DNA of 64,000 nucleotides. It comes from a virus. The position numbers and the translations under genes were made by a program. Positions within the stretch are counted from its first letter, which is position 1. Each line of letters opens with the position of its first letter. Under the pieces are notes generated by a model. The model did not search any database. It was not told where the DNA came from and was given only the letters and a program-made list of their open reading frames with translations. The stretch spans positions 1 through 64,000 of IMG/VR virus record IMGVR_UViG_3300026116_000003; one strand, given 5' to 3'. Below are positions 1 to 64,000 of this stretch, in pieces.

Positions 1-1029
1 GTCTTCGTCGTCGTCAGCCGGTTTCTTTTTCTTCTTTACAACGTGGTCTTTATCTTCATCGTCCACGTCGTCCTCGTCTTCGTCGTCGTCGGCCGGTTTC
101 TTTTTCTTAGGCGCGGGCTCCTCGTCCTCTTCCCAAGCGTCGTCGTCAGCCGGTTTCTTTTTCTTCTTTACAACGTGGTCTTTATCTTCATCGTCCACGT
201 CGTCCTCGTCTTCGTCTTCCGACTCAGCAGCTTTGCGCTTTTTCTTAGGCAGAGTTTCTGTAGTATCTTCTTCCTCGTCTTCTTCTTCGTCCTCTTCATC
301 TTCAGCCGTCTGGAGAAGGACTTTCTTCAAGTCGTCGTAGGGTTCTTGAACCAGCAACTTGTCCAGGCAGTGAGTCTCTTCCAGAATCTCGTCATCGTAT
401 TGCTCCTTGCGCGGCTTGAAATCGATGGTCTCTGCTTCGACAAACGAATTGCCGGCAAAAGACTTCTCAGTAAAACCGACCTTCAACGTGAACCCATCCT
501 CCAGGAAAAAGAACTTCTCCCAGCCATCGTCTTCGTCTGAGTCGCGTATCCGCAAGTCCAGCAACCTTCCGAACAAGTGGTAAGAGATATCCCACAACTG
601 AACTCCCTTGTCCGGCTCTTTGAGATTGATGACGTTGAAGAGCTGGCGCTGCTTCGGAGACAGGTCCTTCGCTGCCGCTTCTTTGTCTTCGTCGCCGTCG
701 GCCGACTTGAGCAAGCTCAGCCGGTGCTCACAAACGGGGCAGCGCCCCTTGCTGGACATCCGCGCGCACAAGTAGGAATCTTCATTCGCTCCGATACCGC
801 GATGGGAGTAATACGTCCGCTCATAATGGAGGTTGCCGGGTTCCGCCCACGGGTTGCCTTTGCCGACGATATACGGGATAATATCCAGCAATATCACTCC
901 AGCTTTCGCTTTGAATAGCGTAACCTTATCTGGCAACTTCAGGTAAGGAGCGGAGTAACCCGTCGACTGCTTGTCAGCTCGCTCTCGGGCCGACGTGTAT
1001 CTGCGTTCTGATTTATTTGACCTACTCAT
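1..1029 (-). CDS. T4 gp32-like single-stranded DNA-binding protein with long acidic tail (runs off the left edge)
   Basis: Manually translated from ATG 1029: MSRSNKSERRY...YYSHRGIGANEDSYLCARMSSKGRCPVCEHR (H..C..CPVC zinc motif as in gp32), followed by a D/E/K-rich tail. Absent from the ORF track because it has no stop in the window. Confidence 0.75.
   Translation of the reverse strand, partial: MSRSNKSERRYTSARERADKQSTGYSAPYLKLPDKVTLFKAKAGVILLDIIPYIVGKGNPWAEPGNLHYERTYYSHRGIGANEDSYLCARMSSKGRCPVCEHRLSLLKSADGDEDKEAAAKDLSPKQRQLFNVINLKEPDKGVQLWDISYHLFGRLLDLRIRDSDEDDGWEKFFFLEDGFTLKVGFTEKSFAGNSFVEAETIDFKPRKEQYDDEILEETHCLDKLLVQEPYDDLKKVLLQTAEDEEDEEEDEEEDTTETLPKKKRKAAESEDEDEDDVDDEDKDHVVKKKKKPADDDAWEEDEEPAPKKKKPADDDEDEDDVDDEDKDHVVKKKKKPADDDED
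7..216. repeat. ~78-bp direct repeat (about 7-84 and 139-216) in the acidic tail of the SSB gene
   Basis: gtcgtcgtcagccggtttctttttcttctttacaacgtggtctttatcttcatcgtccacgtcgtcctcgtcttcgtc occurs twice, 132 bp apart. Confidence 0.85.
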
Positions 1030-1178
1030 TGTTTCTCTCTTTCATTTTTTTGGTTTTGCTCATCGCGCCTCTTGGCCCGAAAATATCCAGATGCTCCGAA
1101 CTTGACTACCATATAAGCTAGAACCGGCAACGCGACGCACGCCAGGCAGCCGTAGAGCAGGATGGTAAGCAAGCTCAT
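1026..1178 (-). CDS. small membrane protein (50 aa)
   Basis: MSLLTILLYGCLACVALPVLAYMVVKFGASGYFRAKRR...; TGATG and ATGA overlaps with both neighbours. Confidence 0.55.
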   Translation of the reverse strand: MSLLTILLYGCLACVALPVLAYMVVKFGASGYFRAKRRDEQNQKNEREKQ

Positions 1179-1648
1179 CAGTCAGTATGGCGGCGCACTT
1201 TGCGTTGCGTCATCTGCTCGACTGCTTCCCGGCCGCGCTCGGAAACTTTGGGGCTGGAGAAGTAGCCCATTCCGTGCAGCTCGACCAGTAGAGTCAAAGT
1301 CCGCTTCTTCGTCTCCAGCGCCCAGACCACTGCCTGACTCAAGTCGGATTGATAGCGAGCTTCGCGGACCTTCTTAGAAGCAGCCTTGAAAGTTTCCCGA
1401 GTCTCGATAGCTGCCTTGACTGCTGCTTCGGTAATCTTTTCGATACCGTAGACTTCCGGGTTGACCCGAATCTTCTTAGCCAGCTCGGCTTCGACTACAT
1501 CCAGCTCTGCTTCCGCTTCCGCCACGTCCCGCTTAGCGTCGGCTGCCTGGTGGGCATACTTGAGATACTGAGACGGCAGCCGAATGCATTCCCGGTCCAG
1601 ATTATGCTCGTCAATCTGGACCACTGACTCCGTATTGTTTTCGCTCAT
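1178..1648 (-). CDS. uvsY: UvsY-like recombination mediator
   Basis: IDEHNLDRECIRLPSQYLKYA...ITEAAVKAAI helical pattern; next to the SSB; start MSENN follows a TAGATAATA box. Confidence 0.6.
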   Translation of the reverse strand: MSENNTESVVQIDEHNLDRECIRLPSQYLKYAHQAADAKRDVAEAEAELDVVEAELAKKIRVNPEVYGIEKITEAAVKAAIETRETFKAASKKVREARYQSDLSQAVVWALETKKRTLTLLVELHGMGYFSSPKVSERGREAVEQMTQRKVRRHTD

Positions 1649-1659
1649 AGTTGTATTAT

Positions 1660-2583
1660 CTACTTCATACAGACTACTTCGTAACAAGCCGCCGCCAGTC
1701 CAGCCTGTTTCGAGTCATAAAAGTTCTTGGAAAAGATATCAATAATCTTGAAAGCTCGCGGAGCCAATTGCTGGTTCGCCAGCAAGACCGAGCGAGCGTA
1801 GCCCAACACGAGGTAGCGAAGTCCTTCGGGGTCTTCGTCTTTCAAGTCTTTGAGCAGCGTCGCTACCGGAGCCCATTGCGCCCGGGGGTTGATTAGTCCA
1901 CGAGCCAAGTCTATCGCCGCCGACTTGTTGACAGAGCTCGCTTGCACTCCGCGCATCTGCTCGGCGTCTCCTTCCAGACCGGCTACCTGCCCCAATACTA
2001 CCAGCGCTTTGCGAGCAGAGCCATCTGCGCACTCGACAATCCCCTGGATGACGTCTTCCGATACCGCAAGCTTCTCCGCGGCTACTACGTCTTCCAGGAG
2101 CCCTTTCAGTAATTTGTCCGACAGAGCAACCAGGCGGACTTCTGTGCAGCGCGTATGGATAGCTTTGATAAGCTTGGAAGAGTCCGTAGTCAGCAGCATA
2201 AAATAAACGTGGCTCGGGGTATCTTCCAGCATTTTAAGGACTGCGTTCTGCGCGTCGTTAGTCAGCTTGTGCGCTTCGTCGAGCACCCAAATCCGGCAAG
2301 CGCCTTCCAACGGGCTCAAGTTCATCCGCCGGCGGATTATCCGAATAGATTCCACTCCGCGGTCGTCTCCAGAATTCACTTCGGTAAAGTCAGTGCCGCC
2401 ACAGTCCAGAGACCGGCGCAAGATTCTAGCGATAGTTGTCTTGCCACAGCCAGAAGGTCCAGTCAGCAAGAGTGCGTGTGGAAGCCCCTTGTCTAATTGC
2501 TTCTGCAGCGAAGCGATAGCTACTTCCTGCCCGATTACTTTGTCCAGTGTTCGCGGACGGTATTTCTTGTAAAGTTCTGCCAT
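1660..2583 (-). CDS. dnaX: clamp loader, DNA polymerase III gamma/tau-like AAA+ ATPase
   Basis: LYKKYRPRTLDKVIGQE, GPSGCGKTT, VLDEAHKLT.AQNAVLKMLEDTP, IHTRC. Confidence 0.92.
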   Translation of the reverse strand: MAELYKKYRPRTLDKVIGQEVAIASLQKQLDKGLPHALLLTGPSGCGKTTIARILRRSLDCGGTDFTEVNSGDDRGVESIRIIRRRMNLSPLEGACRIWVLDEAHKLTNDAQNAVLKMLEDTPSHVYFMLLTTDSSKLIKAIHTRCTEVRLVALSDKLLKGLLEDVVAAEKLAVSEDVIQGIVECADGSARKALVVLGQVAGLEGDAEQMRGVQASSVNKSAAIDLARGLINPRAQWAPVATLLKDLKDEDPEGLRYLVLGYARSVLLANQQLAPRAFKIIDIFSKNFYDSKQAGLAAACYEVVCMK

Positions 2584-2685
2584 ATTAAAATTGACGCTGG
2601 TTGCCTGGGAAATTTGCTTCGCCAGTTTATCGCATTGCAGCAAATAGCCCGCCACTGGGTTAGGTTTAAGCAACCAGCATATTTA

Positions 2686-4143
2686 TTATCTTTTTCTTGG
2701 CTTCGTATATCCTCTTACGATTCCTTTTTCGCCAGCTCCATCGTTGTGATTGGGACTAACACCCTCTTCTTTCTGATACCAGTTACCGCCGGGCGGAGCT
2801 ACCGCATATTCAATCTGCGGCGGCACAACGAGGAAAGGATAGTGGCGCGGTAGTCCGACCGTTACTACGTGGTCAACAATCCGCATGTATTTTTTCAACT
2901 CGGTTGTCTTTACGTCTCCGACCAAGCTATCGTGAATTTGACCGACTACCATACTTTCCATCCGCTCTTTGCGGAGGATACGGTTGACTTGAATTAGAGT
3001 CCACAGCAAGCAATGGAACGCCGAGCCTTGAATCGGGTAGTTGCAGACCTGCTTCCGGTTGAATACTCCAGGCACGCGGAAGCCGGTCAGCAAATCAAAG
3101 TAACCATTTTCCAAATACTTTTTATACCAGACCCGGCGCCACTCTCCATACTTTTGAAAGCGTCGATTCCAAAAGTCATTCTCCACGTCCCGAACGTGCT
3201 TTTCAAACGTGCCATCCAGCGGGTCAATCTCAGGGTCGCACGCGCCGAGCGTTACAATTCCTTTATACTTCAAGTGCTCGTAAAGCGATACTCCAGCCGG
3301 AGTCGTCAGCTTCCCGCGCCCAATCCATTCCCAAAGCGAGCGAGCGCAGCTCACGTAGAAGTCTCCGTAGAACTGGGGGAACACGAACATATTCTTGGCT
3401 CCGTAGCGAGCTTCTTTGCTGACTTCGGATGGCTTGAGCTTGTAGAGTTGAGCCGCCATATCCCGATGCATATCCTTCCCCGGCGTAGAAATATACTCGA
3501 TGAACACCGGGTCCTTGTGATAAGCTGCGGACAAGGCAACTTCGATTCCTTTAAAGTCATTCTCGACTAACTGATGCCCCTCCGACGCAATAAAGAGCGA
3601 GCGGATAATTTTGCTAATCTCCTCGTCGCGGACGGGCATATTCTGAAAGTTGGGAGAGTCGGAGCTAGAGCGGTGCGAGCGAGCGAGATGGAGGTTGTAG
3701 CTCGGATGGATACGGTCTCCGACAATCTCCCGCTCGATGCCTTTGATAAACGTCCCCAGCGCTTTCTCATACTTGAGGAACTTCGCCATCTTTTTTACAA
3801 AGGGGTGGTCGACTTTCTGGAGAGCTTCCGCGTCGGTCGATGGCGCTCCGCTCTCCGTCTCCGTATGGACTTTGTAGCCCATAATCTCAAAGAGCACGGT
3901 CCCGAGCTGACTGTGCGAAGTAAAGTTAGCTTTAGTTCCGAATCGCTTGCGCCACATCGCCCACACTTTATCCTGCTCCATCTCCGCTTTGAGCGTGCGG
4001 ATTCTTTCGGCCAGCTTCGCTTTCGTGCGCTCCAGCCGAGCTAAGTCAATCCGGATTCCATTCGCTTCGACGCGAGCCAGCTCAATCAGCCCGTCGTGGA
4101 ACAGCTGGTAGCCTTGCTGGCGAATGGCGTGAATCTTTTTCAT
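2686..4143 (-). CDS. polA: DNA polymerase family A, polymerase domain only
   Basis: RSSSDSPNFQNMP, motif A DFKGIEV, motif B RYGAKNMFVFPQFYG, NYPIQGSA, motif C QIHDSL. Confidence 0.92.
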   Translation of the reverse strand: MKKIHAIRQQGYQLFHDGLIELARVEANGIRIDLARLERTKAKLAERIRTLKAEMEQDKVWAMWRKRFGTKANFTSHSQLGTVLFEIMGYKVHTETESGAPSTDAEALQKVDHPFVKKMAKFLKYEKALGTFIKGIEREIVGDRIHPSYNLHLARSHRSSSDSPNFQNMPVRDEEISKIIRSLFIASEGHQLVENDFKGIEVALSAAYHKDPVFIEYISTPGKDMHRDMAAQLYKLKPSEVSKEARYGAKNMFVFPQFYGDFYVSCARSLWEWIGRGKLTTPAGVSLYEHLKYKGIVTLGACDPEIDPLDGTFEKHVRDVENDFWNRRFQKYGEWRRVWYKKYLENGYFDLLTGFRVPGVFNRKQVCNYPIQGSAFHCLLWTLIQVNRILRKERMESMVVGQIHDSLVGDVKTTELKKYMRIVDHVVTVGLPRHYPFLVVPPQIEYAVAPPGGNWYQKEEGVSPNHNDGAGEKGIVRGYTKPRKR

Positions 4144-4238
4144 TTTCGTCGCGTGCAAACCACAATCAAAATTACTAACAGAACGATAGATATCGACTGC
4201 TTGAACATGATATGCTCCAGCATCTCGTGGTCCGTCAT
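4140..4238 (-). CDS. 32-aa hydrophobic peptide between the two polymerase genes
   Basis: MTDHEMLEHIMFKQSISIVLLVILIVVCTRRK; ATGA overlaps at both ends. Confidence 0.45.
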   Translation of the reverse strand: MTDHEMLEHIMFKQSISIVLLVILIVVCTRRK

Positions 4239-5416
4239 AAGCCCATATCTTTCATTTGCACCATCGCCAGTTTGTATTCTAGCCGAGCGTCCATGCCGTT
4301 GTAGAGCAGCAACGCCGGCGGATAAATTTCGTCAATCCGGTTGTAGGGACTACCCTTGACATTCGCTAAGTAGGGCTCAGTTGTCTCGTTGAAAGACGGG
4401 ACGCCGAGCCGGACCAGCGCCTGGAACTTGAGCGAGCAAATCCCCGGGCGATTGTCCAGGCAATGCGCCGCCAGCATCGTATCCCAGCCCCAGTTTGTTA
4501 CTCCGTGCCCGAACGTCTTCAACGTCCAGCGCTCTTCCATTTTCAAGTTGCTCGAAATCTTTTGGCTACGCTTCGACTGGAGCAGCAGCTTAGTAACCAG
4601 CGAAGTTTGAACAGTCCACAAGTAAGCAATCGTCCTCCGTCCGTTGGATAGAGCGCAAGAAATTATCTGGCCGTCCGGCCACTCTGGTTTGAGGCAAGTC
4701 GTTTCGTAGTCGACGGCCATCCAACCACCCACTTCTTCCATCTCTCTTATCGCGCGGCAAGCCGCTTCGTCCTCGAGCAAGCATTCAATCCCCTCTTCCC
4801 ACTTCGGCTGCCGCGGCGGAAGCTCGTCCAGCTCAAACGCGGCTTGCAGATGGTTGAGGAATAAACAATCCAGCAAAGCGTCTTTCATCCGTAGCAGGTA
4901 AGCCGGATGGTAAGTCGGGCAAATCCAGTGGCGCTCAACCGGCATCCGCCAGCCGGTCCAACGGTCGAGCGCTCCGATATCTCTCCAGTAACCCTCGAGC
5001 ACGCTAACCAGCGCCGAGCGCCCGAGCGTCAAGACAACTTGCGGCTCATACTTCCGGATAGCGTTGAGCAAGTTCGGCCGGCAGTAGGAGATTTGCTTGG
5101 CGTCTGGCGTGGCGTTTTTCGGCGGGCGGCAAATCAAAGCGTTAGTTGTCCAAGCGTCTCTATCCAAGTCCACTCCGATTCGCTTCAACGAAGAGCGAAG
5201 AAACAAACCAGACTTACCGACGAAGGGACGCCCTTGCTCGTCTTCTTCTACGCCCGGAGCTTCGCCGACAACCAAGACTCTCTTTGCGCCCTGACCATAC
5301 GGCTTAATCTTCGGACTCTCGCAAGTCTTGTAGAGTCCGCAAGCGCCACACTTCGGGACAAACCCGAATTCCGGCTTGTCTTTCTGGACTTTAGATGATT
5401 CGAAAAACCCGCGCAT
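4235..5416 (-). CDS. family-4 uracil-DNA glycosylase domain fused to a 3'-5' exonuclease domain (N-terminal part of the polymerase)
   Basis: CGACGL..C, VVGEAPG.EED.QGRPFVGKSG, NALICRPP, TYHPAYLLR; then DYETT, WDTMLAAH, YNGMDA exonuclease motifs. Confidence 0.9.
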   Translation of the reverse strand: MRGFFESSKVQKDKPEFGFVPKCGACGLYKTCESPKIKPYGQGAKRVLVVGEAPGVEEDEQGRPFVGKSGLFLRSSLKRIGVDLDRDAWTTNALICRPPKNATPDAKQISYCRPNLLNAIRKYEPQVVLTLGRSALVSVLEGYWRDIGALDRWTGWRMPVERHWICPTYHPAYLLRMKDALLDCLFLNHLQAAFELDELPPRQPKWEEGIECLLEDEAACRAIREMEEVGGWMAVDYETTCLKPEWPDGQIISCALSNGRRTIAYLWTVQTSLVTKLLLQSKRSQKISSNLKMEERWTLKTFGHGVTNWGWDTMLAAHCLDNRPGICSLKFQALVRLGVPSFNETTEPYLANVKGSPYNRIDEIYPPALLLYNGMDARLEYKLAMVQMKDMGL

Positions 5417-5442
5417 TGCGCTATAGTATCTCTGGCCAGCGC

Positions 5443-5506
5443 TCCTATTCCGTCAGGATTGCACGATAGGACCGGTTTTTATTTGATTTGAGTGTCAACA
5501 TAGCGG
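5443..5506. repeat. dispersed structured repeat, copy 1
   Basis: tcctattccgtcaggattgcacgataggacc...tttgagtgtcaacatagcgg; similar copies near 10177, 15017 and 48584. Confidence 0.75.
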
Positions 5507-5536
5507 CAACTTAGGGTCATTCGCTAGGAACGAAAC

Positions 5537-5749
5537 CTAGTCTTTTGCGACTACCTGCAAAAGCCTTTGACCGTGAGCAACGACGCAACCGACTTTGTGG
5601 CGAATCTCGGGCGGAGTAGCAGCAAAAGCGTCGCAGTAGACGCAACGAAAACCCCGGCCCATCAACTCTCCGCTACGAGCCGGCTTGAGCGCCAAGTCTA
5701 CGAACTGCCCGACCAGCTGAACCATTTCCTTTTGAATTGCTTCAGTCAT
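5537..5749 (-). CDS. hypothetical protein (CxxC...H..C)
   Basis: ORF overlapping the upstream gene end; FRCVYCD...HKVGC. Confidence 0.55.
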   Translation of the reverse strand: MTEAIQKEMVQLVGQFVDLALKPARSGELMGRGFRCVYCDAFAATPPEIRHKVGCVVAHGQRLLQVVAKD

Positions 5750-6791
5750 TGTCTTTCTCTTCTCCCCTCTCCGGCTCTTCTTCCTCTTCCTGCGGCTTGC
5801 CCAAGACCGTGATGTATTCCCAATGCCCGCCGACGACTTTCAACTTCGTTTCTCCGATTACCGCGTCATCATAGTTCTCAGAAATATACTTGAGCAAGTC
5901 CGGAGCGATACAGAAGTCCAGCGCTGGTCCCTTGTAGTTGACCTTCTTCGATTCCTTATACCAGCCGGACAGCCCTTCTCCCCGAACGCGAATCACTCCA
6001 GTCGTCAACGATACCGATACCAGCGGGTCTCCGGACTTGTCGGCGGCGAAGATAGCCGCCCGGTCGGTCGCTTCCATCAGCCCTTTCGGGATAACGATAT
6101 CGTGACCGTCGACCTCGATAACTTTGTCCAGCGCGGGGTAGTCTTCGGTATAGCGACGGCAGGAGAAGATTAGCCCCGATTGACTCTTGAAATGAATCCA
6201 GCACTTGGTCATCGCCACTTCGTCCATCCCGAGCGATACGATATGGCGCAACGAAGTCCCGCGCACTAAGACCGAAGACTTGATACCGGTCTTTACTTTT
6301 ACCCGCATGATTTGCATGTTGTCGCACGCTTCCACATGCTCCGGATGAATGTGGATGCAAGTCAGAAGAAAGCGCGACTCGTCTGTACTAACGCAATGCT
6401 GGACTCGACTCACGGCTTCAGTAAACTCCTTGACAAGCGGGTGCCAATGCTTCGGAGTCTCGACTCTGTCAATCGGGAGAAATATCTCCGCGTCTTTCGT
6501 CACGCCGAACCGCTTTTTCTTGCCACGAAACTCCAGCTCTCCTTTCTCGTTTTCTTCCACCAGCAACTCGGGGTCAGTCAGCTTCCCCAAAATCGCCAGC
6601 AACGAAGCCGCCTGCACGGCGCCAGTCACTTTGATTCCGACTTTCATCCGGCAAGCCACTTCGTCGTTGAAAGTCATCACCATCCCGTCCTGGAAAGCGA
6701 AGCAACTCGATTGCTCCAGGAATTCTCGCGGAGACAAGCCAGCCTTGACCAGCTCCAAAACATTCAGAAACTCTTCTCGGTTGATTTTCAT
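5742..6791 (-). CDS. dnaN: DNA polymerase III beta-like sliding clamp
   Basis: 349 aa; MKINREEFL start, VSTDESRFLLTCIHI, ACDN, EDYP motifs; replisome context. Confidence 0.8.
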   Translation of the reverse strand: MKINREEFLNVLELVKAGLSPREFLEQSSCFAFQDGMVMTFNDEVACRMKVGIKVTGAVQAASLLAILGKLTDPELLVEENEKGELEFRGKKKRFGVTKDAEIFLPIDRVETPKHWHPLVKEFTEAVSRVQHCVSTDESRFLLTCIHIHPEHVEACDNMQIMRVKVKTGIKSSVLVRGTSLRHIVSLGMDEVAMTKCWIHFKSQSGLIFSCRRYTEDYPALDKVIEVDGHDIVIPKGLMEATDRAAIFAADKSGDPLVSVSLTTGVIRVRGEGLSGWYKESKKVNYKGPALDFCIAPDLLKYISENYDDAVIGETKLKVVGGHWEYITVLGKPQEEEEEPERGEEKDND

Positions 6792-6871
6792 TCAATCGTA
6801 TTATCTCAAAGCAAATGAAGAAAGCGTGCAGAGTATTGCACGCTTTCTTCCGAACTGGCGAGTCTTTACTT

Positions 6872-7525
6872 TTACTCTTTGGCCGCTTTGGCCAAGCGAT
6901 ACTCGTTCTTGCCATTCTCTTTGCGGACTTCCAGCAAACCGCTCTTGACCTGGTCGGCCAAGTTGCCGTTGATTTTGCCGGGAGGGACGCCAGACTCTTC
7001 TTCAATCTGAGCGATGGTTTTCCACGCTCGGGAAAAGGCCGTATTCGTCTGGGCGCGAATCGTCCCGAGCCGGCAGCCGTATTTGTCTTTCTCGACCGTC
7101 GACTTGCCGCCAGCTTTCTTTGCCTTGGCCGGCTTGCTCTTTTTGACTTTCCGCGCCGGAGTCTTCGCCAGAAGCTTCTTCAACTTCTCTTTGACGCTAG
7201 CAATGGAATCTTTCGCCCGAATCTTGATGTCCAGCTTGCGCTCTTCGATGAAAGCGCGAATAGCCGCCTTGTCCATCGAGTCGACATCAATCACTTCGTC
7301 AACTTCTTCCTCTTCGGCCGGAGCTTCGTCCGCCAGCTGGATATCGCCGTCGGCCGCAATCAACTCGTTCAACAGAGGAACGAATTGCGCTTTCACGTCG
7401 CTCTCGCTGACCTTCGTCGGCACCAGCTGGATTTTCTTGAGCAGCTTGGCGTCGTCCCAATCAGCGGCGCTCGGAAAGCCCAAATCGACCAACATAGCAA
7501 CCGCGTCATTTCTCTTGATTTTCAT
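6872..7525 (-). CDS. hypothetical DNA-binding protein (acidic linker, Lys-rich region, C-terminal winged-HTH-like)
   Basis: KTIAQIEEESGVPPGKINGNLADQVKSGLLEV...EYRL. Confidence 0.5.
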   Translation of the reverse strand: MKIKRNDAVAMLVDLGFPSAADWDDAKLLKKIQLVPTKVSESDVKAQFVPLLNELIAADGDIQLADEAPAEEEEVDEVIDVDSMDKAAIRAFIEERKLDIKIRAKDSIASVKEKLKKLLAKTPARKVKKSKPAKAKKAGGKSTVEKDKYGCRLGTIRAQTNTAFSRAWKTIAQIEEESGVPPGKINGNLADQVKSGLLEVRKENGKNEYRLAKAAKE

Positions 7526-7636
7526 ACTGTTTTCCTTCTTTTGTTTTGAAGCCGTTATGGCCTCGATTGTTTTTATTATCTCCTTAGAGCGGAAAGATTC
7601 CCCATTTATTTTTGGGAATCTTTTCCACTACCCCAT

Positions 7637-7663
7637 CTATCGACCGCTTGTGGAAATACTTTA
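7637..7663 (-). promoter_or_regulatory. sigma28-type promoter motif, outlying copy
   Basis: TAAAGTAT-TTCCACAAGCG-GTCGATAG. Confidence 0.6.
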
Positions 7664-7671
7664 GGGGAAAT

Positions 7672-9078
7672 TTACCACGTAGAAATCATTGCGGGGTTGA
7701 CGAGCGCCAGAGAGCCGGCGACAGTGACGCACTTCGTCTCGTAATAAACTCCTTCGCGAAGGAGAATCCAGTTCAAGCGAAATATCCCCAGCTGCTTTTC
7801 CTTCTCCGTTTGATTCAGCCCCACCATTCCAGTAACGTGAGAAAGCTTGCGCTTGTCTTCGCTGAAATTGCTCCGGCGCAAAAGGACGCCGTCGTATGAC
7901 GCCGCGTCCGATTGAGTAGCCGTCAGAACCAAGCAGTGGTAATCTTGCGACAAGCGACGCAAAGCTTTCCACGTCTCGTTCGTTTGGTGCCGGAAGTCTT
8001 GCCCCTTCAATCCAGCTTCCGGCGCTAGGATATCCGCGTAGTCAACCACCACGACGTCTGGATACCAACCCTCGTGGATTTTCGCATCCATACTGACGCG
8101 AATATCCGCGACGGTCGTGGTCGAATTCGAAGAGCACTCCAACTCCAGTAAAGAAGAAGTTGATGCAGTCAATTTCAGAATTGTCTCTTGAGCTAGACGA
8201 GCTTCGCTTTCTTTCAGTCGAGAATCGTAACTAGAAAACCGAAACTTCACTTTTGGTTTCCCATCAGGTCCGAGTTTGATTTTAACGGGGCGCGATACGT
8301 CGCCAGCTTCCAGCGGCCGGCGCGCAGCGCGAGCAATAAACCGCCGCATCATTTGGTTCTTGGACATATCCCCTACCGAAAAGAACATCGTCCGGCGCTT
8401 GGACTTCGCTGCGGCTCTCCACGCCACGTCAATCAACCAAAAAGATTTGCCGCGCTTCTCCGGCGCGAGGAAAGCGATAAACCCATCCCGGCAGAGATGC
8501 TGGCCGAAGAATTCCCCGATATCCCCAGGGTAAAGAACCAGAGACTGGTCTTCATTTATCACCAGCGCTTCTCTCCACGCTTCAAAGTCAGTAAAGACGG
8601 AAACTCCAGCGCGAGCGTCAAACGATACGGGGTTGAATTGCGCCATCTTCTCTTTGACCGTATCCAAATCTTTCCGCAACAAACTTTCCTCCAGAGAGTC
8701 TTTCAAGCGAGTATACCGAATCTCCGAGAAATAGCGGGACGCAGAATCAACTAAGTAATCCGCGTTGAGCTCCTTCGCCAAAGCTTTGTAATCGTCGCTC
8801 AGAGAGCCCAAATATTTTTCAATCAAATCCACTTCCGGAGAGTCTCCGTGCTTATCCGCAAAGCCGCTAAACAGAAGTCGGATATTTTCTCGGGGCGCTT
8901 TTCCATACTCGTTGTAGAAGTCCCGGCACCAAACGTAGATTTGATTGGACCACTTCGACCGAAACGGCTTGGCTTCCTGCTTGAGCCCAGAAACTACTTT
9001 GCCCAATACTCGGGAGTTGACGATTAGCGCAGTCAAGATGGACCGTTCTTCGTCGCTCTGGTATTTCTGGACTTTCAT
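7672..9078 (-). CDS. dnaB: DnaB-like replicative helicase
   Basis: APEKRGKS Walker A, VVVVDYADIL, LRRLSQ...TATQS, SEDKRK. Confidence 0.9.
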   Translation of the reverse strand: MKVQKYQSDEERSILTALIVNSRVLGKVVSGLKQEAKPFRSKWSNQIYVWCRDFYNEYGKAPRENIRLLFSGFADKHGDSPEVDLIEKYLGSLSDDYKALAKELNADYLVDSASRYFSEIRYTRLKDSLEESLLRKDLDTVKEKMAQFNPVSFDARAGVSVFTDFEAWREALVINEDQSLVLYPGDIGEFFGQHLCRDGFIAFLAPEKRGKSFWLIDVAWRAAAKSKRRTMFFSVGDMSKNQMMRRFIARAARRPLEAGDVSRPVKIKLGPDGKPKVKFRFSSYDSRLKESEARLAQETILKLTASTSSLLELECSSNSTTTVADIRVSMDAKIHEGWYPDVVVVDYADILAPEAGLKGQDFRHQTNETWKALRRLSQDYHCLVLTATQSDAASYDGVLLRRSNFSEDKRKLSHVTGMVGLNQTEKEKQLGIFRLNWILLREGVYYETKCVTVAGSLALVNPAMISTW

Positions 9079-9923
9079 CTCCACGTCTTCGGATTATTAA
9101 CATCAAAATCTTTTATCTCTTTCCCGTCCACAACAGAGTCGTATTCTGGAACTTTGTAATCTATTTGCTCGGAAGACCCCTTCTTCATTTGCATCTCTAT
9201 CTCCACAAACTTGTCGCAAAAAGAACTAAATGTATTGCACCGCTTGGAATACTCTTCTTTCCAATGCTCGAAATACCAACGCAAGACTTTCCGAACTTGT
9301 TGCTTGTCGCCATCTAGTTGCTTGAGCAAAAGCCTGCACCGAACAATCCATTGAGTTATTGTCTTTTCTGACCAGCCGGAACGAGTCGAGCCTTGTTTGC
9401 CCGCATGCAGTCGATTCTTTATATTCCAATTGGCATACTCTTCTACTATTTTTGCCGCGACGCTTTTCTTGGTTTGCAGACTCTCACCTTCCTCCGGAAA
9501 AATACAACCGCCGCCTCGCGGCGTATGTTTGTATTCTTTGTAAGAGTCTCTACGTAGTAGAGACGATTTGTTTTGCGCTTTTGTCGATACTAGTTTTGCG
9601 CTTTTGTCGAAACTAGTTTTACAGATTCTAAAATGGAGGATTGCTGGAAGTCCTTTTAGTTTCTCTTCAACTAAACCAGATAGTCTCAATACTTTCCGAG
9701 CAGTAGCTTGCTCTCTCGTAGATAGCCCAGTCTCTTCTTCCCACTCTATAGCCGATTTGTAAATCCAACCTTCGGAGTCTTTTGTTCGCTTAGTCCAGTA
9801 GACGAGTTGCGAGAGCATAAGCGCAGCGTTTACACTTCCAGTCCATTCTACGAAGATTCGATGAAACGCAATTGGTCGGTCGAGCAATTCAAGCGGACTG
9901 GTTTCGGTTATTTCATACTGCAT
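9075..9923 (-). CDS. phage replication initiator (N-terminal winged HTH)
   Basis: RPIAFHRIF...NAALMLSQLVYW...WIYKS..EWEEETGLS.REQ.TAR; upstream of dnaB. Confidence 0.75.
   Translation of the reverse strand: MQYEITETSPLELLDRPIAFHRIFVEWTGSVNAALMLSQLVYWTKRTKDSEGWIYKSAIEWEEETGLSTREQATARKVLRLSGLVEEKLKGLPAILHFRICKTSFDKSAKLVSTKAQNKSSLLRRDSYKEYKHTPRGGGCIFPEEGESLQTKKSVAAKIVEEYANWNIKNRLHAGKQGSTRSGWSEKTITQWIVRCRLLLKQLDGDKQQVRKVLRWYFEHWKEEYSKRCNTFSSFCDKFVEIEMQMKKGSSEQIDYKVPEYDSVVDGKEIKDFDVNNPKTWR
9546..9620. repeat. putative origin: two tandem 23-bp iteron-like repeats plus a hairpin inside the initiator gene
   Basis: ttttgcgcttttgtcga(t/a)actag at 9571 and 9594; gtctctac-gta-gtagagac at 9546-9564. Confidence 0.5.
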
Positions 9924-9940
9924 ACTTTTTCAAAAAGAAA

Positions 9941-10020
9941 AGCCGCCGTTCCGGGAGGTAAGAATTGGCGGAGCACCCTTTCCTCAACTACGAGTTGCGC
10001 CTTCTCCCTAAACGACGGCT
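9941..10020 (-). other. branched RNA structure in the leader of the initiator gene
   Basis: AGCCGUCGUU/AACGGCGGCU closing stem, GGGAG/CUCCC, GGCG/CGCC, CAACU-CGU-AGUUG, followed by UUUCUUUU. Confidence 0.5.
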
Positions 10021-10231
10021 TAAAATCTAAATTTCAACTCTCTTAGGCTTCTTACGGCCTTTGCAACTCTTTCGTCAGTCTATTATCTCGCTCGAACGAG
10101 ACAAGTCAAAACTTGCCCTTTTTCTTCTCTCATATACGGGGCCGAATTGGTCTTTCTTTCGCGTGCAATACGCTCTAGGACCGTTCGGACTCGCCAGCGA
10201 GCGTCAATATAGCGGTTTCAAAGCAAAAGAG

Positions 10232-10302
10232 CGGGGCCGCGTATCAGGAGAACAAATCTGGCGCCTGACAAAAAGCGCCAAACAAACCCGATACGGGCCC
10301 CG
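10232..10302 (-). terminator. large hairpin, probable terminator
   Basis: cggggcc(g)cgtatc...gatacgggccccg with inner ggcgc/gcgcc stem, followed by a U-rich tract on the minus strand. Confidence 0.5.
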
Positions 10303-10312
10303 CAAAATCAAA

Positions 10313-10582
10313 TCAACAAGCGAGCCGAGCCGCTTTCTGTTCTTCCACTACTTTCGCGTGGAGCACGAAGTCTTCGTATTGAGCGACGCAACGACACAGC
10401 GGGCATCCATACCAAGGTCCCTTATCGTTGCTTGTTACCATTACTGGCTGCTTAAAGCGAACAGCAATTCCCGGACAAGGGACGTCGCCGCCGGCCATCT
10501 TTGAAGTCTTGTTGCAAGCCATAGACAGCGGATAAGCTTCGTCTCCGATTCTTCCTTTTGGATTCATATTATTTTGATTCAA
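10313..10582 (-). CDS. hypothetical Cys-rich protein
   Basis: C..C..CPLC pattern. Confidence 0.5.
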   Translation of the reverse strand: MNQNNMNPKGRIGDEAYPLSMACNKTSKMAGGDVPCPGIAVRFKQPVMVTSNDKGPWYGCPLCRCVAQYEDFVLHAKVVEEQKAARLAC

Positions 10583-10651
10583 CTATTCATTGCGCGACTA
10601 GCGATGGGCCTAGCACTTACACGCTTGGCCGCGCAATGAAAGTTGAAAAGC

Positions 10652-11548
10652 TTAGTTGAGCAAGAGTTCATACGCCCGCGTGCGGAGCGTATCGTTGCGG
10701 CTCAAGACTGACTCAAACCGATTGATTTCCGGAGCAGTCAAGTCCGTGTGGCGATGCACGCGGTGGTGCGTCACGTGCTCCGTAACCGCGTTGAGCGCAT
10801 CCCAGCGGCTGCGCCCTTGATTGCCGTCGCCGAAGACGAACAGCTCCAGCATATTCTCGCGCTGGTTCTCGGTGCGCGTCGAGTCTCCAGGCATCAGCTT
10901 GCCGAGAAACTCCCTGCACTCCGGCAACGTCATCCGCACTTGCGCGAGATGGACGAATTGCTTCTGGACGATATCAATCTGCTCTTTCGCCGACGCCAGG
11001 AAGATAGTCTTCGCGGCCGCGTAGCGGATGTTCTGGCGCTCGGTATGCGACACCCACAAGTCGCTCGACAACTCCCGAGTAGTCATCCCGTTCTTGCAAG
11101 TCAAGCGCTCCATGAAGAGCTGCGACTTGCGCGGCGTTCCGCCATCCCACCCGTCGACCGAGTGAATAAAGACGTTCGTAATATCGCCCTTCTCCCGGAT
11201 GTTCTTGGGGAAAGAGATATCTTGCTTGAGCTTGATGAACGCGAAGGCGCGAGAGCGCTCCGGCAGGAAGCCGGCGCGAACCACCGTCCCGTCTATCGAC
11301 TCTGCAAACTCGTATTGAGATTGCAAGAACTGCCGGGGGTCGCTTGGCGGGTAATCTTCCCCGACAATCCCCAGCGGCGCTTTCGTATCGCTCCGGTAGA
11401 GGAGCTTCTTCCGCAGCGCCTGGATTCCAGTAGCGGTCCCCGAGATGGTATCCGCTTCCGGTTGCCAGTCCAAGTCCGCCAGTTTTAGCGTCTCTTCAAA
11501 GCTCGACGCCGCCGCTACACCGACCGTTTCAATTACTGATGTATTCAT
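10652..11548 (-). CDS. DUF932 family phage/plasmid protein
   Basis: ADLDW, RSDT..PLGIVGEDY, GWDGG, RLTCKNGM, SHT, WDALNAVTEH.TH. Confidence 0.85.
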   Translation of the reverse strand: MNTSVIETVGVAAASSFEETLKLADLDWQPEADTISGTATGIQALRKKLLYRSDTKAPLGIVGEDYPPSDPRQFLQSQYEFAESIDGTVVRAGFLPERSRAFAFIKLKQDISFPKNIREKGDITNVFIHSVDGWDGGTPRKSQLFMERLTCKNGMTTRELSSDLWVSHTERQNIRYAAAKTIFLASAKEQIDIVQKQFVHLAQVRMTLPECREFLGKLMPGDSTRTENQRENMLELFVFGDGNQGRSRWDALNAVTEHVTHHRVHRHTDLTAPEINRFESVLSRNDTLRTRAYELLLN

Positions 11549-11583
11549 ATTCTTATTATCTCGTTTAGGTTAAAGTTTTGCTC

Positions 11584-12174
11584 TCAAGAATACATCCCTG
11601 GATACTCGACGCCGTCTGCTTCGTCGGCTGCGTTAGTAACGTCTTCGGCCAGCTGGCGAATCTCGTCCTTCTTGTCGTCATCCAAGACCAGACCCTCGGG
11701 CAGCGTCGCTCCTTCTTCCAGCAACTCTTCCAGGCGCTCGGCCGCTTGACGCAACGCATACGCCGCTTGGCTTCCGCGATGCGCCCGGCTCGTCTCGTCG
11801 CTCGGCGCAACGAATACTCTGACCGGCTCCAGATACTCTGGCACGTCGAGCGTATTCGCTACGTTATCCAAAGCCGAAATCGCTTCTTGCAGCTGGTCTC
11901 CCTTATCTCCGTTCTGGAACCCTTCCGGCAAGTTGTCATACCAGTCCTGGAGCTCGTCCCGTAGCGTCTCAAACTCGGAGATGGCGTCAGGAATTACCGA
12001 CGTCACCGACGTGGTATACATAGCTGTCAACATAGCCTTGAATTCTTCTACCGTAGGCAAGTCGATAACTATTTGATACCAGCCCTTGCGAGATGACTTG
12101 AGTCGCGCTTGCAATACCCTAAGGGCGTGCGGCCCGTAGGTCTTGTTCAATTTGATTTTGCTGATTTCGTTCAT
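11584..12174 (-). CDS. hypothetical acidic phage protein
   Basis: LRDELQDWYDNLPEGFQNGDKG motif; A-rich leader. Confidence 0.6.
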   Translation of the reverse strand: MNEISKIKLNKTYGPHALRVLQARLKSSRKGWYQIVIDLPTVEEFKAMLTAMYTTSVTSVIPDAISEFETLRDELQDWYDNLPEGFQNGDKGDQLQEAISALDNVANTLDVPEYLEPVRVFVAPSDETSRAHRGSQAAYALRQAAERLEELLEEGATLPEGLVLDDDKKDEIRQLAEDVTNAADEADGVEYPGMYS

Positions 12175-12209
12175 ACTGTTTTTGTTTGTTTTTTGTTTGC
12201 CCTGCGAAA

Positions 12210-12791
12210 TTACTTAGCTGCCGGGATGCGGACGAATTGAGCCGGCGTGAACCGAACGGCTTGCGAGCGCAAAGAATCGTTGAAGATACCGAGCGCAAGT
12301 TCCATCTTCTCTTGATTCGCTAGGGCTCGATTGTAGGGCAAGCGAGTCCAGCCGACTGTCCCGCTCGCGGTATGCTTGACGAAATAGCGAGTTGTCCAGC
12401 CGACGTCTTTGAATTCGACCTCGATTGCATCGCCTACTTTCAAGTCAAACAGGCCGTTCTCGCTGGCGATATTCTGCCGCGCTTGCTTGCGGGCAAACTC
12501 GCTTGAGCGACGCTTTTCCTTCAAGTCCATTGCTTCGACTTGCGCCGCGTGGACCGTTGCGCTAGCGACGTTCCCCAGCACTGTCAACATGCGGAAAGGA
12601 ACGGTCCAGAGTCCCTTCGATTCCCCTTCTGGCATTACTTCAGCGACTTGATGCTGGATGGAGGGGAGCCCGAACTTGGCGAATTTGCGCCCGCGTTCAA
12701 TCGTCTTGAGCCGAACCACGACTCCAGTAACTTGACCGCGACGCCCGTTAAACCGCACTCTTGCACCGACTTTGATTTCGTTTTTTGTCAT
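12210..12791 (-). CDS. hypothetical protein (SH3/KOW-like repeats)
   Basis: IKVGARVRF and LKVGDAIEV; ATG directly after a promoter repeat. Confidence 0.6.
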   Translation of the reverse strand: MTKNEIKVGARVRFNGRRGQVTGVVVRLKTIERGRKFAKFGLPSIQHQVAEVMPEGESKGLWTVPFRMLTVLGNVASATVHAAQVEAMDLKEKRRSSEFARKQARQNIASENGLFDLKVGDAIEVEFKDVGWTTRYFVKHTASGTVGWTRLPYNRALANQEKMELALGIFNDSLRSQAVRFTPAQFVRIPAAK

Positions 12792-12821
12792 ACTAAGTTA
12801 TCGACGCCCTGTGGAAATACT

Positions 12822-13163
12822 TTAGCTCTTTGTTCCGATAAAAGTTACCGGAGTCGTAAAGTGCGCTAGGGAGAGCGGATAGCGCTCTTTTCCCAAGTGC
12901 AAAAGGACTTGCTTTGCGTGGTCGAGCGCATGGGCTTGAATCTTCGGCCAGTTGCGGTCGCTGACGAACCAGCGCTTGTTTTCTTTGTCAGCGAGCGCAA
13001 AGAAGTGGTCTGGAATCAAGTTGCGCCGCGCGTCGTCTTTGCTATAGTCGCTCAACTTAGCCGGAGTCCGTCCGCTAGCTAATATACATTCGCAGCCCTT
13101 GAGCCACGTATAAACCATCCACTCGCCCGCTTCCCGATTCAGTTGTCTTATTGTTCGTTTCAT
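12822..13163 (-). CDS. hypothetical protein
   Basis: Start MKRTIRQ after a promoter repeat; its stop is the TAA of the next repeat. Confidence 0.65.
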   Translation of the reverse strand: MKRTIRQLNREAGEWMVYTWLKGCECILASGRTPAKLSDYSKDDARRNLIPDHFFALADKENKRWFVSDRNWPKIQAHALDHAKQVLLHLGKERYPLSLAHFTTPVTFIGTKS

Positions 13164-13194
13164 ACCAGTATTATCGTCAGCCCTTAGGGATACT

Positions 13195-13377
13195 TTAGTC
13201 CAATTGAAACATATCTTTGATTGCCTCCAGGATATCGCAATCCCGTATCGGCGGCAGGTCGCCGGCGATGTAATGCTCGAAAGCGCCCTTGCGATACCAA
13301 TTGTCAAACTTCTGGCTTTTAAGCGTATCCAGTATCTTTTGAGCCACTTTGTCTTGATTCGATTTGTTTTTATTCAT
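13195..13377 (-). CDS. hypothetical protein
   Basis: MNKNKSNQDK..., bounded by promoter repeats. Confidence 0.6.
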   Translation of the reverse strand: MNKNKSNQDKVAQKILDTLKSQKFDNWYRKGAFEHYIAGDLPPIRDCDILEAIKDMFQLD

Positions 13378-13408
13378 ACCAGTATTATCGTCAGCCCTTA
13401 GGGATACT

Positions 13409-13801
13409 TTAGCTTTTCTTTTTGCACTCCGGCCCGATACCGGATTCGATTGATTCCGGAACCGTGAGCTTGCGACCGCAGCGGCAACATTTGCCGGCGT
13501 GCTGGATTTCAACTTTCCCGGCGAGCTCGTTCAAGTGAGACCAGATATACGCGAAGGCTACCGCGCTAGGAGCGCTTGGAGCAATCGAAGAGCGAAGTCC
13601 ATGGCGGTAATTCTCTCCGTTGAAAATCGTCCCGAGGAACGTATAGCTCGATTCGTTGTCGGGGCCCGTAAGGACTTTGACGAAGTGGGGCGACTCCGGC
13701 TTGGGCTGACGAATCTTGTAAGTAAAGCGAGTCCCGGTCTTGAGCGACGTAGCGGTAAACGTAGCGTTCCCCGCCAGCGCGAATTCTTTAATATTTATCA
13801 T
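13409..13801 (-). CDS. DUF6011-like zinc-finger protein
   Basis: AGNATFT.TS.KTGTRFTY; CCRCGRKLTVPESIESGIGPEC. Confidence 0.8.
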   Translation of the reverse strand: MINIKEFALAGNATFTATSLKTGTRFTYKIRQPKPESPHFVKVLTGPDNESSYTFLGTIFNGENYRHGLRSSIAPSAPSAVAFAYIWSHLNELAGKVEIQHAGKCCRCGRKLTVPESIESGIGPECKKKS

Positions 13802-13831
13802 ACAAGTATATCGTCAGCCCTTAGGGATACT

Positions 13832-14593
13832 TTAGCTGACTAACTTCATTTCAGAAGGCTTGGTCCCCGGTGCGAATCGGACTTCACTTGCGAAGCTGGC
13901 TTTTAGCGCTTTCATCGCTTCAGCTTGCTTGACGCGAAGAGCCACGATTTTCTCCCATTGCCCGACTGTGAACGTCTCGCCCTTGTAGGTGAGCTTGCCG
14001 TTCTCTTCGACGCGAAACCCCTCTGGCGTCGAGTATTCCGACAACCAGCTCTGCTGAGTAAGTTGCTTGACGAATTCCTTGCTAATAGGGGCGGCGATGA
14101 ACGTCCGATAGCGAGCTTCTGTTGCCGCTTTGATTTGCTCGACCGAGCGCTCGTGTTGAGCGACGCCGACGATTTCCCGAATCTTCTCTAGCGCTTTGGC
14201 TTTCTGCTTTGCGTCGAGCCCGAGCTCCCGGCCGTTGCCGATTTTCAGCCACTTAGTATCGCCGTAATCGCCGATAACGAGCTTCCAGCCAGTGCAATGC
14301 CCACTGGACCACTTGCTTGAGCCCGTATACATATTCTCAATTCGAACGCGAACACCGAGCGCCCTAGTCCCGTCCGTAGCCGGGTCGAGTTGCCGCAAGA
14401 CCGCGAGCTCGGCTACATTTTGCTCAATTTGCGCTTGAGCGCGGGAAGCCAGTTCTTGCTCGTGCTTTACGATACGCTCGGAGGGTTCGATACCGTTCAT
14501 CATTCCAGCTTCAATCGCGTCTTTGTTGATATCGTTGAATTCGGTACAGAACTGCGTGGACTTTTCGACTTTGATATTTTGATTCGTTGTCAT
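13832..14593 (-). CDS. hypothetical protein
   Basis: 253-aa ORF bounded by repeats. Confidence 0.65.
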   Translation of the reverse strand: MTTNQNIKVEKSTQFCTEFNDINKDAIEAGMMNGIEPSERIVKHEQELASRAQAQIEQNVAELAVLRQLDPATDGTRALGVRVRIENMYTGSSKWSSGHCTGWKLVIGDYGDTKWLKIGNGRELGLDAKQKAKALEKIREIVGVAQHERSVEQIKAATEARYRTFIAAPISKEFVKQLTQQSWLSEYSTPEGFRVEENGKLTYKGETFTVGQWEKIVALRVKQAEAMKALKASFASEVRFAPGTKPSEMKLVS

Positions 14594-14656
14594 ATTTTGA
14601 TTTTGTTTTTTTGCCCTTGTAAGAGAGTTATCGTCAGAGTAGGGAAATACTTTAGC

Positions 14657-14854
14657 TCAAACTTTAGAAACTCGAACGAACGCCAGCCCGTAAGAGCTAG
14701 AGTCTTGAGCGATATCGTTGTGCTTCGCCCAAGCTCTCAAAGCTTCCAGCGTGAATAATGAACCCGCGTATTGCTTCGACGTTGCTTCAACCGTTAGCTC
14801 AGTCGTCTCGTATCCGACCGCCGTTACCGTTACTTTGAATTTGTTCGTTTTCAT
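14657..14854 (-). CDS. hypothetical protein
   Basis: ATG immediately after the sigma54-like promoter. Confidence 0.6.
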   Translation of the reverse strand: MKTNKFKVTVTAVGYETTELTVEATSKQYAGSLFTLEALRAWAKHNDIAQDSSSYGLAFVRVSKV

Positions 14855-14981
14855 ACTCCCCTAATAGCAAGCTCGATACCACTACTGTATTATCTCTAAC
14901 ACGTTGAGTTTAAGCCAAACCTTAAATCGACTCTTTCCCTAGTGTCCCAAATCGAGATAGACACTGTCTCAAATTTGGACT
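14855..14981 (-). promoter_or_regulatory. sigma54-type promoter block, copy 1 (-24/-12, IHF-like site, tandem UAS-like sites)
   Basis: TGGTAT-CGAGC-TTGCT (14866-14881); ACTCAA-CGTG-TTA (14897-14909); TGTC-N9-GAYW at 14943 and 14965. Confidence 0.7.
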
Positions 14982-15016
14982 GGAGCTTCTTTCGCGTAGC
15001 GTCTCGCTTCGGAAAG

Positions 15017-15083
15017 ACGTCCTAATCCGTCAGGATTGCACGCCAGGACCGTTTGGATTTGCTTTTGAGTGTCAATATAGCGG
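15017..15083. repeat. dispersed structured repeat, copy 2
   Basis: gtcctaatccgtcaggattgcacgccaggacc...tttgagtgtcaatatagcgg. Confidence 0.75.
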
Positions 15084-15100
15084 CCTGCTAGGGTAACGTC

Positions 15101-15601
15101 CTATAACTTAAAGCTCAAAGCGTAGCGAGTCGCTACTTCGTTCGGCTCGTAGAAGTGGCCCTCGGCTGCGGCTTGAGATACGTCTTGCCAGAGGAAGTCC
15201 GGCGGCTTAGGGGCGAGCCATTCCATCCCGAGCGTCGAGACGAAAGCCGGGAACGTCCCGGTAGAGAAGTCTACTATCTCGTTCGTATCCGGCAACGCAA
15301 TCCAGACATGCATCTCGGGGATTCCTCCGGACGCCATAGCGAGTATTGAGTTGAAGTCCGTCGGGCTCCACTTGAAAGCGAAGTGCGTCCCGCGCACGCC
15401 GTCGTCGAGATGCTTGGGGACGATTTCCCATTGCATCGTCCCCGCTTGCAGGACGGGGCGATAGAAGCGCGGGTAACGGCTCAAGACTTCCATCCCAATC
15501 TTCGCTAAGTAAGCGCAAGCGCGGTGCGGTTCGATATCCGCGTGGCGCTCTTTGAAGAGCCGCTGGACCAGCTCAAAGATTCGTTGACGAGCTTCGTTCA
15601 T
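15101..15601 (-). CDS. hypothetical protein (possible Cys-His-Asp transglutaminase/papain-like fold)
   Basis: ACAY...EMHVWIAL....EIVDFST. Confidence 0.5.
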   Translation of the reverse strand: MNEARQRIFELVQRLFKERHADIEPHRACAYLAKIGMEVLSRYPRFYRPVLQAGTMQWEIVPKHLDDGVRGTHFAFKWSPTDFNSILAMASGGIPEMHVWIALPDTNEIVDFSTGTFPAFVSTLGMEWLAPKPPDFLWQDVSQAAAEGHFYEPNEVATRYALSFKL

Positions 15602-16065
15602 ATCCCTGCCTTTAGCTTGAGCTTTTCCAGCGCAGCTCTCGCTTTAACTTTGATTTGCCCTTCCCATTCGGTATCCTGCCGCCCGAGCGTCAGGCCGTGG
15701 TATGCGTCGAGCAAGTCCTTCAGCGCCTGCCAATCTTCGCTCGCTCGCTCGTCTCTCTTGCTTCGTCGCTTGTCGCAATCGCAAGCAACTACGTGCCCGT
15801 GTTTGTCGCACCAGTGCGTCGGTCGTTTGGGGTGGCAATCTAAACTTCCGTCAATCCGATAGTCTTGCGGCAAGTAATCTTCGGTCTCAATCCACTGGCG
15901 AATTGCTTTCGCTTCTTCCGCGCTAAAGTAAGCCTCTATCGGCCCGCGGCGAAAGAGCAGTGCGTCTCTTCGCTCTTTCGTAATCGTGTGCCCGTGGACT
16001 AGCAATCGCCCAGCTTCCGTTGCGTTGAGGTCTCGCACCAGTTTGTCTCTTGTATTGATACTCAT
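15598..16065 (-). CDS. hypothetical protein
   Basis: ATGA overlap with the downstream gene. Confidence 0.55.
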   Translation of the reverse strand: MSINTRDKLVRDLNATEAGRLLVHGHTITKERRDALLFRRGPIEAYFSAEEAKAIRQWIETEDYLPQDYRIDGSLDCHPKRPTHWCDKHGHVVACDCDKRRSKRDERASEDWQALKDLLDAYHGLTLGRQDTEWEGQIKVKARAALEKLKLKAGI

Positions 16066-16066
16066 A

Positions 16067-16375
16067 TCAGTAATCTCCAGTCGGTTCGTTGCGCCCCATG
16101 ACTTCGTTGTAATATCCCATCGGGTCGGCTTCTCGCGTGCAACTATCGCAGTGGTATCCGTGCGCTTTTTGATACGACGAGCGCAAGCGAGATTTGCACG
16201 TCGGGCACAATAGCGGATGATTTTCAGGAGGAAGTCCGTTCGTCTCTTTCTCTACTTTCGGGATTCCAGTGGCGCAAGCTTTGCACTTCCCGGCGTGCTC
16301 TCTAGCGTATTTCTTCGACGTAAGAGCACCGCACGAACACCGGACCGTAAACTGCTTGAATTGAAAGTTGCTCAT
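16067..16375 (-). CDS. Cys-rich zinc-finger protein
   Basis: CSC, CKAC, CPTC, CDSC. Confidence 0.6.
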   Translation of the reverse strand: MSNFQFKQFTVRCSCGALTSKKYAREHAGKCKACATGIPKVEKETNGLPPENHPLLCPTCKSRLRSSYQKAHGYHCDSCTREADPMGYYNEVMGRNEPTGDY

Positions 16376-17085
16376 ATTCCAATCCTCCCATTCGCTTTGC
16401 CGCTGCCGACTTGATTGAGGCGAATCTGCTGCCCCTTAGCTCGCCCGAAAGCGTAAGCCGAGTTGCTGACTTGTTGCGCCCGAGCTTTCGAGCGAATCAA
16501 TACGGGGAAGTCTTGCGCCACGCGCTTCGATATCAGAGCGTCTTTATTGACGACAATCAGCGCCCAGCAACTCGCTTCCTTCGGAGTCAGCTTCGCTTCT
16601 TCGCGCCGGTTCACTTCGATAATTCCGTCGCAGAGCCCGCGAAAGACTCCGTTCTTGTTTGCGGCGCAACTGACCATCCCGTTTTTCTCGGCGTGGTAAT
16701 ACGTCGAGGGAAAGACTTTCTCCAGATAGGGGAAGAGCTCCCGGCAGATGGCGACGTCCGTCGCTTCTCCGATAAAGATAGCCTTCGTGCCACTGATGAT
16801 AACTTGAACGCCGAAGCACTGGCGCAGCACGCGATAAATCCACGTATGGTAGGGCTTTTGAGCGCTCGTCTTTATCTGGATATCGGCGCGGTCGATTTCA
16901 ATCGACGAGCCAGCAGAACGACCGGCCGCCATATCAATCGACGCCAGTTCAATCCCGTGCTTCATGGCCAGCTCTTTCGCTTTGCCCATCGCCGCTTCCA
17001 TCTCGCCTTGCGAAGCGTTGCCGTGAGACAGCGCGAGGCACTTGCGAATCTTTTCAATCACCGCCGAGTTCATTTGATTTGTCAT
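16372..17085 (-). CDS. DUF2786 domain protein
   Basis: IEKIRKCLALS....GEMEAAM.KA.ELAMKHGI. Confidence 0.85.
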   Translation of the reverse strand: MTNQMNSAVIEKIRKCLALSHGNASQGEMEAAMGKAKELAMKHGIELASIDMAAGRSAGSSIEIDRADIQIKTSAQKPYHTWIYRVLRQCFGVQVIISGTKAIFIGEATDVAICRELFPYLEKVFPSTYYHAEKNGMVSCAANKNGVFRGLCDGIIEVNRREEAKLTPKEASCWALIVVNKDALISKRVAQDFPVLIRSKARAQQVSNSAYAFGRAKGQQIRLNQVGSGKANGRIGI

Positions 17086-17147
17086 AACTTGTTTTTTTTG
17101 TTTCGCCCTGTGGAAAGTATATCGTCAGCCCTTAGGGATACTTTAGC

Positions 17148-17444
17148 TCAAATCGAGAAATCAATTACGACGCTCGCAACTGTCGCAACCACAACCGTGA
17201 ACTTTACCCACCAGTGCGATTGATTCGCTACGCTCGCTCCGCCGCGGAACGCCGCGTAGTGCTCGCCCTCGTCGACTAACACTGCGCCGGGAACGGCCGC
17301 GATTACTTGAGCCGCGTAGCTTTCCGCGCTACCGCCGTGACGATAGTAGAACCCGTGGCGAGCAGTAAAGACGCCATTCCGCAAGCTTATTGAATCCGCC
17401 GATATTAGTTCCTCGATTTGCTTTATTGTCATTTTGTTTTTCAT
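17148..17444 (-). CDS. hypothetical protein
   Basis: ATG after the second sigma54-like promoter. Confidence 0.6.
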   Translation of the reverse strand: MKNKMTIKQIEELISADSISLRNGVFTARHGFYYRHGGSAESYAAQVIAAVPGAVLVDEGEHYAAFRGGASVANQSHWWVKFTVVVATVASVVIDFSI

Positions 17445-17571
17445 ACTCCCCTAATAGCAAGCTCGATACCACTACTGTATTATCTCTAAGTGCTTGAGTT
17501 TAAGCCAAACCCTAAATTGAAGATTCCCCTAGTGTCTCGCTCCTAGATAGACAGTGTCCCGTTTCGAGTCA
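17445..17571 (-). promoter_or_regulatory. sigma54-type promoter block, copy 2
   Basis: Same -24/-12 element (17456-17471), ACTCAA-GCAC-TTA, and TGTC sites at 17533 and 17555 with identical spacing. Confidence 0.7.
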
Positions 17572-17847
17572 AAACCCCCGAGTTTGCCCGAAAGTTCCCC
17601 ACTTGCTGATAAATTCCAGGTCCAGGAGGACTTGCTTCGTTATCGGGCTCACCGCAGGTTCTGCCGGAACGCTAGCCAGGGCGCGTGAACGCACGCTCGC
17701 TTGACGTTGCTCGACGAGCGCCGGGATTGACGCTAGGTTGGTCGAGACGTAGAGCAAACAAGCGAGAGCCAGCCAGAACGTCTTGAGACTCGCTACCGCT
17801 GGCGTCGGTCCAACCAGCACGTCGAATTCGAAAGCGTCATTGTTCAT
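17569..17847 (-). CDS. hypothetical membrane protein
   Basis: hydrophobic segment FWLALACLLYV. Confidence 0.45.
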   Translation of the reverse strand: MNNDAFEFDVLVGPTPAVASLKTFWLALACLLYVSTNLASIPALVEQRQASVRSRALASVPAEPAVSPITKQVLLDLEFISKWGTFGQTRGF

Positions 17848-17865
17848 ACTGGTAAAATCGCTAAA

Positions 17866-18057
17866 TCAATGAGCCGAAGCTACATACCACTTGTTATCTA
17901 CGCCGAGCACAATTTGAAACTTTCCCTTGTGAGAGACGAAAACAGCCGGCGGCATTCCGCAGGGGCGAGGACGAAGCTCTACAATCGCCGCCGTCAAAGG
18001 CACGCCATTTTCAATTTCGACTTGCACTAAATCACCGACTTTTAAGTTTTTCTTCAT
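17866..18057 (-). CDS. hypothetical protein (SH3-like)
   Basis: LKVGDLVQV; follows a promoter repeat. Confidence 0.6.
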   Translation of the reverse strand: MKKNLKVGDLVQVEIENGVPLTAAIVELRPRPCGMPPAVFVSHKGKFQIVLGVDNKWYVASAH

Positions 18058-18099
18058 ACTAGAGTTATCGTCAGCCCTTAGGGATACTTTAGCTTTATC

Positions 18100-18489
18100 T
18101 CAAAGCTTTGCAGCCGCAAGCACTTCAGCCCGGAGCTTAGCCGCGCAGGGAGCGCAGTAGCCGTGAGAGACGAAGCTCCCAAGCGCCTTGCTGCGCTCTT
18201 TGTTATCGCAAGCGCAACAGAGCCAGAGCATAATCTCTTTGCCACGACAAGCAGCTTCGCGGACGAGCGCCAGCGCCGTCAAGTCCGTAATCTTTACTAG
18301 CTCGCTCGTTGAGCACCGAGTCCAGTCTCCGCCGCTAACGGTAAATCCGGCCGGAGCGCCCGTATAGTGCAAGCGCGGGCGGATTTCAGTTTTCGTCCCG
18401 TCCAAGTCCCAAATATTGTAGCCGACGCCAGGAGCGGTCGATTCCAGAGACTTTACCGCCGCCGCAAGTTTGATTGTCATATTCTTCAT
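18100..18489 (-). CDS. hypothetical protein with C-terminal zinc motif
   Basis: CCAC...SHGYCAPC. Confidence 0.6.
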   Translation of the reverse strand: MKNMTIKLAAAVKSLESTAPGVGYNIWDLDGTKTEIRPRLHYTGAPAGFTVSGGDWTRCSTSELVKITDLTALALVREAACRGKEIMLWLCCACDNKERSKALGSFVSHGYCAPCAAKLRAEVLAAAKL

Positions 18490-18520
18490 ACCCTAGTTAT
18501 CGACGCCCTTAGAGAATACT

Positions 18521-18679
18521 TTAGGGGCGATTGATATATCCACTGGGGTTGCGCTTAGCGTCTTCCAGCAAGAGAGCCAGGAGGAACAAAGTATCAGTCT
18601 CGCTTTGCGCCATACCGAGCGACTCCGCGCGCTTCCGGTCAGCGATTAGCGAGTCAATTATTTCATCAAAAGTTTTCAT
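18521..18679 (-). CDS. hypothetical protein (52 aa)
   Basis: MKTFDEIIDSLIADRKRAE...; ATGA overlap upstream, stop lies in the repeat TAA. Confidence 0.5.
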   Translation of the reverse strand: MKTFDEIIDSLIADRKRAESLGMAQSETDTLFLLALLLEDAKRNPSGYINRP

Positions 18680-18858
18680 ATCATTCCGTTCGCGTCGAGC
18701 TCGTCATAGAGCGCTTTCGTCTTCGTTACCATATTATTGTCTCGCTTGAGCCGGCGGAGCTGAACCAAGACGTCGATTACTTCCTCGTCAGTTATCGGCT
18801 CGCCCAAATACTTTGCCATAATTTGCTTCGCCGTGAGTTTCTTTGTTTTGCTTTTCAT
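18676..18858 (-). CDS. hypothetical protein
   Basis: MKSKTKK start overlapping the upstream stop. Confidence 0.5.
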   Translation of the reverse strand: MKSKTKKLTAKQIMAKYLGEPITDEEVIDVLVQLRRLKRDNNMVTKTKALYDELDANGMI

Positions 18859-19100
18859 AAAATTGTAACGCACGGAGCGAAGTGAAAATCCCGCATTGCT
18901 TGTTCGATAGTCATCCCTTCAGCTTCGCCCGTAACAAAGTCTCCATACATCAATTCGGCTGCGTCTGCCCGAGTCTCGAAGTCTCCAGTATATTGCTCTT
19001 CGTGCTTTAGTTTTTTGCAGTCCTTGCAATCAGCAGCGTGGACAATAAAGACGCCTTTGGATTGGTCCCGCAAATTAGGTCCGAAAATTGTCAGTTTCAT
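18855..19100 (-). CDS. hypothetical protein
   Basis: VHAADCKDC...FAPC. Confidence 0.6.
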   Translation of the reverse strand: MKLTIFGPNLRDQSKGVFIVHAADCKDCKKLKHEEQYTGDFETRADAAELMYGDFVTGEAEGMTIEQAMRDFHFAPCVTIL

Positions 19101-19393
19101 AAATCTTGCAAGTAGGGGTTGGGTTTGTAGGTCGGTTCGGGCTTGACGTTGAGCTTTTTGGGCATCATGGCGAGCGCTCGTTCCATCGGAGTTTGCTTTA
19201 CGTCGAAGTGAATCAAGACCGGTTGGTAAACGAAGACTCCACGACGACCGGCGTAAGCGCGCACGTCTTCGATACTTTCGAAGCGAGTTGCCTTTTCGTG
19301 ATTGCGTATCGACTTGAATCCAGTCGGCGGGACGTCTACTAAATACACGTTTTTCTTCTCAAACCAAATTACCCATTTGCTATCAATTTTCAT
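19097..19393 (-). CDS. hypothetical protein
   Basis: follows a promoter repeat. Confidence 0.6.
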   Translation of the reverse strand: MKIDSKWVIWFEKKNVYLVDVPPTGFKSIRNHEKATRFESIEDVRAYAGRRGVFVYQPVLIHFDVKQTPMERALAMMPKKLNVKPEPTYKPNPYLQDL

Positions 19394-19428
19394 ACTGGTA
19401 TATCGACGCCCTGTGGAAATACTTTAGC

Positions 19429-19710
19429 TCAAGCTTTGAAATACTTTGCGATATCGGGAAAGTCTCGCTTGAGCGACGCTACAGCGAGCCGAGCGATTTC
19501 ATTATCAACTTTGCGAATCTCCGCGTTGACTTGCTTGCAAGTTGCGTCAGCCATAAGCTTTATCGCTATGGGCGTGCAACCGTCGTATTTCCCGAAAGAT
19601 GCTTGCTTGCTCAAAGCGTCTCGGATTTGGACAGTATTCCAGCCGGCGTTTAGAAGCTCGCCGATTGCTTTTTGCAGTCTCGCTACCACCGTTTCGTTTA
19701 TCTCGTTCAT
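19429..19710 (-). CDS. hypothetical protein
   Basis: bounded by repeats. Confidence 0.6.
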   Translation of the reverse strand: MNEINETVVARLQKAIGELLNAGWNTVQIRDALSKQASFGKYDGCTPIAIKLMADATCKQVNAEIRKVDNEIARLAVASLKRDFPDIAKYFKA

Positions 19711-19741
19711 ACTAGAGTTCAGCCCTTAGGGATACTTTAGC

Positions 19742-19924
19742 TCAATCTTGAAGAGCGATTGCAGCCGCGCGGGCAAGCTCGACGCCCTTGCTAATCCGGT
19801 CCCGTTCGATTAAGAGCAACGGCTTGAGCATCGTCGATACTCGCGGCGACTTGATTAAGCGGTCGAGACGGTCCCAATCGGCTCGGATAGAGCGAAACTC
19901 TGCATGGGCTTGTAAATAAGTCAT
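19742..19924 (-). CDS. hypothetical protein
   Basis: short ORF in the cassette array. Confidence 0.5.
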   Translation of the reverse strand: MTYLQAHAEFRSIRADWDRLDRLIKSPRVSTMLKPLLLIERDRISKGVELARAAAIALQD

Positions 19925-19930
19925 AAAAGC

Positions 19931-20113
19931 TTAGTTTTCAAAACATTGGACCCACTTAACGACTTGAGACGTAGAGCTACGGATTGTGCTCAAGACGCGC
20001 CTGGCGCGGCTCGGCTCGATATCCATCGGGAGCAATCCTTCAAGCCGCTCGATTGCTTGTTTCATTTGCGTCAGCTCTTCCTGGATTCTATCGTATTCGA
20101 TTGATTTATTCAT
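19931..20113 (-). CDS. hypothetical protein
   Basis: MNKSIEY after a promoter repeat. Confidence 0.55.
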   Translation of the reverse strand: MNKSIEYDRIQEELTQMKQAIERLEGLLPMDIEPSRARRVLSTIRSSTSQVVKWVQCFEN

Positions 20114-20144
20114 ACTCAAGTTATCGACGCCCTTAGGGAATACT

Positions 20145-20387
20145 TTAGCTCAAAGTTGCAAAGACTTCAGAGATAACATAAGCCCAGCCCCGTCGATTGA
20201 ACTGCTGACGAATCCCGTTCCCTACCATTACATTATACGGTTCGAGATTTGCGCCGGCATCTTTGACAAGCTTTAAGATAATCCAGCGTCCGTTGTCGCT
20301 CGATATTCGATAGAATTGGCATTCCACGATTCTGTGGTCGATTTTGAATTGCCCGACTTGCGATTGACTTGTTGCTATATATTTCAT
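20145..20387 (-). CDS. hypothetical protein
   Basis: bounded by repeats. Confidence 0.55.
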   Translation of the reverse strand: MKYIATSQSQVGQFKIDHRIVECQFYRISSDNGRWIILKLVKDAGANLEPYNVMVGNGIRQQFNRRGWAYVISEVFATLS

Positions 20388-20429
20388 ACTAGAGTTATCG
20401 ACGCCCTTAGGGAATACTTTAGCCCTTAT

Positions 20430-21296
20430 TTACAGTCCAGCAACTTTGCGAATCAATCGAAGCTCTTTCTTCGAAGACTCTGCCGGGTCTTTCGCGTCAA
20501 TTACGATATTCTCCGTTACCCCAGGGAAGCAAGCGAGCAAGTCCGCCAGCTCCCGCGCCCGCGCTTGAGCGTCGAGCGACGAGTCCAGGCAGATGTAACG
20601 TCTCGGAAACCCAGCCAGCGTCTTTACTTGCTCGCTTGTCCAGGCGAGCCCAAAGAGCGCTCCAGCGCCGGGACCGACGGCCCAAGCGTCAATAGGGCCC
20701 TCGACGATTACGACGGCGTGGCGGCACCAATCCGCTCCATAAATAACGTGTTTGAGATTGATACTCGCTTCCGTCTCGGGCGCAGACAAGTATCGCTTCG
20801 CTGCACGGTCTCCGATTGCGCGAGTTGTCCAGCTAACGCGGACTCGCTTGCTCAATATCGGAATGTAGATTCGCCAAGCGAGTCGAGCGTCTATCCCGAT
20901 TCCCTCGACTTGCCAGAGACGCTGAATCTCTTCGGGGTCAAATCCACGACGCTTGAGATAGTCCCGGTGGCAGCGTTGCAACGGGCCCCGTCCGCCGGGC
21001 TCTTTCAATCTCCCAGACCACTCCGCTTTCTCCGGCTCTTTCCCTAGCTCGTAATCGTGGAGAAACTCCCGGATGGTTGACGACGAGACTCCGAGCTTGA
21101 GCAACGTCTCCCAAACCGGATGCCAGCGACATTTCCAGCAAGCGAAAAACTTGTCAGAGAGATTGAACCCCAAGTGGTAATTTTGCGAGCCGCAAAAGGG
21201 ACAAACTCTAACTTGCAGCCAGCCAGTCCGGCAATGGTTGTGTCCCGACTCCAGATAGTCGAGTCCAGCGCCAGCTAGTAATTCCTGGATAGTCAT
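20430..21296 (-). CDS. DNA primase (zinc finger plus TOPRIM)
   Basis: CPFCG...CWKC, YLKRRGF, IVEGPIDA, CLDS, KDPAE. Confidence 0.88.
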   Translation of the reverse strand: MTIQELLAGAGLDYLESGHNHCRTGWLQVRVCPFCGSQNYHLGFNLSDKFFACWKCRWHPVWETLLKLGVSSSTIREFLHDYELGKEPEKAEWSGRLKEPGGRGPLQRCHRDYLKRRGFDPEEIQRLWQVEGIGIDARLAWRIYIPILSKRVRVSWTTRAIGDRAAKRYLSAPETEASINLKHVIYGADWCRHAVVIVEGPIDAWAVGPGAGALFGLAWTSEQVKTLAGFPRRYICLDSSLDAQARARELADLLACFPGVTENIVIDAKDPAESSKKELRLIRKVAGL

Positions 21297-21448
21297 TTCC
21301 TCAGGATATATTGGCGCATCAACTTGACGATAGCCTCCTGCATCGTCTGCCCCTTGCGAGCGCAAGCCGCCTTGAATTGGTTCTTGGTATCAATCGGGAT
21401 ACCCTTGAAAAACAAAACACCTTTGTGGTGCTGCAGTTCCGATTTCAT
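21293..21448 (-). CDS. ribbon-helix-helix (ParG-like) regulator
   Basis: LFFKGIPIDTKNQFKAACARKGQTMQEAIVKLMRQY. Confidence 0.7.
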   Translation of the reverse strand: MKSELQHHKGVLFFKGIPIDTKNQFKAACARKGQTMQEAIVKLMRQYILRK

Positions 21449-22797
21449 AATTTCTCTGTTCGTATTATCTCCAGCAAGTCTTCGAAGATATTGAAGCTCT
21501 GAGCGTCTTCTTCTCCGTTCAATACTGCGTCTAGGATATCCGACTTCTTCCGCAGAATTCGCACCAGCTTCTCTTCGATAGTCCCTAACGCCGTCAAGTA
21601 ATGAATGACGACTTTCTTCTTTTGCCCGATACGATGGATACGGTCCTCGCCCTGCAGCAAGTCGCCGGGACTCCAAGGGAAGTCCAGAGCCGCCGCGTTG
21701 CTGGCCGCATGCAAAGTAATTCCGACTCCGGCTGCTTTCCAATTTCCCAACAGCAGATTGACGCGACGATTGGATTGGAACTTCCGTACGGTCTCGTCCC
21801 GCTTGCGCCCGACTACGCGGCCATCGATAACGACGCTGGACGGGAATCTCTCTTTCAATTGGTCGATGACAAAAGTATGCATGGTCAACGCCACGAGTTT
21901 CTCTCCGGGGTGCGCGATAAAGAATTCCTCAATCCATTGCTTGGTCCATTCCATTTTCAACTTGGCTACGAGCCGCAACAGATATCCGACTTTGACGAGC
22001 GCCAGACTCTTCTTCGCCCGCATCGCTCGGGATGGGCTGGTCTCTTTGAGCCAGACCAGAAACTCGTTATCAGCCCTACGATATTCCTTGTAAGACGCCA
22101 GCCGGAACGGAACGATACGCCGAGTCTTGGCCGGCAGCTCCAGCAGCACGTCTTTCTTGAGCCGGCGAATCATGCACTCCGAGCGGAGAATCCGGTTCAG
22201 TTGTTTCAAGTTCGTTGCGCCATCGTATCTCCAGCCCCACGGAGTATATCGCGGCTTGCAATACGCCCAAGCATACTCTTCCCGGGATGGAAACAAATCG
22301 GGGCGGATGATTCGCAAGATGGACCAGAGCTCAATCGGCCGGTTCGTCAACGGAGTCCCGCTCAGCCCGATAACCGAAGAAGCTTTCTTGACCAGCCTCC
22401 GGCTGGCTCTGGTTCGTCTCGCTCTCGGCGTCTTCAGGTAATGCGCTTCGTCAAAGATTACCGTTTGCGGTTTAGCTTTCAATAGAACCGGCAACCACGA
22501 TTCCAGGATATCGTAATTGATAATAACTACAGAGCCGGGAAGCGGCTGGCGTCGCTTCATCTGGCCTTCCAAGACTTCCGTCCGCATATTGAAGTGGATG
22601 GCCGCTTCCGACTGCCAAGTATATTTGACTGAAGCGGGGACTACGATAACGACTGGCCGTCGGCGTGGCGTCTTGAGAATCCAATAGAGCGATTGAATAG
22701 TCTTGCCCAATCCCATTTCATCAGCCAGCAAAGCTCGCCCTTTGAACGCTCGGATTTGACGAGCGCCAGCCAACTGAAATGGTTTAAGCTTGGTCAT
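21445..22797 (-). CDS. SNF2-family helicase
   Basis: LADEMGLGKT, DEAH, SGTP..NRP.EL, QGEDRIHRIGQ. Confidence 0.93.
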   Translation of the reverse strand: MTKLKPFQLAGARQIRAFKGRALLADEMGLGKTIQSLYWILKTPRRRPVVIVVPASVKYTWQSEAAIHFNMRTEVLEGQMKRRQPLPGSVVIINYDILESWLPVLLKAKPQTVIFDEAHYLKTPRARRTRASRRLVKKASSVIGLSGTPLTNRPIELWSILRIIRPDLFPSREEYAWAYCKPRYTPWGWRYDGATNLKQLNRILRSECMIRRLKKDVLLELPAKTRRIVPFRLASYKEYRRADNEFLVWLKETSPSRAMRAKKSLALVKVGYLLRLVAKLKMEWTKQWIEEFFIAHPGEKLVALTMHTFVIDQLKERFPSSVVIDGRVVGRKRDETVRKFQSNRRVNLLLGNWKAAGVGITLHAASNAAALDFPWSPGDLLQGEDRIHRIGQKKKVVIHYLTALGTIEEKLVRILRKKSDILDAVLNGEEDAQSFNIFEDLLEIIRTEKL

Positions 22798-23036
22798 TTC
22801 GCATAATAAGCCGAGTCTAATTTTCCTTCGCGTTCTAATTCTTCAAGGTCTTTTTTGTCGTTGAAAAACTCGAAGCCCGTAATGTTTTGAGACATTGTAT
22901 GCATGTGACGAAACCGCTTATATTCGCCCGGCTTCCACGATTGATGCCGATACCACGATACGTCGGGGATGGTTTTCGTAAAAGGAACTTCGGTCAAGTT
23001 CTCTACTTGCGGAGGAGTATCTTTGTTTGTTTTCAT
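22794..23036 (-). CDS. hypothetical protein
   Basis: ATGA overlap with the helicase. Confidence 0.5.
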   Translation of the reverse strand: MKTNKDTPPQVENLTEVPFTKTIPDVSWYRHQSWKPGEYKRFRHMHTMSQNITGFEFFNDKKDLEELEREGKLDSAYYAK

Positions 23037-23040
23037 AAAT

Positions 23041-23610
23041 TTAATGAGCCCACACTTCCCAAAACCGCAATTCAATCTCTCGTTGCGCTCGCTCGATGCG
23101 TCGCTTGTCCAGGCCTTTGCTCTGGAGATATTCTTTGACTCTCGCCAGCAGTTGCTTCGGCGTCATCTTGCTCCCCAAGTCCAGACTTTCTCCGCGACGC
23201 GGGCCAGCAGCAATCCGCCCCACTTCCAGAATCTCCGCCGGGGTCTCCAGCAGGAGACTGATTATCTCTTGAGCGTCTTCCGACAAGCCACCAATCATAT
23301 CCATAATCTCGCTACGTTGCTCCGGCGCGAATCCAGTCAACTCGTCGTTCATCTCCGTGCAGATTAGCGGGTCTCTCGTCCGCTTCGTTATCCAGCTGCG
23401 CAAGCTCGTCCAGACCTTAAAGTAGCACCAGGAAGAGAACTTAGAACCGCGGCGGCTATCGTAAGTTTGACAAGCGAGCATGAAGGCCAGATAAGCCTCG
23501 CTCCGCGACTCTTCGAAAGTTACTGGACAAGCTTGCGCGACTTTCCACGCCAGACTGCAGAGCATTTTTTCCACTTTGGGAAATTCAATTTGCGGGTCGA
23601 TTTTTGTCAT
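23041..23610 (-). CDS. phage sigma70-family sigma factor
   Basis: Region 2-like ESRSEAYLAFMLACQTYDSRRGSKFSSWCYFKVWTSLRSW; region 4-like LSEDAQEIISLL. Confidence 0.72.
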   Translation of the reverse strand: MTKIDPQIEFPKVEKMLCSLAWKVAQACPVTFEESRSEAYLAFMLACQTYDSRRGSKFSSWCYFKVWTSLRSWITKRTRDPLICTEMNDELTGFAPEQRSEIMDMIGGLSEDAQEIISLLLETPAEILEVGRIAAGPRRGESLDLGSKMTPKQLLARVKEYLQSKGLDKRRIERAQREIELRFWEVWAH

Positions 23611-23677
23611 TTGTCGTTGGTTAGAAAGTATACCTTTCTAACCCGGTGTCAACTCTCAAAAGATAATAAGACGTTAG

Positions 23678-23838
23678 GTTTATATTTACGTATTAAAAGA
23701 CCCAAGAACTTTAGAGATTCGTTATGTAGGAGCCCACCGGAACTTAAAATGCAATTCAAGTCGGCTTGCGCTCGTGATAGAGAAACGATGCAAGAAGCAA
23801 TCGTAAGGATGATGCAAGAATTTTCAGACGAGAGATAA
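23678..23838 (+). pseudogene. decayed GIY-YIG endonuclease N-terminus joined out of frame to an RHH-like domain
   Basis: VYIYVLKDPRTLEIRYVG (23678-23731) with no start codon; in another frame PELKMQFKSACARDRETMQEAIVRMMQEF. Confidence 0.5.
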
Positions 23839-23846
23839 TAAGCAAC

Positions 23847-24905
23847 GTGAAACTAGAGTCGATTACGCTAAACAATTTCCAAGCGCACGAGCGCCTAGAA
23901 ATAAAGTTCTCTCCGACGATTACCACCATCAAGGGCGCTACTGACAAGGGCAAGAGTGCAGTCCTGCGGGCGTTGCGTTGGGTCTGCTTAAATGACACGG
24001 CAGGGGTGGACTTCATTAAGGAGGGGACCAAACGGGCTATCGTTACGCTGACTGTCGTTCACGAGCCGGCTCCGTTAGTCCGGTTGGAAGAAGTGATAGT
24101 CCGCAGCAAGAACGTCGACGGAGCGACTAATACGTATGCACTGGACGGGAAGGAATTCAAAGCGTTCGGGCAAGGCGTCCCTCCAGACATCGCCAAAACC
24201 CTAGCTCTAAGTGAAATCAATTTCCAGGGGCAGCACGACTCTCCATTTTGGTTTGCCGAGACGTCTGGAGAAGTATCGCGGAGATTGAACGCAGTGATTG
24301 ACTTGTCGATAATTGATACAGCGCTGGCTAATATCGGCGCCGAAGTCCGTCGAGCTTCAGAGCGGAAAAGCTTGGGCGAAGAGCGATTGAACGAAGCGAA
24401 GACGCAACTGGAAGAGCTCGCCCCGCAGCGGGAACGGATTGAGGAATTTCACAATGTTAAAGTCAAACAAACTACGCTTAAAGCCGTTGCTGAAGATTAC
24501 GATAAACTGGCAGACGTCCTGGAGCGGGCAAGTTCTAATCAAGCAAGGGTCCTTGCTGCCAAAGCAGCCGACGGCGGTGAGCTATTGGCAGCAATACTAT
24601 CCGCTCGTCGAGCGCAACGAAGTGCTGAAATGCTGGAGGAGATTATCTATTCAATAGGCAAGTGGCAAAGCAAAGCAAAGCCGCCGCCGGACTTTCACCC
24701 AGTACAGATGGCTTGGGGAACTTGGGCAGACGCACGAGCGAAAGCAGAGAGACTATCAACTTTGACTGGTATCGTATTTGATAAACTTTCTATTATTCGC
24801 ACACTAGCGGAAGAAGCTCAACAAGCCGAAGCAAAGTTTCACGCGCAAGTGCGCGGCAAAGTTTGTCCGCTATGCAAACAGATAATTGAACTTGATGAAA
24901 GATAA
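23847..24905 (+). CDS. Rad50/SbcC-like ATPase, N-terminal half
   Basis: LESITLNNFQAH, GATDKGKS Walker A, Q-loop QGQHD, coiled coil, ends at the CPLC hook. Confidence 0.85.
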   Translation: MKLESITLNNFQAHERLEIKFSPTITTIKGATDKGKSAVLRALRWVCLNDTAGVDFIKEGTKRAIVTLTVVHEPAPLVRLEEVIVRSKNVDGATNTYALDGKEFKAFGQGVPPDIAKTLALSEINFQGQHDSPFWFAETSGEVSRRLNAVIDLSIIDTALANIGAEVRRASERKSLGEERLNEAKTQLEELAPQRERIEEFHNVKVKQTTLKAVAEDYDKLADVLERASSNQARVLAAKAADGGELLAAILSARRAQRSAEMLEEIIYSIGKWQSKAKPPPDFHPVQMAWGTWADARAKAERLSTLTGIVFDKLSIIRTLAEEAQQAEAKFHAQVRGKVCPLCKQIIELDER

Positions 24906-25842
24906 GCCTTATCCGATAGCCCTAGCCGTTGCCGACTTGCATCTCTCTTTGCTCCAGCCGGCTTGCCGAGCCGATAAGAGCTGGACGGACGTGCAAGCGG
25001 GATACCTCGAGCAACTAAAAGAGATTGCTGAAATTCGAATGACAGACGGTTCGCTTAGAACTTTGCCTATCCTCTGCGCGGGAGATATTTTTGATAGATG
25101 GAACGCCAGCCCCGAGTTGATTAACTTTGCATTGCACTGGTTACCCGATGGTATGCTGTGCGTCCCTGGCCAGCACGACTTGCCGCTCCACCGGAGCGAC
25201 TTGATGCACCGCTCCGGATACGGAGTATTGAAAAAAGTAGGGAAGATTAGAGACTTGTCTGAAGATGTGGTAACGATAGCAGCGGAGAGATTGATGGTGC
25301 ATGGATACGGATGGGAGCAAGAAATTGAACCGCTGGAAAGTAAATCCCGAGACCGCTTTCTCTACGTCGCCCTCATTCACCGCTACGTATGGACAGTCGA
25401 AGCTGGCTATCCGGGAGCGCCACAGTCTTCCCACTTGAGCTCGCTAATGAAAAGCTTGAAGGGTTACGACGTGGCAATCATCGGGGACAACCACAAGCCC
25501 TTTTTGAAAGAGCTAAAGAACGGCTGCACGGCTTACGGGTGCGGAACTTTTATCCGCCGCAAGACGGACGAGATTGACTACGCTCCTAGCGTGGGAATTA
25601 TTTACTCTGATGGAAAGGTAAAGCGCAAGCTGCTCGACATCTCTGGAGACCGCTTCCACGAAAGCGCTAAAGACCGTCCAGAGACAGCTTTTAATATGAA
25701 AGAGTTTATCGAAGGGCTGGAAGAGCTCGGCGAGCACGGGCTGGACTTTAAGGCAGCCGTTGAGAATCACCTCAAGAATGAGGACGTTCATCCGCAAGTA
25801 AAGGAAATTATCTTGGCCGCGTTAGATAATACGAGAGTATGA
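24895..25842 (+). CDS. sbcD: Mre11/SbcD-like metallophosphoesterase nuclease
   Basis: ADLH, AGDIFD, PGQHD, GDNH. Confidence 0.85.
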   Translation: MKDKPYPIALAVADLHLSLLQPACRADKSWTDVQAGYLEQLKEIAEIRMTDGSLRTLPILCAGDIFDRWNASPELINFALHWLPDGMLCVPGQHDLPLHRSDLMHRSGYGVLKKVGKIRDLSEDVVTIAAERLMVHGYGWEQEIEPLESKSRDRFLYVALIHRYVWTVEAGYPGAPQSSHLSSLMKSLKGYDVAIIGDNHKPFLKELKNGCTAYGCGTFIRRKTDEIDYAPSVGIIYSDGKVKRKLLDISGDRFHESAKDRPETAFNMKEFIEGLEELGEHGLDFKAAVENHLKNEDVHPQVKEIILAALDNTRV

Positions 25843-26153
25843 AAGTAATGCCCGTTCAATGCGCCACTTGTCCCTTCCGGAACGATGTGGACGAAGAGCA
25901 CAAGTCCGTAATGGTTCCGACAATGGAGATGTGCATAAGCCCGGGCGGAGCCTCTCGCATCTGCCATTCGACGGGCCGAGACAATACGTTCCATAAGCGC
26001 ACGGGCAAGAAAGAAATGATTTGCCGCGGGGCCCGCAACTTCCAACTCCAATTCCTTGCTGCCATCGGATTCTTAGAAGCTCCGACGGACGCAGCGTGGC
26101 TAAAGAAATGTCGAGAGCTAGGGATTCAACCGGACCAGGGAAAACTAAGATGA
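25839..26153 (+). CDS. Cys/His-rich hypothetical protein
   Basis: CATCPF...ICH...ICRG; TAGATAATA box upstream. Confidence 0.6.
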   Translation: MKVMPVQCATCPFRNDVDEEHKSVMVPTMEMCISPGGASRICHSTGRDNTFHKRTGKKEMICRGARNFQLQFLAAIGFLEAPTDAAWLKKCRELGIQPDQGKLR

Positions 26154-26222
26154 CGAAGCACGATAAAGATTGCGAGCTCGGAGACAACCACAAAGACTGC
26201 CGCGCTTGTCGAGAGAATAATT

Positions 26223-26468
26223 ATGAGCAACGAAATCACAGAAGAGAAGTATCGAAAGTTAAAGCAGCAAGTCGAAGAGACGAAAGCCGAAGCAAGCCGG
26301 GCCCAGGGAGCGTTGGACCAGCTGCTCACCCGGCTGAAAGAGGAGTTTGATTGCTCTAGCTTGAAGGAAGCAAAAGCCAAGCTGACCGAACTGGAGGCAA
26401 AGAAAAAGAAAGCGGAGTCCGTATTTGAAAAAGTGCTGGCCGACTACGAGGAGAAATGGAAGCAATGA
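26223..26468 (+). CDS. small coiled-coil protein (possible Rad50 arm segment)
   Basis: heptad-rich; ATGA overlap with the next gene. Confidence 0.65.
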   Translation: MSNEITEEKYRKLKQQVEETKAEASRAQGALDQLLTRLKEEFDCSSLKEAKAKLTELEAKKKKAESVFEKVLADYEEKWKQ

Positions 26469-27094
26469 GACCCTGCCCGCCCGATAGAGACCCTATGTTT
26501 TGGAGGGAAGATGAGGAGAATAGAATGACGGACCTTGCTGCCGAAGAAAAAGAAATAGTCGAGCTGGCCCTCCGCTTGTCCCACTTAAAAGGGGCAGTCG
26601 AGGACGAGACCGAGGCGCTAAAGAAAGCGGAGCGCACCTTGCAGCGCACGCAGGAGGCGCAAGAGATACTTCAACTCATCGCCCAAGCCGTCCAGCAGCA
26701 AGCTCACGAAAAGATTTCCACCGTAGTTACCAAATGCCTCGAGTCCGTCTTTGAAGACCCTTACGCTTTCAAAATAGAGTTTGAACGTAAGCGGGGACGG
26801 ACCGAGGCAACCTTACGCTTCGTCCGGCGAGAGCTCGACGCGGACCCGCTCAGCTCGACTGGCGGCGGCGTGGTCGACATCGCTGCTTTCGCTTTGCGCG
26901 TCGCTTGCTTGATGCTCCATCGCCCTCGCTTGAGCCGAGTCGTTATCCTAGACGAGCCGTTCAAGTTTGTTAGCGCTCAGTATCGAGAGAATATGCGGAC
27001 GATGCTGGAAGAGCTGGCTAAGGATTTGCAGATTCAAATTGTAATGGTTACTCATTCCGAAGAGTATGAAACCGGAAAAATAATCGAGTTATGA
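26465..27094 (+). CDS. Rad50/SbcC-like ATPase, C-terminal half
   Basis: signature STGGG, Walker B ILDEPF, H-loop MVTHS. Confidence 0.85.
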   Translation: MRPCPPDRDPMFWREDEENRMTDLAAEEKEIVELALRLSHLKGAVEDETEALKKAERTLQRTQEAQEILQLIAQAVQQQAHEKISTVVTKCLESVFEDPYAFKIEFERKRGRTEATLRFVRRELDADPLSSTGGGVVDIAAFALRVACLMLHRPRLSRVVILDEPFKFVSAQYRENMRTMLEELAKDLQIQIVMVTHSEEYETGKIIEL

Positions 27095-27288
27095 AGCCGC
27101 TAGAAGACTTATCCCCAATGCCCTTCGGCAAACATAAGGGCGCTCCTATGCAAGACGTGCCAGCTTCTTACCTGCACTGGCTTTGGACCAACGGCCTGAG
27201 TAAAGATAAACAAAGCTCCGTCGCTGACTATATCCGGCGGAACTTGCACGCTTTGAAACAAGACCATCCAGACGGAATTTGGGATTGA
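27091..27288 (+). CDS. DUF3820-like small protein
   Basis: MPFGKHKG.PMQDVPASYL.W. Confidence 0.8.
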   Translation: MKPLEDLSPMPFGKHKGAPMQDVPASYLHWLWTNGLSKDKQSSVADYIRRNLHALKQDHPDGIWD

Positions 27289-27463
27289 TTCGGTAGCCTC
27301 TCCCACTGCAAGCTTTGCAGTGGTGTCCGTTGACTAAACACGAAGCGTCAAAAGCTCTCCCCGTCCCGTAGCAGGCTGCACAAGGAGCCACCTTCTTGTT
27401 CTGAGACGTCCCTCTCATGCCCGCAAATTAGCAGACTGGGGACTATCTGCAAGAACTTTTTAG

Positions 27464-30400
27464 CTAGGCGGGGTAGGCGGGAATAGTTTGCTGAGCGGTA
27501 ATATTGACGAAAGCTCCGTCTCCGTTCGCGTCGAATACGCTCACGCGCCAGTAGTGTAGCGCGTGCGCTCCGTCCGAGTCCAGCGGGAGGCAGACGATGG
27601 TGGACGTCGGAATCTCGCTGGCTTCCTCGTCAATCAGAGGAGTAACTGTCTCCGGGTCGAAGCTCTCCGTTTCCGACAGCCACAAAATCCATCCGACTAG
27701 ATTGCTTACCGCGGGGACCGTCCAGCTTAGCACATAGCACACTTGGTCACTCTCTTCGCTGTCAATAACCGCGCTTAGCGCAGTCGGAGGCGTGGGGACG
27801 ATAGCGAGACTGCTAATCTCCAGCGAGCCGTAAACCCACTCTCCTTGCCCTTCGTTGACTCCGGCCACGCGCACGTAGAACGTCCCGAGCAGGACTTGCA
27901 GCTGAATGGACGTGCGCGTAAGGACTCCGCGCTCCTGCCAGTTCTCTCCGTCTTCGCTCGTCTGCACGATGTAATACTGAGCGCCATACGCTGGCGGCCA
28001 GAGCACTTGCACGAGCGACGCCACGCCGCCGATTTGAGTAACCGTTACCGAGTCGACTGTTGGCAGCGCCGGAACTTCTGGCGCCGCCGGCGGCAAGTTG
28101 AGCACCGGCGCTTCCAGGGAGTCGAAAGAATAAATCAAGTCATTGCTATTGGCAGCGGAGATTCTAATCCGCTCTCCACCGAGCGGCTCCACTCGAACCA
28201 CGCGCCAGTAGCGAGTCACTTCGGCCACTGTGCCGAATACGAATAGCATCGGCTCGGTCTGCCCTCCGAGCAGGAAGTCCATAGCTGTTTCGTCCGACTG
28301 GATTTTTACCTGCTTCGGGTCGCTCGTCTCCCGCGCGATAAAGGGCCCAATTACCTCTCCGGCTCTCCCGCGCAACGCAATTTGATACTCGGCTGTCTCG
28401 GCGAAGTCCAGCGGCTCTGATACATACAAGTTATACCAGTTGTCTCCCATGTGAATAGCGTTGACTATGTAGCCAGCCTGCGCCCAGTTCGGCACGTCAT
28501 GAGCGAAAGCAAACAAGTCTCCGTAAGAAAGAATATGGCCTTCCAATCCAGTCTCAAACGTAATATTGTCCCGAAGGTATTTGTCTACGGCCAGCAAGTA
28601 AAGCGCTTCGCGGTAAGCGCGAGTCCGGTCCTGGCACCCGATGAACCGGATATTTTGCGGCCGGTCTGTAGTGCCACCTGGTAGCGTGGCGTGAACTTGT
28701 TCCTGCTTGTAGCCAGTATCGGGGTCTGTATATTCCATCAGGATGGAATCAAACTCGCCCAAGTCCCAAAGCTTTATCGACCAATCAAAACTATCCTTGA
28801 TGATATTGTCGGGAGTAAATAGCGTGACTGGAATCTCTGCAGCAGCGTCCCGCTTCATCGAGATAAGCGAACCGACGAGCATCGGCACAGCTCGGCCAAC
28901 TCTAGCTACCGCCCGAGCTGCTTCCCATACTGTAATGGCGTCTCGAAAAGTGAAGTCAAAGTAGTCCCCACGGTCGCTATAAATAGCGTCCAGCGCTTCC
29001 AGCGCATCCCAGTCAAAGAACACGTCGTCGGTAATCCGAGCGCCGTAAGTACTCCAGAAGATATCAACGAAAGCCCACACAATGCTCCGCGTGGCTACCG
29101 GAAGGATAATCGTCATCCCGTCGGAATCCCTACTGATAAGGAGCTTGCGCGTGCAAAGGACGTTGAGTTGCTTTTGGCTTTGAGAATTAAGGTTGTTCGT
29201 TGCGCGAATGATTACTGCGAGCATCGTCACCGCTCCGAATACCGGGTCTTCGTTCAAGTAAGTCCGCATCCCCGCCCACTCGGCTTCGTGTCCAGAACGG
29301 TAAGAGTCATCGAACGTATCCGTCCGCCGCATCCGGACTTCGTAGCGGGCGGCAGTAACTGAAGTGCGATACGTCTTGCGCTGTGGCGTCGTAGTGGTCC
29401 CGGTAATCGTCAGCGCTGTAGTGGAAGTGGAAATCGTAGTAACAGTCTTGGTTACTCCTTCCCGGTCGGTCGGGTCGTTATCTCCAGCGTCGCTATAGAC
29501 GGTAGTCACTGTCCCTTCTGGCGGGTCGCCACCAGCCCACGGAACGTAAGTAGTGGAAGTGTGAGCCCAAACCCAGGTAATCGACGGAGCCCCGCGCCAG
29601 ATGAGCGAGCGGGAAGTAGCAGTATAAACTTCTACTTGCTTGCCGATAAAGATATCTGCCCAAGCTCCGACCGGGTCGCCGGCGTCGTCGATGGTCCGCG
29701 CTTGCACTTGAATGGTAATGGAACGCGGAGACAAGCTGCCGTCGTCGTTGGCGTGGTAGAGTCCTTTAGGGAATAGCAAGTCCACCTGCAGCTGCACGGC
29801 TTCTGTATTTGCGGGGTTAGCCACGAACGGACCAATCCAACCATCTGGCAGAGGGTAGTCCTCTTGAGTAGCCGCAAGAACTTTCTGGCCGCCGGCTTCT
29901 GCTGAAGTATAGACGTTGGTCGGGAAGATAGTCACCTGCCCCGCTGGAGGGATTACTTCATACTGCACTTCCTGAAAGTTGGAGAGTAGCGTATCTCCGA
30001 TTTTTATTTCCTCTATTTCATACTCCCCTTGCCCCAGGCAGAACAAGCTGAATTGGTATTGGTCATTGTCGCGGTATTCATAGTAGGGCCGCGCCGCGTA
30101 GGAAGGGTAGACTCGATTTCTCCCATAGTTGCATTCAATCGGCTCGGCCAGCCGGATGGAATTCGCCTGCCCCTTGATGGTATAAACGGGGTCGCTAGCC
30201 GGAGCTTCTCCAGGAGTCGTCGGAGTCGGCGTCGACATCAGCAGCGTGACTCCGAGCATTACGATGGTAATGACGATGGAGATAATGGCTATCCAGGTGG
30301 CGGGGCATCCAGGCAACGTAAGGAAGTTAACCACGTCGTCTGGTTTGAGCAGGTAATCCCAGCCAGCTCGCAGCAACGGGTCTCCGTTGACGACACAAAT

Positions 30401-30532
30401 AGTCGGGTGGTCAAAGTCCGGAGCTCTCAAGAAAGACTTCACCCACTCGCGGACAGATATCCCCGCTTCCACTATGTGCTTCTCGGACTTCGCTGGCTCA
30501 AAAGCGTTCGGCGTATAAATTACGTAGGCCAT
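27464..30532 (-). CDS. tail tip / host specificity protein (lambda J-like)
   Basis: PIECNYGRNRVYP, FCLGQGEYEI, YEVRMRR, ARVGRAVP, FN3-like C-terminus. Confidence 0.88.
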   Translation of the reverse strand: MAYVIYTPNAFEPAKSEKHIVEAGISVREWVKSFLRAPDFDHPTICVVNGDPLLRAGWDYLLKPDDVVNFLTLPGCPATWIAIISIVITIVMLGVTLLMSTPTPTTPGEAPASDPVYTIKGQANSIRLAEPIECNYGRNRVYPSYAARPYYEYRDNDQYQFSLFCLGQGEYEIEEIKIGDTLLSNFQEVQYEVIPPAGQVTIFPTNVYTSAEAGGQKVLAATQEDYPLPDGWIGPFVANPANTEAVQLQVDLLFPKGLYHANDDGSLSPRSITIQVQARTIDDAGDPVGAWADIFIGKQVEVYTATSRSLIWRGAPSITWVWAHTSTTYVPWAGGDPPEGTVTTVYSDAGDNDPTDREGVTKTVTTISTSTTALTITGTTTTPQRKTYRTSVTAARYEVRMRRTDTFDDSYRSGHEAEWAGMRTYLNEDPVFGAVTMLAVIIRATNNLNSQSQKQLNVLCTRKLLISRDSDGMTIILPVATRSIVWAFVDIFWSTYGARITDDVFFDWDALEALDAIYSDRGDYFDFTFRDAITVWEAARAVARVGRAVPMLVGSLISMKRDAAAEIPVTLFTPDNIIKDSFDWSIKLWDLGEFDSILMEYTDPDTGYKQEQVHATLPGGTTDRPQNIRFIGCQDRTRAYREALYLLAVDKYLRDNITFETGLEGHILSYGDLFAFAHDVPNWAQAGYIVNAIHMGDNWYNLYVSEPLDFAETAEYQIALRGRAGEVIGPFIARETSDPKQVKIQSDETAMDFLLGGQTEPMLFVFGTVAEVTRYWRVVRVEPLGGERIRISAANSNDLIYSFDSLEAPVLNLPPAAPEVPALPTVDSVTVTQIGGVASLVQVLWPPAYGAQYYIVQTSEDGENWQERGVLTRTSIQLQVLLGTFYVRVAGVNEGQGEWVYGSLEISSLAIVPTPPTALSAVIDSEESDQVCYVLSWTVPAVSNLVGWILWLSETESFDPETVTPLIDEEASEIPTSTIVCLPLDSDGAHALHYWRVSVFDANGDGAFVNITAQQTIPAYPA

Positions 30533-30966
30533 AATTTGTGACGGTAGAATTTGATGACAAAGAACCCCTTCGGCCAAAGCCAATTCAAAGAGACTGCTTC
30601 GACATTTTGCGGCTGCAAACAATGAACGACTTTGCCACCGTCAGCTGCTGCCCAAATACCGACGTGGTGCAGGATAGTATTCTTGCTCATCGCTACTCCG
30701 CACCCGTCAATCGGCTTGGCAATCTCGGTCCACGAGGCGCTTTCCTGCTCAACGATTTCCCGGAGCATCTTAGCAGCCGGCTTCGTATTCCATGGAAGCC
30801 CCGGAACTTCCGGCAGCTCGATACCAAACTCCTCTTTGTAGACGAGTCGCAAGAGTCCCCAGCAATCCACGCCTTGCTTGTCTCGACCGCCCGCTACCCA
30901 AGGAATCGACAAATACTTGTAAATCCAATGTAACTTGTTCTTTATCAATGTGTTGCTTTGACTCAT
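30520..30966 (-). CDS. NlpC/P60 tail assembly protein (lambda K-like)
   Basis: GRDKQGVDCWGL...HVGIW...VH. Confidence 0.88.
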   Translation of the reverse strand: MSQSNTLIKNKLHWIYKYLSIPWVAGGRDKQGVDCWGLLRLVYKEEFGIELPEVPGLPWNTKPAAKMLREIVEQESASWTEIAKPIDGCGVAMSKNTILHHVGIWAAADGGKVVHCLQPQNVEAVSLNWLWPKGFFVIKFYRHKLWPT

Positions 30967-31090
30967 ACGCTAAAACGCAAGGAATTGAGATTTGCGCTCG
31001 CCCGGGAGCTTCGCTAGAGATTCTTCAACCGAACGCTTGAAAATCGCTCTTAGCGCAAAATCCGTTCGAAATTCGCTTAGATTCATACGC

Positions 31091-31594
31091 TTATCCCAAG
31101 CTCGGAAAGCGGTCCCGCGTATAGAGCTCTGAGGGGAACTTCTTGTTCACTACGTCCATGAACGTCGCTTTCCCCGTTACTTGCAATGTGCTAATTCGGA
31201 TATCTTTCAGGTAGAGAATCAGTGGCGGTATCATTTGCGGTCGTGACAAGTCGTCGCTCAAGAAAGGACGATAGACAACTTCCACCGGGACTTGCTCCGA
31301 CTTGGCAGTCTCTACGAAGTCTTTCACGCGCCGGCCTACATTGTCGATGGAAATATTGAGGCTCTGGAATCCTTGGTCGTCGGTCGGCGGCAAAGTAAAT
31401 TGGAATCCGACGGGCTCAAACTCGCGCACGTTTCCGTCTTCGTCCGTTGCCGTGATAGCTTGGTGACTACGGACAATAAAAACAGAGTCCTGCACTCCAG
31501 GCTGGCGTATCTCCAACGTATCGTAAATCACCACGCTCGAAGGGCAGGAAGCGAAAGCTTCCTTGATGGCATCTTGTAGAGAAGTGTTAGGCAT
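31091..31594 (-). CDS. minor tail protein (DUF1833, gpL-like)
   Basis: DTLEI, F.F.LP, ISIDNV, FPSELYT..RFPSL. Confidence 0.8.
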   Translation of the reverse strand: MPNTSLQDAIKEAFASCPSSVVIYDTLEIRQPGVQDSVFIVRSHQAITATDEDGNVREFEPVGFQFTLPPTDDQGFQSLNISIDNVGRRVKDFVETAKSEQVPVEVVYRPFLSDDLSRPQMIPPLILYLKDIRISTLQVTGKATFMDVVNKKFPSELYTRDRFPSLG

Positions 31595-31595
31595 G

Positions 31596-33305
31596 TTATG
31601 GAAGAGCTGAGAGGCGGAAGAAAGCATCCAAGTCCCCGTCGGCCGAAGTAGGGTCTACGGCTGCGTCCATCGCTTCGTCTACTGCCGCGTTGACAGCATC
31701 CGCTGTAGCGCCGGGGCCGCTTGTGTCGGGAGCTTCAATAATTATCGTCTCTCCGCCATACGTTATTTCCACCGTTCCGTTCATCGGTGGAATATCCCGC
31801 AAGACTAAAGCAGAACTGAAAATTGTATAACAGTATATCGTCGCCACTGATTCATAAATCGTATAACCGCCTCCCCAATCATCATACGGAGTAGTTCCAT
31901 GGTCGGGTTCGGGAACGCCGGGAGTAGTTACCGAGCTGCCCCGTTTGTAGCTGCTAAGCGGCACGCAATTCCCGGCGTCTTTAGCTGCCTGGGCTATAGC
32001 GAGGAGCGGGGCAATAGAACCTGGATAGCCTAAAGTTTGGCACGAGTCTCCAGCATACGTTGTGGTTTCAACTACATGATAGAAAAGCGGAGGAACACTA
32101 TCGGCTACGGGGAAACGGTGGAAGTCCGGCCCGCGGCACCCGCCTACAGAAACAGCGGCAGTCCCGAATATCATTCCGCTTTCTATCAAGTCCCACGTCC
32201 GGTCCAGCGCGATAACGAGGGGCGGCGACATACAACCGGTTCCGGTATCAATCGCCGCCGCTTTGTAGACTCCCGAAAAGCTTTCCTCCGATGGGTCTTG
32301 CGGCGTGGTTGGGCTAGAAGCGGTAGGAGTAGAGTTGTCACTGGTGACTCTTAATTCCGTGCCGGGCGGAAGGTTAAAAGTTGGCGCCCCTACTCCTGAC
32401 GCTTCGACGTTCATATCGTATCGCTCGCCAACCAACAAATAACTCCCTTCGGGAACAAGCAACGGAGCGTCAGTATGAGTCAACAAGCCCGGCGTCCCGC
32501 GCGTAGATACCGAAGCCCCGCTAAAAGAAGCAACGGTCGGAGCAGCGATATCCGGAGTGGCTACGGCAACCGCATCAGAATCTAGGCTAGTAAAGTCCCC
32601 GACTACCCGGTGAGCCCTTATGTTCCGCCCACCGTAATCGTTTTCCAAAGTAACCGAATCGACCACCGCCAAATCTTCCGGCTCCAGCAGGAGGAGCGTT
32701 TCATAGATGCCCGAGCCGGGCGCCGTCTCCACTTCTATTTCCAAAGAATCCCCGGGGCTCACATCTCCCCACGCCAGCGTAAGCGTCCGGTTGCACTCGC
32801 CCATCGTTAAGTCCAGCACCGGAATAAAAGGAATGTGGCCCGTCCCCTCCCAAGGCAAGTCGGGGTCTGCTCCCACCCAAGGAGCAAAGCTTCCCGCCCA
32901 GAAACCGGGGTTGAGAATCAGCCTGGTGGATATATCGCTCGCCAGTACAGTCGCCGTTACTTCAAACTCGTTGTCCCGTCGGCTAAATAAATACTGGCTA
33001 TCGAGGAACGCATACTCGCGGATTACTTCTGTCAGCAAGCCGGGGTTGACGTTCGGTGTATACGTAGTGGCTTCAAAGGGTAGCGAGCCGTTTTCCAAAT
33101 CCGTGTGGACATACTCTTCGAAGATTTCAAACTGGTCCAAGATAAACGTCCAAGTAACGTCAATCGTCTCCAGCGGGACCAGATACTTGCGACGGTTGCG
33201 GAGCCGGCCGGTCTCCATCTGCACAGCTTCAGAGCGCGGAGCAAACTTGGGCTGCCTGTTAATCCGGAAAACAGGCAGCGTCGAAGGCCAAACAGAAACG
33301 CTCAT
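31596..33305 (-). CDS. tail protein with distal-tail (gpM/Dit-like) N-terminus and long extension
   Basis: WPSTLP...METGRLRNRR...VTWTF...LENGSLPF. Confidence 0.65.
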   Translation of the reverse strand: MSVSVWPSTLPVFRINRQPKFAPRSEAVQMETGRLRNRRKYLVPLETIDVTWTFILDQFEIFEEYVHTDLENGSLPFEATTYTPNVNPGLLTEVIREYAFLDSQYLFSRRDNEFEVTATVLASDISTRLILNPGFWAGSFAPWVGADPDLPWEGTGHIPFIPVLDLTMGECNRTLTLAWGDVSPGDSLEIEVETAPGSGIYETLLLLEPEDLAVVDSVTLENDYGGRNIRAHRVVGDFTSLDSDAVAVATPDIAAPTVASFSGASVSTRGTPGLLTHTDAPLLVPEGSYLLVGERYDMNVEASGVGAPTFNLPPGTELRVTSDNSTPTASSPTTPQDPSEESFSGVYKAAAIDTGTGCMSPPLVIALDRTWDLIESGMIFGTAAVSVGGCRGPDFHRFPVADSVPPLFYHVVETTTYAGDSCQTLGYPGSIAPLLAIAQAAKDAGNCVPLSSYKRGSSVTTPGVPEPDHGTTPYDDWGGGYTIYESVATIYCYTIFSSALVLRDIPPMNGTVEITYGGETIIIEAPDTSGPGATADAVNAAVDEAMDAAVDPTSADGDLDAFFRLSALP

Positions 33306-33347
33306 TCCACGAATCTAAATCATCTGATTAGCGATACAAGCAAGAAA

Positions 33348-33971
33348 CTAGGCAGCCTTCTTTCTCTTGTCAGCCATCTGCGTGGCGTGCGCTGCCCACC
33401 ATGCCGCCGCTACCAGCTTGCGAGCCGCGCGAGTGCGGATAAGGTAGTCAGTCCGATGCTGACGCTTTAGTTCGGGAGTAAGGCGATACCGGCCGACTCG
33501 TCGTTGAGCAAGACAAAGAGCGGAGCAAGTCGTTCGGCCTTTAGTGCACTGATTGCCGCATACGACGCACAAGCGCAGCTTTACAATACGCTTAGCTCGT
33601 GGAGTCTCTGTAATCCGTTCGGCCTTGAGCTTGGGCGCGACGGAAGGTAGCTTCGACGCTGGCTCTTCGTATTTGCGTTCCGGACGGAGATAGGACTTGG
33701 GCGTAAGCAAATGAGCTACTCGGTCGAAAGCCGCGTTGAGATTCTGCGCTTGTTCTATATTGCCGCCCTTGTCGGGGTGGTCGGTCTTTATCCGGCTCCA
33801 CCAAACCGAACGGCAATCGCGCAGTACCCAACTTCTTTCTTCCGCGTCCAGGCGGGAAAGCTCCAAACGGTTTCGCTTTATACCGAATAGAGCGAGCAAC
33901 GAAACCAACGTCATCCGGTCGATAGCAGACTTCGGCCGGATAGCTAAGCGCCGGGGAGCAGTAAGCGTCAC
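33348..33971 (-). CDS. J-domain-like (HPD) and zinc-ribbon basic protein
   Basis: HPDKGG....QNLNAAF; CVVCG...CSALC. Confidence 0.55.
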   Translation of the reverse strand: MTLTAPRRLAIRPKSAIDRMTLVSLLALFGIKRNRLELSRLDAEERSWVLRDCRSVWWSRIKTDHPDKGGNIEQAQNLNAAFDRVAHLLTPKSYLRPERKYEEPASKLPSVAPKLKAERITETPRAKRIVKLRLCVVCGNQCTKGRTTCSALCLAQRRVGRYRLTPELKRQHRTDYLIRTRAARKLVAAAWWAAHATQMADKRKKAA

Positions 33972-35647
33972 AGCTTTTGCGTCTCTACAATCAGAGACTT
34001 GATAAAGCCTAACGTCTGCTTGGTTTGCGGGTCCGTTGTTGCGTTCTGAGCTGCGGTAATTTGAGCGCTGAGTACTTCCAGCGGAGTCTGCGTATTCGGC
34101 ACAGGCGGAGGTGGAGGAGGCGGAGGCAGAGCAGCTGCAGTTCGTATCAAAACAAAGGCGCCGAATTCGGGGAACGTGCTAGGCACGGGCGTAGCCGCAG
34201 CACCGTAAGGAATCGAAGTCGAATGCCCAAACATATTGAGAGCTATCGTTCCGTCAGCCTGCACCGTAGCCGAGCTCACGTCTGAGTAATAGTTCTGGGC
34301 GTTACGGATATTCACAACGGTTCCGGGGAGCCAGCCGAGCGAAGCTACGTTGACAGCTAGCGCTGAAGCTTTGCTCCAGTTGTAAATACAAACATGGGCT
34401 CGATTAGCGTCATAAGCATTATTCTGCACGACGATTTTGGGGCTTGTTGGAGCAGCGCCCACCGTCGAATTCAAATCGTAGCCCGTCTTCGTGCGCCAAG
34501 CTGCCAGCGATACGGCGCCCGTTCCCATGTCGAACACGGGCGCAGTGGGCGAAGAGAAGACGTAATTATTCCGGTCAAAGCTCCAGGGGATTACTACGCC
34601 GTTATTGAGAACAAGCGATACGTTCCCGTAAGTAACGTCTGCTTCGTCAATCAGAGTGTTGCCGGTAAAAGTAAGAGTTTTCCAGCTGCCCAACCCTACT
34701 TTGCATTTCACCAAGTAGTTGTTCGTCACCACCAGGTCTCGATAGGCGTTGGCGTCGGGCTGATAAACGGTATTAAGGTCTGCTCCGTAAAAGCAGTTGT
34801 TGGTGATTTGGTTATCGACGACACGGTCAGCCACCCCGCCAGTACGAGTCCCAATAAGGACTTCTCCACGCTGGCCTTGCAGTCCAACGGCAAAGTTTTC
34901 ATCGAAGCGGAAGTGCGAGCATTCGGCGATAGAGCTTCCATACATTTGAGCGTTCCGGTCGAAAGGGGAAACGAGCAAGTTGCGCTTGATTATTTTATAG
35001 CCAGACCACGTAGCTCCGTGCTGGAGATACAAATTGTGCCCGTGCTGGTGCGTGCTTCCCTGCCAGCCGTTATTGTAAATCAAACACCCGTAAATTTCAG
35101 CTTGCTTGCTCTGCGTCCAGGCGGAGATTCCCGTGCTCAAGTCATGCACGATACAGTTCAAGATTTTAACTCCGCTACCGTAGATGTTGATTCCGTCGCT
35201 ACGGGTAAGGTCGAGTGGGAAACTCGTATCGTCGGTGGACTGCCGTTTCTCCAAAGAGCTGGAGAATACTTCCAAGTCTTGCAGCGTAACAAAGTTCCCC
35301 AGGCTGGCGTCGCTCGGGTCTCCGACTTTAATAGTCGGCCGCGCCATAGCGTGATAGCTAAGAGCCCCGCCGCCAAACGCTCCGCCGTCTATCCGAGCCT
35401 GTTCGCCCGGATAGCCGCGGAACGTGATGGGAGCGCCGGAAGAGCCGGACACACTGACGCGGAAAATATAACCCTCGTAATTCAAAGCGACGGCTTGCGG
35501 CGTATGAACGTAGACTCCGCCCCGCAACCAAACTAAATCTCCAGGCTGAACCAGCGGGCTATCGAAAGCCGTCTGCAAGTCCAGCGGGGAACTTATCAAG
35601 CCAGAGCCATTGGGAGAGCCATTCGGAGAAACGTAGAGGGTTTTCAT
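33968..35647 (-). CDS. right-handed parallel beta-helix protein (putative depolymerase)
   Basis: LYVSPNG, PGDLVWLRGGVY, PITFRGYPGEQARIDG, HGHNLY, Asn-ladder repeats, poly-Pro linker. Confidence 0.8.
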   Translation of the reverse strand: MKTLYVSPNGSPNGSGLISSPLDLQTAFDSPLVQPGDLVWLRGGVYVHTPQAVALNYEGYIFRVSVSGSSGAPITFRGYPGEQARIDGGAFGGGALSYHAMARPTIKVGDPSDASLGNFVTLQDLEVFSSSLEKRQSTDDTSFPLDLTRSDGINIYGSGVKILNCIVHDLSTGISAWTQSKQAEIYGCLIYNNGWQGSTHQHGHNLYLQHGATWSGYKIIKRNLLVSPFDRNAQMYGSSIAECSHFRFDENFAVGLQGQRGEVLIGTRTGGVADRVVDNQITNNCFYGADLNTVYQPDANAYRDLVVTNNYLVKCKVGLGSWKTLTFTGNTLIDEADVTYGNVSLVLNNGVVIPWSFDRNNYVFSSPTAPVFDMGTGAVSLAAWRTKTGYDLNSTVGAAPTSPKIVVQNNAYDANRAHVCIYNWSKASALAVNVASLGWLPGTVVNIRNAQNYYSDVSSATVQADGTIALNMFGHSTSIPYGAAATPVPSTFPEFGAFVLIRTAAALPPPPPPPPVPNTQTPLEVLSAQITAAQNATTDPQTKQTLGFIKSLIVETQKL

Positions 35648-35751
35648 TTAGAGGACTGGCCGGGAGTCTTTCAGTATCCCGGCCAGCATAACCTGCGGCG
35701 GAATTAGCATTTAATCTTTTTCATTTTGGTGCGCTACAGGGTGGAGGAGGG

Positions 35752-35940
35752 TTATGAAATAATACCACGCTGAGCGTCAGTCTTCGCGTATTCCTGTTCC
35801 CAAATACCTTTGACGCGATTGCGCTCAGCTTGAGCTTCTTCAGCTGTCATCTCGCCCTTTGCTTCTGCACTCTTGGTAATCGATATCCACAACTGAACCA
35901 AGTGAGTAATGGCAGAGATTATCCATTCATAGTTTTTCAT
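35752..35940 (-). CDS. hypothetical protein
   Basis: short ORF downstream of the lipoprotein. Confidence 0.5.
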   Translation of the reverse strand: MKNYEWIISAITHLVQLWISITKSAEAKGEMTAEEAQAERNRVKGIWEQEYAKTDAQRGIIS

Positions 35941-35941
35941 A

Positions 35942-36418
35942 TTATTTCTTTTCGTTGGTTTGATAACTCAGCGCAGACGCGATGGCGCTTTGCAGCACCG
36001 CGAGGATTTGCTGCAGGTTAGTTTTAGCTTCTGGAGCGCCCCGATTGCTTTGGTAAGCGACTTTCGCCTTGTCGAGGTCGTTAATCCAAGTCTCGCCGTG
36101 AGCGCGGACTTCTTCAGCGAGCTTGTGGATAGCTGGCGACTTGGCGGCGAGCGTGGCTTCATTGTTACGTTCAAACTCCATAAACGATTTGAACGTATCG
36201 GCAGCCACTTTCCCCGTTTTCTCGGCGGCCACGACAAGCTTGTCAGCTTGAGCGTCCTTATCGTAGACGCCAGTACTCGGGTTGTAAGTCCCCGTCTGCG
36301 TGCCAGCGCAGCCCGAGCAACCGACAAGGACCGCCGCCAAAGGCGGCATAAGAAGGAGGGAAGGAGTTGCGAGTGCGAGAGTCCCGGCCAGCATTAGTGA
36401 ACTTAGAAGTTTCTTCAT
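35942..36418 (-). CDS. putative lipoprotein
   Basis: hydrophobic signal with lipobox LVGC. Confidence 0.65.
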   Translation of the reverse strand: MKKLLSSLMLAGTLALATPSLLLMPPLAAVLVGCSGCAGTQTGTYNPSTGVYDKDAQADKLVVAAEKTGKVAADTFKSFMEFERNNEATLAAKSPAIHKLAEEVRAHGETWINDLDKAKVAYQSNRGAPEAKTNLQQILAVLQSAIASALSYQTNEKK

Positions 36419-36457
36419 ATTGACATAGTAAGTTCCTTATCGACTAGAGACAAGCTA

Positions 36458-36498
36458 ATAAAAAACCCGCCCAGAAGGGCCACTTCCAGACGGGTTTG
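36458..36498 (-). terminator. intrinsic terminator
   Basis: AAACCCGTCTGGAAG-TGGCC-CTTCTGGGCGGGTTTTTTATT. Confidence 0.65.
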
Positions 36499-36678
36499 AA
36501 CACCCAGACTTTCAGAGCTGTTTTTTTCTAGTGGCTGGCAGCTCTGTTTGACCAGTCACTAATTTTGAAGCTCTATCGATACGCGGCGGCGGAAGGCGGT
36601 CGAGTTTATCCAAAATCTTCCTTACGTCCCTAGCTAGCTGGTCGATTGCGTCCAGCATCCGTTGTTCTTCGTTAGAGG

Positions 36679-37185
36679 TCACGGTTCGAGGAGCCGGAGG
36701 AACAGCTGGTTAGAGTTTGTAGGGAAGCACTCAGCCCACTGATAATAAGTAGAGTTGTTAAGCACTTGCCCATCTACCCACGCCACTAAGTCAGTACTCC
36801 GTTGCACGCGCCACACGGCCAGCGGGTCGGCGTTAGTTACCATAACTGAAATGCAGCCGTTGGTCATCGGCTCCAGCACAAGCGCCGTCGGGTCGAAGCG
36901 GTGGGCAGTAACCGTAATCACCCCGCTCCCTCCGGTATAGGGGACGCTGATAGACGTAGGGGTGATAGTGAATACGCAGTTAGTCGGTAGAGCAGCTGAG
37001 CGGAAAGTACGCGTCGGAATCGCTGGAGCTTGAGCTACCTGAATGGGAATAGCGTAAAGCGGAGTATGCGTAGCCGCCAGCATCTCCCGCACCGGCCGAG
37101 CCGGAATCCGTAGCTGCGCGACGGCTTCAAGTATAAACGCAAAGCAGATTATTATTCCGGCCAGTCGAAGTAGGTTATTTTTCAT
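36679..37185 (-). CDS. secreted protein with Verrucomicrobia-type C-terminal domain
   Basis: signal peptide; C-terminal WRVQRSTDLVAW...QLFLRL. Confidence 0.6.
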   Translation of the reverse strand: MKNNLLRLAGIIICFAFILEAVAQLRIPARPVREMLAATHTPLYAIPIQVAQAPAIPTRTFRSAALPTNCVFTITPTSISVPYTGGSGVITVTAHRFDPTALVLEPMTNGCISVMVTNADPLAVWRVQRSTDLVAWVDGQVLNNSTYYQWAECFPTNSNQLFLRLLEP

Positions 37186-37568
37186 TTTGTATTTGTATGC
37201 ACCCAAAAATCAACGATGTGTTTGACGGACTTGCTAAACTGAGTAAAGTCAATGGACTTGATTACATAGGCATTAGTTCCGGCTCGATAGCAGTTTTCAA
37301 TATCTAAGGGACTGCTGGACGAAGAAAATACCACTATCGGCAAGCTGTACGAGTTAGCGCGAAGAGCCTTGACCAGCTCCAGCCCGCTTAATTGCGGGAG
37401 GTGCAAATCGATAATCACAACCGAAGGCAAATTAGAGCACTCGCGCAAGTAACTCACTGCTTGGGGACCGTCGATAACAAATGTAATTCGCTCTTTGTGC
37501 TCCCACTGGGACAAGATAGATTGGATTAAAAGCCGGTCTCTCGTATTGTCTTCTACGAATAAAATCAT
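37182..37568 (-). CDS. single-domain response regulator (CheY/Rcp1-like)
   Basis: ILFVEDN, IIDLHLPQLSGLE, PIVVFSSS, GTNAYVIKS. Confidence 0.9.
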   Translation of the reverse strand: MILFVEDNTRDRLLIQSILSQWEHKERITFVIDGPQAVSYLRECSNLPSVVIIDLHLPQLSGLELVKALRANSYSLPIVVFSSSSSPLDIENCYRAGTNAYVIKSIDFTQFSKSVKHIVDFWVHTNTK

Positions 37569-38143
37569 GGAACAATACTTTGTTTTAATGCTCTCTCCCT
37601 AACTATTCTGACCCGCTCATCCGCCCGAGCTTGAGCTTCCATGTGGTCCAAGTAGTCTTTCTCCGCTGCTCGTGCGTTAGCTGCGTCTTCCGCAGTAGCC
37701 CCAGGACGTTGAAGAATAGCTAAAGCAAATTCCCAAGTCTTCTTCTTCTGAGCGCCCATCTTCGAATTCACATCCACGTGAATCTCTTCCATCTTAATCT
37801 GCTGAGCTACTGTTGCTTTGGTAAGCGAGTCTTTTACTTCTTTTGCAGCCCGAGCTGTCTCCAAGTTTTGTGCTTCCAGCTTGTCGCTCAATTCGCGGGC
37901 TCGCTTCTCTAATTGCTGCTCGACCTGCTTCGCCACTTCCAGTTGAGCGAGCCTCTGCTTCTCTAATTTCTCCGCCGTCTGCAAGCGAGCGAGCTCGGCG
38001 GCTTCAGCCACTCGTTTAGCTTTGTCCGCCTCCAGCTTTTGCATTACCAGAGAAATGATAAGAGCTATCGGCGTCGCTATAGCTCCAAGCTCTCTAGCGT
38101 TTTCCATAAAACCGCTAGCAGCAAACAAAATTAACTCATTCAT
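37565..38143 (-). CDS. membrane-anchored coiled-coil protein
   Basis: TM segment LGAIATPIALIISLVM, then coiled coil. Confidence 0.6.
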   Translation of the reverse strand: MNELILFAASGFMENARELGAIATPIALIISLVMQKLEADKAKRVAEAAELARLQTAEKLEKQRLAQLEVAKQVEQQLEKRARELSDKLEAQNLETARAAKEVKDSLTKATVAQQIKMEEIHVDVNSKMGAQKKKTWEFALAILQRPGATAEDAANARAAEKDYLDHMEAQARADERVRIVRERALKQSIVP

Positions 38144-38146
38144 TTT

Positions 38147-38341
38147 TCAAAACGGTGGCGAAGAATTCCGGCCGAGTTCCAACAGGAGCTCATGTTCAAT
38201 CCGGAGCCGCGCCAGCTCGTATCTTAACTGGGCTACTTCGTTTGGGCAAGCCATAGGCCACCGCTCCTTCGGCAAGTCCAGCTTGTCGGTGGGCGCTGTC
38301 GTGCAGGCCGTGAGCAGCAAAAGCAAAAGGAAAAGTTTCAT
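38147..38341 (-). CDS. small lipoprotein
   Basis: MKLFLLLLLLTAC lipobox. Confidence 0.6.
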   Translation of the reverse strand: MKLFLLLLLLTACTTAPTDKLDLPKERWPMACPNEVAQLRYELARLRIEHELLLELGRNSSPPF

Positions 38342-39078
38342 TAAGGCAGTCCCCACTTGGCTTTTAGATAGTTGTCGTAAAGGTTATCCACTTCTGCGTC
38401 GCTCCGGTGAGCTGTATAAGCAATAGCTTCGGCAATATCTCCTTTCATAATCGCACCGATATTGATTCCTTGACCCATGTGTGTAATGCCAAACACTCCG
38501 GGGTGTGTCGTTGTCCCGCGTGCTGTTTTATTCTCCCGATACCAAACCGTGACCCCATTACTTTTCAAGGTCATCATGTGAACGCTGCTGCTGACCGTAG
38601 CCAGAGTAGAAGAAGTGGCGTTCCCTCCTCCCATAGTTGACCCCATTTGCTCTACGCTTCCGGCCGTGAAAATCCTCGACATTTTATCATTACCAGCAGG
38701 GTTTCCCCAGATAGCAAATAAATCGCCTGCCACCATCGTAAATTTCCCAATAACAATCAGCGTAAATGAGCCGTTGAGTGAGATAGCTGAAGTCAGAAGA
38801 AGTTTGTCATTGTTGGGGCTGGCTACTCCGTCGAACCGGATGACGGACCGGCCGTTGATGATATTAGTTTTGAGCTGCGGCCGATTGGCTGCCGTCGCTT
38901 GAATAAGGTGGTTGGCGTTGCTGCTCCGGTCAGTGAACTTGGCGCTTGCGTTGTCAATCGCGGTGGCGTCCGCATAACCAAGATAGTCCGCGTCCCACCA
39001 GCCAGCAAGATTAGCGTAGTCTGTCGGGGCGGCGGCTGCGGCGGAAGGAGCCAGGAAAGGTAAAGTAGAAAAGTTCAA
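38341..39078 (-). CDS. LamG/concanavalin-like tail-associated protein
   Basis: LAGWWDAD, DRSSNANH..Q....RP, GDIAEAIAY, YLKAKWGL. Confidence 0.75.
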   Translation of the reverse strand: MNFSTLPFLAPSAAAAAPTDYANLAGWWDADYLGYADATAIDNASAKFTDRSSNANHLIQATAANRPQLKTNIINGRSVIRFDGVASPNNDKLLLTSAISLNGSFTLIVIGKFTMVAGDLFAIWGNPAGNDKMSRIFTAGSVEQMGSTMGGGNATSSTLATVSSSVHMMTLKSNGVTVWYRENKTARGTTTHPGVFGITHMGQGINIGAIMKGDIAEAIAYTAHRSDAEVDNLYDNYLKAKWGLP

Positions 39079-41645
39079 GGTTGTGCTTTGTAAGAGTAAT
39101 AGACTAGCGCCTCTGTGCTCCCTTTACAGTGCAGCGCCAGCACTCCCACCTTGTTAGCAGCCAGGCTGGCGTCGATAGCTGCTCCAATCGGAATCCAGCT
39201 AGCGTTGACTGCCAGGTTCCGCAGCGTGCCATCGCTGACAATCCAAATCGTTTTCTTCTTCCCGTCGCCCCGGTTGCTCGTCGTCATGCTGGTAACGGCG
39301 GCAGTGAGAGACATGGTTTCTTCCTCCGCTGCGTCGAAGTCCCACACGGGCGTTGCGCTTGGGGTCTTGGTAGCAACGGAGGCGACGTAGTTCAATGCGC
39401 TCACTAAGTTCTTGCTGCCGTCAGTCCGGACGATTTGCGAGGCAGTAAGGCCGGCCATGTTTACGGTCCCGGTAAAGCTAGGGCTGGCCAGCGGTGCTTT
39501 GAGCGCAAGGTCTGTGTCTAGGTCGTAGCTGACCAGGTTCTTGCTGGCGTCCGTCTTCACCCAGCGCGACGCAGTTAAGTTAGGAATGTTAGCCACTCCC
39601 GCCGTCAAGCTCAGCGCCGTTGACCCGCTGTTCTGCAACAGGATTGTAGAGCCGCGAATCGTTATTGGAACCCACGCTGCCCCGCCCCGGTTGTAGCTGG
39701 TGATATAAGAAATTCCGCCATTGTATTCCAGTTCAAAGCCGCCCGTGCCGCCGGGGGAAACCATGCTGCCGAGCACCTGGAGCCCGCCGGCCATTGAGTT
39801 GTCAATCCCCGTGACGCCAATCTGCAAGCGGTCGCTGGCGTCCAAGCCGAGAATTGTTTTGACTACTCCGGCAAAAGTCAGCGCGTTCAAGCTCTGCGCG
39901 TTAGCCAGCAGCGCGTAGCTAGGGAGCCAGCGGTATCCGGCAGTGAAGTTATTTATCGCGCTGGAAACAATTCCAGCCACTAGCGCGTAGCCGGTCGCGT
40001 TCAAGTGGATAGCGTCGACGTTGTAGTAGGTCGTGTTCGAGTAGGAGCCATCCGTTCCCAAGTGGGTATTGCTAGCTAGGTCCGCCAGCCCATCGGCGAA
40101 GGTCGGCCAGTGCAACCGAATCAAAGCGTTGAAGGTATTTTTCAGCGAGTCCAGCGTCGCGGCCCCAATGCCCGTGCCTGTCCGGGAAATCATCGTGCAG
40201 ACAATGACGCTCCAGCCCGCTTTGCGACGGTAGTTGCAATAAGCGAGCAGCCGGTTGAATACAGTTTCGACGCTCGCCAAGTCTACCGCGAAGTCATTTG
40301 TCCCGCCCCAAATCACCACGACGTTCCGCCGCCCGCAGCGCGTGAATAACGTATCGACTGTATGGAAGGACGCATCCTGCATCATCAGCAAAGTACGGCC
40401 ACTCACTGCGGCTTGGGTTGCGGTAAACGTCTCCGTAGTGGAGAGCCCCGCTTGATACGTGGCGACAGATAGCGAGTCCCCGTCAGTAACTAGCGTACTC
40501 GTTACCACTGCTGTGCCGTTCTTAGCATCTTCCAAGCAGCGCCACTTCGTTGATGTATTGTCGTAGACTAAGAGCACTATTTGAGTAGGGATAACAATCA
40601 AGTCCTGCGTTAGGGAGAACTGGTTGCCGGCCGAACTGGAACTGGAAAGCTTTTTTAGCACCAGGTTGAAGCTGCCCACGTTGGCTAGCGCGATTACCCG
40701 GCCCGAAGCTCCACCAGTCAACCCCGTCAAGTTGCGAGAAGCGTCAGTGCTCACCCGAATAATACTGGCGGCTGACAATCCAGTAGGCGCCCAGTCGTCA
40801 GTATCAGCGCTAAGTTGAGTAGGAGTAATCACACCCGGCAGCGCGAAGCTTGTGCTCGCTTGCGTAACGACTGGCAAAGCAGCAGTGCCAGCTAAGTCTC
40901 CAGCCAGCTTGACCCGGCCCTTGAGTGCGGTCGTGGCGTCTTCTTCCGTATTGTCGATTTTATCCCATATCGTGCCGTTGAAAACAATCAAGTCCCCTAC
41001 GTTCCATTCAGCAATACCATCAATCGACGTAGTGCCAGCGACGCTTACCTTGTAGTAGAAGCCTTTAGTCCCGACTCCATCGGCCAGAGCCGGGGAATTC
41101 GTGCTGGAATTCCAAGTCCCCTGGTAATTCAGTCCGCCGACAACTGCTACCGGAAGGTCAGCTAGAACCAGAGAGCGGTAAGTCGGCGCAGCGTCAGCTC
41201 CAGTAGTCGGTCCGGCTTTGATTTTGTTGGCAGCTTGAGCATTTTCTGTTACCGCAAAACCACCCGCTCCGGTTACTGGCGAGCCCGCAACGCCGAAGTC
41301 TGACGGCATAGATAGAGCTACGCTGGTAACTGTCCCCGCTCCCGGCGTCGGAATAATTACCCAGCCACGCTGCGTGCTTTCCGGGTCGCTATCTGGAATA
41401 ATCAAGTCGGGAGAAGATTCCTGGTCGGTAGTCTCCTGGAGCTGATAGTGAGACAAGACGCCAGCAATGACTACTTTTACCGTAGGCCCCGTAACAATAC
41501 CAGTCACGTCGACGCCATCTAGGTTCCCCGCGCCTCCGCCCGTTAGCCCGGTGATACTCCACAACGGGAACGCCCACCGCGCTTTGTTCACCGCGTCGTC
41601 TACGTTGACGCCGGGATGTTCCGAAAGATAAGGAGTTAGTGCCAT
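39075..41645 (-). CDS. tail fibre with SGNH/GDSL esterase domain
   Basis: GTVTSV and YQGTWN fibre motifs; GDSL, GGTND, DAIH. Confidence 0.8.
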   Translation of the reverse strand: MALTPYLSEHPGVNVDDAVNKARWAFPLWSITGLTGGGAGNLDGVDVTGIVTGPTVKVVIAGVLSHYQLQETTDQESSPDLIIPDSDPESTQRGWVIIPTPGAGTVTSVALSMPSDFGVAGSPVTGAGGFAVTENAQAANKIKAGPTTGADAAPTYRSLVLADLPVAVVGGLNYQGTWNSSTNSPALADGVGTKGFYYKVSVAGTTSIDGIAEWNVGDLIVFNGTIWDKIDNTEEDATTALKGRVKLAGDLAGTAALPVVTQASTSFALPGVITPTQLSADTDDWAPTGLSAASIIRVSTDASRNLTGLTGGASGRVIALANVGSFNLVLKKLSSSSSAGNQFSLTQDLIVIPTQIVLLVYDNTSTKWRCLEDAKNGTAVVTSTLVTDGDSLSVATYQAGLSTTETFTATQAAVSGRTLLMMQDASFHTVDTLFTRCGRRNVVVIWGGTNDFAVDLASVETVFNRLLAYCNYRRKAGWSVIVCTMISRTGTGIGAATLDSLKNTFNALIRLHWPTFADGLADLASNTHLGTDGSYSNTTYYNVDAIHLNATGYALVAGIVSSAINNFTAGYRWLPSYALLANAQSLNALTFAGVVKTILGLDASDRLQIGVTGIDNSMAGGLQVLGSMVSPGGTGGFELEYNGGISYITSYNRGGAAWVPITIRGSTILLQNSGSTALSLTAGVANIPNLTASRWVKTDASKNLVSYDLDTDLALKAPLASPSFTGTVNMAGLTASQIVRTDGSKNLVSALNYVASVATKTPSATPVWDFDAAEEETMSLTAAVTSMTTSNRGDGKKKTIWIVSDGTLRNLAVNASWIPIGAAIDASLAANKVGVLALHCKGSTEALVYYSYKAQP

Positions 41646-41649
41646 AAGC

Positions 41650-42138
41650 TTATTCTATAACCCAAAATTCAAAGCCGTCCGAAGTAATAAAGAGCACGTG
41701 GTCTGGACCGCTCTCCACTTCAAATGGACCGTAGCCAACCAGCTCAGCTTCCGCGTCTATTTCCGACTTGTCAATCAAATCAATGCGAGCAGTTACCGAC
41801 CATATTCCCTCCAGATACTCGCAAGCATAGCCGCCGATAAATCTTACCATCCAAACAGTCAGCTCTGTATTCTTCGGATAGCGAAGCTCAAGCGAGAAAG
41901 CAGCGGCTCCATTGCCGAGAGTATCAGCAAAGAAAGTTTGGAAAGCAGCATACTGGGTTTCGTTCAAGCGCCAGCTGACCGAAGCGGGGACATAGAACTT
42001 GTCGAACCGAGAGCGGCGCACAATCGGCCCGTCGTCAAACGAGCTGGAGATGGTAGCGTTGCGGTTCGCGCCCGCGTAGTCGATAAAGGGCAACGGGAGC
42101 TCAGTGGGCCAAACAATATCGATGGTAAGGACGCTCAT
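41650..42138 (-). CDS. distal tail protein (gpM/Dit-like)
   Basis: WPTELP...RRSRF...VSWRL...LGNGAAAF; directly after the tape measure gene. Confidence 0.7.
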   Translation of the reverse strand: MSVLTIDIVWPTELPLPFIDYAGANRNATISSSFDDGPIVRRSRFDKFYVPASVSWRLNETQYAAFQTFFADTLGNGAAAFSLELRYPKNTELTVWMVRFIGGYACEYLEGIWSVTARIDLIDKSEIDAEAELVGYGPFEVESGPDHVLFITSDGFEFWVIE

Positions 42139-44684
42139 TTGCCCCTCCGGCGCAAGTCGAAGGACTTCTCCATCGCAGTCGGCACCACGCCGGAACCGTT
42201 CCGGATATCTCCACTGATTTCATTCTTTACCCGGCGAATCATTACCTCGATGACCCGCTCTGAGTCGTCGTTCTTTTCAGTAACTCGCGGCTGGACGTCC
42301 GTATAGTTGTTCACAACGACGCGCACCGGCTGGCTTCCGCCGAGCTTGTGGTTCGGAATAATCGTCCCCGACTGCGAAGGGGCAAAGAGCTCTGGCCCCT
42401 TTTCTCCGACGAGGAACGTAGAGCCCGGCGATACAGAACCACCCATGGCTTTGCCGCCAGCGAAAGAGAGCTTTACCGCCATCATGCTGGAAAGAATACC
42501 GGCGGTCTGCGAAGCAATAATAGCGACGGCAGCCAGCTTCTCCCATATCGTAGTCCCCTGGGCAAACCCATCAGAGATGGCTTTTTGGATATTGAGCATA
42601 GCCGAAGCAATCGAGAAAGCTTTTTGCATCGCGAACATGGCTTGATAGGCAACAGACTGCTTCCCTGCAGACTGCTCGACTATGGAAGCCAGCGTGCCAA
42701 ACGTCGACTCGCCAGCAGCCAGAGCTATCTGCTGCTGAGCTTGCGTCAGCTCTCTTACCTTGTTGTAATAATCAGTCAAGAGAGCCTTGCGCTTATCGTT
42801 GTGCTCTTTGTCGAGGCTCAACTCCAAATCGTGGAATGACTTCAGCTTTTCTATTTCTCCTTTGTAAAAAGCAATCTCAGAACCCGGTCTTCTCCCCGAT
42901 AGGCCCATCTTATCGATAGCCGCTGAAGCTTCTTCCACGCGCTTCTGGTGCGCCAGCGAGGCCGCGTTAGAAACCGCTACCGTCTTCTTGACACTCTTTT
43001 CTATCTCTTCGTTGTAGCCCTTAACGTGCGCGGTCGCTCCAGTAACTATCTTGCTGTATTCAGCGAGCAGTTTGTCGGAGAACTTGCCCTCGGTAACAAT
43101 CTTCCCCAGGTATACAGAAGCCGCTGCAGCGTCTTTAACGAGCTTGTCCGCCAGCTTGTCTGCGTCGGAAGCGTCGATATTCAGTTTGAACTTGAGCTCA
43201 TCGATATGCTTGCCACTCTTAGAGCCCATCCAGTCCGGCAGCTTGTCCGTAATGGCGTTGATGGTCCGGATGGCCAAATTCGCTCCAGCGACAATTCCAT
43301 TAATCGCGCCTTCTATTCCCCAAGTAATCCCCTTGACTACTGCTCCAACAACTTTCAGCAGCCCCGCCAGCGCCAGCTCAATAGCAATCTCCACGCCGAG
43401 AAACCCGACTTTGAAATACATCCAAGCGTCGCCGACTGCCCCGATAGCCGTAATAAACGTATCGCGGAAAAGCTCAGCAGCATGCTCCGCCGTCTCGGCA
43501 AAGTGAGTCGTGTCGTCCGTCGCTTTCAGCATCCACTTGGCGCCCATTTGCAAGATGGGCATAATCGCCAGCCCAATGCCGAGCAGGAAGTCTTTTACCC
43601 GATTCCAAATCGTCGTCATCTGCTTGCCGAAAGTCTCGTAGGAAAGCTCCGCCGACTTAGCCAGAGCTTCGTGATGCTCCCATTCATGAGCCGACATTCC
43701 CATCGCTTTGGCAAAGAGCGCGGTATTGCCGGCGGCTTTGAGCAGGACTACATCAATCTGCGCGCCGCTTAACCCCAAATTTTCCAAGATACCAAGAACG
43801 TCCCCGCCACGCTTCTGCACTTGGTTCAGCCCATCCATAAAAGAAAGGATGGCTCCGGCCGCGTCTTCTTTGAAAGCTTTGGTGAAAGCGTCGCCAGTCA
43901 TCCCCGCCGTCGCGGCAAACCGCTGGAGATTCGCGTCCTGAGCCGCGACAGACTTCGTCATATCTCCGAGCATCTTGTTGAAAGCCATCCCTCCACGTCC
44001 GGCGTCGACTCCAGCCGAAGTCAGACCAGCCGACAAGCCCATAATCTGAGGCGCAGTCAGCCCCGCAGCTTTGCCCATAGCTCCGATTTTAGCGGTCATG
44101 TCCAGCACTTCTCCAGCCGAAGTAGAGAGACGAGCGCCAAGCTTGACTGCGCTGGAAGCAACTCGTTCCAGTTCATTCTGCGGAATTTCCAGTAGCTGCC
44201 CAAACCGGATAATCTGCTTGGAAGATTCCTCTACCGATTCGTGAGTTACCGTTCCGAAGTCTACCATCGTCTTGGTAAACTCGACTATATTCTCCTTAGA
44301 GACTCCGAGCCTCAGCGCTGCGCTGGCTACCTTGTTGATTTCATTTACGTTGACCGGAATTGCCCGGGAAAGCTCCCGAAATGCTTCCTCCAGCCGATGA
44401 GTATCGTAGTAGTTTCCTTGCATCCGTTTGGAGATAGCGAGGAAAGACTCTTCAAACTCGTCGGCCAGGTGGACTGCCGCCAGACCTACGGCAGTAAAAG
44501 CCGCCGCGGTAGTCGCCGCCAAGCCAGCAACTGCTTTAACCATCTTGTCGGAGCCCTTGCTGACCGCGACTACCGCGTGCTCCATCCCTTTGACGAGCTC
44601 AGTAGAGTCAGCAGTAAGTTTGAGGAGCAGAGTCCCCAAACTCCCCGCGCCGAGAGCTTCTAAGATATGAGCGGCTTCAGACAT
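42135..44684 (-). CDS. tape measure protein
   Basis: Ala-rich, TP901-type core; C-terminal GGSV.PG..FLVGEKGPELFAP. Confidence 0.92.
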   Translation of the reverse strand: MSEAAHILEALGAGSLGTLLLKLTADSTELVKGMEHAVVAVSKGSDKMVKAVAGLAATTAAAFTAVGLAAVHLADEFEESFLAISKRMQGNYYDTHRLEEAFRELSRAIPVNVNEINKVASAALRLGVSKENIVEFTKTMVDFGTVTHESVEESSKQIIRFGQLLEIPQNELERVASSAVKLGARLSTSAGEVLDMTAKIGAMGKAAGLTAPQIMGLSAGLTSAGVDAGRGGMAFNKMLGDMTKSVAAQDANLQRFAATAGMTGDAFTKAFKEDAAGAILSFMDGLNQVQKRGGDVLGILENLGLSGAQIDVVLLKAAGNTALFAKAMGMSAHEWEHHEALAKSAELSYETFGKQMTTIWNRVKDFLLGIGLAIMPILQMGAKWMLKATDDTTHFAETAEHAAELFRDTFITAIGAVGDAWMYFKVGFLGVEIAIELALAGLLKVVGAVVKGITWGIEGAINGIVAGANLAIRTINAITDKLPDWMGSKSGKHIDELKFKLNIDASDADKLADKLVKDAAAASVYLGKIVTEGKFSDKLLAEYSKIVTGATAHVKGYNEEIEKSVKKTVAVSNAASLAHQKRVEEASAAIDKMGLSGRRPGSEIAFYKGEIEKLKSFHDLELSLDKEHNDKRKALLTDYYNKVRELTQAQQQIALAAGESTFGTLASIVEQSAGKQSVAYQAMFAMQKAFSIASAMLNIQKAISDGFAQGTTIWEKLAAVAIIASQTAGILSSMMAVKLSFAGGKAMGGSVSPGSTFLVGEKGPELFAPSQSGTIIPNHKLGGSQPVRVVVNNYTDVQPRVTEKNDDSERVIEVMIRRVKNEISGDIRNGSGVVPTAMEKSFDLRRRGK

Positions 44685-44693
44685 AATTTAGTT

Positions 44694-45029
44694 TTAGTTT
44701 TTCTTGCTAACGTCCAGCTGGAGGAACGCGGCCCAAGCCGCTTTAGATTTCTGCATCTTTTCTTTAGCTTCTTCGACTACTTCCGTTGTACCAAGCAAGA
44801 AGTCCATCAGCTTGACTTTGTTCGGGTCAGCGACGAAAGAGCGCCGGACTTCGGAAGCGATTTGCGCCAGATACCAATCCTGCTTGGTCGTGACCCGCTG
44901 CTCCTGCTTCAAGTATTCCAGCCACTCGAGGAATTCGCTGAACGGCATTCGCTCGCGGAGCTCGTTGACTGGAATTCCTAAGTGAGAAGCAACGTCGAAC
45001 CAGCCATACCGCTCGCTTAATCTTTTTTT
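44694..45029 (-). CDS. tail assembly chaperone, -1 frameshift extension (gpGT-like)
   Basis: Slippery A AAA AAA at 45023-45029 leads into an open -1 frame RLSERYGWFDVASHLGIPVNELRERMPFSEF. Confidence 0.8.
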   Translation of the reverse strand, partial: KKRLSERYGWFDVASHLGIPVNELRERMPFSEFLEWLEYLKQEQRVTTKQDWYLAQIASEVRRSFVADPNKVKLMDFLLGTTEVVEEAKEKMQKSKAAWAAFLQLDVSKKN

Positions 45030-45382
45030 GTGCCGTCGGCCGCTTCCTCTTTAGTGCCAGAGAGCAGGTTGATACGCTGCGCTTCGTCGAACAAGCTCGA
45101 TACAGTTCCCGAAGGCCAGCTTTGAATCTCTTCCTTCTTTACGAGTATGCCCTCAACAGTATAAAGGCAGGAAGCGAGTAGCGCTGTTTGGAGCCCGTCG
45201 AACTTCTTTACCCCAGCCACCTTCCCCTTCTCGTCGAGCTTCATTCGCTCCCCCAGCTGGTCCAGATACTTGTCGCGCTGGCTGGCCGACATCTCCCGCA
45301 GCTCGTAGTGGACTTCTTTGCCGTCTAGCCCGGTGAGTATTACCGGCTCGGTCCGGGCCAGCAGAGTAAAGTTCAAACTCAT
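45017..45382 (-). CDS. tail assembly chaperone (gpG-like)
   Basis: position between tail tube and tape measure genes; ends TKKD at the slippery site. Confidence 0.8.
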   Translation of the reverse strand: MSLNFTLLARTEPVILTGLDGKEVHYELREMSASQRDKYLDQLGERMKLDEKGKVAGVKKFDGLQTALLASCLYTVEGILVKKEEIQSWPSGTVSSLFDEAQRINLLSGTKEEAADGTKKD

Positions 45383-45389
45383 AAGACTC

Positions 45390-45836
45390 TTAAGATTCGC
45401 CTTCGGCCGCGTAAGCCGGAGCCACTTCCGCCCCTGACTCGTTAGTCAAACTCGGATGGAATACCAACGAAGCTGTAGGCTGGTCCCCTTCCTTGTGCTG
45501 GCTCGGAGTAAACGAATCAATCCAGCCCCAAAACTCGATAGTGGAATCGTCGGGGAAAGTAACAGTGATTGGTTGGTTGACTTGAACCTGAGCCACGATT
45601 TGTTCGAACGCTTCCGTAGCGTAAGCGCACGTGGCTGAGACTTGTCCGAACGTCTTCAGCTGCTTCGGAGCGGCTGTGCGCCAGCCTAAGCTCCGCATAT
45701 TGGTAATATCAATCGGCCCGCCTCCAGAGACCGGAGGCGGAGTGACTTCCTTCTCGTAAAGCTTAACGGTCGGAATATTAGCGAGCGTGATGATGGTCCG
45801 GAAACCATCTTTGAGCATGATTGCATTGGATGACAT
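45390..45836 (-). CDS. major tail tube protein
   Basis: IDITNM, ITVTFPD.STIEFWGWI. Confidence 0.8.
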   Translation of the reverse strand: MSSNAIMLKDGFRTIITLANIPTVKLYEKEVTPPPVSGGGPIDITNMRSLGWRTAAPKQLKTFGQVSATCAYATEAFEQIVAQVQVNQPITVTFPDDSTIEFWGWIDSFTPSQHKEGDQPTASLVFHPSLTNESGAEVAPAYAAEGES

Positions 45837-45841
45837 AAGTT

Positions 45842-46261
45842 TTATTCTAAGGTAACTACTGCGTTGATTGTGAAGTGCTGGCGGCGACGTCCGCCCTCTT
45901 CCTCAATCCCTACCGGAATAATATCACCGGTCCGAGACACGTTGAGGAGAGAATATACTTCCGTACTTGAAATAGCAACGATAACTCTGCCTAGGGAATC
46001 CAGTTCGGTAGCGATAGCATTAGCCTTCTCCCAGACGTCTGGATACGAGAGGCCACGCACTCTGATTTGAATCCCCGGATGCGTTACTTGCAAGCCGGTC
46101 GCCATTACTCGTCCGTCCATCTTTCCTGCGGTATCATAGACGCAAATGGCATTGTCTGGCGACTCTGGAAGGAAAGAAACAAAAGCCGTCCAGCTCCCAC
46201 TGGTTGCTGCCTGCCCCAGGTCGAGCAGGAGCTGGCGGATAATATCAGCAGGAGAGCTCAT
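45842..46261 (-). CDS. tail terminator / minor capsid-type protein
   Basis: PESPDNAICVYDT.G, PGIQIRVRG. Confidence 0.75.
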   Translation of the reverse strand: MSSPADIIRQLLLDLGQAATSGSWTAFVSFLPESPDNAICVYDTAGKMDGRVMATGLQVTHPGIQIRVRGLSYPDVWEKANAIATELDSLGRVIVAISSTEVYSLLNVSRTGDIIPVGIEEEGGRRRQHFTINAVVTLE

Positions 46262-46264
46262 AGT

Positions 46265-46708
46265 TTAATGGGCAGAATGGCCACCAGAGTGGGAACCAGC
46301 CATTTCGTCGGCGACAATCTTCCTTATCTCTGGCTGAAGCCGGCGAGCTGGCTCTTCGAGGAACTTGGCTTGACCCTGGCCTTGAGGGTCCCAGTAGCTC
46401 CCGTGCGCGCCCTTACCCGTGCGCGGGAGTCCTTTTAGTTTCATCCCTACAGCTTCGTGTACGTAGAGAGCATACCCGGCGGTATAGCCGACTTCCACTA
46501 CCGTCTTCATACCTTCTCCGCGATGCCTGGTAAAAGCCGAAGCTTTCAAGTTCCCCAAGTCGACCGGAACAAGCTTCTGAGACTCGCGCTGGAGCATAAG
46601 CCCCGCTTTCTTCAGCCCTCGCTCACAGCCCTTGCCAAGATTCTCCTGCTTCTCTTTGAATTTTTTCAGAACTTCGGCCAGACCCGATAGTTCGTTCATG
46701 TTTGCCAT
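46265..46708 (-). CDS. HK97 gp10-like neck protein
   Basis: SQKLVPVDLGNLKASA, YALYVHE, QAKFLE. Confidence 0.8.
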   Translation of the reverse strand: MANMNELSGLAEVLKKFKEKQENLGKGCERGLKKAGLMLQRESQKLVPVDLGNLKASAFTRHRGEGMKTVVEVGYTAGYALYVHEAVGMKLKGLPRTGKGAHGSYWDPQGQGQAKFLEEPARRLQPEIRKIVADEMAGSHSGGHSAH

Positions 46709-46716
46709 AATTAAAA

Positions 46717-46749
46717 GTCCACGCACTCTGTGGAAGGGAGTGCGTGGAC
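46717..46749. other. 12-bp perfect inverted repeat (hairpin)
   Basis: gtccacgcactc-N9-gagtgcgtggac. Confidence 0.6.
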
Positions 46750-46767
46750 GCACAGAGCCCTGTGTAA

Positions 46768-47193
46768 TTACCTTCGTCGGGCGCCTTCTGCGGGCGGGTC
46801 TTCAGTTACGTCCGGAATCGTATCATCGAACGCCTGGAGCTCGGCTTTGAAGTCGGTGATGCTCGTCTCCACTGCTGCCGGGAGCTCGACATTTTCCAAA
46901 CTGGCTTTGAGCTTGTCAAACTCGATAACCAAGTTGTCATACTTCTTTTGCTGCTCGCCCCAAATCTTTTTGACTTCGGCGCGGATGCCCGACACTTCGT
47001 TGCCTAGTTCGCTTAGTTTTATTGCCATACGTTCTATCCATTCATGTAGGTCTTGTTTCGTTGCGAGTGCGGAGTGCGACCTGTTACGCTCCCACTCTTG
47101 CTTGCTTGCTTCCGTGAAGTCCCTCACCGCGTCGGTGAGACACGAAATTGAATGAGCGATGCTGGAATGTTGTTCTCCCATACCTTGTTTCAT
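46768..47193 (-). CDS. hypothetical coiled-coil protein
   Basis: ORF between head closure and neck genes; start uncertain. Confidence 0.5.
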   Translation of the reverse strand: MKQGMGEQHSSIAHSISCLTDAVRDFTEASKQEWERNRSHSALATKQDLHEWIERMAIKLSELGNEVSGIRAEVKKIWGEQQKKYDNLVIEFDKLKASLENVELPAAVETSITDFKAELQAFDDTIPDVTEDPPAEGARRR

Positions 47194-47194
47194 T

Positions 47195-47536
47195 TTAGAG
47201 GTAAGCCGTATATAAATTCTCCGTATTCCGGAGATTAGGAAGGACGTCAAATCTTTCCACCAAGTAAGAGCCTGCATGGTTAATAGGGTCGTCCGGCGTA
47301 TCGCTATCCATCGGGCCCTGGGCCAGCCGGTCTCCCATAGCCATCTTGCGGTCTACGTAGACGATGGCGCGAGAGAGCTGCTTCTCCCCTTGAGCGCTGA
47401 GATACTCCTGGCCGACTTCTTCCCAGCGGCAAGCTACTTCCACCGGAGCGTCGAAAGAGTCCGTTCCGTATTGGTCGGTCGCTCCTTTCTTCCACCAGAT
47501 GGCCGTCTGCCGGCGCATGCTTTTAATCAAGCTCAT
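47195..47536 (-). CDS. head closure / head-tail adaptor
   Basis: RQTAIWW...DQYG...PVEVACRWEE. Confidence 0.7.
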   Translation of the reverse strand: MSLIKSMRRQTAIWWKKGATDQYGTDSFDAPVEVACRWEEVGQEYLSAQGEKQLSRAIVYVDRKMAMGDRLAQGPMDSDTPDDPINHAGSYLVERFDVLPNLRNTENLYTAYL

Positions 47537-48180
47537 ACAGCCACCTCCGCCGGAGCTAAAATCACATCCAGTTGCTCGAACGTCATCGCCGGAAATACCA
47601 TCAGCTTGGAACCGCCGTCGGTCACGTTGAGCACTTGCACGTCCGGGCGGAGCGAAGCGAGGCTGGCCGCCAGGCACTTGAACCCTTTTTGGAACCGGAC
47701 GAAAGATACGTTATCCGTAGGCTTGCTCCGGTGCTTGTGCCAGTGACTCTTGCCGCCCGTGCAAGCCATATCAAACCCCAGCAGGAAGATGCGAGCAGCG
47801 CCGAGCCGGACAGCCAGATTAATCGCCGCCGCTCCAGTGGAATAGTTCCAAGCCAAAGACGTCCCCGATTCCTGGAGACCATCTCTGACTCGATTCATCC
47901 GGTAAAGCCACGGAGAACCTAAATTGATAAGCGAAGGAGCGCACGAGAGCACTCGCCCGCGAAACTTCTCCAGCTCCCACTTGGTCCGGTGGAACCAGCT
48001 GGCGTCCCCGAACAAGCAGACGCGGACTACTTCCGCGCCGAGCCGAAAAGCATCATTGCAACCGATAGTATTTCTTCCCTTGAGCTTGTCCCAAGCAAAG
48101 TTCTCCAACGAAGAGCCGCCGCCGATAATAAAAGCGTCCGACTCTTTCCATTCTTCAATTGGAGACCATAGTGGCATCAT
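47533..48180 (-). CDS. DUF115/Maf-like (sialyltransferase/MptE-like fold) protein
   Basis: FIIGGGSSL, IGCNDAF, STGAAAINLA..LGA.RIFLLGFD. Confidence 0.7.
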   Translation of the reverse strand: MMPLWSPIEEWKESDAFIIGGGSSLENFAWDKLKGRNTIGCNDAFRLGAEVVRVCLFGDASWFHRTKWELEKFRGRVLSCAPSLINLGSPWLYRMNRVRDGLQESGTSLAWNYSTGAAAINLAVRLGAARIFLLGFDMACTGGKSHWHKHRSKPTDNVSFVRFQKGFKCLAASLASLRPDVQVLNVTDGGSKLMVFPAMTFEQLDVILAPAEVAV

Positions 48181-48566
48181 TCGTCAACCGTGCCGACCCA
48201 AGTAACCGACGCAACCCGGCTCCCGCCGCCAGCCAGTGACCGGTTGAGCGCCGTCAGCCCGCCTTGCGTATCAAGCACCATCGCCTGCTGGCCGTAGCGG
48301 GTAAGAGCAAGGTTTAAGTCCACCTTCGACTCGAAAGAAGCGCCGACGCTGCCAGCTTTCTCGTTCGTTGTGCGCGGGTCCCGTATCGCGTAAAAGTGGG
48401 CAGCCAGCCAGCGCTCGATTAGCTCCAGCCGCTCGATAGAATATCCGGCAATCGCGCAGACTTCAGTAACGAGCTCCGACGCGGTAAAAATAAAAGGGTC
48501 GAGGTCGATTGTAACATCAACCTCGATGATTCCGGCGACAAGCGCTGGAGTAGTGCGAACAGCCAT
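48177..48566 (-). CDS. head-tail connector
   Basis: ERWLAAHF, TRYGQQA..LD. Confidence 0.75.
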   Translation of the reverse strand: MAVRTTPALVAGIIEVDVTIDLDPFIFTASELVTEVCAIAGYSIERLELIERWLAAHFYAIRDPRTTNEKAGSVGASFESKVDLNLALTRYGQQAMVLDTQGGLTALNRSLAGGGSRVASVTWVGTVDE

Positions 48567-48583
48567 AAGACTTTCTCTTTGCT

Positions 48584-48651
48584 AACACGTCCTAACCGTC
48601 AGGATTTGACTTATAGGACGTGTTTATTGCTTTTGAGTGTCTACGTAGCGG
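48584..48651. repeat. dispersed structured repeat, copy 3
   Basis: aacacgtccta-accgtcaggatttgactta-taggacgtgtt...tttgagtgtctacgtagcgg. Confidence 0.7.
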
Positions 48652-48662
48652 TAGCTAATGGC

Positions 48663-48971
48663 TTACTTGTCTCGCATCGTTTGACGCGCAGCCGTATGCT
48701 TGTGCGCTACAGCGGGCTTCTCTTCGTCTTCTTCCAGAAGCTGCGACCGGCGAGAGCCACCGACGCGAAGCTCTTCAGCCTTCTCTCCTTCGTCCCAATC
48801 GCCCGCGGTCGAAGCGCCGCTGACTCGCTCAAACTTTTGCGGGAAGAGCTTTATCAAATCGTGCGGAGAGTCGACGATTTGGCCCTTAGTATACCGCTTG
48901 TTTCCCTCTATGTGAATCCCGGTTACCACGCGGAACTTGTTTCCCTCGGTTTTCGTTTCTTCTTTAGCCAT
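48663..48971 (-). CDS. hypothetical protein downstream of the capsid gene
   Basis: H.EGNK.YTKGQIVDS..DL..LFPQKFE. Confidence 0.6.
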   Translation of the reverse strand: MAKEETKTEGNKFRVVTGIHIEGNKRYTKGQIVDSPHDLIKLFPQKFERVSGASTAGDWDEGEKAEELRVGGSRRSQLLEEDEEKPAVAHKHTAARQTMRDK

Positions 48972-49005
48972 AATTTTTATTGGTGAACTTTGTTGGTTTT
49001 CGAGT

Positions 49006-50061
49006 TTACGGAGCCACGCTGTGGATGATACCCGAGTTGCCGTTGTAGTCAGAGCGCAGTTGCGGAACCATGATGCACATGACTTTGAAGTTGAGCCTCA
49101 TCCCGCCGAGAGTCTCCCATTGCACCGTTGTGATATCCATGCCGATAACCAAACGGATAACGTCGCTGGTCATTTGCACGAGCACCGCCTGCGTTCCGGT
49201 AAGGTAATCCGCCGTACGGATATCTGTGATGCCGTTAATCTGCATGAGGCGTTGCCGCACGCTGTTGTCTCCCTTGAGCGGGCTATAATCGTTGTCGAGG
49301 AACAAGTCCCACGCGGGCGATACGTAGAGCACCCACGGACCGTGATGGAAGTTGTCCACCGAGTCCTGCCGGAGCGCCAGGATTTCTCCGAGCAATACTG
49401 CTGGAGTCCAGCCGCTTGCAGTCGGAGCTGTCAGCACTCGCGTTACCCGTCCGGGAAAGTTAGTCATCCCGTAAACTGTCCCGCCGCCGTAAGTAAACGT
49501 CGGCGCGATTCCGAGCACCAGCTTCTCGGCTTCCTCTGCCACCCGACGGGCAGCAAGCTGCGCCGTTGCAGTATCAATCGAAGAGCCGAGATTGCGCGAC
49601 ACAGCGATTTGACGAGCCGAGAAAAAGAAGTCCTTGTGAATTACCGGCAAGGGCAAGTTCACGAGGTCGAATTCCGGCCGGTCTGACTCGCTCTGGCGAA
49701 TCGGGTCCATACTGATGGTTGCCGGCGTGATATCGCCCATCGTCTCGCTTTCCAGTACTGTCCGGCTCATACCGTTCGGGATATTGAGGACGAGCCCGGC
49801 GGAGCGCAAGTCGGCGACTACCCGAAGGCGCTCTTTCGCCGCCACAGAAATCGAGTCGTCAATCAGCTTCCACTCTTCCCGGCGGAGCGAAGCCGTGTTG
49901 TTGGTCGGAACCGCCACCATCTTGCCGTCGCCTTGATTGCGAGCGATGTAAGACCGCCCATCCTTACCTTGCCAGGGGCGCAAAGCAGCAACGTCAAACC
50001 CGCTATGCAGTAATTGGGTGGCTACGTTACCGTTCGCCTGCCCGTTTAGAATAAAGTCCAT
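49006..50061 (-). CDS. major capsid protein (HK97 fold, encapsulin/linocin-like)
   Basis: LRREEWKLID, PLPVIHKDF....RQI, AARRVAE; position after the decoration gene. Confidence 0.85.
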   Translation of the reverse strand: MDFILNGQANGNVATQLLHSGFDVAALRPWQGKDGRSYIARNQGDGKMVAVPTNNTASLRREEWKLIDDSISVAAKERLRVVADLRSAGLVLNIPNGMSRTVLESETMGDITPATISMDPIRQSESDRPEFDLVNLPLPVIHKDFFFSARQIAVSRNLGSSIDTATAQLAARRVAEEAEKLVLGIAPTFTYGGGTVYGMTNFPGRVTRVLTAPTASGWTPAVLLGEILALRQDSVDNFHHGPWVLYVSPAWDLFLDNDYSPLKGDNSVRQRLMQINGITDIRTADYLTGTQAVLVQMTSDVIRLVIGMDITTVQWETLGGMRLNFKVMCIMVPQLRSDYNGNSGIIHSVAP

Positions 50062-50093
50062 ATTGATTTTTTCTGTCTTTTGTTTTTGTTGGT

Positions 50094-50576
50094 TTAGAGA
50101 ATACGGACTTTGATACGTGAATCAGTGTCGTCCGAATTGCTTTGGTCCACTGCTTCTACGGCAACGCAAAGGCGTGACTGCCCCGCTTCGCTGCCTGCTT
50201 CCACTTGGAGCGTTCCGTCTCCGTTGGAGATTAGATAATCTCCGACGTTGGCTGCTTCTCCGCCCGACAACCACGCTTGCACTACGTCGCCCTTGTTGGC
50301 GATGACGTAGAATACCCGCTCGCCGACTGCATAAGCGTCGTCAATCGTCCGGCCCTGAAGGGCATCTTCGGTAGCAAAGGCGGCTTCACACGGACCACCG
50401 ACTTCGTTGTGCTTGATAGCCCGGCGGTCGTAGCCGCTATCCGTCGGAGGGATAGTAATCCCCGCCGAAGTAATCTTGATTAAGTGTCCCGGCTTGATAA
50501 TCCCCGCGGCGGTCGCTTCCTCATAGCGGCCATCGCCGATAAGGTGAATCTTTGAAGGTCTGCCAGCTGCATTCAT
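50094..50576 (-). CDS. capsid decoration / cement protein
   Basis: IKPGHLI, GDYLISNGDGTL, AVEAVD, IKVRIL. Confidence 0.75.
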   Translation of the reverse strand: MNAAGRPSKIHLIGDGRYEEATAAGIIKPGHLIKITSAGITIPPTDSGYDRRAIKHNEVGGPCEAAFATEDALQGRTIDDAYAVGERVFYVIANKGDVVQAWLSGGEAANVGDYLISNGDGTLQVEAGSEAGQSRLCVAVEAVDQSNSDDTDSRIKVRIL

Positions 50577-50633
50577 ATTTTTTAAGTATCGTTTTTGGTT
50601 TTAGTTTCGGTCTATGACCTAATCCCGTTTTAG

Positions 50634-52163
50634 TTACGCTGCCTTCGCCTTCTCAAAGTTCATCGTCGGGAGCGCCAGAACTTCTTCTGCTTCCACATTG
50701 CCAGTCGGAACTGGAGCCTGTCCGGCGTAGTTCGCCGGGCGTTGCGCCACTTCTGCACCACCAGCCAGCCGCGCCAGACTCTTCAGTTCGCCGAGCGGAC
50801 GGTTGTTCAAGTCCTCCTTCGAGAAGGAATTATTCTTGTTGGCGGTAATGATATCCACGAGCCGCTGCTTCTCTTCGTTGTGGAGCGCCATGCTATTAGT
50901 CAGCACGTCGCGCAATGCCTTGGGAGCATTCTGAATATACTCTTCAGCCGTTATCGGAACGGGCGGCTCCTTAGGCGCCGTTGTGGGCTGAGATGTGTTG
51001 CCGACTGGAGCCGCCGCTGGAATCGCTGTCGTGCCCGTAGTCGTTGCCGCGGGCAGTGGGACAATGGTCTCCTTTGCCGGAAGCTTGATTTTCTCCAAAG
51101 ACTTTAGGGGAAGCGCCTGGAGCGTGGCGCGGTCCTCTTCTACCCAACCCGCGTTGCCGATTAAGGCGTCGACGAGTGCTTTCTTTTGTTCTGCTTCAGT
51201 CATAACTGTTTTCGTTTCTTGTTTGTTTTGGTTCCCGACAAAGGCCCCTGCTACGCTGCGGTATTCAGTGACCCTTTTTACTTCTGTCGGCTCTCCTTTA
51301 TCCAACGACACACCTCCATCGTCGTCGGTAGTATAGCCGAGTCTCCAAAGTTTCCCGTCTTTGGAGAAGATAAAAAAATTCGAATAGACGTCCTGCACCC
51401 AAGGCCCCGAGATTTCGCCGGACTTGGAAGCAGTAGAGAATCTGGCGCGCAGCAACTCGCCAAGCGTAGAAGAGATGTTGCCGAACGAAGACTCGTTGAG
51501 CGAGACGTCCTTGTGGACTTCGTTCCGGAGGAAGCCAGCGCCATCGGCAATAGAGCACGCGCCAACTTTGTCTGGCAGCAAAGCAAGGTGGTCCGGACGA
51601 TAGTTGCGGGCAATCGCCACGTAGTCTTCTTTTTGCCACTTGCCGGGAGTCTTGTCTTCGTCGACAAAGACGCCGGTAGACAGCTCCATCATCTCGTTGG
51701 CTTTGACCGCCGCCATTATCCGCTCGTCGATTATATCGGCTCGGGACTTTTCAATCCACGCTTCCGACTTCAGCCGCCCCTTTTCATACTTAGTATTGAG
51801 CATAACGCCCACTTTGCGATTGTTGATAATCGTGGGGTCGCATGCAGAGATACCTTGCCCGTTGAGCTCGGGATGATAGACGACTACTGGCTTGTGATTC
51901 CAAGCTGCCGGCGTCTTGCTAAGCTCTTCCTTCGGATATAAAAGTGGCCCGTCGCTTCCGGCGTGCACTCCCTCGGTAAGTATCACCATGGGGACAACCA
52001 AGTGCTCCCGTCCTTCCAGCGTCTCGTAGCGGCACTGATTCGGCAGCAGGTTGCAAGTGAAACTTTGAAGGTGACCCGGAGTGTTCTCGTTTCGGACTAG
52101 CTTTGACTTTCTGGTTTTATTCAGCACATTGCGGAGACTATCCTCTCCCAATGCATAAGTCAA
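50634..52163 (-). CDS. capsid maturation protease and scaffold (DUF2213-like)
   Basis: WNHKPVVVYHP, ELSTG, PDHLALLP..VGACSI.DGAG. Confidence 0.8.
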   Translation of the reverse strand: MTYALGEDSLRNVLNKTRKSKLVRNENTPGHLQSFTCNLLPNQCRYETLEGREHLVVPMVILTEGVHAGSDGPLLYPKEELSKTPAAWNHKPVVVYHPELNGQGISACDPTIINNRKVGVMLNTKYEKGRLKSEAWIEKSRADIIDERIMAAVKANEMMELSTGVFVDEDKTPGKWQKEDYVAIARNYRPDHLALLPDKVGACSIADGAGFLRNEVHKDVSLNESSFGNISSTLGELLRARFSTASKSGEISGPWVQDVYSNFFIFSKDGKLWRLGYTTDDDGGVSLDKGEPTEVKRVTEYRSVAGAFVGNQNKQETKTVMTEAEQKKALVDALIGNAGWVEEDRATLQALPLKSLEKIKLPAKETIVPLPAATTTGTTAIPAAAPVGNTSQPTTAPKEPPVPITAEEYIQNAPKALRDVLTNSMALHNEEKQRLVDIITANKNNSFSKEDLNNRPLGELKSLARLAGGAEVAQRPANYAGQAPVPTGNVEAEEVLALPTMNFEKAKAA

Positions 52164-52391
52164 CTATTCCATTTTCCTCATCTTTTTGATGGCACTACGC
52201 GGAATGGTGAGCTGGTCCATATAGCGCCGGCGCTGGCTAACGCTAGTGGAAATAGTTACCGAATGTTTGCCTTCGTAGACGAGCAATCCCACAGAGAGGA
52301 TATAGTGACGGCCGTCTCGTTGCGGGCTATCCCAGCCAGGGCTGGTAAACGAGTCCTCCCACTTAATCTGAACTACTTTAAGCTTTTTCAC
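52164..52391 (-). CDS. hypothetical phage protein
   Basis: VQIKWEDS...SVG.L....IPRSAI. Confidence 0.6.
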   Translation of the reverse strand: MKKLKVVQIKWEDSFTSPGWDSPQRDGRHYILSVGLLVYEGKHSVTISTSVSQRRRYMDQLTIPRSAIKKMRKME

Positions 52392-53193
52392 GCTTCTGTA
52401 TGTAGTCGAGCAATACTCGACGGTTCGCGTCCATGTGCGTGCGGTAAGCGTTAGCGACGGAACGAGCGTGCCAGCGGTGCAGCAAGCAGAGCCACCTGTT
52501 GCGCTGAAATAATTCCCAAGCTTTGACTCGGCTAATCTCGTCCCGGCAGCGCCACGTCACGTTCGTAATATCCAACCGGCCGGATAGCGGACAAGCTCCA
52601 CGCTGATAGCGCTCCAGCATATAGATTTGCTGGTAGTCTTCCCAGCCGTAGCCGGCAAAGCGTTCATCACACCCGCCCAAGTCCAGATACTCCTGGCGCC
52701 GGCAGATAAAGTTAGTCCCGGCCGGGCGCAAGTAGGAGTTGGCCGAGTAAAAGCCGGGGTTCTCCATAATCTCCGTATAGTTGCGCTCGGTAAGGTCTTT
52801 TGTATCCAGCAGAGCAGAAGCTTTGCGGTTCAAGTAAAGCATTCCGCCATTGAACCACTCCCGCGGAGCCGCCCAAACGAGAATCGGCAAGAGCTCTTTG
52901 AAGTAACGGGGATTGGGAAGCGTGTCTATATCGAGCTTCATTATCCACTCCGACGTGGTCATCTTCGCTCCTTCGTTGTGGTAATAGCCGATGGAACGTC
53001 CCTCTTTGAAATGGATTCCGATAACGTCAACAGTCCACAAATCCGTAAAGTCTAGCTCTTTGCGCGGAGCTACTTCACCAATAAAGAAAATGAGGTGGTT
53101 TACTTCGGGGTGAGCGGCAGCCCGGATAGCTTTGAGCCATACTTTCAGCGCGTCCGGCCGGTTCCAGACGGGAGTAATAGTTGTGAGGGTCAC
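52378..53193 (-). CDS. glycosyltransferase (GT2 with GT7-C-like motif)
   Basis: ITPVWNR, LDID, LGGCDERFAGYGWED, LHRWH. Confidence 0.85.
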   Translation of the reverse strand: MTLTTITPVWNRPDALKVWLKAIRAAAHPEVNHLIFFIGEVAPRKELDFTDLWTVDVIGIHFKEGRSIGYYHNEGAKMTTSEWIMKLDIDTLPNPRYFKELLPILVWAAPREWFNGGMLYLNRKASALLDTKDLTERNYTEIMENPGFYSANSYLRPAGTNFICRRQEYLDLGGCDERFAGYGWEDYQQIYMLERYQRGACPLSGRLDITNVTWRCRDEISRVKAWELFQRNRWLCLLHRWHARSVANAYRTHMDANRRVLLDYIQKREKA

Positions 53194-53834
53194 GCCCGGT
53201 GGTGGTGCTTGGAATCGGGCCGTTTCATACGAGAAGGAGACTCCGCTACTTTTTGAATCTCTAGCTTGTGCTTAAGGCAATCGGGGCAATCTACTTCGTC
53301 CCAATACGCTGACCACAAGTGGCCAGACGGCCAGACTTTTGGAACGCCTTGGATTCCGCAAGGAGCTCGTCCGGCTCGCAAGTAATGAACGACAAGAACA
53401 GGGTTCCTAGCGTGCGCGGGTTGCGTTGCGTCTACTCTTGCCGCGTCCCACTCTGTTTCTTTTACTAAAGCACCAACGTCAGCCAGTGCTTTGTCAGCCC
53501 GCTCCGCTGCCTTCTTGTCGGAGTATTTCAAATCGTTGTAGCGTTTGGTGAGCTTGAGGATGTTAGCGTCCAGCGTCTCTTGCCGCGAGATATCCATCGC
53601 TTGCCGGAGCCCTTCCATATAGAATTCCAAATCGCCGAGCTCTTCGATAACGTTAGCGCGGTCGAGCGGCTTGCGGTAGATAACCGGGCGCTTAATCGCG
53701 TCGAACAGTTCTCCGGCTTCGCTGCAAATACAAGACGACATGTGCCAAACATTGCAGTCCCAAGCGGTCAGCTCGTTCAAGATATCTTCTCCAGGCTTGG
53801 TCAGCTTCGCTACTAATTCGGGGTGAGTAATCAT
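53190..53834 (-). CDS. mazG: MazG-like nucleotide pyrophosphohydrolase with C-terminal zinc motif
   Basis: SEAGELFDAIK...EELGDLEFY...NILKL.KRY. Confidence 0.85.
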   Translation of the reverse strand: MITHPELVAKLTKPGEDILNELTAWDCNVWHMSSCICSEAGELFDAIKRPVIYRKPLDRANVIEELGDLEFYMEGLRQAMDISRQETLDANILKLTKRYNDLKYSDKKAAERADKALADVGALVKETEWDAARVDATQPAHARNPVLVVHYLRAGRAPCGIQGVPKVWPSGHLWSAYWDEVDCPDCLKHKLEIQKVAESPSRMKRPDSKHHHRA

Positions 53835-54088
53835 TGCGAGTTGTGGTTTTTAGTTATCCGTTTAATTTCCCTGTCAATATAGTATCTGGCCTTCTGCAAG
53901 TCCTGCAGCGCGTCCCCTTTCTCTCCAGCCCTCCAGATATATTTCATCGCATTGCCTAAGCAAAAGTTCATATGCTCGACCACTTCAATGCATTCAATCC
54001 CCGAAGGAGAGACGTTATAGTGCTTGGCGCGATTGATTACGTCGAATCCGAGAGGAACTGGGTCCACAACTTTTAATTTGGTTTTCAT
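53831..54088 (-). CDS. DUF3310 protein
   Basis: KHY...GIECI...FCLGNAMKYIWRAG.KG..QDL.KA.YY. Confidence 0.88.
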   Translation of the reverse strand: MKTKLKVVDPVPLGFDVINRAKHYNVSPSGIECIEVVEHMNFCLGNAMKYIWRAGEKGDALQDLQKARYYIDREIKRITKNHNSQ

Positions 54089-54291
54089 AGTTCAGCTTCG
54101 CGCAGCGCCGCGAGCAGCGCGGTTGATTTTGCCGCTCCTTCTCCTTGCGGAAGAGACTTGACATAATCGAACCACCGGACTGACACCAGCCGCGGCCGGA
54201 ACTGCAAAATAAATTCGTTCAATACGAAGCCGTCCTTCTCTGGGTCTATCCGGTGAGCCACTGGAATCTTAATCATCTGCCCCTCGGTCAT
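54085..54291 (-). CDS. hypothetical protein
   Basis: ATGA overlaps on both sides. Confidence 0.5.
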   Translation of the reverse strand: MTEGQMIKIPVAHRIDPEKDGFVLNEFILQFRPRLVSVRWFDYVKSLPQGEGAAKSTALLAALREAEL

Positions 54292-54917
54292 ACCCGCAAG
54301 TAAAAAGCATCGCCCCAGCCGCTGCCGGTCATCTTGATTTCCTTCCGACTAAAGCCCTTCTCCCAAAAGAATGCATCGATATCCTTTAGCAACGGACACC
54401 CTATGTAGAGCTCTTTCACATTTACTTCAATATAAGCCGAATCAAATTCCCAAAACAAGTCGCCCATTCCTTTTAGCGCCAGCAGCTCGGCTCCTTGCAA
54501 GTCGATGTTGAGCAACCATCCGGGCCCTACTTCCAGCTTGTTTTGCCGGAGCAAAGTATCAACCCGAATCGTCGCCATCCGAATCGTCTTTACGTAGCGA
54601 ACCGTAGGGTGCGCTTGCGCGTGCGTCCCTAGCTCGAAGAACGAAGAGCTTTGCCCATCATTAGAAGCCACATGGAAGTCTACTTGTTGATTGTCTACGT
54701 CGCTTAGGCACGCTAATAGCGCAACGGAACCGCGTATAGGAGCGATTTTCTGCTTCAGGACGTCAAATACTTGCGGAAGAGCTTCCACCCAGATAACCCG
54801 CTCGATTCCTGCAGCTGCATAGGCTGGAGCTTCCTGTCCCTCATTTGCTCCTAAGTGGAGAACACCGGGCGGGCGGAGCGAATACTTTTTGCACAAATAG
54901 TCAAACGGTATCAGCAT
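54288..54917 (-). CDS. FkbM-family methyltransferase
   Basis: LHLGANEGQE, IDLQGAEL.ALKG, WGDAFY. Confidence 0.88.
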   Translation of the reverse strand: MLIPFDYLCKKYSLRPPGVLHLGANEGQEAPAYAAAGIERVIWVEALPQVFDVLKQKIAPIRGSVALLACLSDVDNQQVDFHVASNDGQSSSFFELGTHAQAHPTVRYVKTIRMATIRVDTLLRQNKLEVGPGWLLNIDLQGAELLALKGMGDLFWEFDSAYIEVNVKELYIGCPLLKDIDAFFWEKGFSRKEIKMTGSGWGDAFYLRV

Positions 54918-55461
54918 AAGAATGAGCGTAGAACCACGCGCCGGCGTCCTCCGGCTTGTCTTCCGGCAAAGTGTTTACCTCGAGAAATCTTTCCTTAGCA
55001 AAGTCCAGCACTGCTTGATGAACTCCGTAGCTCGGGTTCAAGTAGTCGTGGAAAGCCATTACTCCTTTCTCAACCAGCTTCGGATACCACGCTCGAATAT
55101 CGTTCATCACGCCTTCGTAAGAATGGTCAGCGTCGATGTAAACGAGCCGCAGGCAGCGAGCTGGAATCCGCATCGCCACTTGCACTGAATCCCCTTTAAG
55201 AAAAGTGACCGCTGTCCGTACCGATTTCATTTTCTGCTTGGCTTGAGCGAAGTTGCTATCGTGCCAGGATTGCGGACAAGACGCATCTCCTTTCTGCGTC
55301 GGCACGCAAGCCCAACGGTCGACGCAGTAAAGCGTGGAGAAAATAATCGGCCAGTCGAGCATCTCCCGGCTAAAGTTTCCCTCTGCTACTCCAATCTCAG
55401 CGATACCGCCGGGGACGTTCTTGACTAGCTGCCACAAGTCACGTCGATATTGAATACTCAT
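54901..55461 (-). CDS. class I SAM methyltransferase (Methyltransf_24-like)
   Basis: EIGVAEG.FS, VYIDADHSYE.V..DI..W, GVMAFHDY. Confidence 0.88.
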   Translation of the reverse strand: MSIQYRRDLWQLVKNVPGGIAEIGVAEGNFSREMLDWPIIFSTLYCVDRWACVPTQKGDASCPQSWHDSNFAQAKQKMKSVRTAVTFLKGDSVQVAMRIPARCLRLVYIDADHSYEGVMNDIRAWYPKLVEKGVMAFHDYLNPSYGVHQAVLDFAKERFLEVNTLPEDKPEDAGAWFYAHSYADTV

Positions 55462-56402
55462 AAACCAGTCCGGTTGCCAAAAAGGTAATTCAAATAGTCA
55501 TAGCCATCGCCACCTGAAGTATATTGACCTTCACGGATAATCTTCAACCCCTTTACTGGAAGCTCCAACTCGTAGAGGAGCAAAGAAAATTGAGTCTCCG
55601 GAGCGAAAACATAGTCATTCTTTTGGGCAGTATTGTAAGTATTGTGCTTCCGGTTCGTAATCAAGCCCATCCGATTAAGATTAGGGAACAAGCGCTCGGC
55701 TACTTCCCGCCCAGAGAACCAACAAAAGTCATCAGCCCATTCCATCTCGTCAAATGAGATATTGCCGCGCACGCTCCCGCAAACAAATAGGGCATTCAAG
55801 TCGTCTATGTAGCGCCGGATATCCCAAGACCAGTCTACCACGAAGTCCGGCCGCGCTCGCATAACGTAAGCATAACGAGCGCCCCGCTGGACTTCGTGCC
55901 GCTCCATGGCTTCGTAGCACGTCCGCACACGGTGATACTGGTCAACTACGTAGCCAATCCCGGCGTCTTCCGGCAGCACGTCGTTCCCACTACACGGCGG
56001 CGGCAGTCTTCGTAATCTATTCTCCGCCTGATAGAGCTTGATTGCTTCGGCCATCTTCCGCCGGTTAAGCGCTACAGTCAGTTGGTCAGACAAGCTCTGG
56101 TCTTCGACGAACAATATCTGCTTGAGCACTTCCGGCCCGAGCAACTCGGCAATCTCCATTACTTCCGAACTGGTAACCAGACGCTCCTCTCGCACGATAG
56201 TCCTGCCTTTCTCGTGCCAGGTTAAGCGGTTGGCTGAAGAGACAACCAGCGGAGTAGACGGAGCCTTGCGAAGCATATTTTTCCACGACGTCACAATAAA
56301 GACGTCCGCTTCACTCGGCCGGGCTAAGTTGTCGCGCAAAGAGGGGAGCGAATTACGCCAACTCCCCAGCCGGCCGGATAATAAGATAGCCGTCTGGTTC
56401 AC
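55458..56402 (-). CDS. putative glycosyltransferase
   Basis: AILLSGRL, YVMRARPD, ADDFCW, PETQF. Confidence 0.6.
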   Translation of the reverse strand: MNQTAILLSGRLGSWRNSLPSLRDNLARPSEADVFIVTSWKNMLRKAPSTPLVVSSANRLTWHEKGRTIVREERLVTSSEVMEIAELLGPEVLKQILFVEDQSLSDQLTVALNRRKMAEAIKLYQAENRLRRLPPPCSGNDVLPEDAGIGYVVDQYHRVRTCYEAMERHEVQRGARYAYVMRARPDFVVDWSWDIRRYIDDLNALFVCGSVRGNISFDEMEWADDFCWFSGREVAERLFPNLNRMGLITNRKHNTYNTAQKNDYVFAPETQFSLLLYELELPVKGLKIIREGQYTSGGDGYDYLNYLFGNRTGL

Positions 56403-56677
56403 GCTCCCCGCTCGGCCATCGCTTTGTCCAGCTGCGCCACTTTTTCTGGAGTCAGCATGGCAATTACTTTTCGCGCATGCTCCGGCAGTTCCCGAAGGTG
56501 TTTGTCGCCGGGCAGTTTTAATACCCGCGATACGTCGAGCGTCAGCATCGTCATCTCGTTGATTTGGTTTTGCAGCTCGGCTAACTGCCGGCCGGCGTCC
56601 GGTTTGAGACTAGGACTAGGGTTTGGACTAGGACTTGGATTCATAATTTTCCTTTGTTTTGGTTTGCTTCGTGCCAT
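56399..56677 (-). CDS. hypothetical protein with SP/NP repeats
   Basis: NPSPSPNPSPSLKP. Confidence 0.5.
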   Translation of the reverse strand: MARSKPKQRKIMNPSPSPNPSPSLKPDAGRQLAELQNQINEMTMLTLDVSRVLKLPGDKHLRELPEHARKVIAMLTPEKVAQLDKAMAERGA

Positions 56678-57408
56678 TCAAATTTCGTCGGGTCAAAGTC
56701 TTCCATACGTTGCGCGAACCAGTATGGGCCGAGCTTGCTGAAGCCAGAGAAGATAGTCATCCCCTTGCCGATATCCGACTTGTTGTCTCGTTGAATAACG
56801 CTGCCGGGGACGAAAGCGAAAGTTTGCAACCGCGGTTGGATTTGAATCATTGCCCAGTCAATTCCCATACTCAAGTCCAGCCACTCGTCCAGCAGGTGCA
56901 ATACTCGCTCAATACTCCGGTCGCGCACGATGTAAGCGTAAGTGCAAAAAGCGCCGAACGTCCGCAAGATATGCGGGTCCTCGGTTGTCTCCGCGTCGCG
57001 CCCCAAGTCTTGCTTGTGCCAATACGGAGGGTTGACGTGGAACGTGGCGCCGAGCCACAGGATATCCCACCAATTGCACTTCGCTAAGTACTGCTCCATA
57101 TAATGCAACCGCAAGTGGAAGTCTTTGCAGAATATCAAATCGTCTTCCATTACCCAAGCGTGCTTCTTTTGCTTGAGTGCTTCCTGCATGATTTTGACTT
57201 GAGAAAACCAGCACCCTATCGCTCCAGGAGTCCGGTTCTGCATAACTTCCACTCGCTTGGGGTTGCCCTTGTATTCGCTCGGGAGCATCCCGCGCACGCG
57301 AGTAGCGGGGATATGAGCTTCGTTGCAAGCTTTCGTCATCAAGTCCAGCCGGTCCCAACGGCTATCGAGGTTGACGAAGCGGATACAACTTTCTTCAATT
57401 AAGTTCAT
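56641..57408 (-). CDS. glycosyltransferase family 25
   Basis: VNLDSRWDR, GAIGCWFS, VMEDD, WDILWLG. Confidence 0.88.
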   Translation of the reverse strand: MNLIEESCIRFVNLDSRWDRLDLMTKACNEAHIPATRVRGMLPSEYKGNPKRVEVMQNRTPGAIGCWFSQVKIMQEALKQKKHAWVMEDDLIFCKDFHLRLHYMEQYLAKCNWWDILWLGATFHVNPPYWHKQDLGRDAETTEDPHILRTFGAFCTYAYIVRDRSIERVLHLLDEWLDLSMGIDWAMIQIQPRLQTFAFVPGSVIQRDNKSDIGKGMTIFSGFSKLGPYWFAQRMEDFDPTKFEWHEANQNKGKL

Positions 57409-57935
57409 AAAGTAGGGAGGCGAGCGACGAGAATATCACCAATATATTCAGAAGAGTTGACGAAAGAGATTTCAAAGTCTGGATTGATTCTAGCCAGAGC
57501 CATCTTTACTTCGTCCAGCGCGGGGAGCTCTCCACCGAACAAGCGCACGTCATCAATCAGTATCGTATGGTCTTTGATTTCGTGTAGAGAGATAAGCAGC
57601 AGCTCTTCTATCAAGGGACAATCTTCCACATCTCCGCTACCAGAGCCGCAAGCGTGAGCGTCGAGCCAAAACGTGCAGCGGGTCGTTACTTGCGGCAGCA
57701 AGTCCCGGAGGAACTGGCGGGAATCTGTATTGTAAATATGGACCTTAGTCCCAAATTTCTCAAACCGGCAAGCGCACCAGCCATAGTCAAAGAGGTTGAG
57801 CTCTACCGAATAAATACATTTGAAGCCGGCGTCCAGCGCCGCTTGAATTCCATTGCCGCGATGGCTCCCCGTCTCGATAAAGACCTGGTTGCGGTAGTCG
57901 CTCAAGAAGTATTTGGGACGAGGGATTGGCATCAA
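57405..57935 (-). CDS. class I SAM methyltransferase-like protein
   Basis: FIETGSHRG.G, SVEL, FWLDAH, ILIDDVRLF. Confidence 0.75.
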   Translation of the reverse strand: MMPIPRPKYFLSDYRNQVFIETGSHRGNGIQAALDAGFKCIYSVELNLFDYGWCACRFEKFGTKVHIYNTDSRQFLRDLLPQVTTRCTFWLDAHACGSGSGDVEDCPLIEELLLISLHEIKDHTILIDDVRLFGGELPALDEVKMALARINPDFEISFVNSSEYIGDILVARLPTL

Positions 57936-58684
57936 TCAAGTCTTTCCCACTCGGGCGGCACGATATCGCTCGTGTCTAAGTTCGCCCAGCCAGAAGTTAT
58001 CCAGTGAGCCGGCATGATGACTTGCTTTTCTACGTTCTGGTTCAGCCACGCTCCCCACCAACTGAACGTGCTGGCAGAGCAAATATGGTGCTCGCAACCA
58101 GACATCTTTTCCAAGTCGCTTTCTTCGTCCAATCCCTCCGAGAACCGGCAATCCGAACGAGCGCCAAACGTAGTCTTGCACCACTCGATATCGTCAGAGA
58201 AGAAAAGAAACTCAGCGCCGGGAAACTGTTCCATTGCCCGCTCATACCACTCCTTCGTTACCGGAGGGTGCTTGAACATGGCTCCACGCTTGACAGTCAA
58301 GTAGTCTCCACGTCGCACGTGCACTGATACCGTTCCGAGCAACGGAATCCAGCTGAAACTAAAAGCGTTCAGAATCTGGCGCCGGTAGTCCTTGAAATAC
58401 TTTTCGCTCTGCCAGTAGCCGTCGAGGATAATATTCTTGCTGCGCCAATACTCGTCGAAAGCAATCGGCGAGTAGTTGTGCCCCTTTTCTTTCAGCTTCA
58501 CCCAAGCATTCTTCGAGTCCCACTTGGGGTTGACCAGGTGCTGGAGATAAATCGGATGGTCAGTAGCGTCCCGAGTCGTGCTCGGCACGGTAAAATCTAG
58601 CGCGTGCTTCCAAGCGTAAGCCATCGCAGTGGCAGCTTGAAAAAGAAAGTTGCCCATGCGCCCGACGTTGTGAAACGTAACCAT
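57932..58684 (-). CDS. alpha-1,2-fucosyltransferase (GT11)
   Basis: GRMGNFLFQ, GYWQSEKYF, HVRRGDY, FSDDIEWC, STFSWWGAWL. Confidence 0.92.
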   Translation of the reverse strand: MVTFHNVGRMGNFLFQAATAMAYAWKHALDFTVPSTTRDATDHPIYLQHLVNPKWDSKNAWVKLKEKGHNYSPIAFDEYWRSKNIILDGYWQSEKYFKDYRRQILNAFSFSWIPLLGTVSVHVRRGDYLTVKRGAMFKHPPVTKEWYERAMEQFPGAEFLFFSDDIEWCKTTFGARSDCRFSEGLDEESDLEKMSGCEHHICSASTFSWWGAWLNQNVEKQVIMPAHWITSGWANLDTSDIVPPEWERLD

Positions 58685-58757
58685 TATCGATTCTCTGTCC
58701 AGATTAAGAAGCCAACAGTGGCTAAGAACACGACCGCAACTATTGCATCGGCCCAAT

Positions 58758-59456
58758 TCATTTCATTTCCCTTAGTTTCCGTTCGATTTGTTTTGCCAGA
58801 TTGCCGGTCTTATGGCACTCAGTTTTATAGTGGCTGCCGGCGTGAACTCGATGTTTGTATTGCAAACCAGGGACAAAGTAAAGTCGATTGCCATCCTTAA
58901 GCCAGTTGTAATTCTGAAACAGGCTATCTGCCGTATGCGGGTCTACTCGACTATCCCATACGCGAGAGTATTCGTCCCGGTTAAAGAAATAGTTAGCCGT
59001 ATTGAGCGCAGTAAGGAAAGAAGGGCGGTCTACATAGCTCGCCACGTTGTGCCGGTCAATCGTCTTGCCGGCAAAGTGGCGGTAGTCAAACGAAGGCGCA
59101 GCGTAAGTTGGCAAGTAAGCCGTCTGCGAGTCCCAAGGCATTTCGTGGAAGATTGCATCCAAGTAATCTGGCCCCATTATATTATCAGAGTCAAACAAAA
59201 TTACCCAGTCGCTCGGAGCTCGCTCGACAGCTTCTTTCTTGTTCCGGTAGCAGTCGAGGTTCTGCGCGTTGCGCGACAAGAGCACATTCGGATTGCCAGC
59301 GAAGTAAGCGAGCAGCTTTTCCCAGCTGCCATCGGTGCTGGCGTCGTCAGAGATAACAATCTCTCGAATCCGCGGGTCGTCTTTGACTTGAGCGATGGCT
59401 TCGAGGAGAAAGTCGAAGCGATTGAAAGTGGTTAAAGCTAAAGTAACCTGCCTCAT
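58758..59456 (-). CDS. glycosyltransferase family 2
   Basis: TTFNR, VISDDASTDGS, ILFDSD. Confidence 0.88.
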   Translation of the reverse strand: MRQVTLALTTFNRFDFLLEAIAQVKDDPRIREIVISDDASTDGSWEKLLAYFAGNPNVLLSRNAQNLDCYRNKKEAVERAPSDWVILFDSDNIMGPDYLDAIFHEMPWDSQTAYLPTYAAPSFDYRHFAGKTIDRHNVASYVDRPSFLTALNTANYFFNRDEYSRVWDSRVDPHTADSLFQNYNWLKDGNRLYFVPGLQYKHRVHAGSHYKTECHKTGNLAKQIERKLREMK

Positions 59457-59626
59457 TTGCCCATATAAAGTCTTTCAGCTTCTTCTCTCGATACGCCCCG
59501 CGCTATCGCTTGCTTTACCGCCAGCTCGTCTGCAGCCCGCTCAGCGCGAGGATTGTCCAAGATTTCCTCATGGATTTCTTTGTCTTGCTTGACTCCGCCT
59601 TCTATATAAAACATTTCATCGCCCAT
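59453..59626 (-). CDS. small hypothetical protein downstream of the MuF fusion
   Basis: MGDEMFYIEGG... preceded by GAGATAATA. Confidence 0.55.
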   Translation of the reverse strand: MGDEMFYIEGGVKQDKEIHEEILDNPRAERAADELAVKQAIARGVSREEAERLYMGK

Positions 59627-59633
59627 AGTCTTA

Positions 59634-61889
59634 TTATCTCTTCTGCGCGATATACTCCCTAAAAACTTTGTAGTCATCGGCATTAGTTAAGTTCAAAGCG
59701 CCATTCCAATTACTATTCAACAAAGCGGCTTTACCAACAGGTATCGGCTCTCCCTTTACAAATACTTTCCCGAATCCGAATCCCTTAATCGGGATAACTT
59801 CTTCCTTCAACGCGGCCAGCTCACGAATTGATTTGGGGTCTTTTGACGCGAAGATTCTTTCCAAAGCTGCCGCTGTCTCATCTGATACTGACATCTTGTT
59901 CGGTAAATAATTTGCGTCTCCTCTAATGCTCCTTTCCGCCGCTAACTCACTTTGTGAAATAAACCGAGCTCCAGTATATTTTTTCAATTCCTTCCACTCT
60001 GTAGCATTCGGGGTAAACCCGTATCGCGCCCACGCGTAGCCGCCCACGTCAATGTTTGCATTAAGCTCAATTCTTTCCACACCGAGATGGTCCCATATTT
60101 TGATTTGATTGCTGGCAAGAGTTTTAGAGATAGACCCTCCCTGAAGCCCGTCTCCTAGCTTTAGATAAGAATTTTCAACCGTCTTTGTGACGGGGTGGTA
60201 ATACCGATTGAAGCTTATGCTTATCTTGCCGATTTCTTCTTCTGTAGCGCTCGCCGGAAACATACTTAGCGGCTGGTATCCAGCAAATGACCAACGCTCG
60301 CCAGACCGACTTATTTGCAATTCAATCCCATGCTTCTCTACTCCGGCCAGCATAACTTTTTTGAACTTCTCCGGACTCATACTAAAGTCTTTTTGAAACT
60401 TCGCTATGTCCTCCGGCGTGCCGAACTGTATTCCTTTAGCTCCCAAATCTCTTCGTATTATTCCCAACTGGTAATCTGTCTTCCCCTCCGTCACAATCAA
60501 CTTGTCAGCAGCTTCTGTAAGGTGTCCTACTCCGTAGCGTTCGAAAGTAGCCGGCGCAGCTTCTTTGACTGCTTCTTTCGCCGCAGCTTGCTCGGCGAAT
60601 ATACGAATATTGACATTCTCGGCTTGAGCTTCTAACTCCGGCCAGTAGACTCTTGCTTTGATAGTATCGCGCCCCGCTACCGCAGCCGCTGCAGCTGTAT
60701 GGTGTCCGTCGTTTATTACATACCGGTCTCCGACTTTTACTACGTCCACTTGTGCTCTAGCCACGTTGAAATCTTCAGCGATGCCAGCAACTTTATCAGC
60801 TCCAATCCAGTCTTGCGTGACAATCAAATCCTTTATAGCTACCTCTTGACTCTTAATAAATTCACCCTTTTCTATAAATTCTGCTTGTCCAGCAAAGATT
60901 TTCGGAGCGTCTACCCATACTCCGGTAGTATCTCGCCAATCGATAGCTACTGGAGCTTGCTCGGCAACTTTCTCAGCTGTTGCTGGTATCCACGCGCAGC
61001 GGCAATTCGGGTGGAGCGGAATTAGCCCATGAGCGTCTTCCGCATCGAATACTTTCCCCTCCATCGCTGCGCACTCTTCGCATACGCGGTCGTCTCCGGC
61101 GGTAGACCACTCTGCTTTGACTCCGAGCTCAGTTACCCCTAGACGCTCGAAAGCATCGAGCTGCCCCTCAGCGTGAGCGAAGATTGTCTCGGTCCGGGCA
61201 ATCAATAGCGCCCGGGTATTCGTCAAGTTGTCGATATTGTCCGCCATCTCTTTGGCAATCTCCGTGGGACCGCTCCCGTCAATCATCCCTTGCGACAGGA
61301 TGCGGTTCATATTGCTCCCCATCTGCGCTGTCACGCCTTTCAAGTCCTCGAAAGAGCGAGTCGCCAGCAGTTCAATCTTCGACCGCGTTTCGGGCTGGTT
61401 GAAAGACTGGCGAAGAAACTCAGCTTGGCTTTGGTCGATATGCTTGGGGTCGGTCGAGTCGAGCGCACTACGGCTGGCGAGATAAGCGTTGAGCTGCCCT
61501 TGCTTGTAGGCGCTCGTAACGTAGGGAGTCATCCACGGCTTGTCGGCTGGCGTGCCTGGAGTCGGGGAAAAGATATCCGCCTTGACTTGTTGCGCGAACC
61601 ATTCCTGGAATGCGCTTATCTTGCCGGCGTCAGTGCGGAATTGAAACTCCCTGGGGCTGGCGTGAGTAACAAAGGGGTTTGTCTTTTCTCCGAGCCCTAG
61701 CGCGTCCTGCTCCGCGATAAACTCCTTGACGTGCGCTTTGAGCTTGCGAAAGCGCCGAGCCATCTCAGCTACGAAGCGCTTCCGGACCATCGTAGTCCGC
61801 GTCGGGTCTTTCTTGAGCGGATTGGCTCGATTACGGACGAAGCGAGTCCGCAAGTCCAGTTTCGGCGGCTTAGCAAGAGTTAAAAGCAC
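59634..61889 (-). CDS. MuF/SPP1 gp7 minor head protein fused to ParB-like and GNAT-like domains
   Basis: DPTRT, IARTET..AH.EG, W.TAGDDRVC.EC, PLHPNCRC; INDGHH; LNANIDVGGYAWARYGF. Confidence 0.85.
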   Translation of the reverse strand: MLLTLAKPPKLDLRTRFVRNRANPLKKDPTRTTMVRKRFVAEMARRFRKLKAHVKEFIAEQDALGLGEKTNPFVTHASPREFQFRTDAGKISAFQEWFAQQVKADIFSPTPGTPADKPWMTPYVTSAYKQGQLNAYLASRSALDSTDPKHIDQSQAEFLRQSFNQPETRSKIELLATRSFEDLKGVTAQMGSNMNRILSQGMIDGSGPTEIAKEMADNIDNLTNTRALLIARTETIFAHAEGQLDAFERLGVTELGVKAEWSTAGDDRVCEECAAMEGKVFDAEDAHGLIPLHPNCRCAWIPATAEKVAEQAPVAIDWRDTTGVWVDAPKIFAGQAEFIEKGEFIKSQEVAIKDLIVTQDWIGADKVAGIAEDFNVARAQVDVVKVGDRYVINDGHHTAAAAAVAGRDTIKARVYWPELEAQAENVNIRIFAEQAAAKEAVKEAAPATFERYGVGHLTEAADKLIVTEGKTDYQLGIIRRDLGAKGIQFGTPEDIAKFQKDFSMSPEKFKKVMLAGVEKHGIELQISRSGERWSFAGYQPLSMFPASATEEEIGKISISFNRYYHPVTKTVENSYLKLGDGLQGGSISKTLASNQIKIWDHLGVERIELNANIDVGGYAWARYGFTPNATEWKELKKYTGARFISQSELAAERSIRGDANYLPNKMSVSDETAAALERIFASKDPKSIRELAALKEEVIPIKGFGFGKVFVKGEPIPVGKAALLNSNWNGALNLTNADDYKVFREYIAQKR

Positions 61890-61924
61890 GTAATTTAGCG
61901 CAAGGACACGCTTAGGAGCGATGT

Positions 61925-63418
61925 TTAAGCGTCGTTACGAGTAAACGGGGCCGGCTTGGCTGGCGCTCCGTTAGGCCGGCTTCCTGGCGGCTTCGCTCCA
62001 GGCGCCACGATAACTGGAACGGGGTCCGGCTTGCCGGCTTGCTTGAGCGTTCCGTCTTCGTCCAACGTCTGCTCTTCCGAAGCGTCGACGACAGCTTGGG
62101 CTTCTTCGTCGCTCATGCCCAGTATCAACGTAAGGTAAAGGAACGGCGGCATCAAAGCGTCGACTCCGCCCTGCACGTATTTCGCCAGCGCGTTGGTTTG
62201 CTTCTCGGTCACGTCGGCTTTCTCAGTATCGCTCGGGCTGTTCAAGTCTTTCCAGTCCACGCAAAGGTCGTTTTCTTCCTTGAGCTCCGGCAGGATTCCG
62301 ATATTGACCAGTCTCTGAATAAACGGGCGCACGATAAACGGGTTCACGTAGTCTTGCCGCCGGCGGTTCAAGCGTCGATTCCAAGTCCGCGTATCCTGCC
62401 CGCTAGCCAACTGAGCTTGCTCGCTTCCAATCAGCACGCGCCACGGGACTCCGAGCGTAGCCGAGATAAGCTTGAGGTGGACTTCCACGTGCGGACTGGG
62501 GTCAGCGATATTGACCGCGAGCGACTTTACTTGCAGCCCCACGGTAGCGATGTAGCGCTGGAGCCCGTTCATATAGTCTTCCATCTGCTTCTTCGTCGCG
62601 GGAATATCGAGCTCAATCTCTTCTCCGTCCTTGCCGGCGTTGGTTTCCAGGCTATAGCCAGGGAAGCCACCTTTCCAAAACATCTCGCCGGAACCGCCGG
62701 CTACTTTCCGCAAGTCGAGCAGACGGTTGAAGACTTTCTCCATGCGAGGCGTGCCATAAATCTCCGAGTTGGTCCGGTTGTCCGCGATATGAATAATCCG
62801 GCTCCAGTGGACGTCCACCAGCTGCGTCGAAGAAGTCTCGTTAGTAGCCGCTGTATCAGCAAACTGAATTTGATAAGACGTCGGCAAGCCGTAGCGCGGG
62901 TTCGTCGCATCTCCTTGCAACGCTCCGATAGTCACCAGAGACTCGTCGAGCGGGCGCACGTAAAGCAACTCCCGCTCCTGATTACTTACTTTGTCTCCAG
63001 CTTCGTCTATTCCATCGACCGGTTGATTCAGCGAAAGCCCATCATCTATCCCCAGCAAAATCACTCCGAACCGGCCGATGCCACTTAAGACGTCGGCCCG
63101 TTGGAGATAAGACAGGAGTGACATCCGGCCATTCAACTCTTTCCAAGCTGTCTCAAATTCTGTTTCTTCGGGGTCTTCAGTCTCGTAAATCTCGGGGTCG
63201 TCGCTCCAAGTCTCTTCCGGAATCACGCTGACGACTCGCGCTGCCAAGTCGCCACGCTTCCAGAATTGCATATAGTCAGAAGTAGTCAGAGAAGCGGGGT
63301 AGCCACATTCCTTGTCAAGGTCTTTGCGCGGGTCGAGCAGCTTGGCAAGCCACGCTTGGCGGGAAGTAAAAGTATTGCGAAGTAGTTGGGCGATATTGAA
63401 CGTCGGTTTCTTAGCCAT
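61925..63418 (-). CDS. portal protein (DUF1073-like)
   Basis: RGDLAARVV..PEETW, VHWSRIIH, GGSGEMFW, GVPWRVLIGSE. Confidence 0.85.
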   Translation of the reverse strand: MAKKPTFNIAQLLRNTFTSRQAWLAKLLDPRKDLDKECGYPASLTTSDYMQFWKRGDLAARVVSVIPEETWSDDPEIYETEDPEETEFETAWKELNGRMSLLSYLQRADVLSGIGRFGVILLGIDDGLSLNQPVDGIDEAGDKVSNQERELLYVRPLDESLVTIGALQGDATNPRYGLPTSYQIQFADTAATNETSSTQLVDVHWSRIIHIADNRTNSEIYGTPRMEKVFNRLLDLRKVAGGSGEMFWKGGFPGYSLETNAGKDGEEIELDIPATKKQMEDYMNGLQRYIATVGLQVKSLAVNIADPSPHVEVHLKLISATLGVPWRVLIGSEQAQLASGQDTRTWNRRLNRRRQDYVNPFIVRPFIQRLVNIGILPELKEENDLCVDWKDLNSPSDTEKADVTEKQTNALAKYVQGGVDALMPPFLYLTLILGMSDEEAQAVVDASEEQTLDEDGTLKQAGKPDPVPVIVAPGAKPPGSRPNGAPAKPAPFTRNDA

Positions 63419-63437
63419 GGCTGAGAACCCTACTACG

Positions 63438-63800
63438 TCAATTTGAAGTTACAAGCTTTTTAAGAACTTCCACCTCTTCGGGGTGCTCGTCCCGCCATTG
63501 CTGCCAGCTCTCGTCCGTCAGCTTGAACTTTATCCAGCTGGGGTGGTCCGGCTTCGGAGTAAATGGCGGCTGCGAAGTATCGCAACGCTTGCAGAATTGC
63601 TGGCCAGATTCAGCAATATACAGATGGTAGAAACAAAAGTAAAGGCCACAACCAAACTCTCCGCCGTAAGGTTCACCGCCGCAGACGTGCGCCAGCCCGC
63701 GGTCTATCTCGACGTTGCAACCGGGGTAGTCGCAGTAGGCCGGAACGCCGTAGCCGATATCCCGCTTCCACTTGCTATCGTATCCGATTGACCAGCCCAT
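63438..63800 (-). CDS. Cys/His-rich hypothetical phage protein
   Basis: GYGVPAYCDYPGC..IDRGL..VCG..P...GCGLYFC..H. Confidence 0.7.
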   Translation of the reverse strand: MGWSIGYDSKWKRDIGYGVPAYCDYPGCNVEIDRGLAHVCGGEPYGGEFGCGLYFCFYHLYIAESGQQFCKRCDTSQPPFTPKPDHPSWIKFKLTDESWQQWRDEHPEEVEVLKKLVTSN

Positions 63801-64000
63801 TTCGTATTCTCTTTTTATACGCCGCCTGCTTGCGCAGATGGTCGAGACACATATCGCTTATCGCAAAGCTTTTATTAGTGCAGAAGATGCACAGCCCCTT
63901 CTCCCGTTGCTTCGCTTGCCAGCGCAGCGTATTGGCGAGCCCTTGTCTCACGGCCGCCAGATTTCAGAGTCGTAGTCTCTATACTCTCCATCCGGTGGCT

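Follow-up and report, generated by a model that had tools for sequence, protein, structure and literature searches.

The window, a stretch of 64,000 nucleotides, comes from the genome (74,135 bp, GC 52%) of an uncultured 74-kb soil phage which is siphovirus-like. On its minus strand lies a hyperplastic array of 22 small genes, and between these genes a repeat recurs which consists of three parts: a -35 octamer TAAAGTAT, a variable spacer of 11 bp and a -10 octamer G(A/T)CGATA(A/T). A pattern search for TAAAGTAT-N11-GNCGATA over the whole 74,135-bp genome returned 12 exact matches, all on the minus strand, with zero extra copies on the plus strand or in the remainder of the genome, while dinucleotide shuffles gave 0. 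The earlier note had placed all 12 copies between 12789 and 20423 and added one outlier. Intact copies do number 12, but this stretch holds 11 of them and a degenerate one, the 12th intact copy being the outlier at 7638-7663. The degenerate 13th copy keeps TAAAGTAT at 19732-19739 and has lost CGATA, whereas the orthologous copy of the close relative G001 is complete. The features are as follows.

23041..23610, minus strand: phage sigma-70-family gene (189 aa), head of the sigma-SNF2-primase operon running into the array
12210..20387, minus strand: hyperplastic array; 22 small genes, most of them of no known family
20396..20421, minus strand: repeat copy 1, next after the primase gene; 80-aa gene with its ATG at 20387, unique to the studied phage
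20122..20147, minus strand: repeat copy 2, whose own TAA is the stop of the 80-aa gene; ATG at 20113
19719..19739, minus strand: degenerate copy, -35 box and spacer retained, CGATA lost; ATG at 19710
19401..19426, minus strand: repeat copy adjoined by the TGA of the upstream gene; ATG at 19393
18498..18523, minus strand: repeat copy, TAA is the upstream stop; ATG at 18489; heads a 129-aa gene
18066..18091, minus strand: repeat copy; ATG at 18057; 63-aa gene unique to the studied phage
17120..17145, minus strand: repeat copy, then an A-rich leader of about 35 nt and a 237-aa DUF2786 gene
14629..14654, minus strand: repeat copy, then an A-rich leader and a 253-aa gene
13809..13834, minus strand: repeat copy, TAA is the upstream stop; ATG at 13801; DUF6011 gene
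13386..13411, minus strand: repeat copy, TAA is the upstream stop; ATG at 13377
13172..13197, minus strand: repeat copy, TAA is the upstream stop; heads the 113-aa cassette 12822-13163
12799..12824, minus strand: last repeat of the array, TAA is the upstream stop; ATG at 12791
7638..7663, minus strand: outlying repeat after a DnaB-like helicase gene, with a strongly structured RNA leader instead of an ATG

A two-box repeat joined to start and stop codons

The octamer TAAAGTAT is invariant across the 12 copies, and the spacer measures 11 bp in every one of them while its sequence differs. As had been said of it, the spacer usually holds a palindrome: the word CCCTAAGGG is present in 8 of the 13 copies and absent from the other 5, whose spacers diverge while the boxes stay invariant. 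The information content, calculated for 35 copies from three phages, amounts to 1.7-2.0 bits per position in the boxes and to 0.4-1.5 bits in the spacer.

The junctions with the genes, too, are those which the earlier note had described. In 9 intact copies 6-7 nt separate the 8-nt -10 box from the ATG, without any Shine-Dalgarno sequence, and the degenerate copy has the same ATG context; longer leaders are found at three copies (7663, 14654 and 17145). The A-rich leader following the repeat 17120..17145 contains spacer words of another variant of the repeat. At six sites (12822, 13195, 13409, 13832, 18521 and 20145) the TAA of the -35 box is the stop codon of the upstream open reading frame, and at four others (14654, 17145, 19426 and 19739) a TGA adjoins the box (TGAGC-TAAAG). 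Two reading frames end in TGAGC-TAA, the 5' edge of the repeat, and the order of the unit is therefore stop, promoter, start. Shine-Dalgarno-like cores precede 10 of the 96 other genes and none of the motif-headed genes, for a background of 11.5%, so that Shine-Dalgarno enrichment is absent genome-wide.

The published sigma-28 consensus is TAAAGTTT-n11-GCCGATAA (PMC2859248). The repeat agrees with these class 3 flagellar promoters (FliA/SigD/WhiG) at 7 of 8 positions in the -35 octamer and at 7 of 8 in the -10 octamer, and its 11-bp spacer is identical in length, as previously claimed. In the -10 octamer the CGATA core and the G at -15 are invariant, and the only departure from the consensus is at -14, where the phage repeat has A or T and the consensus C. 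In the fliC promoter of P. aeruginosa, GCCGATAA lies at -15..-8 and TCTAAAG at -36..-30 (PMC12784957). When the repeat is set in this register, its -10 box ends at -8 or -7, the A of the ATG falls on +1, and the C preceding TAAAGTAT agrees with the CTAAAG of fliC. Unlike class 3 promoters, the repeat is borne by a phage, repeated 12-fold, fused to the start codon and inclusive of the upstream stop codon.

Each repeat would thus be a complete two-box promoter of sigma-28 geometry fused to a start codon. Boxes, spacing and distance to the ATG match those of sigma-28 promoters, so we expect the transcript to start on the A of the ATG: the RNA polymerase should then produce a leaderless mRNA, which suits a genome devoid of Shine-Dalgarno signal. 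We infer promoter activity and start site from this geometry.

Cassette turnover at the repeats

We compared the array with that of G001, which is 95-97% identical to the studied phage. The two arrays contain 22 and 26 genes respectively; 13 are shared, 9 are unique to the studied phage and 13 to G001. Eleven differences separate them. Three are clean insertions or deletions of a cassette from repeat to repeat, four more have one end at or next to a repeat, and the remaining four are unrelated to it. Altogether 7 of the 22 block ends fall in the repeat, which makes up 8% of the array (P about 0.001). For instance, the 113-aa cassette 12822-13163, missing from G001, lies exactly between two repeats, and the repeat-to-repeat joint from 12816 to 13190 is present in rhizosphere contigs. 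One 65-aa gene stands behind different upstream elements in the studied phage and in G001. Hence the proposal that the genes are exchangeable cassettes is borne out in part: breakpoints do fall in the repeat, both against G001 and against the rhizosphere contigs, but only 3 of the 11 differences are clean. The 4 differences of the 11 that have no connection with it show that turnover also takes routes other than recombination at the repeat.

Each cassette border consists of 45-65 bp of near-identical sequence, and the phage encodes RecA/UvsX-like, UvsY-like and SbcCD-like recombination proteins. Such patches may offer homology to the phage's own recombination proteins, and homologous recombination at the borders would then lead to whole promoter-plus-gene cassettes being gained, lost or re-headed.

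A role of promoter repeats as points of recombination has a precedent in T4-type phages, in which PeSLs (promoter-early stem-loops) are mobile regulatory cassettes (PMC2839356, PMC4122927). As in the case of PeSLs, putatively strong promoters recur between the small ORFan genes of a hyperplastic region, near-identical phages differ there by insertions, deletions and replacements which end in the repeats, and T4-like recombination genes are present. However, a PeSL combines a sigma-70-like early promoter with a terminator stem-loop, whereas our repeat is sigma-28-like, has no stem-loop, abuts the ATG and belongs to a 74-kb siphovirus-like phage. For three copies, folding did not surpass that of shuffles (z +0.7 to +0.8), and there was no enrichment of terminator-like sites.

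The same promoter type in other phages

The layout recurs in at least three further phage lineages. G006 (GC 59%) has 9 copies, with a -10 element reading GCCGATA, and one of them is identical at 25 of 26 nt to a copy of the studied phage; moreover, the 129-aa gene behind the repeat 18498..18523 has a 49% identical homologue in G006, with the same promoter type upstream. G008 (153 kb, GC 34%) carries 27-28 copies, including GACGATA and GTCGATA variants, 9 of which have an ATG at the same offset. G009 (GC 58%) carries 7-10 copies. The studied phage shares no proteins with G008 or G009 save two weak matches each (e.g. DNA polymerase, 25-29% identity). G008 encodes its own sigma factor, unrelated to that of the studied phage; the sequences of G006 and G009 are fragments, and a sigma gene may have escaped detection there.

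The sigma factor reading the repeat

The most probable reader, in our opinion, is the host core polymerase together with the host's own sigma-28-class factor. We favour this reading over the phage's own sigma factor, giving it a middling degree of confidence. A FliA-type sigma factor is able to serve a large set of non-flagellar genes, as the attack-phase regulon of Bdellovibrio illustrates: there, 92 of 140 attack-phase promoters contain TTAAG-N16-CCGATA (PMC3627812). This regulon is cellular and not that of a phage, and nothing connects the studied phage to that host. Some points count against a host sigma-28. The A or T at -14 departs from its consensus, a host that dispenses with Shine-Dalgarno sequences might come from a non-flagellated lineage, and a two-domain phage sigma factor is encoded just upstream of the array, in the same orientation, which is the classical layout of a sigma cascade.

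The last point leads to the strongest alternative, which we nevertheless consider rather unlikely: the repeat would be a middle promoter read by the sigma factor encoded at 23041-23610, its likeness to sigma-28 promoters being due to descent or to convergence. Host sigma-70 would transcribe the sigma-SNF2-primase operon, and the new sigma factor would redirect the core polymerase to the 12 repeats. The sigma gene does head an operon running into the array, preceded by a sigma-70-like promoter with an operator-like palindrome, and its product, a divergent sigma-70-family protein, has two domains separated by a disordered linker, as expected for the reader of a bipartite promoter. Boxes as invariant as these are typical of phage-specific promoters, and G008, with the same promoter type, also has a sigma factor. 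Finally, a 16-residue insertion in the C-terminal domain is found only in the repeat-bearing studied phage and G001, and not in the relatives devoid of the repeat; it could be the mark of an altered -35 specificity.

However, the protein has no specific likeness to FliA, and the repeat does not co-occur with the sigma gene. About a dozen relatives have homologous sigma factors (32-55% identical) and lack the repeat; conversely, the repeat is found in phages sharing almost no proteins with the studied one, whose sigma factor is unrelated or was not detected. Convergence of two unrelated sigma factors on 7 of 8 positions in both octamers, with identical spacing, is unlikely. What travels with this sigma family is another motif, AGATAATA: the relatives keep this box while lacking the repeat, and AGATAAT is enriched on their coding strand. 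In the studied genome, the minus strand has 13 AGATAATA boxes (8 bp) and the plus strand 3, for 0.4 expected, and they precede replication and recombination genes. A protein scan of the genome revealed neither a second sigma factor nor a phage RNA polymerase.

Other phage sigma factors with promoters of their own include T4 gp55 and SPO1 gp28. Single-box promoters are on record for such a factor: phiEco32 gp36 uses TAATGTATA (PMC4331800). The studied phage resembles these systems in having a divergent sigma factor and highly conserved phage-wide promoter words, but here the word travelling with the sigma family is AGATAATA, and the repeat equals the consensus of a host alternative sigma factor rather than a phage-private one. 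The 189-aa phage sigma factor is more likely to serve the separate AGATAATA boxes than the repeat.

It is much less probable that the housekeeping sigma factor reads GATAA(T) as a leaderless promoter reduced to its -10 element, TAAAGTAT being the site of an activator or repressor. The commonest variant, GATAAT, does match TATAAT at 5 of 6 positions, 6 nt before the ATG; the AGATAATA boxes have the same GATAA core and an equal distance to the ATG, and a short palindrome is frequent in the spacer. However, the hexamer varies at its end (A/T, then T/C/A) while the C at -13 and the G at -15 are fixed, the -35 window agrees with TTGACA in no more than 2 of 6 positions, the palindrome is missing from 5 of the 13 copies, and in the region sigma-70-type promoter matches are no commoner than in shuffles (11 versus 10.9). 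Least probable of all, by a little, is a recombination or boundary element, or a protein-binding punctuation, resembling a promoter without any transcriptional role: block boundaries between close relatives are enriched in the repeat and the otherwise distantly related G006 has a near-identical copy, but the strict coding-strand bias, the fixed 6-7 nt to start codons, the two invariant boxes around a free spacer reproducing a known promoter class in register with the start site, the lack of any RNA or DNA structure of its own (z above 0) and the fact that no site-specific recombinase was noticed among the scanned proteins all argue against it.

Known phage transcription relies on the host's sigma-70, on phage-encoded sigma factors or on phage polymerases. 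In the literature searched, we found no account of a phage gene programme built on sigma-28-type promoters. It is conceivable, although we hold it with some reserve, that accessory arrays placed under host sigma-28 by start-codon-fused promoters, together with the 45-bp repeat as a portable recombination module, represent a widespread and, to judge from this search, undescribed strategy. If this is true, the expression of accessory genes would be gated by the motility or differentiation state of the host, and the checkpoint of the anti-sigma factor FlgM would become a switch relevant to phages if a sigma-28-class factor of the host is the reader. The 45-bp unit would also move cassettes within and between lineages, as the copy identical at 25 of 26 nt in phages of GC 52% and 59% suggests. 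A unit of about 45 bp combining stop, promoter and start without a ribosome-binding site would be a useful model for leaderless expression, and a promoter class found in phages of GC 34-59% provides a searchable mark for early or accessory regions in metagenomic phage genomes. Promoter-mediated modular shuffling is thereby extended beyond T4-type phages.

Copies of the repeat and their promoter signature

Twelve exact matches to TAAAGTAT-N11-GNCGATA are found in the window, all on the minus strand, where the genes of this region are encoded, and none in dinucleotide-preserving shuffles. Allowing up to 3 mismatches brings just 5 more matches, all weak, for about 3 expected, and the remaining 10 kb of the record beyond the window contain no further copy. 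Eleven copies lie within 12,799-20,421 and one at 7,638-7,663. To these must be added a thirteenth copy, whose orthologue in G001, a close relative of this phage, is intact:

19,719-19,739, minus strand: degenerate copy of the repeat, with -35 box and spacer kept and CGATA absent

In nine copies the 8-nt -10 box is followed by 6 or 7 nt and then by the ATG opening a real open reading frame; three others (7663, 14654 and 17145) have longer leaders. The stop codon of the upstream open reading frame is the TAA of the -35 box in six cases, and a TGA directly adjoins this box (TGAGC-TAAAG) in four. Hence, the earlier note was accurate in every detail that we could check of its description of the repeat.

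We aligned 35 copies of the repeat, taken from this phage, from G001 and from the more distant phage record G006, and calculated their information content. It reaches 1.7-2.0 bits per position at the -35 words (C-TAAAGT-a-T) and at the -10 core (CGATA, with a G two positions upstream), for 0.4-1.5 bits in the 11-bp spacer. This reads as the signature of a two-box promoter recognized by a factor of the sigma-70 family, and would not fit the contiguous promoter of a single-subunit polymerase. The published sigma-28 consensus is TAAAGTTT-n11-GCCGATAA (PMC2859248), and in the open complex of P. aeruginosa sigma-28 the -10 element extends from -15 to -8 and the -35 element, TCTAAAG, from -36 to -30 (PMC12784957). 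The FliA/sigma28 geometry that had been claimed for the repeat is borne out: once it is placed in this register, 7 of 8 positions match in each octamer, with identical spacing. The predicted +1 is then the A of the ATG, or one base away from it.

Three other readings were rejected. An N4-like or T7-like promoter would call for a giant virion polymerase or a single-subunit polymerase, and no gene for either is present, nor any other phage RNA polymerase in the genome, whose large open reading frames are those of the tape measure, MuF, tail and protease proteins; besides, two boxes around a free spacer are not the layout of the promoters of single-subunit polymerases. An archaeal TATA box was discarded in view of the bacterial type of both the replication genes and the sigma, and a terminator, an attC-like element or a structured RNA because the repeat itself has no RNA structure, folding no better than shuffles (z-scores from +0.7 to +0.8). 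Neither sigma-70-type promoter matches nor intrinsic-terminator matches are enriched in the region.

Cassette turnover between close relatives

The record of G001 (75,073 bp) has the same terminal-repeat structure as that of our phage. The flanks of the array are 95-97% identical between the two, and the array itself is mosaic: it has 22 genes in our phage and 26 in G001, 13 of them common and 9 and 13 private, respectively. We counted 11 differences along the colinear chain. The earlier note had proposed that cassettes are gained or lost with breakpoints in the repeat, and this applies fully to three of the 11, which are clean single-cassette insertions or deletions flanked on both sides by neighbouring repeat copies:

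12825-13171 in the window: cassette absent from G001
In G001: two extra cassettes

It applies in part to four more, having an end in or adjoining a repeat, and not to the last four, which end at plain gene borders or inside genes. Altogether, 7 of the 22 block ends fall inside the repeat, to which 8% of the array belongs (binomial P ~0.001). Contigs of one rhizosphere run also display a repeat-to-repeat joint, from 12816 to 13190; as the resulting arrangement looks like that of G001, this is no independent event.

A second repeated module heads two genes in our phage and three in G001:

14855-14900, minus strand: AGATAATA box, then TGGTAT-N5-TTGCT
17445-17490, minus strand: the same module

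Its TGGTAT-N5-TTGCT part has a spacing like that of the -24/-12 elements of sigma-54, and the module ends 12 nt before the ATG. The looser pattern TGG-N8-TTGCW occurs 7 times for about 3 expected, counted over both strands. In a distant relative (L144, 6984-8345), six cassette genes stand behind a GG-N10-GC word of similar geometry. One 65-aa gene is placed behind the second repeated element in our phage and behind the sigma-28-like repeat in G001, which suggests that promoters are swapped as well as genes.

Turnover of the same kind has been described for the PeSL elements (promoter-early stem-loops) of T4-type phages (PMC2839356, PMC4122927). The repeat differs from them in that it has no stem-loop, uses other promoter words and is fused to the ATG.

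A pattern scan of metagenomes returned two loci, a count which is the yield of a narrow pattern, too strict for the purpose. One is identical to G001. The other, L149 (Ga0207712_10008920, 2640-2752, reverse strand), is a natural variant of G001 with an internal deletion of 169 bp right after the promoter repeat; it deprives one cassette gene of its start codon and first third and is unrelated to the repeat.

The phage genome, its sigma factor and its start codons

The record, 74,135 bp with 90-bp terminal repeats, belongs to a tailed phage, in which a tape-measure protein is encoded. The replication module comprises a split family-A DNA polymerase, a UDG-exonuclease, a clamp and clamp loader, a DnaB-like helicase, a primase and an SNF2 helicase; RecA/UvsX-like, UvsY-like, SbcCD-like and PDDEXK proteins are encoded as well. 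The minus strand carries, in this order, the genes for the sigma, the SNF2 helicase and the primase, the array (22 small genes coding for ORFans or domains of unknown function), and the replication genes. No cultured relative was found by DNA, and the DNA polymerase is less than 30% identical to cultured ones. The genome has no tRNA gene and no Rfam match. Among the head genes one can notice a block of glycosyl- and methyltransferases: 52378-59456, between the head-morphogenesis and protease genes, encodes GT2, GT11, GT25, FkbM-type and Methyltransf_24 proteins with a MazG. Beyond the window, at 67433-69650 of the genome (L147, 3934-6151), two adjacent genes encode TET-associated glycosyltransferases (Pfam TAGT, E ~1e-49), a pair which suggests hypermodified, glycosylated cytosines in the phage DNA.

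The DNA of this phage occurs in rhizosphere and soil metagenomes, with at least half of the sampled words in 11 listed runs; no RNA run among the listed public runs contains it. As to the host, a profile search of the genome contigs with the sigma alignment gave nothing, an Atlas search with the portal protein gave viral clusters only, and the coding strand shows no enrichment of TAnnTTTG, the -7 motif of Bacteroidota.

The single sigma-70-family gene (23041-23610, 189 aa), which has no paralogue and no second sigma beside it in the genome, encodes a protein in which a disordered linker joins a confident region-2 domain to a C-terminal domain that is helical and atypical. Specific likeness to FliA was found neither with NCBIfam (generic ECF and sigma-70 models are best, E ~0.003, for 0.07 with FliA/WhiG), nor with a profile of 12 homologues against the PDB (which matches only region 2 of group-1 sigmas), nor with Foldseek (sigma factors of all groups, with weak scores). 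Homologues of this sigma (32-55% identity) exist on about a dozen viral contigs. The repeat is present in none of them; AGATAAT is enriched on their coding strand, and one, L144, has its own array of six small genes, all headed by a repeated word of another kind, the end of which is 5-6 nt ahead of the ATG. A sigma-70-like promoter stands ahead of the sigma gene of our phage, and a perfect palindrome (arms of 10 bp), probably an operator, overlaps it:

23615-23665, minus strand: sigma-70-like promoter (TTGACA, 16 nt, TACTTT)

Genome-wide, we counted 13 copies of the 8-bp box AGATAATA on the minus strand and 3 on the plus strand, for 0.4 expected; they frequently stand 6-9 nt ahead of the start codons of replication and recombination genes:

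1654-1661, minus strand: AGATAATA box
6799-6806, minus strand: AGATAATA box
11554-11561, minus strand: AGATAATA box
23833-23840, plus strand: AGATAATA box
25824-25831, plus strand: AGATAATA box

Its enrichment in all relatives with the same sigma family points to it as the likely promoter of the phage sigma. One such box, with a 217-aa gene, is preceded by a strongly structured RNA (7526-7632, minus strand), which follows the outlying repeat copy at 7663, where a gene start is absent. It folds into a 17-bp stem-loop and a second hairpin (-30 kcal/mol, z = -5.65); a small RNA and a regulatory leader are both conceivable.

No Shine-Dalgarno core was found upstream of the motif-headed genes. Over the whole genome, similar cores precede 10 of the 96 other genes, for a background of 11.5%. 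The phage thus appears not to rely on Shine-Dalgarno pairing, and presumably neither does its host. A-rich and CA-rich leaders are frequent at genes inside operons, and highly expressed genes, the capsid gene (49006-50061) for one, have long leaders of this A-rich or CA-rich kind. Since the repeat and AGATAATA are both close to start codons, transcription in this genome seems as a rule to begin at the start codon or close to it.

Recurrence of the predicted promoter and the factor that may read it

The same promoter type exists in other uncultured phages. G006, a 31-kb fragment (59% GC) with a few mosaic genes in common with our phage, has nine copies with the canonical CCGATA, all 7-9 nt ahead of an ATG; one is identical to a window copy over 25 of 26 nt, and another stands ahead of a gene homologous (49% identity) to 18100-18489 of the array. 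G008 (IMGVR_UViG_3300014913_000007; 153 kb, 34% GC) has 27-28 copies, GACGATA and GTCGATA variants included, nine of them with an ATG at the same offset as in our phage. In its first 53 kb (L204-L206), copies following TAAAGTTT-N11-G(C/A/T)CGATA lie on both strands. G009 (44 kb, 58% GC) has 7-10 copies, four of them leaderless by layout. Our phage has no common protein with G008 or G009 at E<=1e-5, save two weak matches each (for example the DNA polymerase, 25-29% identity). Single motif matches in 117 IMG/VR stretches are mostly due to chance and show no excess of ATGs at the right offset.

A conserved cellular factor would be expected to leave one and the same consensus in phages of 34-59% GC, and we accordingly grant about an even chance to a host sigma-28-class factor as the reader of the repeat. 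Going by gene position, one would think first of the phage sigma; together with the sigma of G001, it has a C-terminal insertion absent from repeat-less relatives, and G008 likewise encodes a sigma. We nevertheless consider this candidate rather improbable. Several unrelated phage sigmas converging on one consensus would be a poor explanation: the divergent 365-aa sigma of G008 is unrelated to ours beyond the generic region 2, and none was detected by its region 2 in G006, G009 or G010 (a 40-kb terminal-repeat genome), two of which are fragments and in which a divergent sigma could be missed. Besides, the phage sigma is not specifically FliA-like, and its homologues occur in phages devoid of the repeat. 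By analogy with phiEco32, whose sigma reads a single 9-bp box (PMC4331800), its more likely pairing would be with AGATAATA.

In Bdellovibrio, a FliA-type sigma is in charge of a large non-flagellar programme (PMC3627812). Taken one by one, sigma-28 promoters, phage-encoded sigmas and promoter-mediated shuffling (PeSL) are already known; in the literature that we searched, no phage was reported to run gene arrays from promoters of the sigma-28 type. If a host factor reads the repeats, expression of the array could begin at injection, while the array would belong to a middle class if the phage sigma does. The interest of this promoter comes chiefly from its recurrence across phages which have almost no common proteins.
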